Shown here one piece after another: positions 1 through 64,000 of a stretch of 64,000 nucleotides of DNA (its first letter is position 1; each line of letters starts with the position of its first letter). The stretch is taken from positions 309,954,335-310,018,334 of the forward strand of contig NC_052146.1 in assembly GCF_902713615.1 (NCBI RefSeq), written 5' to 3'. This DNA comes from Scyliorhinus canicula (taxonomy: Eukaryota). The translations under genes and the position numbers were made by a program. The notes beneath the pieces were generated by a model. That model saw nothing but the letters and a program-made list of their open reading frames with translations, made no database searches and was not told the origin of the DNA.

Positions 1-662
1 TCCCGTTCTTGGTCTGCAACTCTCAGGTATTTAAAGTCGTCAGGGTCTAGTAAAGTCTGTATCACGTAGAGATCGTTGTGGTGGCACTTACAGTTCGATG
101 GCTGATGGCTCAACGGCTGGTGATGGAACTGGAGTCAGGATGCGATGTATCAGCAAAGCGAAGCCGGAGCGATGACAACAGCAGAGAGCCGGAGCCAAAA
201 CAGACTGAACCATGTGCGGGGTCTACTTTTTCGGTCCCGCAAAGTCTGTGCCCCTTCGGGGCGGTCTTTTACCTGCCATGTATCGATTGGGCCTTTTCCC
301 AATCGATATCTTCCAAACCCCCCAATCTGAGGGTCGCTTCTCGATGGGTGGGGCGGTACCTATGGTTCTTTGTGTTGGATACTATGGTGCCGTTCTGTCT
401 GGGCGTCTACTCAAAAGTATCCATTCATACTTAAATGTTTCTATTGTGTGGGGTCTGGATCTGGATCACCTCATTACTATGTAGATCTTGTTGCCATTTA
501 CACCTTTGGCTGATACTCTGCACCTGGCCACAAACTGGTTTCTGGATGTGCAGAATGCTAATTAGTTTTCTGCAAACTGCTTGTCCTTGCTAAGACTGTT
601 TTCTCCCTGCAGTCTTAGCAGTTCTCCATTTTGTAGCCCAGTGTCCATCTTAGGTGGCTACA
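1..662 (-). mobile_element. LTR (5' LTR or solo LTR, runs off the window edge) of a subfamily related to the 16933-26831 provirus
   Basis: The reverse complement begins TGTAGCCACCTAAGATGGAC, versus TGTAGCCACCTAAAATGGAC at 16933. Colinear shared blocks follow (GCTAAGACTGCAGGGA, CAGAAACCAGTTTG, CCCACACAATAGAAACATTT). It abuts CR1 sequence at 663, with no PPT. Confidence 0.8.
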
Positions 663-852
663 GCGGTAACTTGTCAAAGGCTTTCTGGAAATCTAAATAA
701 ATCACGTCCACTGGTTCTCCTTTGTCTAACTTCCTTGTTATCTCCTCAAAGAACTCTAGCAAATTTGTCAGACATGACCTCCCCTTGACGAAGCCGTGCT
801 GACTCAGTCCTATTTTACCATGCACTTCCAAATACTCCGTGATCTCATCTTT
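663..852 (-). pseudogene. Old CR1 LINE RT fragment; host of the nested insertions, continuing at 6594-6788 and 10801-11070
   Basis: ORF 658..927 encodes QHGFVKGRSCLTNLLEFFEE...VIYLDFQKAFDK. The sequence resumes directly after the L1 and after the young CR1. Confidence 0.85.
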
Positions 853-1162
853 TTTTTTTAAATAATTTTTATTGAAAGAATTTTTTACATGAAAATATTT
901 ACCCCTACTAACTATGAAATAATACAAAATATTCCCCCTTAATAATATCCCCCCCCATCCGTACTCTCACATATGAGTCGTCCCTCCCCCCCCCTCCCCC
1001 CCCCCCAAAAAAAAAAAAAAAACAACAATCAATATCAAACACGAACTGAGAACGAACTTACACGCATTTCAACAGTGAATAACCCAACACAATCGTTGTT
1101 GCCACCCCCCCCTCCCCCCTCTCCCCTCCCCACCGGGTTGCTGCTGCTGCTACCTCTGTACC

Positions 1163-4100
1163 CTATCTTCGAGCCAAAAAGTCGAGGAAAGGCTGCCACC
1201 GCCTGAAGAACCCTTGTACTGACCCTCTCAGGGCGAATTTGACCCTCTCTAACTGAATGAAGCTTGCCATGTCGTTAATCCAAGTTTCCACGCTTGGAGG
1301 CCTCGCGTCCTTCCACTGTATTAGTATCCTTCTTCGGGCAACTAGGGACGCAAAGGCCAGTACTCCGGCCTCTCTCGCCTCCTGCACCCCCGGCTCCACC
1401 CTCGCCACCCCCTTCCAGAACTCCTCCAGTGCCGGACATGCCCAAAACATATGGACATGGTTCGCTGGACTTCCCGAACACCTGACACACCTGTCCTCAC
1501 CCCCAAAGAACCGACTCATCCTTGTCCCCGTCATATGGGCTCTATGCAGCACCTTAAATTGGATGAGGCTAAGCCTCGCACACGAGGAGGAGGAATTGAC
1601 CCTTTCCAGGGCATCAGCCCATGTCCCATCCTCTATCTGTTCCCCCAGCTCCCCCTCCCACTTAGCTTTCAGCTCCTCTACTGATGCCTCCTCCGCCTCC
1701 TGCATTACTTTGTATATATCCGATATCCTCCCCCCTCCGACCCAGACCCCCGAGAGCACCCTATCACTCGCCCCCCTGTTGGGGAGCAAGGGAAATCCCT
1801 CCACCTGCCGTCTAGCAAATGCCTTCACCTGCAAATACCTAAACATGTTTCCCGGGGGGAGCCCAAATTTCTCCTCCAACTCTCTCAGGCTCGCAAACCT
1901 CCCATCCACAAACAGATCCTTCAGCCGCCTGATGCCCACTCTGTGCCAGCTCTGAAATCCCCCGTCAATGTTTCCCCTGTGTCGCCTCCACTGCCCCCAG
2001 ATCTTGAGGGTGGCCGCCACCACCGGGCTCGTGGTGTACCTCGTGGGAGGGAGCGGCCATGGCGCTGTCACCAGGGCCCCCAGGCTTGTGTTGCCACAGG
2101 ACGCCCTCTCCATTCGCTTCCAAGCTGCCCCCTCCCCTTCCATCATCCACTTGCGCACCATCGACACATTTGCCGCCCAGTAATACCCCGAAAAATTGGG
2201 TAATGCCAGCCCCCCACTATCTCTACTCCGCTCCAAAAAAACCCTCCTCACCCTTGGGGTGCCATGCGCCCACACATAGCTCATGATGCTACTCGTCACC
2301 TTTTTGAAGAAGGCCCGAGGGAGGAAGATGGGCAAGCACTGGAATAAAAACAAAAACCTCGGGAGAACCGTCATTTTGACGGACTGCACTCTGCCCGCCA
2401 GCGACAGCGGCACCATGTCCCACCTTTTAAATTCCTCCTCCATCTGCTCCACCAGCCTGGTGAAGTTCAGCTTGTGAAGAGTCCCCCAGCTCCTTGCCAC
2501 CTGCACCCCCAAGTATCTAAAACTCTTTCCCGCTCTCTTAAACGGGAGTCTCCCGATTCCCTCTTCCTGGTCCCCTGGGTGTACCACAAATACCTCACTC
2601 TTGCCCAAGTTTAGCTTGTACCCCGAGAAGTCCCCAAATTCTGCTAGCAGTTCCATCACCTCCGGCATTCCCCCTTCTGGATCTGCCACGTATAGCAGCA
2701 GGTCGTCCGCGTATAACGATACCCGGTGTTCCTCCCCGCCCCATACCAGCCCTCTCCACCCCCCTGAGCCCCTCAACGCCATAGCCAAAGGTTCAATTGC
2801 CAGTGCAAAGAGCAGGGGGGACAAGGGGCACCCCTGTCTGGTCCCACGGTGGAGCCCAAAATACTCCGATCTCCTACCGTTAGTCACTACACTTGCCGTC
2901 GGAGCCGAATAGAGCAGCTTCACCCATTTAATAAATCCCTCCCCAAATCCAAACCGTTCCAGCGTCTCCCACAGGTACCCCCACTCAACCCTGTCAAATG
3001 CTTTCTCCGCGTCCAGCGCCACCACTATCTTCACCTCACCCTCCACTGCCGGCATCATAATGACGTTTAGCAGCCTCCGCACGTTCGAATTGAGCTGCCG
3101 CCCTTTCACGAAACCTGTCTGGTCCTCGTGTATCACCCCTGGCACACAGTCCTCTATCCTAGTAGCCAGGATCTTTGCCAGCAACTTGGCGTCCACATTC
3201 AGGAGCGAGATAGGCCTATAGGACCCACACTGCACGGGGTCTTTGTCCCGCTTCAGGATCAGAGAGATCAGTGCCTGCGACATTGTCGGGGGCAAAGCCC
3301 CCCCCTCCCATGCCTCGTTGAAGGTTCGTACCAGCACAGGGCCCACCAGGTCCGCATATTTTTTGTAGAATTCCACCGGGAACCCATCTGGCCCCGGCGC
3401 CTTCCCCGTCTGCATATGCCCAATCCCCTTGACTAGCTCCTCCAACTCTATCGGCGCCCCCAGCCCCTCTACCAGCTCCTCTTGGACCCTTGGGAAACAC
3501 AATTTGTTCAAGAAGCCCTCCATCCCCCCTCCCCTCGTCGGAGGCTCTGACCGATACAGCTCCTTATAGAAGTCCCTAAAGACCCCATTTACTTCAGGCC
3601 CTTTCTGCACTACATTCCCACCCCTCTCCCTCACTCCCCCAATTTCTCTAGCCGCATCCCGCTTGCGGAGCTGATGCGCCAACATCCTGCTCGCCTTCTC
3701 CCCATACTCATAAATCGCGCCCTGCGCCCTTCTCCACTGTGTCTCTGCCTTTCTGGTGGTCAACAGGTCGAATTTAGCCTGCAAACTGCGCCGTTCCCCC
3801 AACAGCCCCTCCTCCGGTGCCTCCGCATACCTCCTATCCACGTCCAGAAGCTCCCCCACCAGTCTCTCCCTCTCCTGTCTCTCCCTCCTTTCCCTATGGG
3901 CCTGTATGGAGATCAGCTCCCCCCGGATCACCGCTTTCAGGGCCTCCCAGACCATCCCCACCTGTACCTCCCCCGTGTCATTAGTATCCAGATATCTTTC
4001 AATGCTTTTCCGGACCCTCTTGCACACCTCCTCATCCGCCAGCAACCCCACATCCAGGCGCCACAGCGGACGCTGGTCTCGCGCCTCCCCCATTTCCAAA

Positions 4101-4834
4101 TCTACCCAGTGTGGCGCATGGTCTGAGACCGCTATGGCCGAGTACTCCACTTCCCATACTTTCGGAATCAGTCCCCTGCTCAGTACAAAAAAGTCAATTC
4201 TAGAATAGACTCTGTGGACATGGGAGAAAAAGGAATACTCCCTCGCCCTCGGCCTCCCGAACCTCCAGGGATCTACCCCTCCCATCTGATCCATAAACCC
4301 CTTTAGCACTTCTGCCGCTGCCGGCCTCCTACCCGTCCTTGAACTAGACCTGTCCAGCACGGGGTCCAGCACTGTGTTGAAGTCCCCCCCCATGATCAAG
4401 CCCCCTGCCTCCAGATCCGGAATGAGGCCCAGCAGGCGCCTCATGAAGCCAGCGTCGTCCCAATTCGGGGCATACACATTAACCATCACCACTTTCTCCC
4501 CCTGCAGCCTCCCCTTCACCATGACATATCTACCCTCTTTATCCGCCACCACCTCCGCCGCCACGAACGTCACCCTCTTCCCCACCAGGATCGTCACCCC
4601 CCGGTTCTTTGCGTCCAGCCCTGAGTGGAACACCTGTCCCACCCACCCCCTTCTCAGGCGGACCTGGTCCGCCACCTTCAAATGGGTCTCTTGGAGCATT
4701 GCTACGTCCGCCTTCAGTCCCTTCAAGTGCGAGATTACTCTCGTTCTTTTGACCGGCCCGTTCAGCCCCCTCACATTCCAAGTGATCAGCCGGGTCAAAG
4801 GGCAGCCCGCCCCTCTCCCCTGCCGACTAGCCAT
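1163..4834 (-). CDS. L1 ORF2: APE endonuclease, reverse transcriptase and C-terminal Cys/His domain (1223 aa)
   Basis: Motifs TWNVRGL, LQETH, GGDFN, SRIDFF, SDH (APE); PGPDG, YRPISLLNVDAK, GTRQGCPLSP, YADD (RT); CVRC...HMFWAC. The frame is uninterrupted. Confidence 0.92.
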   Translation of the reverse strand: MASRQGRGAGCPLTRLITWNVRGLNGPVKRTRVISHLKGLKADVAMLQETHLKVADQVRLRRGWVGQVFHSGLDAKNRGVTILVGKRVTFVAAEVVADKEGRYVMVKGRLQGEKVVMVNVYAPNWDDAGFMRRLLGLIPDLEAGGLIMGGDFNTVLDPVLDRSSSRTGRRPAAAEVLKGFMDQMGGVDPWRFGRPRAREYSFFSHVHRVYSRIDFFVLSRGLIPKVWEVEYSAIAVSDHAPHWVDLEMGEARDQRPLWRLDVGLLADEEVCKRVRKSIERYLDTNDTGEVQVGMVWEALKAVIRGELISIQAHRERRERQERERLVGELLDVDRRYAEAPEEGLLGERRSLQAKFDLLTTRKAETQWRRAQGAIYEYGEKASRMLAHQLRKRDAAREIGGVRERGGNVVQKGPEVNGVFRDFYKELYRSEPPTRGGGMEGFLNKLCFPRVQEELVEGLGAPIELEELVKGIGHMQTGKAPGPDGFPVEFYKKYADLVGPVLVRTFNEAWEGGALPPTMSQALISLILKRDKDPVQCGSYRPISLLNVDAKLLAKILATRIEDCVPGVIHEDQTGFVKGRQLNSNVRRLLNVIMMPAVEGEVKIVVALDAEKAFDRVEWGYLWETLERFGFGEGFIKWVKLLYSAPTASVVTNGRRSEYFGLHRGTRQGCPLSPLLFALAIEPLAMALRGSGGWRGLVWGGEEHRVSLYADDLLLYVADPEGGMPEVMELLAEFGDFSGYKLNLGKSEVFVVHPGDQEEGIGRLPFKRAGKSFRYLGVQVARSWGTLHKLNFTRLVEQMEEEFKRWDMVPLSLAGRVQSVKMTVLPRFLFLFQCLPIFLPRAFFKKVTSSIMSYVWAHGTPRVRRVFLERSRDSGGLALPNFSGYYWAANVSMVRKWMMEGEGAAWKRMERASCGNTSLGALVTAPWPLPPTRYTTSPVVAATLKIWGQWRRHRGNIDGGFQSWHRVGIRRLKDLFVDGRFASLRELEEKFGLPPGNMFRYLQVKAFARRQVEGFPLLPNRGASDRVLSGVWVGGGRISDIYKVMQEAEEASVEELKAKWEGELGEQIEDGTWADALERVNSSSSCARLSLIQFKVLHRAHMTGTRMSRFFGGEDRCVRCSGSPANHVHMFWACPALEEFWKGVARVEPGVQEAREAGVLAFASLVARRRILIQWKDARPPSVETWINDMASFIQLERVKFALRGSVQGFFRRWQPFLDFLARR

Positions 4835-5594
4835 ACCCTGTCACCTGCTCGCCCCGAGTCAGCTCTCCCCGTCTGACCCGCTCCCCATGGCGATAGCGCC
4901 TCCCCTCCACCCCTCCGGCCCTCACCTTCTTCTCCCTGGCCTTTTCAGCAGCAACCCGGTAACCCCCCCCTTCCCCCCTCCCCCTTCCCCCCCCCCTCCC
5001 CCCCCCCCCCCCCCCCAGGCTAGGACCCTTCCTAGCCGCGATGCACCCTCCATAGTACTTCCGTGAGTCAGCTGATTTGCGCTGACCCAGTTGCCCCTGC
5101 CACAGCCCAACTCCTCCCAGCATGGGGGACATCCCCCCCCTTACCACCCCTCCTTGACCCCGCTCCGGCGCGGGAAAGGGAGCCATTGCAGGCCACGCCC
5201 CTTCCTCCCACCCTCCCCCCTCCTCTGCCCCGCGCGCGGGAAACCAGAGGAAAGCCCGCGCTTTCGCCCTGCCACACCCCGTCCCTCCACCGCAGCTCTT
5301 CAAACTTCAGTTCCACCCCCGTCCCCGATCCCATACTGAAAAAAAACCCCACAAGAAACACATACCCCCGGCACTCCCCCCCCTACCCCGCCCCCCCCCC
5401 CTTCCCAGCCACCAATCCCACCCGTGTACATAGCAAACCGAAACATAACATTAAAAATAACAGAGAAAAAGAAAAAACTGGAAGAGAGAAAAAAGGGTCC
5501 AGAAAATACAACCAAAAAAAAATACAACCAAAAGAAAGCCTCGTGTCCAACTTAAAGTACCAAAGCGGCAACGGCCGCAAAGTGTCCCCTGGTT

Positions 5595-6440
5595 CTAGTT
5601 CGAGTCCAGCTTTTCTTCCTGGACAAAGGCCCACGCCTCCTCCGGGGACTCGAAGTAATGGTGCTGGTCCTTATAGGTCACCCACAAGCGCGCTGGCTGC
5701 AGCATCCCGAATCTGATCCTCTTGGCATGCAGCACCGCCTTCGTCCGGTTGAACCGGGCCCGCCGCTTTGCCACCTCCGCACTCCAGTCCTGATAAATCC
5801 TCACCGTCGAGTTCTCCCACTTGCTGCTCCTCTCTCTCTTGGCCCACCTCAACACCCTCCCCCGATCACTGAGTCGCTGGAACCGAACCAGCACCGCCCT
5901 CGGGGGTTCGTTTGCTCTTGGCTTCCTGGCCATTACTCTGTAGGCCTCCTCCAGTTCCAGGGGCGAAGGGACGGCCCCTGCCCCCATCAGTGAGCTCAGC
6001 ATTTCTGCCACATACCCCGGGAGATCCGACCCCTCCAGCCCTTCTGCCAGGCCCAGGATCCTCAGGTTTTTCCGCCTCATGCGGGTATCCAGCTCCTCCA
6101 GCCGGTTTTGCCATTTTTGGTGGAGTCCCTCGTGCACCTCCACCTTTCCCACGAGGACCGTGGCCTCCTCCTCCCTCACAGCCATCTCCTGCTGCAGCTC
6201 CCGAATTGACGCCTCTTGGGTCGCCTGGGCTCCCATCAGCCTGGTGGTCGTCGCATTCATCGACTCCAACAGCTCCTCTTTCAGCTCCGTGAAGTAGCGC
6301 AGAAGAGCGGCCTGCTGTTCCTCCGCCCATTTCCTCCAGTCCTCGGGTGCGCCGCCGGCCGCCATTTTGGTTTTCTTCCCCCGCTTTTTTCGGGGAGCTG
6401 CTGCCGCTTTTTTTCCTGCCCCACTTCGGGTGTTGACCAT
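5595..6440 (-). CDS. L1 ORF1 (coiled coil plus RRM/CTD RNA-binding protein, 281 aa)
   Basis: A heptad-rich N-terminal half, then RRKNLRILGLAEGLEG, PRAVLVRF, VRIYQD and PARLWVTY, typical of L1 ORF1p. It lies upstream of ORF2 on the same strand. Confidence 0.9.
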   Translation of the reverse strand: MVNTRSGAGKKAAAAPRKKRGKKTKMAAGGAPEDWRKWAEEQQAALLRYFTELKEELLESMNATTTRLMGAQATQEASIRELQQEMAVREEEATVLVGKVEVHEGLHQKWQNRLEELDTRMRRKNLRILGLAEGLEGSDLPGYVAEMLSSLMGAGAVPSPLELEEAYRVMARKPRANEPPRAVLVRFQRLSDRGRVLRWAKRERSSKWENSTVRIYQDWSAEVAKRRARFNRTKAVLHAKRIRFGMLQPARLWVTYKDQHHYFESPEEAWAFVQEEKLDSN

Positions 6441-6900
6441 AAGTTATGTGGGGTTCTCCTCCAGGAACCTTCCCCCACCGGGAATCGTCGTTTCAGCGCC
6501 GTTAGGGGCCCTCCAATCGGCCCGAAAATGCCTTCGTCGCAGGAGCAGCCAAACGTGCGACTTAACTGCTAATAGCCGCAACCGGAAGTCTTCCCGTGAT
6601 CTCATCTTTAATAATGGACTCTAAAATCTTACCAATGACCAAAGTCAAGCTGTCAGCCTATAAATTCCCGTCTTCTGCCTCCCTCCCTTATTAAACAGCG
6701 GTGTTACATTAGCCACTTTCCAGTTCACTGGGGCCCTCCCTGCCTCCAGTGATTCCTGAAAGATCATCAGCAATGCCTCTACAATCTGAGTGAGTGCCTT
6801 TAAATTTGCTTACCTTTCAGCGGGAGCTGGGTTTGAGGTAATATCAGGTAAGCTCTTCATTTCTTTTTCTTTTTCTTGTGTTTCTTTAAATCTAGAGGTG

Positions 6901-7689
6901 ATGTCAGGGAAGGCAGTACAATGCTCCTCCTGCAGAATGTTTGAGGTGAGGGACGCCGTCAGTGTCCCTGCTGATTTCACCTGTGGGAAGTGCACCCAAC
7001 TCCAGCTCCTCAAAAACCGTGTTAGGGACCTGGAGCTTGAGCTGGATGAACTTCGGATCATTCGGGAGGCAGAGGGGGTCATAGATAGGAGCTTCAGGGA
7101 AGTAGTTACACCAAAGACTGGAGATAGATGGGGAACTGTAAGAGGGACTGCGAAGAAGCAGTCAGTGCAGGGACCCCCTGCGGTCGTTCCCCTGAGTAAT
7201 AAGTATACCGTTTTGGATACTTGTGGGGGGGGGGGACTTACCGGGGTAAGCCATGGGGTCCGGGCCTCTGGCACGGAGTCTGTCCCTGTTGCTCAGAAGG
7301 GGAGGGGGGAAAGGAGTAGAACATTAGTAATTGGGGACTCAATAGTCAGGGGCACAGATAGGAGATTTTGTGGGAGCGAGAGAGACTCACGTTTGGTATG
7401 TTGCCTCCCAGGTGCAAGGGTACGTGATGTCTCAGATCGTGTTTTCCGGGTCCTTAAGGGGGAGGGGGAGCAGCCCCAAGTCGTAGTCCACATTGGCACT
7501 AACGACATAGGTAGAAAAGGGGACAAGGATGTCAGGCAGGCCTTTAGGGAGCTAGGATGGAAGCTCAGAGCGAGAACAAACAGAGTTGTTATCTCTGGGT
7601 TGTTGCCCGTGCCACGTGATAGTGAGATGAGGAATAGGGAGAGAGAGCAATTAAACACGTGGCTACAGGGATGGTGCAGGCGGGAGTGA
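6901..7689 (+). pseudogene. CR1 ORF1 (Cys-rich finger plus SGNH esterase), premature TGA at 7687
   Basis: Motifs QCSSCRM...CGKC, IGDSIVRG and VHIGTNDIG. The homologous frame continues after the stop to ~7827. Confidence 0.85.
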
Positions 7690-7808
7690 TTCAGATTTCT
7701 GGATAACTGGGGCTCTTTCTGGGGAAGGTGGGACCTCTATAGACAGGATGGTCTACATCTGAACCTGAGGGGCACCAATATCCTGGGGGGGAGATTTGTT
7801 AGTGCTCT

Positions 7809-10712
7809 TTGGGGGGGTTTAAACTAATTCAGCAGGGGCATGGGAACCTGGATTGTAATTTTGGGGTACGGGAGATTGAGAGTATAGAGGTCAGGAGCAC
7901 AGATTTGACTTCGCAGGAGGGTGCCAGTGTTCAGGTAGGTGGTTTGAAGTGTGTCTACTTCAATGCCAGGAGTATACGAAATAAGGTAGGGGAACTGGCA
8001 GCATGGGTTGGTACCTGGGACTTTGATGTTGTGGCCATTTCAGAGACATGGATAGAGCAGGGACAGGAATGGTTGTTGCAGGTTCCGGGGTTTAGGTGTT
8101 TTAGTAAGCTCAGAGAAGGGGGCAAAAGAGGGGGAGGTGTGGCGCTGCTAGTCAAAGACAGTATTACGGTGGCGGAAAACATGCTAGATGGGGACTCTTC
8201 TTCCGAAGTAGTATGGGCTGAGGTTAGAAACAGGAAAGGAGAGGTCACCCTGTTGGGAGTTTTCTATAGGCCACCTAATAGTTCTAAGGATGTAGAGGAA
8301 AGGATGGCGAAGATGATTCTGGAAAAGAGCGAAAGTAACAGGGTAGTTGTTATGGGAGACTTTAACTTTCCAAATATTGACTGGAAAAGATATAGTTCGA
8401 GTACATGAGGTGGGTCGTTCTTTGTACAATGTGTGCAGGAGGGTTTCCTGACACAATATGTTGACAGGCCAACAAGAGGCGAGGCCACATTGGATTTTAT
8501 TTTGGGTAATGAACCAGGCCAGGTGTTCGATCTGGAGGTAGGTGAGCACTTTGGAGACAGTGACCACAATTCGGTGACCTTTATGTTAGTGATGGAAAGG
8601 GATAAGTATACCCCGCAGGGCAAGAGTTATAGCTGGGGGAAGGGCAATTATGATGCCATTAGACATGACTTAGGATGTGTAGGTTGGAGAAGTAGGTTGC
8701 AAGGGTTGGGCACACTGGATATGTGGAGCTTGTTCAAGGAACAGCTATTGCATGTTCTTGATAAGTACGTACCAGTCAGGCAGGGAGGAAGGGGTCGAGC
8801 GAGGGAACCGTGGTTTACCAAAGAAGTGGAATCTCTTGTTAAGAGGAAGAAGGAGGCCTATGTGAAGATGAGGCGTGAAGTTTCAGTTGGGGCGCTTGAT
8901 AGTTACAAGGAAGCGAGGAAGGATCTAAAGAGAGAGCTGAGACGAGCAAGGAGGGGACATGAGAAGTCTTTGGCAGGTAGGATCAAGGAAAAACCAAAAG
9001 CTTTCTATAGGTATGTCAGGAATAAAAGAATGACTAGGGTAAGAGTAGGGCCAGTCAAGGACAGTGGTGGGAAGTTGTGTGTGGAGGCTGAGGAGATAAG
9101 CGAGATACTAAATGAATACTTTTCGTCAGTATTCATTCAAGAAAAAGATAATATTGTGGAGGAGAATGCTGAGACCCAGGCTATTAGAATAGATGGCATT
9201 GAGATGCGTAGGGAAGAAGTGTTGGCAATTCTGGACAAGGTGAAAATAGATAAGTCTCCGGGGCCTGACGGGATTTATCCTAGGATTCTCTGGGAAGCCA
9301 GGGAAGAGATTGCTGAGCCTTTGGCTTTGATTTTTAGGTCAACATTGGCTACAGGAATAGTGCCAGAGGACTGGAGGATAGAAAATGTGGTCCCTTTGTT
9401 CAAGAGGGGCAGTAGAGATAACCCCGGTAACTATAGGCCGGTGAGCCTAACGTCTGTGGTGGGTAAAATCTTGGAGAGGATTATAAAAGATATGATTTAT
9501 AATCATCTAGATAGGAATAATATGATTAGGGATAGTCAGCATGGTTTTGTGAAGGGTAGGTCATGCCTCACAAACCTTATCGAGTTCTTTGAGAAGGTGA
9601 CTGAACAGGTAGACGAGGGTAGAGCAGTTGATGTGGTGTATATGGATTTCAGTAAAGCGTTTGATAAGGTTCCCCACGGTCGGCTATTGCAGAAAATACG
9701 GAGGCTGGGGATTGAGGGTGATTTAGAGATGTGGATCAGAAATTGGCTAGTTGAAAGAAGACAGAGAGTGGTAGTTGATGGGAAATGTTCAGAATGGAGT
9801 TCAGTTACGAGTGGCGTACCACAAGGATCTGATCTGGGGCCGTTGCTGTTTGTCATTTTTATAAATGACCTAGAGGAGGGCGCAGAAGGATGGGTGAGTA
9901 AATTTGCAGACGACACTAAAGTCGATGGAGTTGTAGACAGTTCGGAAGGATGTTGCAGGTTACAGAGGGACATAGATAAGTTGCAGAGCTGGGCTGAGAG
10001 GTGGCAAATGGAGTTTAATGTGGAGAAGTGTGAGGTGATTCACTTTGGAAAGAATAACAGGAATGCGGAATATTTGGCTAATGGTAAAATTCTTGGTAGT
10101 GTGGATGAGCAGAGGGATCTCGGTGTCCATGTACATAGATCCCTGAAAGTTGCCACCCAGGTTGATAGGGTTGTGAAGAAGGCCTATGGTGTGTTGGCCT
10201 TTATTGGTAGAGGGATTGAGTTCCGGAGCCATGAGGTCATGTTGCAGTTGTACAAAACTCTAGTACGGCCGCATTTGGAGTATTGCGTACAGTTCTGGTC
10301 GCCTCATTATAGGAAGGACGTGGAAGCTTTGGAACGGGTGCAGAGGAGATTTACCAGGATGTTGCCTGGTATGGAGGGAAAATCTTATGAGGAAAGGCTG
10401 ATGGACTTGAGGTTGTTTTCGTTAGAGAGAAGAAGGTTAAGTGGTGACTTAATAGAGGCATACAAAATGATCAGAGGGTTAGATAGGGTGGACAGCAAGA
10501 GCCTTCTCCCACGGATGGAGGTGGCTAGCACGAGGGGACATAGCCTTAAATTGAGGGGTAATAGATATAGGACAGAGGTCAGAGGTGGGTTTTTTACGCA
10601 AAGAGTGGTGAGGCCGTGGAATGCCCTACCTGCAACAGTAGTGAACTCACCAACATTGAGGGCATTTAAAAGATTATTGGATAAGCATATGGATGATAAG
10701 GGCATAGTGTAG
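7809..10712 (+). pseudogene. CR1 ORF2 (APE plus RT), split by an in-frame TGA at 8406-8408
   Basis: ORFs 7809..8408 and 8433..10712 are in the same frame. Motifs YFNARSIRNK, ISETW, GDFNFP, SDH, PGPDG, PQGS(D)LGP and FADDTK are present. Confidence 0.9.
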
Positions 10713-12059
10713 GTTAGATGGCCTTTAGTTTTTTTTCCATGTCGGTGCAACATCGAGGGCCGAAGGGCCTGTACTGCGCTGTATCGTTCTATGTTCTATG
10801 TAATCTCCTCAGTTATCTCTTTTAGAATCCTGGGGTGCGGTCAATCCGGTGCAGGTGATATATTGACCTTCAGACCTTTCAGTTTCCCCAGAACCTTCTC
10901 CTTAGCGATGGCCACGACACTCACCTCTGTCCCCTGATTCTCCTGGAGCTCTGGCTTCCCACTGCTGTCTCCCACCATGAAATCTGAAGCAAAGTAACTA
11001 TTCAGTTCCTCTGCCATTTCTTTGTTTCCTATTATTACTTCTTCAGCCTCATTTTTCAGTGGTCCAATCCCTTTCCATCTATCTGCAAAACTAATTTATC
11101 CATTTGTTCAAGTGATCTGCACGTTCAGGTATAAAACCTTAAGGTTAGTCCTTTCAACGTTCCTTGTTCCATCCCTGCACTATTTTAAAGCATCATTATC
11201 AAATAAAGGTTCTTGATTTCTCTGCCTATCACTTTTCTTATTTTCCTTTCTGTCCCATCTTCAGAGGTGTGATGGTCTGCTCTCTGAGGGAGTGTGTGGA
11301 GGTCTGAGCAGCGTTGTACCTCTCCTCAGCTCCAGTCTGAGGCTGATGCACCAGAGTCTTCAGCCAATGTTAAAGTGGGCAGCCCTGAACCCCCAGCAAC
11401 CATCGCAGCAGATGTTGTGGATCCAGTTGCTGTGGTGATGGACATTCCCACCCTGCCCCATCCACTCCTCTCCACCCACTCTTGCACAAACCTCCTTCCT
11501 CATTGCCCCCCTTGTCTTCCTCAGCAACCCCCTCACCACGTACCACACCTCCGGGGGAACGTAGAACAATTGGAGTGGAGGGTCCATGGGTCCCACAGCA
11601 CATTCTGCCCATAAAGACCAGCTCTGCTTGGAGCTGAAGGGCACAAACTAGTGGCCTCAGCAGAGAGGTGCTGAGTGTAACAGGAGTGACGCAGCGCTAT
11701 GGGAGGCAGGATCTGTGTGTTACTCACCTCAACATCTCGAGGGAACTGAGGTCCATCTCGTTCATGTCTCTCTTTGTCAATCGGGTTTGAGGCCGACATA
11801 ATTTCCCGTTGGCGTGATGGACGATAGGAAGGCCTGATGGGATATTGACGAGCTGCTGTTAAATTGAGTATTCATGAGATGCAAATGAATGCGAATTGCA
11901 ATCACACCACCAGGCAGCAGGATAACTTAGCCGCCATTAATCCACCTTTAGGAGAATTACAAACTTTTTTAGACCCGTGGGTTTCTGGCTTTTCCTCTCC
12001 TGCTGGATTCTCTGCTCCCTCCTTTCAACAAACTCTCCACAGTTGGGATGGGAGAGGGA

Positions 12060-12320
12060 TCATAGAATCCCTTCAGTGCAGAAGGAGGCCATTCAGCCCA
12101 TTGGACTCTGCAGCCAGGCTCACTCCCCCGTCCTATCCCCGTCCTATCCCGGTAACCCCCCACATGGCCAAGACACCTAACCTGCACATCTCTGGGTTGT
12201 GGGAGGATCCCGGAGCTCCCTGAGGAAACCCACACAGACATAGGCAGAGTCACCTGAGGCCGGAATTGAACCAGGGTCCCTGGCAGAGTGAGGCAGCAGT
12301 GCTAACCACTGTGCCACCCA
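12060..12320 (-). mobile_element. tRNA-derived SINE (HE1-like)
   Basis: The reverse complement has a tRNA-like head (GGTGGCACAGTGGTTAGCAC...GGTTCAATTCC) and a LINE-like tail. Confidence 0.75.
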
Positions 12321-13187
12321 ACACCTTCCTGAGAGATCCACTGGCTAACTCACTCCCTGAGCTGCATTTCTGTCAATTTGCCTCTCCTGGGATCCCCACT
12401 GGCTCCGTGCCCTTTACCAATATTAAAACTGTCAGTTGGAGGGACAGGGTTTGGCTCCCTCAGATTTATTTCCAGTCTCTCTCAGTTACCCCCACTCCCA
12501 TGCCCACCGTGTTGCAGTGGCAGCTGGTAAAGATCCCAGTCCCTGAGGAATGGAGGGATAGAGACGCCATTCTCCCAATCTGATCCCCCCCCCACACTAA
12601 CCTGTGGAGAGGCCTCAGTTTCCACAAACCCAATAGGCTGTGGTTCTGTTGATCCGTGGGGTGGTCCTGTCCCTTTAAATGTCTGACTGTCTGTTCGAAT
12701 GTTGCTGACACTTCCCATTCTAATTCCCAAACCTGCTTCCTATTGTGAGAAACACTCTCCCACTATTGGTTCAGTAAAGATAGCTCCAATCTCCATGGAC
12801 TGCAGCAGTTCAAGAAGGCAGCTCACCACCGCCTCCTTCAGGGCAATTAGGGATGGGTAATAAAAGCTGGCCTAGCCAGCGACACCCACATCCCAGGAAT
12901 TCATTTAGACACTAACTGGGAGAGGTCAGTGTGTTTGAGAGAGCTGTTCCACAGTGTGAGAACAATATTGCATTTCACAATTATATCAACACATCTGTAC
13001 TGCTGAGATCAGCACAGAGTAACCCCCAGGATAGAAATCATTAACAAACTAACACAACTAGATCCGTCTCAGAAGCTGTTTCCTCCTCCTTAACACAGAA
13101 CTTCTACTGCCTGGACTGTCCCTTTAAATACTCACAGCAAACTTTCAGCTCAGAATTTAACTCACTGATTTTGTTTTTCTCTGAAAG

Positions 13188-13532
13188 ATGCGACTGATCC
13201 AGTCCTTATCCAGTCTCCAAGTGTGGAACGTGTGACAGAGGGTCAGACTGCACGGTTACAGTGCACCATGCAGAACGGCGCAGTGAGAGACAGAAATGTT
13301 TATTGGTACCGGGAGCGGCCAGGGAAACAGAGGGAGAGGATTTTAGGACTTGATAAAGGTAATGTTGTATTCCGGTATTCAGTATACTCTGAGCGTTTCC
13401 AGCCTTCCAGACACATCGACTCCAACAGCTTCATCCTGACAATCAGCAACGTGCAGCCCAGTGACACTGCCGTCTATTACTGCTCAGTGTGGGAAGAGAT
13501 CTATGGGAATGGAAGCCGGCTGAATGTAACCA
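13188..13532 (+). CDS. V1 exon: germline-joined VJ-type Ig domain (345 nt, phase 1/1)
   Basis: Acceptor ttttgtttttctctgaaag| and donor A|gtaagt. It encodes ATDPVLIQSP...LQC...YWY...FILTISNVQPSDTAVYYCSVWEEIYGNGSRLNVT, with canonical Cys/Trp/Cys and a J-like GxGxxLxV. Confidence 0.9.
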
Positions 13533-14729
13533 GTAAGTAGAGTTTTCATTCCAATTACCCACAGCAATAACCTCTTCCAGATGAGTGAATTGGAGATGAG
13601 TTTGTGATGATGAAGAGCTAGGAGGTGATGTAAAGTGATCTTACTGATGGGTTCACTGTGGGGAAGAAGCTGAGCTCAGCTTCAGCAATTCCCCAAAGTT
13701 CCACATCTCTGGCTTTATCCTGAGGGGGTGTCTGGGGAGGTTAGTGCCGTCTGGCTGTTTACTGAGCTGCACAGAAACTTTGTCTTAGCCGAGTCTGAAT
13801 GTTGGACAGACATTTGGAGAGAGTGGGAAGAACATTGGGATCAATGGAGGAGGTGGAGAGACTGATCTGAGTGATGGTGAAGATGGGAATGTTGACCAGG
13901 TTTCTGAGGGTGAAATGAGGATGAGGAGGGAGCCAGGGATGGTGCCCTGGGGACACAGCAGAGACGATCATTCAGTCCCTGTGTTTTAATTAAAGTTTGT
14001 TTCAACATAAATGATACCTATTGGTCAGAGTCATCACTCCTGGGGTGAAATATCCTTTCCTCACAGTTTGATGAATTGTAAATTGTTTGGGTTTCCTGTC
14101 CGGGATCCTAACAAAAGTTGGGGTCTGGTCCGGGATCCTCCCAACTCCCTACCATCATTCCTGACTGGATGTGAAAAGACAGCTGGGCTTAGATCTGACC
14201 GTCTGCCCACTCCTCCCCACACAATCCATGCTCATTTCACACACACATTCTCAGCAACCGAGCCATTTCTTTGTCTCCACAATCAAACCATCCATTCGAC
14301 TGACTCTTGCTGCTGGCAATTGGGAGCCACCTCCTGCCCACTGCCAGCTCCTGATCCTGCAATCAGTCTTCACTCTCACCCACAACACTGGCACTCCACT
14401 GATCAACATCATAACTGATATCTGTGTGAATGTGATGGCCACTGTCTATCCCTCCTCAGAATCTTTCACCTCTCCACTCTGTTTAACACCACTGAGCACA
14501 GGTTCCTGTTTAAAAGTCTCTGATCCACATTCCAGCCCCTGGCACTGCTCTGTCACGGACTCACTCCTGGTCAATGGTTAATTTTCCTGGATGCTCAAGT
14601 CTCCAAACGATCTATATCCTGCCATATCCTCTGTCAGTCCTCATCGCTATCCACAATTCCACCAACCTTTGTGTCATCTGCAAACTTACTAATCAGACCA
14701 CTGACACTGTCCTCCCAACAGCAAAGGTT

Positions 14730-15010
14730 CCTCAGCGGGTACCCCTCAACCCCCAAGGGCCAACCCTTCACCCTGGGGTGTCCCTCGAAGATGTCGGGGA
14801 TCTCTGACTGTCACAGGATGCAGCTGTCGTGCACACCCCCGGGGAAGTGTGCACACACGAGCACGATCTCCATGTGGTGGTCACACACAAGTTGGAGGTT
14901 CAGGGAGTGGAATCCCTTTCTGTTGGTGAATGGAACTCCGTGATGCCCCGGTGAGAGCAAGTGGACATGTGTGTGATCTATTACCCCCTGGATCCGGGAC
15001 ATCCCAGCGA

Positions 15011-15041
<31 letters not shown>

Positions 15042-15060
15042 GTACAGCTGAGGCAGCCGT
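14730..15060 (-). pseudogene. PIF/Harbinger transposase fragment
   Basis: IQGVIDHTHV...FTNRKGFHSLNLQLVCDH...HFPGGVHDSCIL, followed after a stop by GWPLG..GYPL. These match HARBI1-like DDE motifs. Confidence 0.8.
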
Positions 15061-15443
15061 GGGGCCGTGGCCTTGGCTCTGGCAGCTCTCCCGGATTAAC
15101 CATTATTTTCCTCAGTGTTGGGAACTGAATCCTGATTGGAGAACAGGATACACTCGGTTTGGGGGTGAGGTTAGGAAGGGGGGTGGCGTGAGGGGTGAGG
15201 TGGGGGGGCTGAGGTGGGGGAGTGAGGTGTGTGTGAGGGGTGAGGGGCTGACTGTACACGGCAGCAGAATGGTTGTGAGGATTCAGTGTCAGGGAAAGGT
15301 GATCATTCCGAGGGAAGCAGTGAGCAGGATGGGGAGGGGATTAAGGATTTTCCGGCAACATCCCTGCAGCACCGGAGCACAGAGCAGAGAAGCAGAGGAG
15401 CTGGAATGTCAGAGGAGGGATTGGGAGATGTGGGGCTCCATGA

Positions 15444-15642
15444 GTGGGGACAGGGTGTGGGGAGAACCTGAGACTGGGAGGTGTAATCAGGAGCTGCCGT
15501 CCATCCAGACTCACATCACTCTGCTCACTGACGCTGCTATTCCTCTTCACATTCCCAGCGGCATTCCTGTTGTTACCTCAGTTCCTATTTCTATTATTTG
15601 GTCTCTATCTTTTTTGGTCCATGACCTTTAATTGATGCAGAG
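15444..15642 (+). other. Candidate signal-peptide-like exon with an in-frame TGA (15633-15635) just before a phase-1 donor
   Basis: Hydrophobic frame LLPQFLFLLFGLYLFWSMTFN*CR, then GAG|gtaagg at 15643. The phase matches the V-exon acceptors. Confidence 0.3.
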
Positions 15643-15963
15643 GTAAGGAACACAAGGGTGGGGGTGCTGGACATTACATAATAGTTAACCAGTTGTATTT
15701 GTTGCTTATTTAATCATAGTTATTTTTAATAAGAAGTTAATTGTGGTTACATTTACAAACCTGATGACTGTAATTATTGGGTAGCTGAAGATCTCGGGAA
15801 TTGGAAAATAAAAGTTAACATCAACCGTGTTGTGACACTGGGTCAAGTGGGGCTGGAATTGACCACACACTGACCCAGGGTGTTGTAACAATATGTTTCA
15901 ACTGATTGACATTGACCTCAGATATTTTGAAACATGAGCTGATGTGTCTCATTTACACTTTCT

Positions 15964-16190
15964 CAGGGCAGCACAGTGGCGCAGTGGGTTAGCCCTGCAG
16001 CCTCACGGTGCCGAGGTCCCAGGTTCGATCCCGGCTCTGGGTCACTGTCTGTGTGGACTTTGCACATTCTCCCTGTGTTTGCGTGGGTTTCGCCCCCACA
16101 ACCCAAAGGTGCAGTGTAGGTGGATTGGCTACGCTAAATTGCCCCTTAAATTGGAAAAAATGAATTGGGTACTCTAAATTTATTTAAGAA
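15964..16190 (+). mobile_element. tRNA-derived SINE
   Basis: GGGCAGCACAGTGGCGCAGTGG...GGTTCGATCCC (A/B-box-like), followed by the body shared with the other SINE copies. Confidence 0.85.
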
Positions 16191-16932
16191 AAAAATAAAA
16201 ATTTACACTTGCTCAAAGTAAGACAATCAGAGACCGGCTGTCTGCAAACAAAAGGAATATGTTCAAGCCGTGCTCCTTTATTTGATAGAAACAGGAGCTT
16301 TGGGAGCCTTGAATTCGTGGTATTCTCCATGGCAACGTTTCAGCCAATCAGAGTTGACTTTCTTTTTTATTAATTTTTATTGTCACAAATAGGCTTACAT
16401 TAACACTGCAATAAAGTTACTGTAAAATGCTCCAAGTCGCCACATTCCGTCGGCAGTTCGGGTACACAGAGGGAGAGTTCAGAATGTCCAAATTACCAAA
16501 CAACACGGGCAGGATTCCCCGACCCCCCCCCCCCCCCCACCCCACCCCAACCCCGCCGAGTCAGAGAATCGGCAGGGGGGACGGCGTGAATCCCACCCCC
16601 GCCGGCTGCCAAATTCTCCGGCACTGGAAATTTGCCGGGGGCGAGAATCGGCTCTCCCGACAATTCCCCGGCCCGTGATGGGCCGAGTGGCCACCCCTTT
16701 GTTGCTGGTCCCGCCGGCATAAATTATAATAGCTCCTTACCAGTGGGACCTGGTGGCGCAGGCGGCCTCCGGTGTCCACGGGGTGGGGGGGGGGGGGGTA
16801 ACCCCCCATGCGCATGCGCTGGAATGATGCCAGCACAAGCTGGCGTTCCGCGCATGCGCCAACTCGGGCCGGCTGGCGTGGCGCCAATCAACTTCCCCGC
16901 CGGTCGGCACAGCCGGCCTAGCCCCTGAAGGT

Positions 16933-17894
16933 TGTAGCCACCTAAAATGGACGTTGAGCTGCAAAGTAAGCCAAGCGCTAAGACTGCAGGGAAAAAGGCA
17001 GTTTAGCCAAAACAGCAGTCTGCAAAGAGAGCATTTTGCATTCTGCAAGTAGCAGAAACCAGTTTGGTCTCAGGTGAGAAGACCTTAGTTCGGTGCAAAT
17101 GGCAAAACGCTTTGCATACTAATGAGGCAATCAGACCTGAACACCCACACAATAGAAACATTTGACTCTGAATGGACACATTTGAACCAAGGCCCAGACA
17201 TCGAGGCACCAGAAACCTCCAAACAAAAGGGCATAAGAAACGCCCCCCCCATCACGGAGACCCCCTCGCATTGGGGAATTCAAACAGTATCGATGAGGAA
17301 TTGACCCAATAGATAACCAAAGGTTAAAGCCCGCCCCAAAAAGGCATGGAGATTGGGATCCCTATAAAAGACAGGGACCTCGTGTTGTCCGGTCTGTTTT
17401 GTGCTCCGGCTACCTGTGATCCTGAACTTGACTCCTGACTCCAGCCGTTGAGCACCAGCCGCTGAACCGTGAGTAATACACGACGCTCGCTACGCGAACC
17501 AGCTACCGATAGACCCTGACAACCAGCATACCCTCTGAAGGTGCAGCCCCAAGATCAGAAGGAAGGCCTTGCTCCCTGACCTTGCCGGTTCCCACTTAGT
17601 TAAGTATACTGATCATTTAGTTTAGTCATAGCTTAGTCTCGTAGTGTGTGCATGGGTATTTATTATTTGTCATAATAAATACAATTCGTTTAGAACTCAC
17701 TAATCGGTGTATCGTCTTTATTACTTTGAACCTGACCTTGAAATACTTGTGACGGTGTCTAGATACGGCACCTGGCGACTCCGAGCTAGAAGAATACACA
17801 TACAGAGCCTAGTAGTGTTAAGCACACGACCTTACGGAGGCGTGTTAATACACTCCAATAAACGCGTTTTACACCCAAAGTAAAACGTGCAACA
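16933..17894 (+). repeat. 5' LTR (962 bp)
   Basis: TGTAGCC...GCAACA, with TATAAAA at 17363, a GTGAGT donor at 17469, and AATAAA motifs in the 3' part. By eye it differs from the 3' LTR by about 10 substitutions plus a 2-bp poly-C indel. Confidence 0.95.
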
Positions 17895-17899
17895 TTTAG

Positions 17900-17919
17900 T
17901 GGCGACATCCTGCCGGGAC
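17900..17919 (+). promoter_or_regulatory. Putative primer-binding site TGGCGACATCCTGCCGGGAC
   Basis: It starts with TGG, 5 nt after the LTR end. I could not assign the tRNA. Confidence 0.5.
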
Positions 17920-18213
17920 ACGGTTGTAAGTGGTAACCCCACTCCGTCCAGGACCCTGAAATTTGAATTGGAACTCCAAAATACAGAGAAAGTAAAAAAA
18001 TCACAAGTCTTCAAGGTGTTCAAACTAATAAGCGTAATTCGGAAGTGTGTTTAGTGCATGCGTACTAACAGGGCTGTAAGGTAAAACTGAAAGCTTTTTG
18101 TTGCGACAAACTTTCGGTAGTTTTGTGAACGGAACATAGCATAAGCCGTACCCGTTTCGTGAGACACAACCCCAGCACCCCCTGTTCCAAATTTAAAAAA
18201 AGAGTCAGAGAAA

Positions 18214-19968
18214 ATGGCCATGCAGGCAATGGAACGTCTGATGGATCCAGAAAGGTTTGTGGTCGCAGCGACCAGTGGTAGCAGAGTAGGTCAGTGTCCC
18301 GTGTGGGAGCTGGAACTCCGCAAATACCTACAAGGAAAGGGATGGCCCCTTTGGAAAGAGTTTTGTCTGAATGAGGAGCCAGGTCCCGGAAGTATTGGCC
18401 ATACTTGGTGGGAGAACCTCTCTCAAATTCACAAAAAGAATATAGGAAAAGTGCGTAAGCTGATGCCGATTGTGTCCTGTCTGGCACAGTTGCGAGGCAC
18501 AGAGGAGGTCGTTAGGACGCTCCGAGCAGAGTTGGAGGACAGAGACCGAATGGGTAAGGTGGATGTCAGGGACATCGAAAAGGAAAACATGGAGCTTAGA
18601 GGGAAGTTGGCAGAGAAGGGTAGAGAGGTGGAGGATGCCAAGAGGGCACACCAGTCTTGTCTAGCCCATCTCAGCAGTTCCCAAACTCAATATGAGAAAG
18701 CCTATCAGGACGTGCAGCGTGCCGTTCTGGTAAGAGAACAAGCAGAGAAGCAGGTAGAGGCGTTGCAGAAGCAATGCTCTGACCTGAAGGCAGCTTTAAG
18801 AGCACTCCACGCTACTAACACAGAACAGAGACAAAGCACAGTAGACCACGCGAAATGCAGAAAACAGATTGCGGAACTGCAATCTCTGCTTTCGGTGCAA
18901 AACGGGTTCCAGAGCACCTTTGGAACGCAGTTAGATGAAGAAAATGCCCCAGATTGTCAAGAGTTGAGCGAAACTGCGCAGCGTTATGTTCAGAGAACAT
19001 GTGCGCCAGCAGCGCAGCAGAAAAGACAAGCACCCCAACCCCCCACACACCCTCCAGATCAGATAGTCACCGCACCCATGAATCCCGTAACCACACAAAG
19101 GAAAGCAACCACCGAAGGCGCACCCGATATAACCTACACCACCCCCTTAACGGTAACCCAGCTCAGGGACGCATGTGAAAAGATCACTCCGTTCCTCCCC
19201 ACCGCAGACCCCCACCAGTTCTTTGCTAAAGTAAAACAACAGGCGACCATGTACGGCCTGGATGAGAGAGAGCAGGTTAAGCTCACCGTGCTGAGCTTAG
19301 ACCAGTCAGTAGTAGCAGCCCTCCCCGACCCACAGAACGTTGGCGGAGGCACCCTTGAGGAAATGCACACCTCCATTTTAGACGCTATAGGGTACAATCG
19401 AGGTGACCCTGTAGAAGGACTGAACAAGTGCCGGCAAAAGAAAACCGAGCACCCCACAGCATTCGCAGGAAGGCTGTGGATTCATTTTAACGCAGTTTTT
19501 GGCGAGTTAAACAGAGCCCATTTAAGCCGCGAAAACATGGTTAAATGGACGCGCACCCTGATTTCACACGCGACAGAGGCAGGACAGAGCGCTTGCCACA
19601 GTTACGACCCCTCAGAAGAGGCCCACAATGAGAAATGGGTCCTGAAAAGGTTGTCCCGCGCTTGGGAGCAATCACTTCAGGGCAAAAGTAAGGTTAAATC
19701 CCCAGAGGAAGCTCAGGCTGCAGCAGATATTCAGGCAGTGAGAGCGCACCAAAACCCCGCGTGGGTAAATGAAGGGAAGAGCAGCCCTCCACAGAAGTCG
19801 CAGGAATGCTATAACTGTGGACAGTTAGGGCATTGGGCCAAAGAGTGTAATGCACCCCAGAGATCTCAGAGAGGCCAGCAGACAGGCACTCTGAACCGCA
19901 ACAAAGCAAAACCCATCCACAATATAGCAATACAGTCAGGACCCACCAATGTGGACGAGACGAACTGA
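18214..19968 (+). CDS. gag: Gag (584 aa)
   Basis: First long ORF after the leader. It has a coiled-coil region, a capsid-like segment (QKKTEHPTAFAGRL) and one CCHC knuckle, CYNCGQLGHWAKEC. Confidence 0.88.
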   Translation: MAMQAMERLMDPERFVVAATSGSRVGQCPVWELELRKYLQGKGWPLWKEFCLNEEPGPGSIGHTWWENLSQIHKKNIGKVRKLMPIVSCLAQLRGTEEVVRTLRAELEDRDRMGKVDVRDIEKENMELRGKLAEKGREVEDAKRAHQSCLAHLSSSQTQYEKAYQDVQRAVLVREQAEKQVEALQKQCSDLKAALRALHATNTEQRQSTVDHAKCRKQIAELQSLLSVQNGFQSTFGTQLDEENAPDCQELSETAQRYVQRTCAPAAQQKRQAPQPPTHPPDQIVTAPMNPVTTQRKATTEGAPDITYTTPLTVTQLRDACEKITPFLPTADPHQFFAKVKQQATMYGLDEREQVKLTVLSLDQSVVAALPDPQNVGGGTLEEMHTSILDAIGYNRGDPVEGLNKCRQKKTEHPTAFAGRLWIHFNAVFGELNRAHLSRENMVKWTRTLISHATEAGQSACHSYDPSEEAHNEKWVLKRLSRAWEQSLQGKSKVKSPEEAQAAADIQAVRAHQNPAWVNEGKSSPPQKSQECYNCGQLGHWAKECNAPQRSQRGQQTGTLNRNKAKPIHNIAIQSGPTNVDETN

Positions 19969-22900
19969 CGGTGTTCGGGCTCCCCCACTTGGGTCTGTGA
20001 CACACTATGGGATCCGTCAGGGAGACCCGTAGTCACGGCAAAAGTAAAAGGGAAGCCCATAGAGTTACTTTGGGACACAGGAGGGTCCCGCACCACAATA
20101 AACTCCACGACCACGGCACAGGCAGACACGTGGCCGACCACATCCACCATCACACTTAGCGGGTTCACAGGACACTCGCAGCAGGGACATATCACAGCAC
20201 CCGTAGCGATCCAGCTAGGGAACATTTCCACCAAACACCCCGTTGTTTTAGTAAATCTTCCCCGGACAGCAGAACACATCCTGGGGATAGATTTTATGAA
20301 TGCTCATAGCCTGTCGTTCGACCCAGTGAACCAGTGTGTCTGGCGAATGGCTCGATCGGACAGAGCACCAGCTACTCTCAAAGTAGGAGAGTACGCTAAC
20401 AGGATTAGTGCAGTAGGAGAGTACTCCTTTGACCTGACTACACTCCACACCGACAGACAAATAAAGGCACTTCTAAACAAACACAGGACAGCATTTGCCA
20501 GTCACCGTCATGACTGTGGCAGAATGACTGGACCAATCCACGTTACCGGACCGGACCCCCGACCACAGAAACAGTATAGATTTCCCCTGGAAGCAGAGGC
20601 GGAAATAGAGAAAGTTATAGGAAGCTTATTGGAGCAAGGTGTGCTCAGAACGGTAGCCTCGACCAATAATGCCCCTATTTGGCCAGTGAGGAAGCCCGAT
20701 GGATCATGGCGTCTGACCATCGATTATCGGGAACTCAACAAAGTCACCCCCGCAGTAGCCCCAACGATAGCTACTAGTCCCGAGACCATGCTCAAGCAGG
20801 GACTCAACTCCAAATATTTCACGGTATTGGACATTAGTAATGGCTTCTGGTCAATACCATTGGCAAAAGCGTGCCAGTACAAATTTGCCTTCACTTTCAA
20901 ATCGCAGCAGTATACGTGGACATGCCTTCCACAAGGATTCCACAACTCCCCCTCCATTTTCCACCGACAGTTGGTAAGTGGTTTAGAAAAATTTTCCCGC
21001 CCCGAATGTCTGGTACAGTATGTAGACGACCTACTACTGCAGACAGACACAAAGGCAGAGCACATTTCGCTTCTGGCCGAACTCCTGGAACTCTTGACTG
21101 AAATTGGATGTAAAGTTAACCCGAGAAAGGCCCAGATTTTGGCAGATAAAGTGATGTATTTGGGTACAGTCATCACGCACGGCAAACGCGAGATCGAATT
21201 CAAAAGAATTGATTCGATCGTCAAATTGCCCCTTCCCCAAAATGTTTCGGCCCTCCGGTCGTTTTTAGGACTGGTTGGCTATTGTCGGAACCACATCGAC
21301 GGATTCGCGACAAAAGCCGCCCCACTCTCAGACCTCCTTAAGAAAGGAGCCCCCTGGGAATGGCTTCCGCAGCACACAGAGGCTGTTGAGGAGTTAAAAA
21401 GAGCCCTTAGCGCAGCACCCGCGCTGCTAGTCCCAGACCCACTTTCCCCCTATGCAATAGAGGTAGCGAGCACCGATCTGACCCTCTCGGCCGTGTTGCT
21501 TCAGGAACGGCACGAGCAGCTAAGACCAGTGGCTTATGCCTCACGACTGTTAGACCCGGTTGAACAAGGATTCTCAGCCTGTGAGAGGCACCTCCTTGCT
21601 GTCTTCTGGGCAGTACAATATTTCTCTTACATTACCGGACTCAACCCCATTACTATTCTGACCGAACACACACCCACACAGTTACTCCTAGATGGTCGAC
21701 TGAAGGACGGTTCAGTTAGCCAGATTAGGGCAGCTAGGTGGACCCTACTCTTACAAGGACGGGACATTACAGTTAAACGGACCCGCACACACACATATTT
21801 AGCAGACAATCTTCAATACCCCGGACAGCCCCATGAATGTGAAATTGTAGCTCCCCTACATAACACAGGACCCTTTATAGCAAAGACACCCCCCAGGAAG
21901 ATAGGGAATCCAGCACAAGGCACCCCACACGCAGACACGTGTGGACCCCTGAGGATTTACGTGGACGGTTCATCCACAGTTTTAAATGGTGAGCGTATCA
22001 CAGGATGCGGCATCTATGTCGAGGACGCGCAGGGTCGCGCACTCGAAGAAATAGCACTCAAATTGCCAGGTCACTTAGGCGCGCAGGCAGCAGAGCTCGC
22101 GGCCATAGCTTATATAGTGGACCACCCCGATTCTTTCCCCAGCCCAGCAGACATATATTCAGACAGTTTATATGTCTGTAATAGTTTCACAGATTTTCTG
22201 CCCCTGTGGAGGACACGAGGTTTTGTCTCCGCAGACGGGAAACCCCTTCCATCAGCCCCTTTACTCCAGCACATCTTAGAAAAAGCGAAGGACAGGACCT
22301 TCGGCATAATAAAGGTAAGAAGTCACCATAGGTCATCCCCCCCTGGGAATGTAAAGGCCGACGCATTGGCTAAGGCAGGTTCCAGGCGAGGACACTTATG
22401 GACCCCCCCAGCTAGTGCACCAGCTAGCGCCCCTGTGAGCGCAGTCCAAGTCTCACAGACTGACATTAAAGATCTTGTAGAGGCACAGAAGCAGGATGAG
22501 GATCTCAGGGAGATTTTCAAAGGAAACTTTGTGCCACAATACGATAGATTCAAACACGCACTGACCACACATGAGGGTGTGATCATTAAGGACCAGCTTT
22601 ATGTGGTCCCGAAGCAGGACAGGAATCAGATGATTGCCTTGTTCCATGACGGACACGGGCATCAAGGAATTGACGCAACTACTAGGCACCTCAGGCAGCT
22701 CTGTTGGTGGCCTAATCTAAGGACCGATGTGACACATTATATCGAGAATTGCCTTATTTGCGCTCAGAATAACCCGGAGAGGTATTCTAAAAAAGCCCAA
22801 CTTCGGCATACTCGACCAGTTAACGGCCCCTGGACGAACCTCCAGATCGACTTTATAGGACCATTGCCCCCTTGTAGGAATGGCTATAAATACGTTCTGG

Positions 22901-24195
22901 TGGTGATCGACACTTTTACCAAGTGGGTAGAGGCATTTCCCTCTCGTACGAACACAGCTAAGACAGCTGCTAAAATTCTGACGCACCACATCTTCACAAG
23001 ATGGGGTTTACCGCGTAGTATTGATTCGGACCAGGGATCTCATTTTACAGGACGTGTCATGAAGAGCGTCCTGACAATATTTGGCATAAAACAAAATTTC
23101 CACATTGCGTATCATCCACAGTCCAGCGGGATTGTGGAGCGCATGAATCGGACCCTAAAAACAACCCTTAGGAAAATGGTACAGGAAAACAATTCGACAT
23201 GGGATTCAGTGCTCCCATTTGCACTCATGTTCATAAGAAACACTGTCTCCACATCCACAGGTTACACACCACACAAACTCATGACCGGACGCCCTATGAA
23301 AGGTACGGAATTCCTTTTAGGACTTGACATGACTAGCCCCGAAGTAACGGCCCTCACACATGAAAGAGCAGTTAAAGACCTAGTTGAGACTGTGAGGTCT
23401 GCACAGCTCGCAGCCGCAGTTCGACTAGGCAAACGACGTCAGCAAAGCACTGCGTGCTTTGACAAGACTGTTCACCCCACAGAATTCCAGGTTGGGCAAC
23501 AGGTAATGTTATCTGTTTACAACCCCAGCAGTTTTTTGGCTCCAAAATTTTCCGGCCCCTACTCAATTGCGGATAAAATTAGCCCCTCTGTGTATAAAAT
23601 CAAATATCCTAACGGGAAGACTGCGTGGTTTCATATTAACCAGCTTAAAGCATATGGAACACAGTCTAACCATGCTCATCATGTACTGCTAGATGCAGCA
23701 GAACACTTCACCCCGCCCACTAGAGACACTTTTCCACCATCCCCCTCACAGACCAGTTCATCAATGGACTCGCCCACGACTCCGCCCACTGACCACGACA
23801 GACCACGCCCCGAAACGCCCACAAGCTGCCGCAGCAGAGACAGCAGGACAGACACTGACTCTGAGGACAGTGACAGCACACAGCCATACAGCCCACACTA
23901 CACCGACTATGACCCCGACTCCAGTGACCCCATGGAAGTCACTTACCTTAAAAACCCAGAACCACCACCCGACCCCGACTACCCCGACAACACACTTGAC
24001 ACAGCACTCTGGCACAGGGACAATTCGTGCAGACATGTCCGCAACGATGAAAGTGACCCCCGGTCACATAATTATAAGATTGCATGCCTGATCCACACAA
24101 GGGTGTGGGATCCGGGAGAGCAGGACGACACGGTGTCTGAATCCCGATACGGCAACCCCTTTGTGACCCTGTTCACAGAGGCAGAGTCAAAGTGA
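19969..24195 (+). CDS. pol: Pro-Pol (protease, RT, tether RH, RNase H, integrase, C-terminal extension), in frame with gag after a single TGA
   Basis: The frame is open from 19969; the ORF track starts only at the Met at 20296. Motifs: LLWDTGGS/ILGIDF (PR); LPQGFHNSP, YVDD at 21019 (RT); RPVAYASR...ERHLLAV (tether); YVDGS...AELAAI...YSDS...GNVKADALA (RNase H); HHCC, QIDFIGP, SDQGSHF, GIVERMN, GPY (IN). Confidence 0.93.
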   Translation, partial: RCSGSPTWVCDTLWDPSGRPVVTAKVKGKPIELLWDTGGSRTTINSTTTAQADTWPTTSTITLSGFTGHSQQGHITAPVAIQLGNISTKHPVVLVNLPRTAEHILGIDFMNAHSLSFDPVNQCVWRMARSDRAPATLKVGEYANRISAVGEYSFDLTTLHTDRQIKALLNKHRTAFASHRHDCGRMTGPIHVTGPDPRPQKQYRFPLEAEAEIEKVIGSLLEQGVLRTVASTNNAPIWPVRKPDGSWRLTIDYRELNKVTPAVAPTIATSPETMLKQGLNSKYFTVLDISNGFWSIPLAKACQYKFAFTFKSQQYTWTCLPQGFHNSPSIFHRQLVSGLEKFSRPECLVQYVDDLLLQTDTKAEHISLLAELLELLTEIGCKVNPRKAQILADKVMYLGTVITHGKREIEFKRIDSIVKLPLPQNVSALRSFLGLVGYCRNHIDGFATKAAPLSDLLKKGAPWEWLPQHTEAVEELKRALSAAPALLVPDPLSPYAIEVASTDLTLSAVLLQERHEQLRPVAYASRLLDPVEQGFSACERHLLAVFWAVQYFSYITGLNPITILTEHTPTQLLLDGRLKDGSVSQIRAARWTLLLQGRDITVKRTRTHTYLADNLQYPGQPHECEIVAPLHNTGPFIAKTPPRKIGNPAQGTPHADTCGPLRIYVDGSSTVLNGERITGCGIYVEDAQGRALEEIALKLPGHLGAQAAELAAIAYIVDHPDSFPSPADIYSDSLYVCNSFTDFLPLWRTRGFVSADGKPLPSAPLLQHILEKAKDRTFGIIKVRSHHRSSPPGNVKADALAKAGSRRGHLWTPPASAPASAPVSAVQVSQTDIKDLVEAQKQDEDLREIFKGNFVPQYDRFKHALTTHEGVIIKDQLYVVPKQDRNQMIALFHDGHGHQGIDATTRHLRQLCWWPNLRTDVTHYIENCLICAQNNPERYSKKAQLRHTRPVNGPWTNLQIDFIGPLPPCRNGYKYVLVVIDTFTKWVEAFPSRTNTAKTAAKILTHHIFTRWGLPRSIDSDQGSHFTGRVMKSVLTIFGIKQNFHIAYHPQSSGIVERMNRTLKTTLRKMVQENNSTWDSVLPFALMFIRNTVSTSTGYTPHKLMTGRPMKGTEFLLGLDMTSPEVTALTHERAVKDLVETVRSAQLAAAVRLGKRRQQSTACFDKTVHPTEFQVGQQVMLSVYNPSSFLAPKFSGPYSIADKISPSVYKIKYPNGKTAWFHINQLKAYGTQSNHAHHVLLDAAEHFTPPTRDTFPPSPSQTSSSMDSPTTPPTDHDRPRPETPTSCRSRDSRTDTDSEDSDSTQPYSPHYTDYDPDSSDPMEVTYLKNPEPPPDPDYPDNTLDTALWHRDNSCRHVRNDESDPRSHNYKIACLIHTRVWDPGEQDDTVSESRYGNPFVTLFTEAESK

Positions 24196-25150
24196 GGTGT
24201 CCAGATGATGTAACATAGGAATCGTTTGAGGGAAGCGATGTCCTTTCTGATGGAACCTGCACGTATGTTTGTCTATCGTTTTATGTTTGTTTGTCTTTCA
24301 GGAATGTAAATGGTTCAGTTGGAGGATGGACATCTTCTTTTCAGCTGAAAAGATTGTGACCACCTCACACACACGTTAGCTTGTCCGCCGATACCTTTGA
24401 GAACTTCAGTTCCCAAACCCGTTTGATTGGAGATCTTTTCAAGTTGTAAGGCTTGTGACCACCTTACACACACAATAGTTTATCTGCAGATACCTGTGAG
24501 AACTTCAGGTTCTGTCCTCAGTTGGAGCATCTTGGCTCCCTTGTTTTTGTTAGGTGCCCCTCTATTCGGCGAATAGAGGCTGCAAGTCACGGTGACCACA
24601 TTCTTACCCGTTTAATCCAGGTTACTCAGGCAGTGGACAAACGGCACTGAGGACCCGCCCTGTCTGAGAACCAACCTTGGTCAGCCAAGCTCGGGTATGG
24701 CACAGCACGCCCTACCCGGGGATCCCATCCAACTCGTACCCGTCGCGGCCCATACGCAACTCATTCGAACGTTTCTTTCAAAATTTGTTTTCATTTTAGT
24801 TAGGTAGCCCTTCGGCCGCCATCCCACATGCTATTTACATCCGGGAACATTCGGATGGTAAACTAGCAAAGCCTGCGAGACGGCTCGCAGGAGAAGGATT
24901 GTTAGGTGTATTCTGGTCTTCAAATTCGCTTTTGAAAAAAAAAAAATGAGGGGAGTCACAGGGTGTGACTTGGCCAGTCATTTTTAAAGGGTCAATTGGA
25001 ATTTAAAAGACAGATGCACTAACAGGTAAAGATCTTAAACTGTGTATTGACAGATACTGTGCTTGATCCCATAGCTTTCGAAGGACGAGACAGGAATCGA
25101 AGCAAGGATTGTCCATACAGGAGGAAGAAAGAAGGAAGAACAAGTTGAAG

Positions 25151-25495
25151 ATGATGGAAGCTCACCTATTACTATTGAATGTTATATTTGTTTGTGTACA
25201 AACCAGCCATGTTTCCCCCACAACCCCCGCCGTTAATGTTTCCCTCACAGCAAGTCCCCCGTGCTCAGCTCTGATCAGCGAGGTTCAGACCTGGTGCACG
25301 AAGTTTATGACATGGTACTCCATGTCATACGTGATCGAATCACTGCTAGTGATTGCGATCATCTGTATCATCATCCAAACCCTCAGGTTGAGGAAGTGGA
25401 AGAGGAGAGCCTCCCGCTCCTGCCCCTCAACCATCTATGGGGTACAATCCCCTATCTTCGGGTTTCACCAATCCCCCCAGCCCCTCACTGATTAA
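25151..25495 (+). CDS. Small type-I membrane protein (114 aa) in the env position
   Basis: MMEAHLLLLNVIFVCV (signal-like), a short Pro/Thr/Cys ectodomain with an NVS sequon, TM SLLVIAIICIIIQTL, basic RLRKWKRR and a short tail. A ccatacag acceptor lies at ~25120. Confidence 0.7.
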   Translation: MMEAHLLLLNVIFVCVQTSHVSPTTPAVNVSLTASPPCSALISEVQTWCTKFMTWYSMSYVIESLLVIAIICIIIQTLRLRKWKRRASRSCPSTIYGVQSPIFGFHQSPQPLTD

Positions 25496-25855
25496 AGCAC
25501 TCTGTAAATAAAATTCTACCATGTATTATATTGTCCTACACTCGACTGCCGAGTTAGGAAGTGTGATGTTGTGGTGTGAATGGTTAAGGTTTTTTAGAGT
25601 GTGATAAATGTTTAAGTTAAGGATAAGGATAGTTTGATAGGTAGAGGTTCCCGGTTTTTGTAATGCATGTCCCTTTGACATAGGGCCAAGTAGAATGTTA
25701 GTTAAATTTTTTTTTCTTCTTCCCATAGTTTAGGATAGAGAAGCCCAGGAACTGGCAAGAGGTCAGGGAACACAGGGAACACACAGAGAAGGCACCCAGA
25801 AGCACTCAGCACGACCTGCATGGGTGATCCTTCACAATTTTCAATTGTGAGGATC

Positions 25856-25867
25856 ACAAGGAGGGAA
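25856..25867 (+). promoter_or_regulatory. Polypurine tract
   Basis: ACAAGGAGGGAA lies immediately before the TG of the 3' LTR. Confidence 0.75.
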
Positions 25868-26831
25868 TGTAGCCACCTAAAATGGACGCTGAGCTGCAAA
25901 GTAAGCCAAGCGCTAAGACTGCAGGGAAAAATGCAGTTTAGCCAAAACAGCAGTCTGCAAAGAGAGCATTTTGCATTCTGCAAGTAGCAGAAACCAGTTT
26001 GGGCTCAGGTGAGAAGACCTTAGTTAGGTGCAAATGGCAAAACGCTTTGCATACTAATGAGGCAATCAGACCTGAACACCCACACAATAGAAACATTTGA
26101 CTCTGAATGGACACATTTGAACCAAGGCCCAGACATCGAGGCACCAGAAACCTCCAAACAAAAGGGCATAAGAAACGCCCCCCCCCCATCACGGAGACCC
26201 CCTCGCATTGGGGAATTCAGACAGTATCGATGAGGAATTGACCCAATAGATAACCAAAGGTTAAAGCCCGCCCCAAAAAGGCACGGACATTGGGATCCCT
26301 ATAAAAGACAGGGACCTCGTGTTGTCCGGTCTGTTTTGTGCTCTGGCTACCTGTGATCCTGAACTTGACTCCTGACTCCAGCCGTTGAGCACCAGCCGCT
26401 GAACCGTGAGTAATACACGACGCTCGCTACGCGAACCAGCTACCGATAGACCCTGACGACCAGCATACCCTCTGAAGGTGCAGCCCCAAGATCAGAAGGA
26501 AGGCCTTGCTCCCTGACCTTGCCGGTTCCCACTTAGTTAAGTATACTGATCGTTTAGTTTAGTCATAGCTTAGTCTCGTAGTGTGTGCATGGGTATTTAT
26601 TATTTGTCATAATAAATACAATTCGTTTAGAACTCACTAATCGGTGTATCGTCTTTATTACTTTGAACCTGACCTTGAAATACTTGTGACGGTGTCTAGA
26701 TACGGCACCTGGCGACTCCGAGCTAGAAGAATACACATACAGAGCCTAGTAGTGTTAAGCACACGACCTTACGGAGGCGTGTTAATACACTCCAATAAAC
26801 GCGTTTTACACCCAAAGTAAAACGTGCAACA
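25868..26831 (+). repeat. 3' LTR (964 bp)
   Basis: Direct repeat of 16933-17894. Confidence 0.95.
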
Positions 26832-27606
26832 AGGTGCAGAGGATTCCGCACATTTGGGGCGGCTCGACGCCGGAGTGGTTCCCGCCACTCCTTCCCGTCA
26901 GGGTTGATTCCCGTCCCGCTGATTCCCGCAGAATCCCGCCCCACTTCTTTCGGGAATTGTGGGAGGAAACCAGAGGACCCGGAGGAAACCCACGCAGACA
27001 CGATGAGAAACATGCAGACTCCGCACTGACAGTGACTCACGCCGGGAATCGAAACTGGGACCCGAGATCAGTGAAGCAACAGTGCCAACCACTGCGCTGC
27101 AGTGCAACCCATTAGCCCCATTTTCCCCTTTAAAATAAATTGTAATTCTTTGAAATTAAATATTCCTGAAATGAAATGAAAATGAAAAGCGCTTATTGTC
27201 ACAAGTAGGCTTCAATGAAGTTACCGTGAAAGCCCCTTCTCGCCACATTCTGGCACCTGTTCGGGGAGGCTGGTACAGGAATTGGACCGTGTTGCTGGCC
27301 TGCCCTGGTCTGCTTTCAAAGCCAGCTATTAAGCCCAGAGTGCTAAACCAGCCTGTGTGTGTTTATCTTGGTGTGTACAAATTGAAAAACTTCAACAATG
27401 AGTCACTTTTCACAAGATTCAATCCTAAACAATAAAGCGACTGATTTTTTATTGACTCACACAAATATATTTTGCTTTATTCAAATGAATCAGCTCTTCG
27501 GTTCAATCTTAGAATCTGGTTCTCTCCTTTTCAAACAGAACATTCTCTTTAAACACTTTGGAACCTTCAGACTGGTGTTTAACTTGTTGATATTTTTCTC
27601 TGAAAG

Positions 27607-27951
27607 GTGCGAATGCTCCAGTCCTTATCCAGTCCCCGAGTCTGGAACGTGTCACAGAGGGTCAGACTGCACGGTTACAGTGCACCATGCGGAACGCCGC
27701 AGTGACACACACCGATGTTCACTGGAACCGGGAGCTGCCAGGGAAAGATAGGGAGAGGGTTTTAACACATGATATAAAGAACAACACACAACGGAGTCCA
27801 GGATTCAATGAGCGTTTTCATCCTTCCCGAGACACGGTCAATAAAACCTTCATCCTGACAATCAGCAACGTGCAGCCCAGTGACACTGCCGTCTATTACT
27901 GCTCCGTGTGGGGATATATCAGTGGGAATGGATCACAGCTGAATGTAACCA
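27607..27951 (+). CDS. V2 exon (VJ-type Ig domain, phase 1/1)
   Basis: ctctgaaag|GT GCG AAT...ACC A|gtaagt. Encodes ANAPVLIQSP...YYCSVWGYISGNGSQLNVT. Confidence 0.9.
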
Positions 27952-28359
27952 GTAAGTACAGTTTCCATGAGTCTCATGTGGTTTTGCTCACAGATGGAAT
28001 CTTCTTGAACTTATCTTCCAGAATATAAATTCTTTGACTCCTTTGTTTACTCAGGTTACTACCAATGTGGTGCCTCGACCTGTTTTGTTTTATATTCATA
28101 CTTTATTGGCAAGGTGCCATCCCTAACTGCCCTGGAGAAGGTGGTGGTGAGCTGCTGCACTCCATGTGGTGTAGGTACTGCTGTTAGGGAGGGAGTTCCA
28201 GGATTGTGACCCAGCGACAGTGAAGGAACGGCGATACATTTTGTTACGACACCCCGGGCCAGTGCATGGGCAATTCCAGCCCCACAGACCCCGGATTCCC
28301 AACATAATTGAATTAACCAGGAACTTGTGTACTTTTCTGAGATCTTTGACCCTTGATGG

Positions 28360-28707
28360 GGGTAGCATGGTGGTTAGCATCAATGCTTCACAGCTCCAGG
28401 GGTCCCAGGTTCGATTCCCGGCTGGGTCACTGTCTGTGTGGAGTCTACACGTCCTCCCCCTGTGTGCGTGGGTTTCCTCCGGGTGCTCCGGTTTCCTCCC
28501 ACAGTCCAAAGATGTGCGGGTTAGGTGGATTGGCCATGCTAAATTGCCCGTAGTGTCCTAATAAAAAAGTAAGGTTAAGGGGGGGGTTGTTGGGTTACGG
28601 GTATAGGGTGGATACGTGGGTTTGAGTAGGGTGATCATGGCTCGGCACAACATTGAGGGCCGAAGGGCCTGTTCTGTGCTGTACTGTTCTATATTCTATG
28701 TTCTATG
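28360..28707 (+). mobile_element. HE1-like SINE inserted only in the V2 repeat unit
   Basis: tRNA head plus a CR1-like (CTATGTT)n tail. The other units read ccttgatg/tctccaatg without interruption. Confidence 0.88.
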
Positions 28708-29577
28708 TCTCCAATGAGTTACAGGCACCAGATTTGAAAGTAAAATATCAGAACTGTTTATTTATGAAAAGAGTAAAAGATGAACATATAATGGAAATAA
28801 TGTAACACTGATCTACTAGTCTAACTATTCCCCAAACACCATCCCACGCTACACCAACATGCACACAAGACAGACACACAGGCGGGAAGGGAAAGGATCG
28901 AAATGATGGGGATTAAACTGGGTGTGAGATATTTGACAAACTTTGCTGCTGAGGTTGAGGTCTTTGTTGACTTTGTTTTTTAATAATCTTTATTGTCACA
29001 GTAAGCTCACATTATCACTGCAATGATGTTACTGTGAAAAGCTCCTCGTCACCACATTCCAGCTCCTGTTCGGGGACACAGAAGGAGAATTCAGAATGTT
29101 CAAATTGTCTGACAACACATCTTTTGGGGCTTGTGGGAGGAAACTGGAGCAGCTACGCAGATGCAGGGAGAATGTACAGACTCAATACAGACAGTGAACC
29201 AAGCCAGGAATCAAACCCAGGACCCGAGAGCAGTGAAACAACAGTGATAACCACTGCAGTGCAGTGCCGCCATTAGCACCATTTTCCCCTGTAGAATAAA
29301 TTGAGATTCTTTGAAATTTAACATTCCTGTTTTTTCTCGATGAGTACATAGCGAAAAACTTCAGCAATGTGTCTCTATTCGACAGGATTCAATCTTAAAC
29401 AACAAAGCAACTGTTTTTTTTATTTACTCACACAAATATATTTTGCTTAATTTGAATGAATCAGCCCATCGGTTCAGTCTTAGAATCTGGTTCACTCTTT
29501 TTAACACCGAACATTCCCTTTCAACACTTTGGAACCTTCAGACTGGTGTTTAACTTGTTGATATTTTTCTTTGAAAG

Positions 29578-29922
29578 GTGCGAATGCTCCAGTCCTTATC
29601 CAGTCCCCGAGTCTGGAACGTGTCACAGAGGGTCAGACTGCACGGTTACAGTGCACCATGCGGAACGCCGCAGTGACACACACCGATGTTCACTGGAACC
29701 GGGAGCTGCCAGGGAAAGATATGGAGAGGGTTTTAACACATGATATAAAGAACAATACACAACGGAGTCCAGGTTTCACTGAGCGCTTTCATCCTTCCCG
29801 AGACACGTCCAATAAAACCTTCATCCTGACAATCAGCAACGTGCAGCCCAATGACACTGCCGTCTATTACTGCTCCGTGTGGGGAGCTATCAGTGGGAAT
29901 GGATCACAGCTGAATGTAACCA
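29578..29922 (+). CDS. V3 exon
   Basis: Same splice signals, 345 nt, open frame; ends ...SVWGAISGNGSQLNVT. Confidence 0.9.
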
Positions 29923-31200
29923 GTAAGTACAGTTTCCATGAGTCTCATGTGGTTTTGCTCACAGATGGAATCTTTTTGAACTTATCTTCCAGAGCTTAAA
30001 TTTTTTGACTCCTTTGTTTACTCAGTTTATTGCCAATGTGGTGCCTCGAGCTGGTTGGTTTTATATTCATACTTTATTGGCAAGGTGCCATCCCTAACTG
30101 CCCTGGAGAAGGTGGTGGTGAGCTGCTGCACTCCATGTGGTGTAGGTACTGCTGTTAGGGAGGGAGTTCCAGGATTGTGACCCAGCGACAGTGAAGGAAC
30201 GGCGATACATTTTGTTACGACACCCTGGGCCAACGCATGGTCAATCCCAGCCCCACAGACCCCGGATTCCCAACGTAATTCAATTAACCAGGAACTTGTG
30301 TACTTTTCTGAGATCTTTGACCCTTGATGTCTCCAATGAGTTACAGGCACGAGGTTTGAAAGTAAAATGTCAGAACTGTTTATTTATGAAAAGAGTAAAA
30401 GATGAACATATAATGGAAGTAATGTAACACTGATCTACTAGTCTAGCTATTCCCCAAACACCGTCCCACGCTACACCCACATGCACACAAGACAGACACA
30501 CAGGCGGGAAGGGAAAGGATCGAAATGATGGGGATTAAACTGGGTGTGAGATATTTGCCAAACTTTGCTGCTGAGGTTCAGGTCTTTTTTGACTTTGTTT
30601 TTTAATAATCTTTATTGTCACAGTAAGCTTACATTATCACTACAATGATGTTACTGTGAAAAGCTCCTCGTCACCATATTCCAGCTCCTGTTCGGGGACA
30701 TAGAGGGAGAATTCAGACTGTTCAAATTACCTAACAACACATGTTTTGGGGCTTGTGGGAGGAAACCGGAGCAGCTACGCAGATGCAGGGAGAATGTACA
30801 GACTCAATACAGACAGTGAACCAAGCCAGGAATCGAACCCAGGACCCGAGAGCAGTGAAACAACAGTGATAACCACTGCAGTGCAGTGCCGCCCATTAGC
30901 ACCATTTTCCCCTGTAGAATAAATTGAGATTCTTTGAAATTTAACATTCCTGTTTTTTCTCGATGAGTACATAGCGAAAAACTTCAGCAATGTGTCTCTA
31001 TTTGACAGGATTCAATCCTAAACAACAAAGCAACTGTTTTTTTTATTTACTCATCCAAATATATTTTGCTTAATTTGAATGAATCAGCCCATTGGTTCAG
31101 TCTTAGAATCTGGTTCTCTCTTTTTAACACCGAACATTCCCTTTCAACACTTTGGAACCTTCAGACTGGTGTTTAACTTGTTGATGTTTTTCTCTGAAAG

Positions 31201-31545
31201 GTGCGAATGCTCCAGTCCTTATCCAGTCTCCGAGTCTGGAACGTGTCACAGAGGGTCAGACTGCACGGTTACAGTGCACCATGCGGAACGCCGCAGTGAC
31301 ACACACCGATGTTCACTGGAACCGGGAGCTGCCAGGGAAAGATATGGAGAGGGTTTTAACACATGATATAAAGAACAACACACAACGGAGTCCGGGTTTC
31401 ACTGAGCGTTTCCATCCTTCCCGAGACACGGCCAATAAAACCTTCATCCTGACAATCAGCAACGTGCAGCCCAGTGACACTGCCGTCTATTACTGCTCCG
31501 TGTGGGGAGATATCAGTGGGAATGGATCACAGCTGAATGTAACCA
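31201..31545 (+). CDS. V4 exon
   Basis: Same splice signals, 345 nt, open frame; ends ...SVWGDISGNGSQLNVT. Confidence 0.9.
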
Positions 31546-32823
31546 GTAAGTACAGTTTCCATGAGTCTCATGTGGTTTTGCTCACAGATGGAATCTTCTT
31601 GAACTTATCTTCCAGAGCTTAAATTCTTTGACTCCTTTGTTTACTCAGGTTATTGCCAATGTGGTGCCCCGAGCTGGTTGGTTATATGTTCATGCTTTAT
31701 TGGCAAGGTGCCATCCCTAACTGCCCTGGAGAAGGTGGTGGTGAGCTGCTGCACTCCATGTGGTGTAGGTACTGCTGTTAGGGAGGGAGTTCCAGGATCG
31801 TGACCCAGCAACAGTGAAGGAATGGCGATGCATTTTGTTACGACACCCTGGGCCAGTGCATGGTCAGTTCCAGCCCCACAGACCCCGGATTCCCAACATA
31901 ATTGAATTAACCAGAAACTTGTGTACTTTTCTGAGATCTTTGACCCTTGATGTCTCCAATGAGTGACAGGCACCAGATTTGAAAGTAAAATATCAGAACT
32001 GTTTATTTATGAAAAGAGTAAAAGATGAACATATAATGGAAATAATGTAACACTGATCTACTAGTCTAACTATTCCCCAAACACCATCCCACGCTCCACC
32101 CACATGCACAAAAGACAGACACACAGGCGGGAAGGGAAAGGATCGAAATGATGGGGATTAAACTGGGTGTGAGATATTTGACAAACTTTGCTGCTGAGGT
32201 TGAGGTCTTTGTTGACTTTGTTTTTTAATAATCTTTATTGTCACAGTAAGCTTACATTATCACTGCAATGATGTTACTGTGAAAAGCTCTCGTCACCACA
32301 TTCCAGCTCCTGTTCAGGGACACAGAAGGAGAATTCAGAATGTTCAAATTATCTAACAACACATCTTTTGGGGCTTGTGGTAGGAAACTGGAGCAGCTAC
32401 GCAGATGCAGGGAGAATGTACAGACTCAATACAGACAGTGAACCAAGCCAGGAATCAAACCCAGGACCCGAGAGCAGTGAAACAACAGTGATAACCACTG
32501 CAGTGCAGTGCCGCCATTAGCACCATTTTCCCCTGTAGAATAAATTGAGATTCTTTGAAATTTAACATTCCTGTCTTTTTCTCGATGAGTACATAGCGAA
32601 AAACTTCAGCAATGTGTCTCTATTTGACAGGATTCAATCCTAAAAAACAAAGCAACTGTTTTTTTTTATTTACTCACACAAATATATTTTGCTTAATTTT
32701 AATGAGTCAGCCCATCGGTTCAGTCTAAGAATCTGGTTCTCTCTTTTTAACATCGAACATTCCCTTTCAACACTTTGGAACCTTCAGACTGGTGTTTAAC
32801 TTGTTGATATTTTTCTCTGAAAG

Positions 32824-33168
32824 GTGCGAATGCTCCAGTCCTTATCCAGTCCCCGAGTCTGGAACGTGTCACAGAGGGTCAGACTGCACGGTTACAGTGC
32901 ACCATGCGGAACGCCGCAGTGACACACACCGATGTTCACTGGGACCGGGAGTTGCCAGGGAAAGATATGGAGAGGGTTTTAACACATGATATAAAGAATA
33001 ACACACAACGGAGTCCGGGTTTCACTGAGCGTTTCCATCCTTCCCGAGACACGGCGAATAAAACCTTCATCCTGACAATCAGCAACGTGCAGCCCAGTGA
33101 CACTGCCGTCTATTACTGCTCCGTGTGGGGAGATATCAGTGGGAATGGATCACAGCTGAATGTAACCA
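32824..33168 (+). CDS. V5 exon
   Basis: Same splice signals, 345 nt, open frame; ends ...SVWGDISGNGSQLNVT. Confidence 0.9.
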
Positions 33169-34546
33169 GTAAGTACAGTTTCTATGAGTCTCATGTGGTT
33201 TTGGTCACAGATGGAATCTTCCTGAACTTATCTTCCAGACTTAAATTCTTTGACTCCTTTGTTTACTCAGGTTATTGCCAATGCGGTGCCTCGAGCTGGT
33301 TGGTTTTATATTCATACTTTATTGGCAAGGTGCCATCCCTAACTGCCCTGGAGAAGGTGGTGGTGAGCTGCTGCACTCCATGTGGTGTAGGTACTGCTGT
33401 TAGGGAGGGAGTTCCAGGATTGTGACCCAGCGACAGTGTAGTAACGGCGATACATTTTGTTACGACACCCTGGGCCAGCGCACGGTCAGTTCCAGCCCCA
33501 CAGACCCCGGAGTCCCAACATAAGTCAATTAACCAGGAACTTGTGTACTTTCCTGATATCTTTGATCGTTGACCTCTCCAATCAGTTACAGGCACCAGTT
33601 TTGAATGTAAATCATTAGAACTGTTTATTTATAAAAAGAGTAAAGATGAACATATAATGGAAATAATGTAACACGGCACTACTAGTCTAACTATTCTCCA
33701 AACACCGTCCCACCCACCACCCACATGCACACAAGACAGACACACAGGGGGGAAGGGAAAGGATTGAAATGATGGGGATTAAACTGGGTGTGAGATATTT
33801 GAGGATCTTTGCTGCTGAGGTTGAGGTCTTTGTCGGCAGTGATCACTTCAGAATGCGAGATGTTGAACCATCAGTTGGGTTAGATCTTCAAGCTGGGCCA
33901 TTCAGGCTGGATTCTCAGGTTGTGGGATTCCATCTGGAAGGAGAACTTCAAACCAGCTGAGTTTCTGATATGTGGTCAGTTTCAGCAGACTCACCAACAA
34001 CTTGTCTCAGTTACACAGAATATTAGAGCAGCATTTTCGTGAGGCCTTTGACTGATCTGCTACCTTTAATAGAAGAGGGATCTGGAATGATCCCCCCTCC
34101 CCAGCTCTGTATTCAGGTTTTGAGTACTCACTAACTGCTCTGTGTACCTGAAGGGAGTTTAAACTGAGATTTGAGAGAGAATTGCCCTCTTCTGGGACAG
34201 AGATTCAAAAGGATTCTGCTCAGCTCTGCAGTTTGGAAAAATCTGGGTTGGCCAACACTGATTCGTCCTCCAACACAGCCGGACACTTCTCAGCTCAAAC
34301 TCTCTTTGGCATTCCGTGGACCACAACAGTTTTCCGTGTTTCTGTAACATGGCCAACATGCATTGTCCCTCAGTCTCTAACTGAGCCAGTCTCTGAGGGT
34401 TTGGTTTATAAGGAGGTGGCTTTGGGGTTTGAAAAGGTTTGAAGTCCCCACCATGGGGGGTGAACAGACTGCCCCCTGGTACTTCCCTCCAACTTGGTCT
34501 ACACTCCTTGGCACCATCTCTATACCTGACTCTGTCTGTCCCTCAC

Positions 34547-34975
34547 CACTCGCTGTGTGAATCTGTCTCCACCACACTCTCAGACAGAACATTCCAGATC
34601 CTAACCACTCGCTGTGTGAATCTGCTCCACCACACTCTCAGACAGTACATTCCGGATCCTAACCACTCGCTGTGTGAATCTGCCTCGACCACACTCTCAG
34701 ACAGAACATTCCAGATCCTAACCACTCGCTGTGTGAATCTGTCTCCACCACACTCACAGACAGTACATTCCAGATCGTAAACACTCCCTGTGTAAATATG
34801 TCTCCATAACACTCGCAGACAGAACATTCTAGATTCTAACTACTCGCTGTGTTAATTTACCTCCACCACACTCTCAGATAGTACATTCCAGATCCTAACC
34901 ACTCGCTGTGTGAATCTGTCTCCACCACGCTCTCAGACAGTACATTCCAGACCCTAACCACTCACTCTGTGGAAG
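34547..34975. repeat. 59-bp minisatellite (~7 copies) derived from a CR1 3' ORF2 segment
   Basis: Unit CACTCGCTGTGTGAATCTGTCTCCACCACACTCTCAGACAGAACATTCCAGATCCTAAC. The reverse strand reads FTQRVVRIWNVLSESVV. Confidence 0.85.
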
Positions 34976-35358
34976 AAGTTTTTTTCTTCATTTCACATTT
35001 GCCTTTTTTGCAAATTATTTTTTTGCCCGCTGTCTCAATCTTTTCAGAAAGGGGAACAGTTTCTCCCTGTCTGCTCTGGTCAGAACTCCAGTGATTTTGA
35101 ACATCTCTATCAAATCTCCTCTGATCCTTCTTCTCTCCAAGGAGAATGGTCCAACTTCTCCAATATATCCCCAGAACTGAAGTTCCCCATCCCTGGATCC
35201 ATTGTCTTGAATCTTTGCTGCACTCTCTCCGATACCTTCACATCCTTCCTAAAGTGCGATACCCAGAACTGGATGTAATATTCTGATTGAGGCTGAACTA
35301 ATATCTGAAGCTGAATATACTGAAGCTGCCGTGTGTCTAACATTCTGATATTTTACAG

Positions 35359-35509
35359 AACAATCATCCAACAAGAATCCCAGGACTTCAGATGTGATTG
35401 TTTTAAGCACGGGGATAATCCTGGCCTTTGTTGTCTTGTTCTGCTTTGCTCTGCTCACATGTTATCTTGTAAAAAAGAGGTTGCACTCTGCAAAGAACTC
35501 CACACAAAG
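35359..35509 (+). CDS. Stalk/transmembrane exon of the VJ receptor (phase 1/2)
   Basis: ttttacag|AA CAA...CAA AG|gtaaat. Encodes (K)QSSNKNPRTSD-VIVLSTGIILAFVVLFCFALLTCYLV-KKRLHSAKNSTQ, an uncharged TM with a basic stop-transfer cluster. Confidence 0.85.
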
Positions 35510-36739
35510 GTAAATATGACTCATCTTGTGTTTGATACTGTAACTGCACAAGGTCATTATTTTATAACTAGCTGCTTTTATTGAGGAGCCACATTCCCCT
35601 TGCAGCCAAGCGTTCAGGTGGTGTGAGCTGGTACTGTTGAGACCAACACATGTGCCAGTGATTGACTGGTGCCAGTCATCTCCAACTGTCCTGGCATCAC
35701 AACCACCCCAGTATTGACCAACAGGCACCTAACTGCTGCTGCTGAGAGCCAGGATGGTTTGAACAGTTGAAGCTCTAAACCTCGCCCTTCGGACATTAGT
35801 GCTGGATAATTGCCACCCTCGCCCTGCGTGCTGGTTCAGTGCCCGTGTCTCGCTGGCTGCACAGTCCCTCATGGTGGTTAGAACAAACTAGTGTTCATGC
35901 TCTCTGTCTAAACAGCCCATGTCGGCCTTTACTCTCCCCACAAGGAAATAGTTCTCATCATATTCACACCATGATCCCATATCTCTTCAGCGTTCTTTTT
36001 CATCACCTCCCTCTCCAATCTAATCTCAAATGTTGACATTATTTCTGCCTCACAAACTAGTCTGGGTAAATCCCACATCCTCCCGACTCTGTGTCAAGAT
36101 ATTTCCCTGCCCTCTTCTAAGTCTCTTCCATAAGCTTGTGTCCAGAGCTCCTCAATCTTCACCCTTCCTGCAAAAGTCTGCTTCCATCTCTTCTATCCCA
36201 AGTTTAAAGAATTTTGAAGCCCTTTGATCATATTGCTCTGCAATCTGGGTTATGCTGATGATAAAAAATGTCTTCCGTCTTTCTTTGTCTTTGTTTTCCT
36301 GACACCAGATCCAATCCCAGTGAATCTCTCCTGTTTCCTCACTAAAGCCTGACAGCTTAATCAGCTTGGAGTGGAGAGCTCTCTAGCATGTCTTCCAAAA
36401 CTGATATAACTTTCACTGTCAGTGAAGGACAGACAGCCTCGGTGTTTCTTAACTAACATTCAAAACATTCAAATATTCCGGAGAATATTGTGCAAAATGG
36501 GTGTTGAAATTTCCAGGTTGTAACGAGACAGCAGTGAGTGCATGGCCCAGATAGCAGAAAATCCAAGTATTCATTGTGGATTCACTGGGAGCCCAGGGGA
36601 ATCCTGACCAGTCTGGTTTAGGTGGTGTGACCGTGGACATCTGCACAGTTTGCATTGCTTTGATAGAAATGAGATGGATCAGATTTCCCAGGAGAAATCC
36701 GCACTGTTTCCAGCTCTTTCCCAAAGTGTGACATGCTTT

Positions 36740-36990
36740 GTGTTTATTGAGTTGGGAGGTTAATGGGGTGGTGAAAACGGCAGATGGGACACTTGCCTTT
36801 ATCAATCGGGGCATCGATTACAAAAGCAGGGAGGTCATGTTGGAGTTATGTAGAACTTTGGTGAGGCCACAGCTGGAGTACTGTGTCCAGTTCTGGTCAC
36901 CACATCATAGGAAGGATGTGATTGCACTGGAGGGGGTGCAGAGGAGATTCACCAGGATGTTGCCTGGGATGGAACGTTTAAGTTATGTTT
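36740..36990 (+). pseudogene. CR1 ORF2 3' fragment
   Basis: LVRPQLEYCVQFWSPHHRKD...RFTRMLPGM. Confidence 0.85.
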
Positions 36991-37253
36991 CATAGAACAT
37001 AACTTAAATGTTCCATCCCAGGCAACATCCTGGTGAATCTCCTATGAAGAGAGTTTGGATTCCTTTCTTCATCTGAGAGCAAATTCTGCTTATTTAGTGA
37101 ATGATTCCGGATATCTGGCTCATCCGTGTCATCGTCCTTAAAAACTGGAATCAAAGGTCCATGGTGGAAAATCTAAACTCCGTCTCCAGCAAGAGTGTGA
37201 CCTGTTGTTCTGCGGTAATGCTGCAATGAAGCTAATGTGTGGCATTTCTTTAG

Positions 37254-37297
37254 GATCCCTGATGAAGACCAGAACCCTGTGTTTGCAACAGTGGACG
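37254..37297 (+). CDS. Cytoplasmic exon 1 (phase 2/1)
   Basis: atttctttag|G ATC CCT...GAC G|gtgagt. Encodes (R)IPDEDQNPVFATVD; the phases link the TM exon to the next exon. Confidence 0.75.
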
Positions 37298-37559
37298 GTG
37301 AGTAAACTAATTCAACCATTGTTGCCACGTTCACCGGGAATTACGCTCGATCCCAGATACCCCTTTGATGCTGTTAGTTTTGGGATGGAATTAACATGCT
37401 AATAATTTGACCAATTCATTTGTCTGATTTGCAAAGTTTACCGTTAAATGCTGTAAAGCTACATGGGACAGAATGAAGATGGTAGGAGGCTGTCCCCAGC
37501 CCTGTAGCTGCAGAGTGTGAGACATACCCTCAGGGTGGCAATGTTATTGTCAATGTGCA

Positions 37560-39185
37560 GGGAAGGTCATGTTTACCAACTTAATAGAATTCTTTGTGGA
37601 AGTAACAAAGTTGAATGATGAGGGAAGGGCTGTAGATGTCATATACATGGACTTCAGTAAGGCATTTGATAAGGTTCCCCATGGTAGGCTGATGGAGAAA
37701 GTGAAGTCTCCTGGGGTCCAGGGTGTACTAGCTAGATGGATAAATAACTGGCTGGGCAACAGGAGACAGAGAGTAGTAGTGGAAGGGAGTTTCTCAAAAT
37801 GGAGAACTGTGACTAGTGGTGTTCCACAGGGATCCGTGCTGGTACCCCTGTTGTTTGTGATATACATAAATGATCTGGACGAAGGTATAGGTGGTCTGAT
37901 TAGCGAGTTTGCAGATGACACTAAGATAGGTGGAGTAGCAGATAGTGCAGCACGGTAGCATGGTGGAGATGGAGTAGCAGATTGGGCAGCACGGTAGCAT
38001 GGTGGTTAGCATAAATGCTTCACAGCTCCAGGGCCCCAGGTTCGATTCCCGGCTGGGTCACTGTCTGTGCGGAGCCTGCATGTCCTCCCCGTGTGTGCGT
38101 GGGTTTCCTCCGGGTGCTCCGGTTTCCTCCCACAGTCCAAAGATGTGCGGGTTAGGTGGATTGGCCATGCTAAATTGCCCTTAGTGTCCTAAAAAGTAAG
38201 GTTAAGGGGGGGGTTGTTGGGTTACGGGTATATGGTGGATACATCGGTTTGAGTAGGGTGATCATTGCTCGGCACAACATCGAGGGCCGAAGGGCCTCGT
38301 CTGTGCTGTACTGTTCTATGTCTATAGTGAAGGGGACTGTCAGAGAATACAGCAGAATATAGATAGATTGGAGAGTTGGGCGGAGAAATGGCAGATGGAG
38401 TTCAATCTGGGCAGATGCGAGGTGATGCATTTTGGAAGATCCAATTCAAGAGTGAACTATACAGTAAATGGAAAAGCCCTGGGGAAAATTGATGTACAGA
38501 GATCTGGGAGTTCAGGTCCATTATACCCTGAAGGTGGCTGCGCAGGTTGATAGAGTGGTCAAGAAGGCATACGGCATGCTTTCCTTCAACGGAAGGGGTC
38601 TTGAGTACAAGAGTCGGCAGGTCATGTTACAGTTGGATAGACTTTGGTTCGGTCACATTTGGAATACTGCGTACAGTTCTGATCGCCACATTACCAGAAG
38701 GATGTGGATGCTTTGGAGAAGGTGCAGAGCAGGTTCACCAGGATGCTGCCTGGTATGGAGGGTGCTAGCTGTGAAGAGAGGTTGAGTAGATTAGGATTAT
38801 TTTCATCAGAAAGACGGATGTTGAGGTGGGACCTCATTGAGGTCTACAAAATCATGAGAGGAATAGACAGGGTGGATAGCAAGAAGCTTTTTCCCAGAGT
38901 GGGGGACTCATTTACTAGGGGTCATGAGTTCAAGGTGAGAGGGGAAAAGTTTAAGGGAGATATGCGTGGAAAGTTCTTTACGCAGAGGGTGGTGGGTGCC
39001 TGGAACGCATTGCCGGCGGAGGTGGTAGAGGAGGGCACGAGAGCGACATTTAAGATGTATCTCGACAGACACATGACTGGGCAGAGAGCAGAGGGATACA
39101 GATCCTTAGAAATTGGTGACAGTTTTAGATAGAGGATCTGGATCGGTGCAGGCTTGGAGGGCCGAAGGGCCTGTTCCTGTGCTGT
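37560..39185 (+). mobile_element. 5'-truncated CR1 (RT 3' half) interrupted by a SINE at ~37987-38325
   Basis: TNLIEFF...DFSKAFDK...PQGSVL...FADDTK, resuming at 38326 through to FFTQRVV and the gagggccgaagggcctg tail. Confidence 0.85.
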
Positions 39186-39599
39186 TACAGTGAGTGACCC
39201 CAAAATGATAAATTTTCGGACAGAGAAAGTCCACGGAACGGACCTCGATATTTCACCAGCATCTGGAATATCCTTGTAGAGTGATCACATTGTCAGTTCT
39301 CAGAGGGATTCCTGGGACTGGAGGTGGTTAAGAGTTGACCGATTAGTTTGAGATGAGAGTTTTTGATTGAATTGAGAGAGAAAAACTATTTGCTCTGGCG
39401 AGTGGGTTAACAACTAGAGATCAGAGATTGAAAATTATTGGGTAAAGATCGAGAGGGGAGATGGGGAGAAATGTTTTTCACTCAGAGAATTGTCGGGATC
39501 TGAAACGCTCGCCCAGAAAATGTGGTGGAAGCTGATTCCAGAAATCATCTTCAAAGAGAGTTGGGCAGGTACTTGCTATGGAGGGAGAGCAGCGAAGGT

Positions 39600-40085
39600 T
39601 TACCAGGCTGAATCCTGGGATGGTGGGACTGTCCTATGAGGAGAGACTAAGTGGGTTAGGATGATATTCACTGGAGTTTAGAAGAGTGAGAGGGGATCTC
39701 ATAGAAACTTCTAAAATTCTAACAGGATTAGACAGGGTAGATTCAGAAAGAATGTTCCCGATGGTGGGGGAGTCCAGAACTAGGGGTCATAGTTTGAGGA
39801 TAAGGGGTAAAGCTTTGAGGACTGAGGTGAAGATAAATTTCTTCACCCAGAGAGTGGGGAATCTGTGGAATTCACTCCCACAGAAAGTAGTTGAGGCCAA
39901 AATGTTGTGTAATTTCAAGAAGGAATTAGATTTTGCTCTTGGGGCTAAAGGGATCGGGGGATATGGGGTAAGGCGGGATCAGGGTACTGAACTTGATGAT
40001 CAGCCATGATCATAATGAATGGGGGAGCAGGCTCGAGGGCCGAATGGCCTCCTCCTGATTCTATTTTCCACGTTTCTGTGTATGT
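39600..40085 (+). pseudogene. CR1 3' fragment
   Basis: RGDLIET.KIL...RTRGHSLRIRG...FFTQRVGNLWNSLP. Confidence 0.85.
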
Positions 40086-40364
40086 CTCAGGAATTTACAG
40101 GATTCCGGATAAAAAGCAGGAATGTGGGATTAGGCACAATGGCCCTTTAAAGAATCAGCACAGATTCAATGGGCTGAATGGCCTCCTCCTGTTCTGTGAG
40201 TGTCTGATCTCTCTGATGAGCTTTATAACGGAGAGGAGGCCTCATGTCTCCCGGGAAAACTGCCCAGGTCACTCCGGAATTTTCATTTGCTGTCATTCCT
40301 AGATTCCTGAGCTCGGCCTTTACATGGATCTATTCTGAAGAACCATCTTTGTGTTTTCTTTTAG

Positions 40365-40417
40365 ATAAAACACGGAGCAGCAATCAAGAGGTTCAAGAAG
40401 CCCCTCCTGCTCCTTTG
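40365..40417 (+). CDS. Cytoplasmic exon 2 (phase 1/0)
   Basis: gtgttttcttttag|AT AAA...CCT TTG|gtaagg. Encodes (D)KTRSSNQEVQEAPPAPL. Confidence 0.75.
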
Positions 40418-40769
40418 GTAAGGAAATGGAAATGGGGTTTAGCTGTTGTTCTTTGCTGCATTTTAAATTTGTTGCCATTTCCCAAAATAGGAACCACATC
40501 AATGAAAGAGGAGGAGTTTCAATGTTACTGTAACTTTACAAATCAATCCTGTTACAGACAGGAGAGTGATAGACAACCTGCTCTGATTTCCCCGCTCCAC
40601 CTGTCTGTCTGCACAACGTGTTTTCAATTAGTTGGTGATGGCATATTTTTCAAACCTATTGAGTTCTGTGAACCAATTTACGAATAAACAGCAGAAAACT
40701 GGAGGTAACAGTTACTCAGAAGGTTAGTTTAAACCTGGGGAGGAAGTTTCACAACTTCCCACACCATTA

Positions 40770-41010
40770 CACACACTCATATATATTGGCACACTCACAC
40801 TCACACACACTCTCACACACTCTCTCACACACTCACAGATACACTTTCACACTCTCACACCCTCTCACACACACACCCACACACACCCCCAGATGCATCT
40901 TCTCACACACCCTCTCACACAAAAACACCCTCATACACAGACAGACACACACCCTCTCACACACACACACCCTCATACACACACAGACACCCTCATAGAC
41001 CCACTCTCGC
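40770..41010. repeat. CA/CT-rich low-complexity tract
   Basis: Imperfect (CA)n/(CT)n. Confidence 0.8.
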
Positions 41011-41197
41011 ATCGCTGTCCTCTCCCTCACACGGGAGACCACTCTCTCTCCTTCATTCTGTCGCCATTTCGCACACACACTGACTTGCAGAATCACTGCT
41101 TATTTTATTCTCAGACATTTTTTGAAAAGTTTCTAGCACCTTCTATGTGACCAGGTTAAAGTTGGGGACAGAGTTTGTGTGGGTTTCCAACCTGAAA

Positions 41198-41452
41198 CTT
41201 GAGGGGTGATTTTTTGAGGGGTGATTTTTTGAGGGGTGATTTGTTGAGGGGTGATTTGTTGAGGGGTGATTTGTTGAGGGCTGATTTGTTGAGGGGTGAT
41301 TTGTTGAGGGGCGATTTGTTGAGGGGTGATTTGTTGAGGGGTGATTTGTTGAGGGGTGATTTGTTGAGGGGTGATTTGTTGAGGGGTGATTTGTTGAGGG
41401 GTGATTTGTTGAGGGGTGATTTGTTGAGGGGTGATTTGTTGAGGGGTGATTT
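41198..41452. repeat. 15-bp minisatellite (TTGTTGAGGGGTGAT)n, ~17 copies
   Basis: The tandem array is directly visible. Confidence 0.95.
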
Positions 41453-42062
41453 TGAGCCCCTCTGCGTCCGTGAGAAAGTCACCGTGGGGCCTAAACTCTG
41501 TAGAGAAGCGAAAAATGTGATTCTCTTCCGCGTGATTGGTGTTTGGACAGATCATGCCATTGAAAACAATAACTTACATTCTAACACTGGGGACTGGATT
41601 CTCGGGCCCCCAGACGCATGTTCCTCGGCCGCGCGCTGTTCGCTGGCAGCGGGATTCTATCATTGAGGAGGTGGTGGGGAGCTGCCTTCTTGAACCGCTG
41701 CAGGCCCTGAGGTATAAGGACATGAAATGTAAAATATTCCCTGGGACTATTTGGAAGATGGGCAGAGGAATCATCCTTTAATGTCCTGGGTGATATTTAT
41801 CCCGAAAAAAAGTTACCAAAGCTGATTGGTCATTGTCACATTGTTATTTGTGGGATCTTGCTCTGCACAAATTCACATGTGTAGCAGAGCGACCAGAGTC
41901 AATACAAAACACATCCCAGCAGCCTGTCAGTACCTTCCAGAGAGAAAGGCAAAGAAGATGAAATCATTCAGTTATTAATAATAATACCGTTCGATCTGTT
42001 GACAGACATTCTTCCATTCTGTGTGGAAATAAATACTGATCAATATTTCTATTGGATTACAG

Positions 42063-42179
42063 TCAGGTGAAGGGGAATGTAAATATGCTGAGCTTCGATT
42101 CCATTGCCCAGGTACCAGGCAGCCGGCAGTATCACTGACTGAAAGCACGGCGGAGTATGCTGTTGTTCAACGTTCTTAA
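42063..42179 (+). CDS. Terminal cytoplasmic exon with two Tyr motifs (phase 0 to stop)
   Basis: ttacag|TCA GGT...TCT TAA. Encodes SGEGECKYAELRFHCPGTRQPAVSLTESTAEYAVVQRS*. Confidence 0.8.
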   Translation, partial: SGEGECKYAELRFHCPGTRQPAVSLTESTAEYAVVQRS

Positions 42180-42319
42180 ACCTCAAAACCAGCAATAATT
42201 AACCAGTGGGACAAGCAGCAGTGACCAAAACCTTACCCAATCACAATCATCTCGGCCTTTCCTGCACATTTCAACGGCTTCAATCTCTCAACAATATCAG
42301 AGCGAGATTGTAAATCCCA

Positions 42320-42921
42320 GACCCTGATATTACTGGGCACACAGACCCTGATATTACTGGACACACAGACCCTGATATTACTGGACACACAGACCCTGCT
42401 ATTACTGGGCACACAGACCCCTGATATTACTGGACACTCAGTCCCTGATATTACTGGACACACAGACCCTGATATTACTGGACACACAGACCCTGATATT
42501 GCTGGGCACACAGACCCTACCTGACCCTGATATTACTGGACACACAGACCCTGATATTACTGGACGCACAGACCCTGATATTACTGGACACACAGACCCT
42601 GATATTACTGGGCACACAGACCCTGATATTACTGGACACTCTGACTCTGATATTACTGGACACACAGACCCTGATATTACTGGACACACAGACCCTGATA
42701 TTACTGGACACACAGACCCTGATATTACTGGACACACAGACCCTGATATTACTGGACACACAGACCCTGATATTACTGGACACACAGACCCTGATATTAC
42801 TGGACACTCAGACCCTGATATTACTGGACACACACACCCTGATATTACTAGACACATATACCCTGATATTACTGGACACACACACCCTGATATTACTGGA
42901 CACACACACCCTGATATTACT
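42320..42921. repeat. 24-bp minisatellite (GACCCTGATATTACTGGACACACA)n, ~25 copies
   Basis: The tandem array is directly visible, ~140 bp after the receptor stop codon. Confidence 0.95.
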
Positions 42922-44400
42922 TGAGAGACTGAAATTGCCCAAATGTGACACTGGGCTGAGAACATTGTTCATGAAATGAAGTCTGTAATTTGCCTAAGAA
43001 GACATTATTTGCTTTGTGAATATTGCTACAACCATTTCTGTCATAAAAGCACATTGCATTTATCATTTCCTTTCATTGAGGGAAATATTTGTAACTGTTG
43101 GTTTTGCTTTGCAGTATTAAGGACTAATAATTGTGAAATATTGGTCAGTGACTAATCCTTTCCACTGGGTGTCAGTGTGGATTGTGGAGAGATTGTTGAG
43201 GTGTGGAATAGTCTGGGCTCAATCCTAGAGGCCCCGGTGATGGAGAGAAACCTGTGCTCTGCCTCCTCCTGGATCCCTGGGAAGGGGTTTGAATGGGACA
43301 CGTTGCTGTGGAGAGTGGCCAGAGATCACTGGAGAATTCAGAGCCGGACTGGTGTTGGTGACCAATTTGAAACCAGCTGATGATAGCGCCAAGGAGCGCT
43401 TGCAGAATGGAATTCAAATGTGGTCAAAGGGCCAATTACCACAACCCCAGCACATCAGAGTTGTCTCCTAGGCTCAGCCATCTTCCGCTGCTTCAATAAT
43501 CACCTGGATCTGTGTCAATAAGGAGGGTATTTGCTAATGATTTCACACTCTCCCTCCACCCCTGCTAATGAAGAAGCTGATACTGGTCTACAATTAGACC
43601 TGGTTAACAGCCATTCATCTGGGGCAACTGGTTCACCTTCTAACCCCTCACAGCTCCCTCACAATCTAAAAGGCATGTTAGATGTGCCCTTGAACACTTG
43701 CTGCTTGCCTGGGTGGGACAGCCTGCAGCAACATTTGAGAATGTGGGCAGCGTTGGGGACAGAGCAGTTCACTGGGGGTTGGTGGGGTTTCCATTTCCAC
43801 CAGCAGCGCACTCTGGTGGCTGATCTACAGGATGCACCGCAGCAGCTCGCTGAAGGTTATTTGGGCCACACTGCCCTCCCCTGGTTTCTCTCCCACCAAG
43901 AAACACAGCAGCAGCATCATTGTGGCAACATCTTCAATTCCAAGTTACCTCCCAGTCACACACCATCCAGATTGTTTACATCAGCCATTCCTTCATCATC
44001 CATTCATTGGGATGTGTCACCTATGGGAACATTGGGAATACTGTCAGTACACAGCCTGCAGTGGGCCCAGTGTCACAGAGTCACTAGGATTAGGAAAGAA
44101 ATAAATTCCAGGAATAACAATACTTGGGATCAATTTATTCACATTTTTGGGACAAATATTTTTTGAGAGTTTGGTATTAAAATCTTGATTGTATACACAG
44201 GAATTATTATATACTGATAAATAAAATGGTGGAGAAACTGTTTTGTGTGATTCGCTAGGTTTATTTTTAATTGTTTATTCTTGGCTGGTCTGCAGTGTGA
44301 GTTGTTTCTGGAAGTTTTTGCCGGTCATTTCCGATTGTTTCTCTCACTTTTGTTTGATGTGTTTCTACAACTCCAACCAGCCAATCAGCAGGATGCGACC

Positions 44401-44674
44401 ATGTGACAATCCTGATTCTTTTTCTGCCAGTCTGGGCTCAATAAAATTTGAGACGGATTTGCAGGTATCAATTATTGTTTATATTAACCAGCTAGCTGGG
44501 TGACTCACTCTATTGGGAGAGCAGGACACCACCAGTCCCCAGCCTCTTCAACAGCCAGAGTGCAGGACAAAGGAAAAACATCTCATTTCATATACATTCA
44601 AGTTGCATCAAGTTTCACATACAGACGACCAAATAAGGTAACGGTACAAATGCAAAGCTCCCATAGGCTTTCCC
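44401..44674 (+). repeat. 274-bp inverted duplication, left arm
   Basis: Reverse complement of 53845-54118 with only a handful of mismatches. Confidence 0.9.
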
Positions 44675-46960
44675 CATATTCCTTAAACTGGCCTGAGGCT
44701 CCTTTTCCCAGTATCCCTGGCAACAAAGAAATGGTCTTAGTGGCTGCCCATCCCCCTCTTCCTGCCTTCAATCCCAGTTGATGTTAAAAGTCCACTAACC
44801 TAACTCCTTATTCTACTGCAGTAAAATTTTACTCCTAACTTGGCCTAACTACCCATTATGCCTTTCTGTTCATTTCCTCATTCCCTCCTTTTATCATTTC
44901 ATGATAACCTATTGGTCCAATCCCTAGCTGTGCTCAGGATTCCCCTCTGGCAGGATTCTGCTGAGACTGCCCACATGCAGAGGGGCAGGGGACTGTGGTA
45001 GGGACTAGAGTCCCGATAGCGATTTGGCGGGGAAATGGAGGTGACAAAACATTGGTCGCTGTGCCATTAAAGAAGTAGTATCCTTGATCCGTATACAGGC
45101 TAGTATCACAATCAGTATATCGGTTGAGCAGGAATCCCCCAGTAGCCCAGTTTATCCAGCTTTGGAATGCCCATTCGGCCTTCCTAGCAATGCGGAAAGC
45201 CCTAGTTCCCACAGTGATATGGGAGACATTCACCCAGCCACAAAGCTGAAGGCCTGCCTTCAGCGGGACACAAGTGGCATTGTAACAGACGCATTGACCT
45301 GATGTCAGGGTTATGCAACACTTCCGATCAGTACAAGTGGAGAACAGAAAGGTTATATTCATTTCCATCTCTACCAGCAAACAGCCGTACCCCTCACTGC
45401 TGAAACAATTCTCGTATGACCGGGAATCTCTATTGGGAGTGAAGTGGCTAGGTATATACGCTCTCCACCGCTGAAGCTTATCATACTGTGAATGGGAGTT
45501 ATCCCGAGGAAGGGGAAGGCAAATAGCTGGTGGGGCCGAACCCGGATCGTAAGGAAGGGTAACTTGCTCGTGCGGTGGCTCGGAACGCTGACAGTGAACC
45601 ACCATTTTGGGGAGTTCCCCAAAGCGGTGAGACGGACAATAACCTAGACACCGATGTGGGGTTCGGGTAGCAGACAACCTGTCCCTGGCCATACATGCGG
45701 TGGTAGATTTGGTAGAAGAGATTCATGCTGCCCAGGTTCCCTTCGTTCTGGGTCCTAAGTGAAGTAAGTATACCTCCTGATAACCTGCGTTCTCATCGTG
45801 CCTCCCTTCTTACTCGTTCCGTCCTCTTGCTATTCCTCCTCTCTCCCCTACAACCTTTTCCTACCCCCTCCACACGGTCTGATTTTACCTTTATGGCACC
45901 AGTCTTATCACATCCAAAATAAAATGTGCATTTACTCCAAAACAAGGCAATGTCCATGCAATGTTCCCTTCCCATCGCTGGGACCGATATAATTGTTTCA
46001 TGAGCCCTTCATTGTCCTTTAACTTGATAACCTACCATGAGTCGATACTATGCCCTTGTACATGGGGGTATCGGAGTACGTCACCTCTGCATAAGTGAAA
46101 TGTCCTTGTAGTTTGGTCAGGATAACAGGTATAGATGGTGTTCTAAGTGAGGCGAAGCCACAGACAGCACAGGTGGCCCGTATCCAATCCGTCAGGCTCC
46201 ACACCTGTAAAACAGCGCTGGGGAAAGGGGGCAGTTTAGTGACCAACCATTTTGCAGTGGTGGAGGTAGACCCAGCACTCAGCCCCTCCACTTTAACTGC
46301 AGCGGGGGTGGTAAGGAGAACTTGGAAGGGCTCCTGTCACTGTGGCTCCAACCCTTTCCCAGTCCAGTTCTTAACCATGACATAACTACCAGGCTGCACT
46401 GATGTTTCATTTTTCATTATTCAAGCGAGCTATGTAATGGGGACGGTGACGGGTGAGCCGCTCGAACCTGGCTATGGAGTTCCTTGAGGGCTGTAGTGAG
46501 GGCTAATTAATTTTAATTAACCCAATTAATTTTTTTCCAATTGAGGGGCAATTTAGTGTGGCCAATCCACCTAGCCTGCACATCTTTGGGTTGTGGGGGT
46601 GAAACCCACGCAAACACGGGGAGAATGTGCAAGCTCCACACGGACAGTGACCCAGAGCCGGGATCGAACCTGGGACCTCGACGGCGTGAGGCTACAGGGC
46701 TAACCCACTGCGCCACCGTGCTGCCCTGAGCAAGTTGGTTTTGAGGGTCTGATTGTGTCTCTCAACCAAGCCGGCCGTCTGTGACCAGTATGCACAGTGG
46801 ACTGCTGGCGTATGCTCAACCGGGAGCAGAACTCCTCGTTAATCTGTCCAATAAAATGGGGCCCGTTATCAGAACTTCACTGAGCTGGTATTCCGTACAT
46901 AAACACCTCATCAAATTTTTACAACCTCTGGCTCTCCGTCCAGCTTCCTTCTGGTGTGAT
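44675..46960 (-). pseudogene. Gamma/epsilon-like ERV relic: integrase 3' half, deleted env, PPT, partial 3' LTR
   Basis: YGIPAQ*SSDNGPHFIGQ; QPGSYVMVKNW...PFQVLLTTPAAVKV; Cys-rich env-like ORF 44934..45692 (GYYFFNGTATNVL); AAAAGGAGGGAA|TG at ~44884. A SINE is inserted at 46513-46727. Confidence 0.72.
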
Positions 46961-46979
46961 GGTCACCAGTAACAGGATG

Positions 46980-49900
46980 TCATCTTGGTGAGTAATGATG
47001 GGCCAAGTCTATCGGCATCATCTGAGCCATAGCCAGCTTACAACACATATTAAGGCATCCAATGATTATACAGTATACAATTATAATAACAAGTATTATC
47101 AATCCATGCATCAGGTAAAACCCCATGACCAAGCTATGAGAGCTAACTCTGAGCTGAATCCTGCTGTAGGGTTTAGATCCCTCTTATAGTTGTACTGACT
47201 AGCAACTATCCCTCATCCTTGTCATTTGTATGTACATGCCATGATTTGTAAACTGTGCACGGAAATCAATGGTAAATGCATCCATCTCACAGACCAGTGT
47301 CGATAGACCCTTTGTGTTCTGCTTTCCTCAAGTCCAATCACCATGAACCATAGCTGTCGCCGCTCAGGAAGGTAACACAATAGCTATCTCCGTGTGTCCC
47401 ACTACCTCCAAGGCATCTGACTACCTTGGGGTAGGAGCACAGTAAAAGCTTCCTCATATCCCTTAGAAACAGCACACAACTCAGTCCATCAGTGACCAAA
47501 AGGCTGAATGGCCTCCTTCTGCACTGTAAATTCTATGATAATCTATCCCTCACTGGGTTTTATTTTAATGTAGGAAGTGCTTTCCGTTTCTCATGAGAAT
47601 GGAATATTATGATATCATGTATTATCTACTGATTATCTTGCTTTATTAATTGCAGGAGCTTCAGCCGATCCTGTTTCTATTCCTGACTTCCTTACACTAA
47701 CGTTGAACATTGTACTGAACCATGTAGCCTGCCAGCCCTGGCTTACTTGAGACAATAGCTCAGTTTTCTTTAAACTCCTTTTGTCTGTTATCATTTTCCT
47801 TGCAGCATGAAGTGTATACTTGCCATTATTCATTTTTTTTTAATAACACCACTTGAATATTTAATACAGTTAACTTTTTGTTGTTACAACCCAGTTGAAT
47901 CCATACATTACAGTCCCTCACAACTTACAGGACATTTTGTCTGTAATAACTGTTATAGTCTCCAATGCTATATTGGTTGCTGCATTGGATACAAATTTTC
48001 CCTCATGGCAGCAAGCTGCCAAGTTTATTAAACTATTGTCATTTAAAATACGGGGGTTCCTCGTCAGTCGCTGCTGTCTGCCGAGACCCTTAATAACTCC
48101 ACCGCGTAATACGCCCCTCCTGGAGACCACAGATCATCCATCAGCTAACGTCCAGTTAGAGATGTCTGACCGGAGGTTTCACTATTCAGTAATAATTTAA
48201 TATTTTGATTTGTTGCTAACCCGTAAGGTTTTTCTTCCAGGCTCTATCATTTAATTCCCTCTAATATGTAGCCAATTGTATCATTAGTTTTTTTTTCATA
48301 CTATCTGAAACATTCTTCTCCAGAGTGTTGTTCAGGTTCGTCATCTGTATTATTGTTGCTTCATCTGAAACCCAAATGAACAGGTCAAAGGCGGAGAGGG
48401 CCCTATTTCTTGATTTGTATCTTCCTATGTTTGCTTGGATATTCCAGAAGTATCCTCTCCAGGACTTCCAGATTTCCATTTCCACCATTCCTCTTTTTCT
48501 AACTCAGCGATTCAATCAGGTCGAAACTTTCCCTACTATATTTCGGATATTGCTAATCTACTTCAATGTTTTTAATTCTGATTGTGACAGGATTTTTTGA
48601 AAGCTAAGTTCCGAACATGACATTTTCACTGTATCACCTGTCCTATCGATGCTGCTAACTGGTTTCAATTCACTGGCATCCTGACACCCACACCCAAACA
48701 TTCCCTTTTTCCCTTGTCCGAGCGGTTGGGGGGTATGATCTATCCTGTGGCACGGCATCATTGCAGTGATACAGTCACTGAGCACTGTTAGGCTAATTTT
48801 ACATCCCCAGGTCATCACAAACTTCAATCACCAGTATTGCTTTGAGCCGAAGCATTTCCCCATTTCTATTGTTCTAAATGCAATATCAAATCGACTGACC
48901 ACGCTGTATCTGTCATTCTCATAGGTTTCATATGATTACTCCTTGACCAGACTACTGGGCTAGAGGACGTGCCACACCTTTGACACGATGTTTCATTATG
49001 TTCCCAATGAATCATATTGAACTGGGGACCAATTCTCTAATGCAACTTCCCCTGTGCTTCTATCAGCTGTGATTAAAAGTACAAATTACTTTTGGTGCTC
49101 TGAGGAAAAAGAGGGCCTGCATACTCTCATGACCATTCTTCCATCGGTGTCTCAAATACCCCAAAGTTCTCATGATTTGCTGAACCCCGTTTCGTGAAAC
49201 ATGCGCTGTGATTCTAGTAACTTTCTCTCTCATCCCAGCACTGGCCTCCCTGCCTGCCTTTGACACTGAATACCCTAAATGGTCGACTTCGCTCCTGCCA
49301 ATCTGGCATTTCTTTAACCCTATTTTAAATCCTACTTCACTAAGTGTTTTAATAATTTTGGTCACTCTTTCAACATGTGTCCCCCTGATCATCATCTCTA
49401 ATTAACACATCATCAATATATACTAAAGCCAAATCATTTTTAATCAGCTCCCTTACTATTGCCTGAAAGTGGTTCAGGGAATTAACATATCCTCGTGGCG
49501 ATTTACAGTATACGTAATGTTTACTGCCAAAGGTATTACTAGTTTTGCTTTCCTTATCTCCTCTAGTTACCAATTGGTGTTTATATCTTAATTTTTTCTT
49601 TTTTACACATCTATTTTTATTAATGCCATCAGATTCTTATTTCCTGATACTGCAAGTAATACTCCTAATCTAAGGTCCGGTCCCATATCTTTATTCCTTA
49701 AAGCCCCATCTGCAAAGTAGTCCAAAAAAAAATCCATAGTCTTTGCTGTATGAAAATCCCCGATCAGTAAATTTGATGTTTAGTGAGTTTCCAGAGAAAA
49801 TACTGAAATCTCTACAAATTTGGAACACACCGAACAAAATTTTTAATTGTCGGTACATCATGGCTGCCTCTAACAAAGGAGCACATGGCACACACCGAAT

Positions 49901-52900
49901 GCCTAGTCTTCACATTTCAATTTAGATTCCTTTGTTCTCTTATTTCTTAATTAATTTTTTTAGCAGCCAAGACAATGCCAAGTTGAAACGAATCATTTAG
50001 AAATCCCAATTTATACATTTTGATTTTGCTTTTTGTTTACATCCTGAGAATTATGTTCTAATTAACTGCCAGAATGTTAATCATTATTACAGATTTTCTA
50101 AAGAACTTTCAAATACATACCCCGTTTTAAATCTCACTTTAACGGCCAAGTATATAGAACATAGACCATTACACGCAGTACAGGCCCTTCGGCCCTCGAT
50201 GTTGCGCCGACCTGTGAAACCATCTGAAGCCTATCTGACCTACACTATTCCATTTTCATCCATATGTCTATCCAGGGACCACTTAAATGCCCTTAAAGTT
50301 GGCGAGTCTACTACTGTTGCAGGCAGGGCGTTCCACACCCCTACTACTCTCTGAGTAAAGAAACTGCCTCTGACATCTGTCCTATATCTACCACCCCTCA
50401 ATTTAAAGCTATGTCCCCTCGTGTTGGTCATCACCATCTGAGGAAAGAGATTCTCACTGTCCACCCTATCTAACCCTCTGACTATCTTCTATGGCTCTAT
50501 TAAGTCACCTCTCAGCCTTCTCCTCTCTAATGAAAACAACCTCAAGTCCCTGAGCCTTTCCTCGTATGACCCTCTCTCCATACCAGGCAACATCGCAGTA
50601 AGTCTCCTCTGAACCCTTTCCAAAGATTTCACATCCTTCCTACAATGTGGTGACCAGAACTGCACGCAGTACTCCAGGAGCGGCCGCATCAGAGTTATGT
50701 ACAGCTGCAGCATGACCCTGTGGCACCGAAACTCAATCCCCCGACTGATAAAGGCTAGCACACCATATGCCTTCTTAACAGCCCTATTAACCTGGGTGGC
50801 AACTTTAAGGGATTGATGTACCTGGATGCCGAGATCTCTCCGTTCATCTACACTCCCAAGAATCTTGCCATTAGCCCAGTATTCTACATTCCTGTTACTC
50901 CTTCCAAAGTGAACCACCTCAGACTTTTCTGCATTAAACTCCATCTGCCACCTCTCAGCCCAGCTCTGCAGCTTATATATGTCCATCTGTATCCTATAAC
51001 ATCCTTCAGCACTATCCACAACTCCACCGACCTTCGTGTCATCTGCAAATTTACTAACCCATCCTTCTACACCCTCTTCCAGGTCATTTATAAAAATGAC
51101 AAACAGCAGTGGCCCCAAAACAGATCCTTGTGGTACACCACTAGTAACTGAACTCCAGGATAAACATTTGCCATCAACCACCACCCTCTGTCTTCTTTCA
51201 GCTAGCCAATTACTGATCCAAACCGCTAACTCACCTTCAATCCCATACTTCCTTATTTTCTGCAATAGCCTACCGTGGGGAACCTTATCAAACGCCTTAC
51301 TCAAATCCATATACACCACATCAACCGCTTTACCCTCATCCACCTGTTTGGTCACCTTCTCAAAAAACTCAATAATGTTTGTGAGGCATGACCTACCCTT
51401 CACAAAACCGTGTTGACTATCGCTAATCAACTTGTTCTTTTCAAGATGATTATAAACCCTCTCTCTTATAACCTTTTCCAACATTTTACCCACAACCGAA
51501 GTAAGGCTCACAGGTCTATAATTACCAGGGTTGTCTCTACTCCCCTTCTTGAACAAGGGGACAACATTTGCTATCCTCCAGTCTTCCGGCACTATTCCTG
51601 TCGACAAAGACGACATAAAGATCAAGGACAAAGGCTCTGCAATCTCCTCCCTGGCTTCCCAGAGAATCCTAGGATAAATCCCATCTGGCCCAAGGGACTT
51701 ATCTATTTTTACATTTTCCAAAATTGCTAACACCTCCTCCTTGTGAACCTCAATTCCATCTAGCCTGGTCGACTGAACCTGAGTATTCTCCTCGACAACA
51801 TTGTCTTTCTCCAGTGTAAACACTGATGAAAAATATCCATTTAACGCTTCCCCTATCTCCTCTGATTCCACACACAACTTTCCACTACTATCCGTGATTG
51901 GCCCTAATCTTACTCTAGTCATTCTTTTGTTCCTGATATACCTATAGAAAGCCTTAGGGTTTTCCTTGATCCTATCCGCCAACGTCTTTTCGTGTCCTCT
52001 CCTCGCTCTTCTTAACTCTCCCTTTAGGTCCTTCCTGGCTAACTTGTAACTCTCAAGTGCCCTAACTGAGCCTTCATGTCTCATCCTAACATAAGCCTTC
52101 TTCTTCCTCTTGACAAGTGCTTCAATTTCCTTAGTAAACCACGGTTCCCTTGCTCGACAACTTCCTCCCTGCCTGACAGGTACATACTTATCAAGGACAC
52201 GCAGTAGCTGTTCCTTGAGAAAGCTCCACATTTCGATTGCACCCATCCCCTGCAGTTTCCTTCTCCATCCTATACATCCTAAATCTTGCCGAATAGCATC
52301 ATAATTGCCTTTCCCCCAGCTATAATTCTTGCCTTGCGGTATATACCTATCCCTGTCCATTGCTAAAGTAAACATAACCGAATTGTGATCACTATCACCA
52401 AAGTGCTCACCTACATCTAAATCTAACACCTGGCTGGGTTCATTACCCAGTACCAAATCCAATGTGGCCTCGCCCCTTGTTGGCCTGTCTACATACTGTG
52501 TCAGAATACCCTCCTGCACACACTGCACAAAAACTGACCCATCTATAGTACTTGAACTATAGTATTTCCAGTCAATATTTGGAAAGTTAAAGTCCCCCAT
52601 AACAACTACCCTGTTACTCTCGCTCCTGTCGAGAATCATCTTTGCAATCCTTTCCTCTACATCTCTGGAACTATTCGGAGGTCTACAGACAACTCCCAAC
52701 AGGGTGACCTCCCCTCTCCTGTTCCTAACCTCGGCCCATACTACCTCAGTAGACGAGTCCTCAAACGTCCTTTCTCCCTCCGTAATACTTTCCTTGATTA
52801 ACAATGCCACACCCCCCCCTCTTTTACCATCTTCTCTGTTCTTACAGAAACATCTAAATCCTGGAACTTGCAACAAACATTCCTGTCCCTGCTCTACCCA

Positions 52901-53844
52901 TGTCTCCAAAATCGCCACAACATTGAGATCCCAGGTACCAACCAATGCTGCAAGCTCACCCACCTTATTCCGGATGCTCCTGGCGTTGAAGTAGAAGTAG
53001 AACCTCCTACTTCGTTGAAGTAGAAGTATACCTCCTAATTGATGTGCAACTTCGTTTTGCAAAACACAACATTTTAAAAACTTAGAATACCAGAGGATGT
53101 TCACAAATTCTTATTAAACAAACTCATTCATTCGTTGGAGATCTCCATTCAAACAAAAGGAATTCAAATCATTATACTTTCATTCATCACAACTAAACGA
53201 ACAATAAATGTTTGAATTTTTCAAAGAAAACAGAATAGAATTTTAGCAAATCCTGAGAGCTCTCCGATACAGTTCTAAACTTCCCAAGTCTCTGGTTCTC
53301 CCTTGTGGCCATTCATCTCCCAATTCTTTGTTTCACTCAAAATAAAATCTCCCAACAATAAATTTTAACTTCGCCAATCCTAATTGTACGGAATGGAATT
53401 GTCTCCAGAACATTCCATCAGTGGTCTTTACTGAATTGTCTCTATGACATTCCATCAACCTGTTAAAGATCTTAACCGAATTAAAGTGTAATTTAATATA
53501 TCCAATTTTGATTTTCAACTCACATGCAACTGACTGACTAGGCAACATTCCAACAGTCACCAGCTGAATTGTTACTCCGTATTCACTCAATCATGTTCAA
53601 CCCCACAGCCGTACCTGCATTGACTGAAATTAATTCTTCTCATCCGCCAGACTGACCTTTGATTTCATCGAGACCATCTTACCTGATCAAATGCGAGTGA
53701 TTAGACAGTTAGCACAATACGAGAGAGAGGAAATCGACATAGCAATTTTCCAGCTACTGATATCATGGGACCATTTCCTATTTCCCCTTCTGAGATCAGT
53801 CCAATTCTGATTTCGCAGATGAGAGGTGATTGCCTGGAGAAATC
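46980..53844 (-). pseudogene. Heavily decayed second retrovirus-like element (probable gag region, RT, IN, env-like region with TM anchor), interrupted by a CR1
   Basis: RT: YVYCKSPRGYVNS...LVYIDDVL...GFKIGLKKCQIG...LGY (49063-49573). IN zinc-finger remnant CQRC (~48960). Terminal hydrophobic HGLIILVIIIVYCIIIGCL (~47050-47110). Confidence 0.55.
50155..53000 (-). mobile_element. 5'-truncated CR1 LINE (ORF2 nearly complete, frameshift near the 3' end)
   Basis: The 871-aa frame 50489..53104 has APE and RT motifs; 50240..50464 continues in another frame. There is a ctatgttctat tail and a probable TSD AAGTATA. Confidence 0.9.
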
Positions 53845-54118
53845 GGGAAAGCCTATGGGAGCTTTGCATTTGTACCGTTGCCTTATTTGGTCGTCTGTAT
53901 GTGAAACTTGATGCAACTTGAATGTATATGAAATGAGATGTTTTTCCTTTGTCCTGCACTCTGGCTGTTGAAGAGGCTGGGGACTGGTGGTGTCCTGCTC
54001 TCCCAATAGAGTGAGTCACCCAGCTAGCTGGTTAATATAAACAATAATTGATACCTGTAAATCCATCTCAAATTTTATTGAGCCCAGACTGGCAGCAAAA
54101 AATTCAGGATTGTCACAT
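53845..54118 (-). repeat. 274-bp inverted duplication, right arm
   Basis: See 44401-44674; the ORF track shows the same peptide, MTHSIGRAGHHQSP..., on opposite strands. Confidence 0.9.
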
Positions 54119-55319
54119 GCAAATAAGGGCCTGACTTTCACACGGTACATTATTAGGCGAGGGGTGAATGTGAAACAGCACAAATGGACTTCCCGTTGAG
54201 TTCCCGCGCACCCTGACCTCTCGGCCATTTTACACTGGGACCGGGGAGGCCTTGGACAGGCTGCTCACCCTTTCCCCAATCAGGCCCTGAAGTAGCCAAT
54301 TACTGGCCACAAGGGCCATTTAATACCCAGCCTCAATTGGAGGATTTTCCACCAATGGGAGAAGCCTAAATATGTTTGGGCCTCGGTAGAAAATGGGGGG
54401 GTTGGGGGGAGGGTACCGCGGTGGGGAGGGGCCTCTATCAGAAGCCAACTTTACTTTTGTGTACCCTCCCCTTAAGGACCGGTTGGCACTGAATATCCCT
54501 GTACATCCCCACCCCCTGGCCTCTCACTCAGCACCCCAATCCACCACTCTCCACCTCCCCTCCACCTTCCCTACCCTCCCCACCTTAATTCTCTGAAACT
54601 ATCTCTTTACCTGATTTCCCAGGACCTCGTCCCCAGGGACTGCATGCAATCCCACTTCTGTCCACAGCAGCCTCTGGCGCTGCAGGCACCTGGTCCCAGC
54701 CAGACAATCAGATTGGCCAGCAGCTGTCTAAGGAGGGACTTCTTCCCGGGTGAGGGGCGGAGGTCCCACCTCCAGCCAATCAATGCTCAATGGAGTGTGA
54801 AATGGGTGCGGTGTTGGTGGGGATGTGATACCCACCTACACTTTAGATGGCTGAATGGGAAATGTCGCTATTCGAAACCCCCCCATCAAGATCAGAAACT
54901 AGAACAATAGAAGTTAGTGGACATCAGGAAACGTGTGTTACTCACACATTAGTAACAGAACAGTTAATGAGCTCATCACAATACAATATAGGGTATGAGC
55001 TGTACCTTACTGTCTGTGTGAGCTCCTTATCATTGACACTATCTCTGTAGCTTCCTTGTGATTTTATGTTTATATTCTAGATGTATTCTTTTTTCTCTTC
55101 CTTCACCTCCTGTGTTTCCATGGATGTGTTAATGGGAGAATCTGTTAAATATTCTTCCTTCCTCTCTCTCTCATTCATACCCCTCCATCCTTGGTTTTCC
55201 AGTCCTATCCCTCACCCTCTCCCTTTCCCGTATTCTGGACACTCCCAGCAAAGAAGGACCAAGGAATTGATGAAGAATGGGAAAATAGCGCACATGTGGG
55301 AACATAAAAACTGACTGTG

Positions 55320-56830
55320 AAAGTTTCTATGGGGGCGTGAAGAGAAAAATATTGGTGAAGACAAATGTAGGTCCCTTACAGTCAGAAACAGGGGAATTTA
55401 CACCAGGGGACAAAGAAATGGCTGAGCAACAAAACACCGACTTTGGTTCTGGCTTCACAAATGAGGACACAAATCAGATCCCAGAAATGTTGGGGAACGC
55501 AGGGTTTAGTGAGAGGGAGGAACTGAAGTAGATCAATATCAGTAGAGAAATGATGTTGGGGAAATTGATGGGATTGAAGGCTGATATATCCCCAGGACCG
55601 GATAATCTACATCCCAGAGAATTTAAGGAAGTGGCTCTAGAAATGGTGGATGCATTGGTCGGCATCTTCCGGGATTCGATAGACTCCCCAATAGTTCCTG
55701 CAGATTGGGGGTAGCTCATGTAACTCCCCTATTTAAAAAAGGAGAAATGGAGAAAACAGGGAATTGTAGACCAGGAAGCCTGACGTCAGTGGTGGGGAAA
55801 ATTCTCGGATCCATAATCAAAGCTTTGATAGCAGAGCACTTAGAAAACTGTGGCAGGGTCAGACAGAGTCAGGATGGATTTACAAAAGAGAAATCTTGCT
55901 TGACAAATCTCCCAGATGTTTTTGAGGAAGTAGCTAGTAGAGATGACAAGGGGGAGCCTGTGGATGGGGTTTATTTGGACTTTCAATAGGCTTTTGGCGA
56001 AGTCTCGCATGAGAGATTTGTGTGAAATTAAGTGCATGGGATTAGGGATAGAGTATCGAGATGGATACAAAAGGGCAGCAGGGTAGCATGGTGGTTAGCA
56101 TAAATGCTTCACAGCTCCAGGGTCCCAGGTTCGATTCCCGGCTGGGTCACTGTCTGTGTGGAGTCTGCACGTCCTCCCCCTGTGTGCGTGGGTTTCCTCC
56201 GGGTGCTCCGGATTCCTCCCACAGTCCAAAGATGTGCGGGTTAGGTCGATTGGCCATGCTAAATTGCCCGTAGTGTCCTAATAAAAGTAAGGTTAAGGGG
56301 GGGGTGGGTTGTTGGGTTACGGGTATAGGGTGGATACGTGAGTTTGAGTAGGGTGATCATGGCTCGGCACAACATTGAGGGCCGAAGGGCCTGTTCTGTG
56401 CTGTACTGTTCTATGTTCTAAAACTGGTTGGCAGATTGGAAACAAAGACGAGGAACGAACGGGTCTTTATCAAATTGGCAAGTAGTGACTCATGGGGTAT
56501 CGCAGCGATCAGTGCTCGGACCCCAGCTATTCACAATATATATTAATGATTTAGATGAAGGAACAAAATGTCATATCGACAAATTTGCAGCTGACACAAA
56601 GTTGGGTGTGAGGGTGAGCTGTGAGGAGGATGCAGAGATCCTTCAGTGTGGTTTGGACAGGTTGAGTGAGTGGGCAAATGAATGGCAGATGCTGTATAAT
56701 TTGGAAAAATGTGAGGTTATCCACTTCGGCAGCAAAAACAAGAAGGCAGAGTATTATCTGAATGCCCATAAATTAGGATAGGGGAATGTGCAATAAGACC
56801 TGGATGTCCTCATACACCAGTCACTGAAGG
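55320..56830 (+). pseudogene. Decayed CR1 ORF2 with an HE1-like SINE at ~56078-56420
   Basis: NCRPGSLTSVVGK...CLTNL...YLDFQ; SQRSVLGPQLFTIYINDL...FAADTKLG. Confidence 0.8.
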
Positions 56831-56849
56831 TAAGCTTGCAGATATAATA

Positions 56850-57135
56850 ATCTTTATTATTGTCACAAGTAGGCTTACATTAACACCGCAATGAAGTTAT
56901 TGTGAAAACCCCCTCATCGCTACATTCCGCCTGATACACAGAGGGAGAATTCAGAATGTCCAATCCACCTAACAACACGTCTTTCGGGACTTGTGGGAGA
57001 AAACTGGAGCACCCGGAGGAAACCCACGCAGACACGGGGAGAGCGTGCAGACTCCGCACAGACAGTGACTCACACCGGGACTCGAACCTGGGACCCTGGT
57101 GCTGTGAAGCAACAGTGCTAACTACTCTGCTGTAC
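56850..57135 (-). mobile_element. tRNA-derived SINE
   Basis: Homologous to the SINEs at 60295-60597 and in the V repeat units. Confidence 0.8.
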
Positions 57136-58984
57136 CGACTACACAAACGGAACAAACAACAGAAAACTTCTCTGACACTGAAAGGGCATTGAGAATGTTG
57201 AAGAGAATAAGGAAACCACACAATAAACTTAATTTGTAGAAACACTAAAGATGGTAACTCCAAAAGTGAAATAATGATATGCAAAATGACTTGAAAGCAT
57301 TAACTGTATGAAAGCATTCTCAAATATGTCTGTAAAAATTAATGTCATAAACAGTTTCACCCATTTCGTTTCTCAAAGAAAGAGGGATTTGACATTATGG
57401 AAATGTTCAGAATATAAAGGGTTATTGCCATATCACAATTAACCACTAGGTGGAGCTAGATGGAGAACTACATAAAGCACTGACTCACAGATTTCTGGGA
57501 GAGGGCTGGAGGAGAGCGAGAGAGAGCAGTGATGGGGAGGGCAGTACAGTTAGAGATAGAGTGCAGAGACTAGTGTTAGTTGAGTGCGGATTGTAGATTA
57601 CTAGACTATTGCTTACTATAAGAGTAAGTGGTTGAGCTTAATTAAGTAGTTGAAGTTAAAACTCACCACTATTCTTAGAATTCCCCCTATACCAAAAAAA
57701 AGGTTGATATTCTAAATGGTGAACAGAGATTCTCACTCCCTGACTCCAATGCAGGCTTCTGTGGGTGCTATTCTGGTCAAACTATCTTTTCAAGTTATCC
57801 CCCGGTATAACCCATACCTTCACCGAAGAATTTTACCTACTTACCCCTTAATAGCATCGATGTCCTGGGTCTTGCGTTATTAAGGAAGTGAAGTAAGCTA
57901 ATAACCACTTTTTCAGGTTAAGTTATTTTTATTATTATATTTTTTCTTTTAAAAGCTGCAAACACTTTCTTTACAGAAAGGAAAAAGGATCTTGCTTCTG
58001 GCTGCTGGTTGCTTCAGGCCCACCTTGGCAATCGATCTTCTTAAAATCTGGTCTTCTTGAGTTGTATTCGCTGGTGAACTCGGTTGCTGTGTCCTGTTCT
58101 TCCCATGCACCGAGCTGTGAGAGCTGGCTCTGCTAGCTATCTCTAAGCTGACTCTGACTCCTGTTTAAATTCTAGTCTTCCTTAGATGTATAACTGTTTA
58201 AACTCGGCTGCTTGCCTTGTCTTTCCCATGACCGAGCTCTCTCTCTCTCTCTCTCTCTGAGTTCTCCTCCCCTTCTCTCCTGTTGCTGGTTTCCTCTGTC
58301 CTCTGTCCTCTGTGCTGCTGCTCCCTGGGTTTATATTCTCTTTCTGAGAGTTATTAAGTTTTAACGACTTTATTGTAAATGGGCTTGTTTCACTTTGATA
58401 GTTTAAAAGTATCTTTGATGTAAACATCTTACTACAACTAATTATTCATTTTGGGCATATCGTCTCCTCTCAGATCTGATTAAAAAATGCTTTGGTTTCA
58501 ATAGTTAACTTTTATTTCTGTGATTTCGAATCGTTTAATTTTCCAATTGTCCCCAGCTCATAACTTTGCCTTTGATTTTGACTTAAATGATGTTTCTCGT
58601 AGACAGGTCGTCTCCAATTTTCTTTTAATTGTCTTGATGTTCATAGAATTTTACACTTTAAAATTGACACCAAATTCGACTGGGCATCTTCCATCCTTTC
58701 CAGCTGTTTACTAAGAGAGTTTATTTCAATTAAGGTGTGAAACTTTGCTTTTAGCTGTATGCTAAAATTTAGCTTGGTTATGACTTGAAAGACTTGCCTG
58801 TTTTAAACATTCGTCACTTAATGCAATTGAAACTCTCATCCATGCTTTTTCAGATGCTTCCTGAGATAGTTACATTCCATGAAGGTGTGAGCCGTTGTTT
58901 TAGCTTACCACATGAAACCTGTGTGTTTGCTAAGCCTGCTTGTGAGCAAGAATCTGCATTTTACAACCCTGCTCTTTGAAGCTG

Positions 58985-59470
58985 CTATGAAACCTTTTGT
59001 GGGATCTTTCCCTGTACCCTCTCAAACCAGATATTGCCAGACTTCCATGTTTCAAATGACACATTTTTCTGTATTTTCAAGAACAAGTATAAATAAATGT
59101 TAGCTTTGTTAATGAACTTAGCTTCTGTGATCTTTGTGAACACTACAACATCCATCCTCAGAACAAGAATCACAAAGAACACCGCACTCCTCTGGACCCT
59201 TTCCAAGGCCACCACATCCTTCCTTAGATATGGGGCCCAAAACTGCTCACAATACTCCAAATGGGGTCTGACAAGAGCCTTATACAGCCTCAGAAGTACA
59301 TCCCTGGTCTTGTATTCTCTCCCTCTTGACATGAATGTGAACATTGCATTTGCCTTCCCAACTGCTGACTGAACCTGCAGATTAAATTTAGCTCATTTTG
59401 CACTTGGATTCCTAAGTCCCTTTGTGCTTCTGATTTCCCATTTAGAAAATAGTCTATACCTCCATCATTC
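58985..59470 (-). pseudogene. CR1 3'-region fragments
   Basis: LYKALVRPHLEYCEQFWAPYLRKD; QMEYNVGKCEVMHF. Confidence 0.8.
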
Positions 59471-59566
59471 CTATAAAAGTGCATAACCTCACACTTTCCC
59501 ACATTATATTCCATCTGCCCCTGCTTCCACAATGCTACCTGCCCCTCTGCATGTCATTGTATCAAG

Positions 59567-59765
59567 GTGGCGCAGTGCTGCCTCACGGCGCTAAGGTCCC
59601 AGGTTCGATCCCGGCTCTGGGTCATTGTCCGTGTCGAGTTTGCACATTCTCCCCGTGTTTGCGTGGGTTTCATCCCAACAACCCAAAGATGTGCAGGGTA
59701 GGTGGATTGGCCACACTAAATTGCCCCTTAATTGGAAAAAATGCATTGGGTGCTCTAAATTATGG
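59567..59765 (+). mobile_element. tRNA-derived SINE
   Basis: GGTGGCGCAGTG...GGTTCGATCCCGG head, with the same body as the copy at 15964. Confidence 0.8.
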
Positions 59766-59844
59766 AAAAAAAATTTTTGTATCAACTGCAAACTTAGCAA
59801 CAGTGCCTTCAGTTTTTTCTTCCAGATCATTAATGTATATTGTG

Positions 59845-60150
59845 TGTGGTGAATGTGATTCACACCGGATTATAATCTGTATATATATATGCCAAAATTG
59901 TAAGTGCAGTTGCACTACCTGACCACCAGGGGGAGTAACTGTGGGAATGCTGGAGAATTGTGCTGGGCTTCTCTCTTGGTTCCACCCAGGACTCCTCCCC
60001 CTGGAGCTGCTGTATAAAGATCAGTGCCACATGGTCAGCCGGCCAGTTCACCGAAAGTTCAATGGCTAACTGGCTGGCTCTGTTGTGAGTATATTAAAAC
60101 CGCTATTCTAATCCTACAAGCAAGTGTCCGTAGAATTGTTGGTTCCAACA
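59845..60150. mobile_element. Solo LTR (306 bp) in a CR1 fragment
   Basis: TGTGGTG...TTCCAACA termini, a 5-bp TSD TTGTG (59840-59844, 60151-60155) and an internal TATAAA. The CR1 flanks rejoin when it is removed. Confidence 0.75.
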
Positions 60151-60294
60151 TTGTGAAAAGTTGTGGTCCCAGCACAGACCCCTGAGGCACATCACTAGTC
60201 ACCAGCTGCCATTCTGAAAAACCCCTTTATCCCCACCACTACCTTCTGCCAGTCAGCCAATCCTCTGTCCATTAACACCATGGGCTCTTAACTT

Positions 60295-60597
60295 TATTTT
60301 TTCAAATCTTTATTATCACAAGTAGGCTTCCATTGCAATGACGTTACTATGAAAAGCCCAAATCACAAAATGTTGACGCCTGTTCAGGTACACAGAGGGA
60401 GAATTCAGAATGTCCAAATTACCGAACAGCACGTCTTTTGGGGCTTGTGGGAGGAAACCGGAGCACAGGGAAGGAACCCACGCAGACACGGGGAGAACCT
60501 GCAGACTCCGCACAGACAGTGACCCAAGCCGGGAATCGAACCTGGGACCCTGGTGCTGTGAACCCACAGTGCTAACCACTGTGCCACCGTGCTGCCC
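60295..60597 (-). mobile_element. tRNA-derived SINE, followed by a CR1 RT fragment to ~60810
   Basis: The reverse complement begins GAGGGCAGCACGGTGGCACAGTGGTTAGCAC. The downstream sequence encodes QHGFVKGRSCLTNLLEFF. Confidence 0.8.
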
Positions 60598-62419
60598 TCA
60601 ACAGTCTCCTATATGGCAACTTGTCAAAGATCTTCTGGAAATGAAAATAGATCACGTCCACTGGTTCTCCTTTGTCTAACTTCCCTGTTATATCCTCAAA
60701 GAACTCTAACAGATTTGTCAGACATGACCTCCCCTTGACGAAGCCGTGCTGACTCAGTCCTATTTTATCATGCAATTCCCAATACTCCGCGATCTCATCT
60801 TTAATAATGGATCCTGCCACTGGGGTTGGAAACAGGGCTGGGGGATGATTCTGTTTGGGTGGGCAGTGGGACACAGGAGCCACATTTTACTGGAGGGCAG
60901 CCACTTAATGTGGTCGTTGTCAGGATTGTGATTCTATTAAAAGTAGCAGCCTGCCCGAAAGAGCTACTGACCAATCAGAGGGTGGCAGCTCAGCAGTGGC
61001 TATTTTTGGGCCTGTGCCTGGAGGATGAGGGCACATCGATGGGCGCCTGCCTTCAACCTCTGAGGACGTGTGGGCTGGGAAGGCAAGCGCCAACGAGAAG
61101 GGGGCTGGCTACCAACAGGAGGCAACACTGTTGTTGTGGGGCAGCCAATTCCCCAGACGACGCTCCGCAGAATGCCCGGATTCCCAAAAGGGAAGGCACC
61201 TCACATACGCCGCTGGGAGAGCACCAGGGCTGATCTGCCCGTCTCCCCGGGCGATGGTGTGCCCTCCCCACACAGGAGAAATGCCCCTGACGGCAGGAAG
61301 TGGCCCTTAATTGGCCACTTAAGTGGTTCAACTGGGCTCAAGGTGCAGACTCCACCTGCTCCCCTTTCCTCCCATTAGTCAAGGGGCACGGCAACAGGAA
61401 GGCATCAGACCCACCAGTGGAACCCAGCTGCAGACTTTTGCCAGCCTTTCCACCTTGAAGCCAGAGGGCCTGGAAAATTCCAGCCTGGGAGTGTAAACTG
61501 ATGGGATCTGCTTTTCCCACTGCGCTCCTGCAGAAGGCCTTGAATCTTTGAGCTGCTAACTCGGGGCCTGAAGCTGGGGCATGGAGCACTCTGCACTTTG
61601 CTCCTTGACACTCACATCTAATCTGATCACAGCATTCACTTCACAAAAGGATTTTCAGAATCGCACTAACATTTATAAAAACAGGAATTTCAATTGTGGG
61701 GAAGTGGCTGAAACACACAAATGTTGGAAGAATTGGAGGTGGTGAGTTGTGAGCCGTGTGCCTGCTCGCTGGGTCTCAGCTTATTATAACCACATTACTG
61801 GGCAGCAATGACACACATCCTGCAAACACCCCATTGGTTCAGAATTTGACACTGTTGATTGTGTCTTTGGTGCAACATCAAGACCTCCTTGGCCAATTGG
61901 AACAGGCGTTGGTGCAGGGTAAACCTGGCTGCCTTTGATCTGTCCCAAATACCCCACACGGTCTCGGATATTGATCCATGTCAAATGGGAGATCCCAAAT
62001 TATCACCAGTCTATTGGGAGAGGGAACTGCAGGAAGCTAATCCGAAAGGAAGAGTTTTGAGTTCAGACATTAAAAAAGGAATCTGGAACAGATCCTGTTC
62101 AGTGAAGTTAAGAGTGAGGAGCCGAGGAAAGCTCCAGGTTTAAAGTGAGAAGCAGACTTAAAGTAAATGAGTCTGTGAGAAGCCCCGGGGTCCAAGGAGA
62201 CAACTGAAGGGCTGTAACTCCTGACTATCGCAAACAAGTACTTAGTTTCTGAGATTGGAAACAATCATGTGAAAGACAGTGACACCAAATGGCTCATAAT
62301 GTGAGAAACATCTGGTAAAAATTCATGAGAGATCCATGACATCTGTCACTTGGTTTCAGAGTGTGGTGTGTCTGACCACAGGTCACCTGTTAGATCAATG
62401 GACTATGTGCTTCCTGTGA

Positions 62420-62845
62420 ACATTAGAGTATGATGTGGAGATGCTGGCATTGGACTGGGTGAGCACAGTAAGAAGTCTGACAACACCAGGTTAAAGTCCG
62501 ACAGGTTTGTTTCAAATCACGAGCTTCCGGAGCACTGCTCCTTCCTCAGGTGAATGAAGAAGTATGTTCCAGAAACATATATATAGACAAAGTAAAAGAT
62601 GCAAGACAATTCTTTGAATGCAAGCAGATCCAGAGATAGGGGTAACCCCAGGTTAAAGAGATGTGAATTGTCTCAAACCAGGACAGTTGGTAGGATTTGG
62701 TAGGAAATCTCTGGATCTGTAAAGGCTTAATTACCTGCTAATGCTCGCATTCAAAGCATTGTCTGGCATCTTTGCCTTTGTCCATATCTATGTTTCTGGA
62801 ACATACCTCTTCATTCGCCTGAGGAAGAAGCAGTGCTCCGAACAT
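62420..62845. mobile_element. Penelope-like element remnants with inverted ~93-bp arms
   Basis: 62528-62620 and 62748-62840 are inverted repeats, each containing CTGAGGA-AG(G/A)AGCAGTGCTCC-G. Confidence 0.65.
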
Positions 62846-62949
62846 TCGAGTATGAGGTAGATTGTGTAAATTGTGTTATCCATATAAATCTGTAAAGGTA
62901 TAGTTATGGGTGAAGGACAAGTGCATTATTTCATGTTTTCTTGTTCAAT

Positions 62950-64000
62950 ACAGCAGAGGGCAGTAGAGCGGAGCTGCTGATTGGCTGTTGCTGGGAAAAT
63001 TTGCATCAGTGCATTGTGGTCACTGCATCCAGAATGTGTACCTGAGCAAGACACCCTCCGTGTTCAAGTGAAGGCAAGCATCCAGCAGAGGGCAGAGGTG
63101 GTCATAGATAATAGCTTCAGGGATGTAGTTACTCTGAAGTATGTGGATAGATGGGTGACGGTGAGAGGGGCTGGGAGGAAGCAGTCAGTACAGGGATCCC
63201 CCGTGGTTGTTCCTCTCAGTAACAAGTATACCATTTTGGATACTGTTGAGGGGGATGACCTACCTCATCCTACCTTGTACCCTACCTTGGTAGGCCAAGG
63301 TGAACGGATCTCCAGCACTGAATCTGTCCCTGTGGCTCAGAAGGGAAGTAGGGAGAGGAGAGCAATAGTTATTGCTGACTCGATTGTTAGAGGGACAGAT
63401 AGGCAGTTCTGTGGCAATGAAAGAGATTCACGGATGGTATGTTGCCTCCCGGGTGCCAGGGTACGTGACGTCTCGGACTGTGTTTTCAGAATCCTTAAGG
63501 GGGAGGGGGAACAGTCACAAGTCCTAGTACACATAGGTACCAATGACATCGGTAAGAGAAGGGACGGAGATTTAAAACAGGAATTTAGGGAGCTAGGGTG
63601 GAAGCTGAGAGCCAGGACAAACCATGTTGTCATCTCTGGTTGCTGCTGGTGCCACGTGCTAGCGAGTTGAGGATCAGGGAGAGAGTGCAGATAAACACAT
63701 GGCTGCAGGGATGGTGTAGGAGGGAGGGTTTCAGGCACGTGGATAATTGGAGCACATTCTGGGGAAGGTGGGACCTGTACAGACAGGATGGTTTGCACCT
63801 GAACCAGAGGGGCACCAATATCCTGGGAGGGAAATTTGCTGCGGCTCTTCGGGGGGGTTTAAACTAATTTGTCAGGGGGATGGAAAAATGAGCTGTAGTC
63901 CAGAAGCCAGTGTTGAGAGTAGTGAGGTACTGAGGAGGGTATCAAGGTCGCAGGCAGGCAAGGTGTACCGGCAGACAGAAAGGTGGGTTGAAGTGTGTCT
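62950..64000 (+). pseudogene. CR1 ORF1 (SGNH esterase) and the start of ORF2, frameshifted, running off the window
   Basis: IADSIVRGTDRQFCG...VHIGTNDIG...; paralogous to 6901-7900. Confidence 0.85.

Follow-up and report, generated by a model that had tools for sequence, protein, structure and literature searches.

A complete env-less provirus

The window, a 64,000-nucleotide stretch of Scyliorhinus canicula DNA (contig NC_052146.1), contains a full-length, env-less provirus of 9,899 bp with unbroken gag and pol genes; all of its features lie on the + strand. The retroviral layout is complete (LTR-gag-PR-RT-tether-RH-IN-LTR, with a primer-binding site, a polypurine tract and a target-site duplication). 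The sequence AGGT flanks the provirus on both sides (16929..16932 and 26832..26835), in agreement with the 4-bp duplication described in an earlier note on this DNA. The 5’ LTR (16933..17894; 962 bp, TG...CA) contains TATAAA at 17363 and AATAAA at 17674 and 17857, and the 3’ LTR spans 25868..26831 (964 bp, TG...CA). A likely primer-binding site (17900..17917) begins with TGG five bases past the 5’ LTR and has TGGCGA in common with the primer-binding site of snakehead retrovirus. The polypurine tract occupies 25858..25867, and the spacer past pol includes a 75-nt direct repeat (83%; 24336..24508). The left flank of the provirus is itself repetitive. The joint 16931-19748 was considered as an empty-site signal and rejected, its short side being 28-32 letters long and likely a repeat match.

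The two LTRs are 98.8% identical, differing across 964 aligned columns by 10 substitutions and a single 2-nt indel (K2P 0.0105), which bears out the earlier figure of about 99%. At shark rates this divergence corresponds to 10-24 My, an age that depends on the clock chosen, and the description of the provirus as young and mobile is not upheld. In all likelihood the copy inserted millions of years ago and is no longer active. The absence of env that had been noted was also found here: the region from pol to the 3’ LTR contains no env ORF, and the longest + strand ORF in it measures 142 codons from stop to stop. Loss or lack of env is frequent among ERVs, which makes an infectious virus less likely and leaves the assignment as an ERV unaffected.

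The provirus family was multicopy in all three DNA read runs, which come from two organisms, and RNA reads were sense-biased in the one raw-read RNA run, suggesting that the family is likely transcribed in sense. This reads analysis drew on 15 of the 85 joints and on a minor share of the loose ends; read likeness bins include SINE flank reads and were left out of family divergence.

Gag, Pol and the junction between them

The gag ORF (18214..19968) encodes 584 aa, comprising an N-terminal domain, a long helix predicted at ~118-236 by a low-confidence model, a capsid-like region at ~305-490 and a single CCHC knuckle at 531-545 (zf-CCHC, E 1e-7). Homologs in Scyliorhinus torazame are 71-79% identical. 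Atlas features for Retrotrans_gag/Ty3_capsid clusters (0.91-0.95) gave the sole hint of a capsid from feature and structure searches; AlphaFold modelled Gag and the capsid region with low confidence (pLDDT 42 and 47, respectively), and Foldseek searches with these models returned no match at E<=0.001.

As had been claimed, gag and pol are uninterrupted: both are stop-free and share one frame, with a single TGA between them, followed by CGG. UGA-CGG is a type II readthrough context (PMC13517186). A predicted extended stem-loop lies 3’ of the UGA, with a z score of -3.0 at 100 nt and of -1.0, -2.0 and -1.4 at 60, 130 and 150 nt. Three of four S. torazame Gags stop at the same point as the provirus Gag. 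Because of the shared frame, the UGA-CGG context and the common Gag stop, we infer that this segment (19966..20060) is likely a readthrough signal, a feature absent from the earlier note.

Pol (19969..24195; 1408 aa) contains protease, RT, tether, RNase H and integrase, and ends in a low-complexity tail. The RT core (20686..21171; Pfam RVT_1, E 5e-33) carries D288 and YVDD at 351-354. The tether (21361..21756; PF17919/PF17917) has a Ty3-type RNase H fold in which V, H and E replace the D, E and D of gypsy rows. A second RNase H (21952..22383; PF00075, E 1e-15) has the full D-E-D-H-D set (D666, E709, D732, H786/787, D798). The integrase (22606..23655) combines HHCC, D961-D1021-E1057, a GPY motif and an SH3-like C-terminal domain. 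All the Pol motifs listed previously (LPQGFHNSP, YVDD, EVAST, a second complete RNase H and QIDFIGPLPP) were found. A tether and a second RNase H are common to all retroviruses, and the degenerate tether and intact second RNase H of this Pol agree with the retroviral reading given before.

Placement among retroviruses

The RT tree (71 rows) placed the provirus within canonical Retroviridae (100/97), in a clade of 14 rows (97/89), the named ones being frog and coelacanth proteins. The RT+tether tree (47 rows) likewise recovered canonical Retroviridae (100/99), with the provirus in a 9-row clade (91/98), and a mixture-model quick tree gave 99 for the canonical group and 97 for an 8-row clade holding the provirus. 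Support for the provirus clade fell to 69/93 in a 28-row tree. Two proteins, P0004 and P0121, were sisters of the provirus in the RT, RNase H and IN trees, and P0004 (skate-like) resembles le_er_ERV4 when compared by eye. The RT did not fall within class I (gamma/epsilon) in the RT and RT+tether trees. The best classified match in viral_contigs was L001 (E 2e-97; next 4e-73), whose UAGGGC gag stop identifies it as snakehead retrovirus. Monophyly of clade Huo was not recovered in that snakehead retrovirus and ERV-L were placed apart from the provirus; AU tests gave p=0.14 for the provirus clade with snakehead retrovirus, p=0.058 with snakehead retrovirus plus ERV-L, and p=0.19 with foamy viruses, so that none of these three groupings was rejected, and none was found in the trees. 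A metagenome scan for relatives found none, and a metagenome motif scan returned seven loci, none of which proved closely related when the proteins were aligned (best ~30%). The provirus is a canonical Retroviridae ERV, not a lokiretrovirus. It belongs to a shark/skate/frog/coelacanth/eel lineage that branches near the base of the canonical retroviruses, where the order of branching is not settled by the trees. As had been proposed, it fits no classified genus and stands among deep-branching, class-III-grade lineages.

Members of this lineage have been reported before. By the order of the figure text in S2 Fig of Xu et al. 2018 (PMC6001957), whale-shark rh_ty_ERV2 stands in the Huo block, adjoining snakehead retrovirus. 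As far as its published sequence is available, its Gag is colinear with that of the provirus; a hand count gave 67 identical residues out of 126 in the capsid (~53%), and the CCHC knuckle and protease start are shared. Judged from Gag and the protease start, on which the link rests, the provirus is homologous to rh_ty_ERV2, a listed member of clade Huo; rh_ty_ERV2 appears there as a partial reconstruction, whereas the provirus is a single, complete insertion that includes both LTRs and the duplicated target site. The earlier note had held that grouping with an already described shark ERV of the same organisation would count against its reading, and this is largely the case: the homologous rh_ty_ERV2 and a skate ERV of this type are in the accessible part of Xu et al. 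2018. In the portions of the published data available, le_er_ERV4 (skate), ca_mi_ERV1 (elephant shark), an_ja_ERV4 and la_ch_ERV4 have an RT of the same LPQGFHNSP/YVDD type, and the frog ‘NYNRIN-like’ Pol proteins P0001-P0003 are 44-47% identical to the provirus over RT-IN.

Snakehead retrovirus resembles the provirus in its in-frame gag-pol stop, CCHC Gag, TGGCGA primer-binding-site start and long, tailed Pol (1398 aa). However, identity reaches only 33% across PR-RT-RH and 27% across IN, the Gags resemble each other at the knuckle only, and snakehead retrovirus has a UAG stop and a large env in place of UGA and no env. The class III elements XtERV-S and ERV-L share the in-frame TGA between gag and pol and the tether plus RNase H, but differ in having YIDD, a dUTPase, a 5-bp duplication and no zinc knuckle (PMC8278194); an ERV-L-type row was far from the provirus in the mixture-model tree. 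ERV3/ERV4 are marked by a 5-bp duplication and by the lack of a zinc finger and GPY/F (Chong 2014), and this assignment was rejected for the provirus, which has a 4-bp duplication, CCHC and GPY. Snakehead-related ERVs, some bearing these motifs, were left unclassified by Chong 2014.

A small ORF for a predicted membrane protein in the env position

A 114-aa ORF (25151..25495), absent from the earlier note, is the main lead of this analysis. It begins ~950 nt past the pol stop, in the usual env position. Its product has a hydrophobic N-terminus that is likely a signal peptide, a ~40-aa ectodomain with one N-glycosylation sequon and two Cys, a predicted TM at ~57-78, an RLRKWKRR patch and a 27-aa tail. 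There was no Pfam match above cut-off, no homolog among proteins of 62-200 aa, and no Atlas match reaching 0.9, recognition being sub-threshold. The available descriptions of le_er_ERV4, ca_mi_ERV1, an_ja_ERV4, la_ch_ERV4 and frog P0001-P0003 contain no small TM ORF. In shuffles of the 3’ region, 89 of 1000 gave an ORF of at least 100 aa, three of these with a TM, and 0 of 1000 combined ORF, TM and polybasic patch, by criteria fixed after the ORF was seen. Depth over the ORF region was of the same order as over pol in one organism’s reads, and none of the 12 best-supported of 79 indels fell inside it. Probably the ORF is either a genuine accessory gene or what remains of an env.

Short single-TM proteins with a juxtamembrane basic patch are also known as the reovirus FAST proteins and the sORF2 of the Drosophila MDG1 group, whose elements are env-less like the provirus; some lepidopteran sORF2 genes lie past pol, as this ORF does (PMC11952523). 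These fusogens mostly carry an N-myristoylation motif, with amphipathic ecto- and endodomain motifs, and sORF2 has been reported from Metaviridae, whereas the provirus belongs to vertebrate Retroviridae (PMC11952523). The provirus ORF has no N-terminal MG motif, an ectodomain hydrophobic moment of at most 0.39, a likely signal peptide and no sequence link to them; as predicted from its sequence, it resembles FAST/sORF2 fusogens only in part.

Alternative explanations

That the locus is a shark lokiretrovirus or Odin-like element is so improbable as to be nearly negligible. Lokiretroviruses and Odin share with it the dual RNase H, Ty3-like tether and a related integrase, and Odin is env-less (PMC7947760, PMC9040795). 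The tether scored 72-107 bits against lokiretroviruses, 37 against snakehead retrovirus and 4-24 against foamy viruses, integrase identities were 43-44%, 32% and 36%, respectively, and an integrase union with lokiretroviruses stays unrejected (AU p=0.38). However, MLV integrase is equally close (42%), and a specifically loki-like integrase, suggested by an early tree (87/90), was set aside on weaker support in later trees. The RT+tether union was rejected (AU p=3.9e-7) in trees that took in loki rows and no Odin row; the loki rows, tied to lokiretroviruses by motifs in published alignments, formed their own clade at 99-100 in every tree. The RT motif there is PFGY.NSP (PFGYVNSP in Odin), LPQGFHNSP occurring 0 times in both supplements (PMC7947760, PMC9040795), and the provirus has no ORF like the mononegavirus F-type env of lokiretroviruses. 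The basal-lineage reading of the earlier note stands in its deep class-III-grade part and is not supported in its lokiretrovirus/Odin-like part. A fish foamy-like ERV is very unlikely. The top PDB sequence matches were foamy Pol and integrase, but the PDB is without closer relatives of the provirus; an RT+tether union with foamy viruses was unrejected (AU p=0.059), but the integrase union was rejected (AU p=0.005), contrary to the foamy-type integrase proposed earlier, and the RNase H did not group with foamy viruses. Foamy Gag is without CCHC and pol is expressed separately (Table 2 and text, PMC8278194), whereas the provirus has a CCHC Gag and same-frame gag-pol. The catshark ERV-Spuma.0-Sca differs in layout (9,220 nt, 866-nt LTR, env), and identity with it was rejected; in its supplement, where line breaks weaken such a search, four of six 9-12-mers from the window were absent, and the three passages listed for the other two were unrelated sequence.

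Two further readings concern the small ORF. It may be a FAST/sORF2-like fusogen in place of env, with capsids passing from cell to cell, for instance from soma to oocyte; this is unlikely, and it is just as doubtful that the provirus would be a vertebrate retrovirus of one of the earliest canonical branches that swapped env for a 114-aa fusogen and spread through catshark germlines by direct cell-to-cell transfer, as a Retroviridae counterpart of MDG1. The env position, single TM, juxtamembrane RLRKWKRR, short ectodomain and FAST-range size are consistent with such a fusogen, as are the post hoc shuffle result, the pol-order depth and the absence of those best-supported indels. However, any single-pass membrane protein would show a TM with a basic patch, the myristoylation motif is missing, and the hydrophobic N-terminus resembles a signal peptide of the cleavable kind; to our knowledge, FAST proteins have none. 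The Atlas and homology searches add nothing in its favor, no splice joint to the ORF was found among the 15 of 85 joints listed, and env-less ERVs multiply well, no substitute being needed. Alternatively, the provirus could descend, as a defective form, from a retrovirus with env and have spread by reinfection with env supplied in trans, the ORF being the leftover signal peptide and anchor of that env; this reading is improbable. Both ends of an env are represented (signal peptide; TM and tail), and CmiERV lineage I of chimaera, which is snakehead-related, is defined by a downstream env. Against this, the ORF starts well past the pol stop, not at it, and a comparison with 324 ORFs from the viral loci, among them env, gave no similarity (best E 0.05); no large insertion joint was present among the 15 of 85 joints listed. 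Beyond these joints and the loose ends covered, rarer env-bearing copies may exist.

Proposed life cycle and significance

Most probably, the provirus is an env-less canonical ERV of the Huo-listed shark/skate/frog/coelacanth/eel lineage that likely multiplied in the manner of a retrotransposon, within germ cells. A single genomic RNA would be transcribed from the LTR; ordinary termination yields Gag, and UGA-CGG readthrough would add a minor amount of Gag-Pol. Particles would assemble without env, and the RNA would be copied by RT and the second RNase H, the first acting as a tether only. Integrase would then insert the copy, giving the 4-bp duplication that is itself observed. Env was likely lost, because the chimaera relative is defined by having one.

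The provirus is a new, unusually complete member of an already reported lineage related to snakehead retrovirus; the known range of lokiretroviruses is not widened to sharks by it. What makes it valuable is that it is complete and coding-intact, in a lineage close to the root of the canonical retroviruses that has been poorly described and is otherwise published, in the sources as far as available, only in reconstructed form or under mis-named ‘NYNRIN-like’ gene models. The layout of that lineage can be read from it: CCHC Gag, UGA-CGG junction, still Ty3-like tether, GPY and 4-bp duplication. Wang and Han proposed that lokiretroviruses replaced their integrase; the provirus integrase, with short branches and close to loki and gypsy integrases, bears on whether theirs was replaced or an ancestral one was kept. 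Should the small ORF prove to be under selection and its product to fuse cells, vertebrate retroviruses would join the elements that spread between cells without env.

Structure of the provirus

The provirus (16933-26831, plus strand) has the organisation LTR-gag-pol-spacer-LTR and is real and well preserved. Its LTRs, 962 bp (5') and 964 bp (3'), are bracketed by AGGT. Ten substitutions (6 transitions and 4 transversions) and one 2-nt indel separate them (K2P 0.0105). The earlier note's account of ~99% identical LTRs, a 4-bp TSD and open gag and pol is borne out. Five bases past the 5' LTR lies a likely primer-binding site starting with TGG; a purine tract of 10 nt directly precedes the 3' LTR. 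The gag ORF (18214-19968, plus strand) encodes 584 aa with one CCHC knuckle, and pol (19969-24195, plus strand; 1408 aa) follows in frame across a single TGA. Pfam searches identified a protease, RT, a Ty3-type RNase H-like domain, a second RNase H and an integrase (zinc finger, core and SH3-like end), and the catalytic residues of RT, protease and integrase are all in place. The first RNase H was described as degenerate and the second as complete; indeed, the first has V, H and E at positions that read D, E and D in 3/3 gypsy rows compared, and the second retains D-E-D-H-D. The element was also correctly called env-less, as an ORF search between pol and the 3' LTR found no env ORF.

The C-terminus of Pol (23686-24192) is a 170-aa Pro/Ser/Thr/Asp-rich tail that lacks a Pfam match; snakehead Pol likewise carries a tail. 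A 132-aa Thr/Pro/His-rich ORF (23693-24091, plus strand, other frame) overlaps this low-complexity tail and could be a by-product of base bias.

Phylogenetic placement

Trees were anchored with viral_contigs, one ERV-L-type metagenome locus and protein searches. Among the viral loci, L001 was taken as snakehead retrovirus by its UAGGGC gag stop, L009 as MoMLV, L015 as WDSV and L013 as WEHV1 via a named protein, P0245. The genus labels foamy, delta, lenti, beta, alpha, ERV-L and SSSV-like were assigned from motifs and are presumed. Lokiretrovirus anchors were matched by motif to published alignments; the anchor set contained no row that could be recognised as Odin or fish foamy-like.

In the RT tree (71 rows from about 340, with the search protein P0131 dropped for coverage and the bootstrap not fully settled), the provirus fell within the canonical retroviruses (100/97). 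Its clade there has 14 rows (97/89), the named ones coming from Rhinophrynus, Pyxicephalus, Xenopus tropicalis and Latimeria. Lokiretroviruses formed a clade apart (99/97). An RT plus tether tree (47 rows; canonical 100/99, the provirus's clade 91/98) was consistent with this, and a mixture-model quick tree gave the same placement. Union with lokiretroviruses was rejected (p=3.9e-7; 28 rows, 10 dropped for speed); support for the provirus's clade in the 28-row tree was only 69/93. The rejected union and the separate clade both argue against the lokiretrovirus membership suggested earlier, and on these trees the provirus is not a lokiretrovirus. Joining its clade to foamy, snakehead retrovirus or snakehead plus ERV-L was not rejected (p=0.059-0.19). 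The clade lies at the base of the canonical retroviruses, where the trees do not fix the branching order.

The integrase, which the earlier note saw as resembling foamy-type ones, did not prove to be foamy-type: grouping with foamy was rejected (p=0.005, 32 rows). Its identity is 49-51% within its own clade, 43-44% with lokiretroviruses, 42% with MLV, 36% with foamy and 32% with snakehead. Lokiretrovirus integrases were nested among the provirus's group in one tree (87/90), and two further trees left the point open. A fair reading is that the integrase is short-branched and near the base, and was not acquired by transfer. The second RNase H was sister to that of P0004, a skate-like relative (100/97), apart from foamy and lokiretroviruses (33 rows, 2 left out).

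Several frog proteins (P0001-P0003, P0006, P0009) that NCBI/UniRef names 'NYNRIN-like' or 'Gypsy integrase-like 1' are in fact complete Pol polyproteins of retroviruses in this lineage. The C-terminal 130 aa past the integrase of P0002, a Pyxicephalus gene model, appear by eye to comprise a signal-peptide-like stretch and then an Ig-domain-like part, possibly a host gene captured behind pol in this frog relative.

Members of the lineage can be recognised in the accessible parts of PMC6001957. The Gag of the whale shark reconstruction rh_ty_ERV2 is colinear with that of the provirus, with 67/126 capsid-region residues identical by hand count; in this comparison of Gag and protease start, the two share the CCHC knuckle and their protease starts match. 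By eye, the skate reconstruction le_er_ERV4 resembles P0004, and the eel, coelacanth and elephant-shark entries have the same RT type as the provirus. Going by text order, the clade Huo block of the S2 figure names Rh_ty_ERV2, An_ja_ERV4, La_ch_ERV4 and Ca_mi_ERV1 beside snakehead retrovirus. In cartilaginous fish, ERV loci that carry an RT are reported to be mostly clade III (PMC11089739). The Huo-block shark entries and these clade III loci indicate that the lineage was already known from sharks. The PMC7947760 screen took in three cartilaginous genomes, none of which is named as a lokiretrovirus host in its accessible text. A literature search outside subscription journals, Repbase and Dfam found no published description of the catshark family or its small ORF. 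The provirus adds a member to a snakehead-related lineage that was already known but is poorly characterised.

Copies, transcription and age

The Gag homologs found (4/8000 candidates scored) are four Scyliorhinus torazame proteins, 71-79% identical, on four contigs that differ in length, which makes a catshark the likely source of the window. Reads were mapped over 15900-25860 from three DNA runs (two from organism A, one from organism B) and from one RNA run; 30/30 bins were covered in each of the four. In run X1, summed contig depth was ~10,000-23,000 over gag-pol vs ~6-11 on several single-copy-looking flank contigs; the family has many copies, a summed depth giving no copy number. At several sites the window differs from nearly all contigs. 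At two such sites, 17068 and 17091, the 5' and 3' LTRs also disagree with each other, as expected for post-insertion changes. RNA reads over gag-pol were 0.3-10 on the minus strand vs 0-1 on the other, and minus-strand reads reached 18-72 in the 3' spacer. Given the usual library convention, this suggests that the family is transcribed in the sense direction; the transcripts need not come from the window copy.

At 90% likeness, the segment just 5' of the 3' LTR (25557-25860) is near-absent in organism B, where its depth is 27 and that of gag-pol 1000-3400; species or subfamilies therefore differ in their 3' end.

Depending on the clock, the LTR divergence corresponds to 2.4 My (mammalian rate, as used in PMC7947760), 10.5 My (catshark rate, an assumption of PMC10699275) or 24 My (shark rate, an assumption of PMC4422223); 'young' is therefore a relative term.

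Genomic surroundings

Five similar Ig V-set units (13172-13549 and 27591-33539) form an array, within which the provirus lies. The lone copy is 82-87% identical to the others, which are spaced by 1971, 1623 and 1623. In the four translated, an unbroken frame runs from the V domain to a J-like end (YYCSVWG..SGNGSQLNV), as in non-rearranging antigen-receptor-like genes. At 662-187 on the minus strand, a related family is represented by a diverged LTR (70% identity over 485 nt, TGTAGCCACCTAA start in common); this LTR points to the left window edge and is a solo LTR or another provirus's end. Another repeat is present as inverted 2.6-kb copies (8189-10778 and 50174-52763; 83%).

Gag-Pol expression and replication

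The frame, the motifs, the TSD and the many copies of the family are established. The gag stop reads UGA-CGG, a type II context that VEEV and Colorado tick fever virus also have (PMC13517186). A stem-loop is predicted directly 3' of the UGA, with z -3.0 at 100 nt and weaker values at the three other lengths. Three of the four S. torazame Gags terminate at the same point, so the stop is a trait of the family. Taken together, frame, context, stem-loop and shared stop point to Gag-Pol synthesis by readthrough. A UGA junction is not new in itself, since SSSV, ZFERV and XtERV-S have one (PMC8278194, PMC13517186). By analogy with CmiERV lineage I, env was probably lost, and copying inside germ cells would be the simplest route without it. 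Env-less ERVs have been reported, according to a citing paper, to proliferate more easily.

A small membrane ORF

Between pol and the 3' LTR lies a 114-aa ORF (25151-25495) with a hydrophobic N-terminus, a short ectodomain, a TM segment (19-residue hydropathy peaking at 2.45), RLRKWKRR and a short tail. Among 1000 shuffles of the 1.67-kb region, an ORF of at least 100 aa occurred in 89, with a TM in 3 and with a basic patch as well in 0, by criteria set after seeing the ORF. Depth over its region in X1 was 8,000-14,000. The 12 best-supported of 79 indels fell in the LTR, leader or spacers and none in gag, pol or the small ORF, which at only 345 nt makes their lack there weak evidence.

Pfam searches and searches of proteins of 62-200 aa found no homolog. 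The general outline is shared with the sORF2/FAST proteins as described in the accessible text of PMC11952523, but the ORF has no myristoylation motif and resembles a signal-peptide protein, and it is unlikely to be a fusogen of that kind. That it is a remnant of env, acting with a helper, seems similarly improbable. Otherwise, it would be an accessory gene in a self-copying element. The main points of interest are this unexplained membrane ORF and the basal position of the lineage.

Follow-up and report, generated by a model that had tools for sequence, protein, structure and literature searches.

An apparently undescribed family of small, predicted membrane proteins in the place of env in an intact, SnRV-like shark endogenous retrovirus

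Results

An intact provirus without env

The window, that is, the whole 64,000-nucleotide stretch of Scyliorhinus canicula DNA analysed here, carries an intact provirus with open gag, pro-pol and a 114-aa ORF, flanked by LTRs that are 98.8% alike and by a 4-bp target-site duplication. The provirus is young, having been inserted recently. Its features, apart from the parts of the small ORF, are:

16929..16932, no strand: 5' target-site duplication AGGT, second copy at 26832-26835
16933..17894, + strand: 5' LTR, TG...CA; against the 3' LTR, 10 mismatches and one 2-nt gap over 964 columns
17469..17474, + strand: candidate splice donor GTGAGT in the LTR, from sequence only; reads of relatives have A at 17471
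17900..17917, + strand: primer-binding site beginning TGG, read from the sequence
18214..19968, + strand: gag, 584 aa, open; one CCHC knuckle and a probable N-terminal coiled coil
19969..24195, + strand: pro-pol, 1408 codons open; protease region, RT, tether, RNase H, integrase, SH3-like domain
24280..24301, + strand: strong candidate acceptor right after pol, in the bin where sense RNA depth rises
25016..25150, + strand: branch-point-like CACTAAC, candidate acceptors (AG ends 25053, 25074, 25120) and purine-rich leader; model junctions of relatives fall here
25507..25512, + strand: AATAAA; RNA depth does not fall 3' of the site
25707..25728, + strand: top-ranked acceptor of the internal region; the one ORF after it, of 55 codons from a Met at 25820, extends into the LTR
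25858..25867, + strand: polypurine tract, read from the sequence
25868..26831, + strand: 3' LTR, from the LTR comparison

The primer-binding site at 17900 is probably of the Arg tRNA type; an Arg primer site and a coiled-coil Gag are features of the snakehead retrovirus (SnRV). The gag stop, TGA, is in frame with the downstream pro-pol and is followed by CGG (19966-19971), so that stop-codon readthrough is likely; the 110 nt after the stop fold modestly (z -1.9, with 8 of 200 shuffles as good). A motif scan of the 584 aa of Gag found neither Gly2 nor any PT/SAP, PPxY or YPxnL motif. Beyond the SH3-like domain of integrase, Pol runs on into a long C-terminal extension rich in Pro, Ser, Thr and Asp (23700-24195), overlapped in another frame by a 132-aa ORF (23693-24091).

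Env is absent from the provirus. The pol stop (24195) and the 3' LTR are separated by 1.67 kb in which no frame exceeds 142 codons, the longest stop-free stretches being 84, 142 (the frame of the small ORF, open from 25067) and 63 codons. There is no CX6CC motif in this region, Pfam gave nothing under E 0.3 for its 10 other frames, and an Rfam scan of the whole element returned 0 matches. The preliminary description had named the ORF at 25151-25495 (+), of 114 aa, as the sole credible one here; we confirmed it, and it is the only Met-started plus-strand ORF of at least 60 aa between 24195 and the 3' LTR. The same region holds a tandem duplication of about 75 nt (24336-24409 and 24434-24508, 83% alike), across which relatives are deleted, and, at 24930-24954, a T-run, an A12 run and a purine stretch like a second polypurine tract, then a short inverted repeat.

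About 0.5 kb downstream of the provirus begins an array of four tandem 1.6-2.0 kb units (27300-33900), each with an immunoglobulin V-set exon including a J-like end; a scan of these units found no heptamer. Minisatellites with periods of 15 and 24 nt lie at 41150-41510 and 42220-43030. At 1-662 (minus strand), next to a LINE fragment, lies a diverged LTR of the provirus's family. This had been proposed as a copy for comparison; it is an LTR only about 70% alike that leaves the window, and no ORF region is present there.

Affiliation of the element

By Pfam, Pol contains a tether and a second RNase H (PF17919/PF17917, then PF00075). Its closest matches, 43-48% identical, come from frogs and coelacanth and are named NYNRIN-like. 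We built an RT tree of 50 rows (the window and the 49 long enough among 52 of 120 matches listed), which contained no labelled SnRV or Loki row. The window falls in a supported 12-row set with frog and coelacanth Pols (97/87), nested in a 33-row set that includes gamma-type Pols (96/98); a 9-row fish set and 8 Gypsy-type rows are separate from the window's set. Among the rows compared from the PMC7947760 supplement, the window's RT motif is present in that of the snakehead retrovirus, by eye the closest of them. We read the provirus as an ERV of the SnRV clade, its RT appearing most like that of SnRV.

A lokiretrovirus, suggested by the NYNRIN-like names, was considered and dropped. Lokiretroviruses and Odin retrotransposons, as described in the consulted parts of PMC7947760 and PMC9040795, resemble the window's element in having a tether and RNase H, and Odin elements also lack env; lokiretroviruses, however, carry a paramyxovirus-F-like env, which this provirus lacks, and its RT motifs are clearly unlike the four Loki rows compared.

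The small ORF and its relatives

Rows in the following entries are those of the alignment described below.

25151..25495, + strand: small ORF, 114 aa, predicted type I membrane glycoprotein
25151..25207, + strand: aa 1-19, signal peptide predicted from hydropathy and, in relatives, from small residues ahead of the likely cleavage point
25208..25288, + strand: aa 20-46, variable Ser/Thr/Pro-rich stalk with a conserved N-glycan sequon at Asn29
25289..25330, + strand: aa 47-60, block of highest conservation: a membrane-proximal helix, aromatic and amphipathic, that holds the single invariant Cys
25331..25384, + strand: aa 61-78, transmembrane (TM) helix; Glu63 in 8/9 rows, Cys in 9/9
25385..25417, + strand: aa 79-89, juxtamembrane basic cluster; 6-8 Lys/Arg in 9/9 rows, invariant Lys82-Trp83
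25418..25492, + strand: aa 90-114, predicted disordered tail; Tyr95, Pro101 and Phe103 in the 7 rows with intact tails

The prediction for the product is a single-pass membrane protein with a signal peptide and N-glycosylation. The hydrophobic N-terminus, the NVS sequon (29), a TM segment at about 61-78 with Cys72, the basic cluster at 79-89 and a Ser/Thr/Pro-rich tail containing Tyr95 are all as first claimed. Over aa 41-55 the hydrophobic moment is 0.38-0.42 (a raw value), with the aromatics on one face, and the predicted structure is a single long helix (pTM 0.32).

A phmmer search with the ORF against 1.84 billion representatives gave 4 matches (E 3e-37 to 2e-13), and a profile search among proteins of 203-2000 aa gave 11 among 8000 candidates scored, the 4 phmmer matches included. 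The 11 relatives are gene models of S. canicula (2) and S. torazame (9), two of them isoforms of one gene, and represent about 10 loci in 3-4 lineages. Their upstream parts (SUGCT, CFAP36, PTGER3, HEPACAM2-like and LINE fragments) are unrelated to one another and to the element; homology begins in the purine-rich leader ahead of Met. They are chimeras, at the level of the transcript or of the model, rather than extended versions of the protein, and their loci presumably sit in ERV copies. The ORF might also have been a fragment of a longer env; no env-sized protein occurs among the 11 relatives, and the ORF is not a piece of one there. In S. torazame (P0124-P0131), at least 7 named host genes have isoforms ending in the small ORF, which suggests that the ERV family traps host transcripts; soluble proteins may gain a TM tail in this way.

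The alignment (n = 10) comprises the window ORF and, each from its Met, 9 of the 11 records; the redundant isoform was left aside, as was P0124, in which the N-terminal half is shifted in register. Pairwise identity ranges from 0.28 to 0.82. All ten rows have Met, a hydrophobic N-terminus, no Gly2, Trp48-Cys49 and a sequon at the aligned Asn, the last written as four different triplets, and each of the 9 rows reaching the TM segment has a Cys within one position in it, then 6-8 basic residues. Two ectodomain Cys had been described and both are present, but only Cys49 is conserved (10/10 rows); for Cys38, just 1 of 9 relatives has a Cys close by. A STAT3-type YxxQ signalling motif was dropped as a candidate, being in the first 3 tails seen yet in only 4 of 7 overall.

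Mean column identity is 0.33 in the signal, 0.43 in the stalk, 0.79 in aa 47-60, 0.57 in the TM segment, 0.75 in the basic cluster and 0.48 in the tail. A 43-column block as good arose in 2 of 20000 column shuffles (the rows being related), and neutral substitution to 40-61% identity, with indels not counted, kept the frame open in 3-10% of comparisons. These measures are based on identity, not dN/dS, and sampling through gene models favours open frames. Despite that bias, 5 of 10 loci are truncated, read on or are shifted: of the 9 relatives aligned, 5 have their stop no more than two columns from that of the window ORF, one continues past it, one departs from the alignment beyond about aa 95 and two are cut short. 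The blocky conservation nevertheless argues against a neutral frame, and on the strength of the alignment we regard the small ORF as real and as a member of a conserved family. The core of the preliminary description, a small single-pass protein located where env would be in a vertebrate retroelement that has none, thus stands.

Expression, splicing and polyadenylation

Four RNA runs from one organism were placed on 16934-25867; their reads are mostly 85-95% alike and represent the family, not the window locus. In X20 (stranded, oligo-dT), sense depth was 0.9-4.6 over gag, 5.5-11.3 over pol and 23 over 24086-24383, then 69, 59, 30, 62 and 45 over 24384-25867 up to the LTR and 59 in U3, while the opposite strand stayed below 3.4 throughout. 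Sense RNA of relatives thus rises about 5-fold in the 3' region. Contigs of X1 have a similar step; those of X16 are flat, with the ORF region near gag-pol depth, indicating that family members regularly include the 3' region. Reads cross 25867 directly into the LTR (24 in X20, 21 in X19), and relatives therefore have the same 3' junction without env. A bias towards 3' ends, the internal A12 run or shorter family members could each account for the depth step; the A12 run at 24935 can raise upstream depth and likely does so in X19. The AATAAA noted after the stop is indeed present at 25507 (+) but is not the main 3' end in the reads, where depth is 61.7, 44.9 and then 58.8 in U3. Among 40 of 1977 differences listed, the sole one inside the ORF (25303) is synonymous; two of the three contig pieces listed over its C-terminal third are gapless and the third has one gap.

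The GTGAGT donor motif at 17469 is present, as described. Reads spliced from 17468 to about 25121, as proposed, did not appear among the 15 of 20 joints listed for the four runs, and neither did any other joint that starts at the LTR donor. In relatives, indels fall exactly at this donor and may hide splice joints in reads. The acceptor first placed about 30 nt upstream of the ORF (AG ending 25120) proved weak, with 7/17 pyrimidines and rank 216 among the 358 YAG sites of the internal region, by a crude count rather than a splice model; on the same count AG 25074 ranks 37, 25053 ranks 98, 24301 ranks 7 and 25728 ranks 1. Four gene models with different upstream genes have one common join 22 codons before Met, and the alignment of P0122 begins at 25073. 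The gene-model junctions point to an acceptor about 45-76 nt upstream of the ATG (AG 25074 or 25053) more than to 25120. The leader at 25075-25150 is 74% purine. A purine-rich run like this leader also accompanies the acceptor at 25728, which is perhaps the trace of a lost gene.

Searches for homologues and comparison with FAST proteins

Similarity to FAST proteins or other fusogens was found neither by Pfam nor by PDB profile, Atlas features or fold search. The best PDB profile match to the ORF had E 0.87, and the fold search with the predicted structure (pTM 0.32) gave 0 matches at E<=0.001 and is uninformative. Atlas neighbours, which are leads only, reached at best 0.87; small chordate TM proteins scored 0.83-0.86, and DAP10 and influenza M2 are among the weak leads, all <0.9. 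No homology to an Env TM subunit was found by Pfam, among the 1.84 billion representatives or by protein or PDB profile, in a comparison that did not include SnRV-clade Env, and the window ORF has no detected sequence similarity to sORF2, the small TM protein of Drosophila elements. The ORF profile was confirmed in 0 of 69 metagenome and viral stretches and integrase in 0 of 7 viral contigs; a Pol profile kept 80 of 546 matches plus 1 viral one, all 23-37% identical and none with the small ORF.

The small ORF product had been called FAST-like; its membership of the FAST proteins is not supported. FAST and sORF2 proteins are described as 60-210 aa long with one TM segment, N-out/C-in; the product has 114 aa and one strong TM segment beyond its N-terminal stretch, with a topology that is predicted. 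They have no cleavable signal peptide, whereas the N-terminal stretch is hydrophobic in 10/10 rows and cleavage is predicted; they carry an N-myristoylation motif or a Cys-flanked hydrophobic patch, whereas Gly2 is missing in 10/10 rows and one ectodomain Cys is conserved; and they are not glycosylated, whereas a predicted site, the aligned sequon, is found in 10/10 rows. The juxtamembrane polybasic motif is present in 9/9 rows. Polybasic clusters are common after TM segments, and the cluster alone is weak evidence for a FAST protein. In the parts of PMC3952855 consulted, FAST proteins use the TM segment as a reverse signal anchor and have neither signal peptide nor glycosylation. By analogy, the small ORF product may work like FAST and sORF2 proteins, of which it appears not to be a member.

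Discussion

The small ORF thus appears to encode a signal-bearing membrane protein that occupies the place of env. As a tentative best reading, to which we give somewhat less than even chances, it would be a surface anchor that docks capsids at cell contacts for env-independent cell-to-cell transfer, analogous to sORF2; such a transfer role seems to be its single most likely function. The protein would be translated from a spliced 3' RNA and would lie N-out/C-in with a mature ectodomain of about 40 aa, whose aromatic membrane-proximal helix would act on membranes at close cell contacts and whose single Cys would link chains, probably making it a disulfide-linked surface protein. The basic cluster and the Tyr/Pro/Phe tail would bind capsid or cytoskeletal adaptors, and cores would then pass to a neighbouring cell, ideally from a somatic to a germ cell, without Env. 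The likeness to Drosophila sORF2 would be one of analogy, not descent.

Size, topology, the amphipathic ectodomain helix and the basic cluster appear to match the layout of sORF2 and FAST proteins. As Gag has neither Gly2 nor a canonical late domain, the usual route of membrane reach and budding is probably unavailable to it. A purely intracellular retrotransposon would have little use for a surface glycoprotein, the simplest use of which would be to replace the membrane role of Env. Against transfer, a conserved second Cys for a cystine loop is lacking, Gly2 is present in 0/10 rows, and the predicted signal peptide and sequon are unlike FAST; the constraint on the ORF may date from env-bearing ancestors. 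A bolder form of the transfer reading, which we consider doubtful, is that a catshark retrovirus lineage swapped env for its own minimal glycoprotein to move capsids from soma to germ cells, so that the sORF2 strategy would have evolved independently in Retroviridae with a signal peptide and glycan instead of myristate.

It is possible, if somewhat unlikely, that the product instead serves a complex SnRV-like retrovirus as a membrane glycoprotein of the accessory kind, whose job is not transfer (it might counter a restriction factor, down-regulate a surface protein, or signal through the TM Glu and tail Tyr), and that it was retained when env was lost in a separate step. The consulted parts of PMC12193657 give SnRV an env and four accessory ORFs (52, 94, 76 and 205 aa) on spliced RNAs, and membership of such a lineage strengthens the accessory option that the preliminary description had raised. 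The strong acceptors at 24301 and 25728 lead to no clear gene, as if genes had been lost. A signal peptide, glycan, ectodomain Cys and acidic TM residue are typical of adaptor-like or Vpu-like proteins; the window protein fits in all four, and the weak Atlas leads to DAP10 and influenza M2 also speak for such a job. However, an accessory protein would bring little gain to an intracellular retrotransposon, yet the ORF is intact beside an intact gag-pol; the signalling motif YxxQ occurs in only 4/7 tails; and accessory proteins of SnRV or other viruses were unmatched among the 1.84 billion representatives. We consider it unlikely that the ORF is a miniaturised env, with a signal peptide fused to the membrane-proximal region, TM segment and tail of a lost Env and kept for membrane targeting. 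Class I fusion proteins have a signal peptide, a glycan site and an aromatic membrane-proximal helix at their ends, which the ORF resembles, as it does in position; against this, the 11 profile matches among 8000 scored (203-2000 aa) are all host chimeras with no env, the region has no CX6CC, and the tail has 36 aa against the 136 aa of the SnRV Env tail (PMC12193657, consulted parts).

A bona fide FAST-type fusogen that forms syncytia on its own seems more improbable still: size, the single TM segment, the amphipathic helix, the basic cluster, possible acylation of the TM Cys and a post-cleavage ectodomain inside the 10-50-aa range would suit it, but it would lack both a myristoylation motif and a cystine loop and would carry, besides the predicted signal peptide, a glycan site that is conserved and set in a mucin-like stalk. 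Least probable of all, we think, is that the ORF was taken from a host gene encoding a small membrane protein, or has no function at all. Crocodilian ERVs have captured host membrane-protein mRNAs (PMC4299795), and the Atlas neighbours include small chordate TM proteins (0.83-0.86); no host homologue was found at E<=0.001 among the 1.84 billion representatives or in Pfam, and blocky conservation speaks against a frame without function.

Loss of Env is taken to confine a vertebrate ERV to its cell. A small conserved surface protein that stands in the place of env, in a family that is intact and was inserted recently, would make a first candidate in Retroviridae for spread independent of env; should it turn out to be an accessory protein, it would still represent an undescribed retroviral protein family. 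Such a family in the place of env in an intact SnRV-like shark ERV is apparently undescribed: in the literature covered on sORF2 and FAST proteins, shark ERVs, SnRV-like/ERV4 elements and lokiretroviruses, with subscription papers, Repbase and preprint supplements largely outside its scope, we found no small TM gene replacing env of a vertebrate ERV. The consulted part of a screen that includes S. canicula (PMC10699275) gives ERVs by Pol only. The apparent trapping of transcripts from at least 7 named catshark genes is also relevant to annotation and perhaps to host gene regulation.

Among known systems, the SnRV clade (PMC12193657, PMC4422223, PMC4977317 and PMC6001957, in the parts consulted) resembles the window's provirus in its RT motifs, complex splicing and small ORFs, and SnRV-like ERVs are described there from elephant shark, coelacanth and frogs; the elephant-shark screen counted env-bearing elements only. 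SnRV, however, carries env, which its spread requires (PMC12193657), whereas the provirus has none, and the parts of the SnRV-clade literature covered describe no small TM ORF of the catshark family. The reovirus FAST proteins p10, p13-p16 and p22 (PMC3952855 and PMC12945298, consulted parts) share with the small ORF product a length of about 100-200 aa, an N-out single TM segment, a juxtamembrane basic cluster and a Pro-rich tail, but differ in having a myristate or a Cys-flanked hydrophobic patch, without signal peptide or glycosylation.

The closest parallel to the transfer reading is sORF2 (Voichek et al., 10.1101/2025.03.14.642691, in the parts consulted); the preliminary description had correctly pointed to a small TM protein in env-less Drosophila MDG1-group elements. 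Like the window's provirus, these are env-less LTR elements with a small single-pass protein, which has a short ectodomain with an amphipathic motif and a basic patch after the TM segment and which, in some moth elements, lies downstream of pol. In the same report, sORF2 accompanies capsids in follicle-cell protrusions that enter the oocyte; fusion of cultured cells was not reproduced, and the requirement for sORF2 was not tested. The screen for its relatives covered arthropod elements and required an N-myristoylation motif, a filter that its authors name as a limit and outside which the small ORF product falls. Whereas sORF2 proteins have 63-107 aa, are mostly N-myristoylated and come from unspliced RNA of insect Metaviridae, the protein described here belongs to vertebrate Retroviridae, has no Gly2, combines a predicted signal peptide with a conserved glycan site, and is probably made from spliced RNA.
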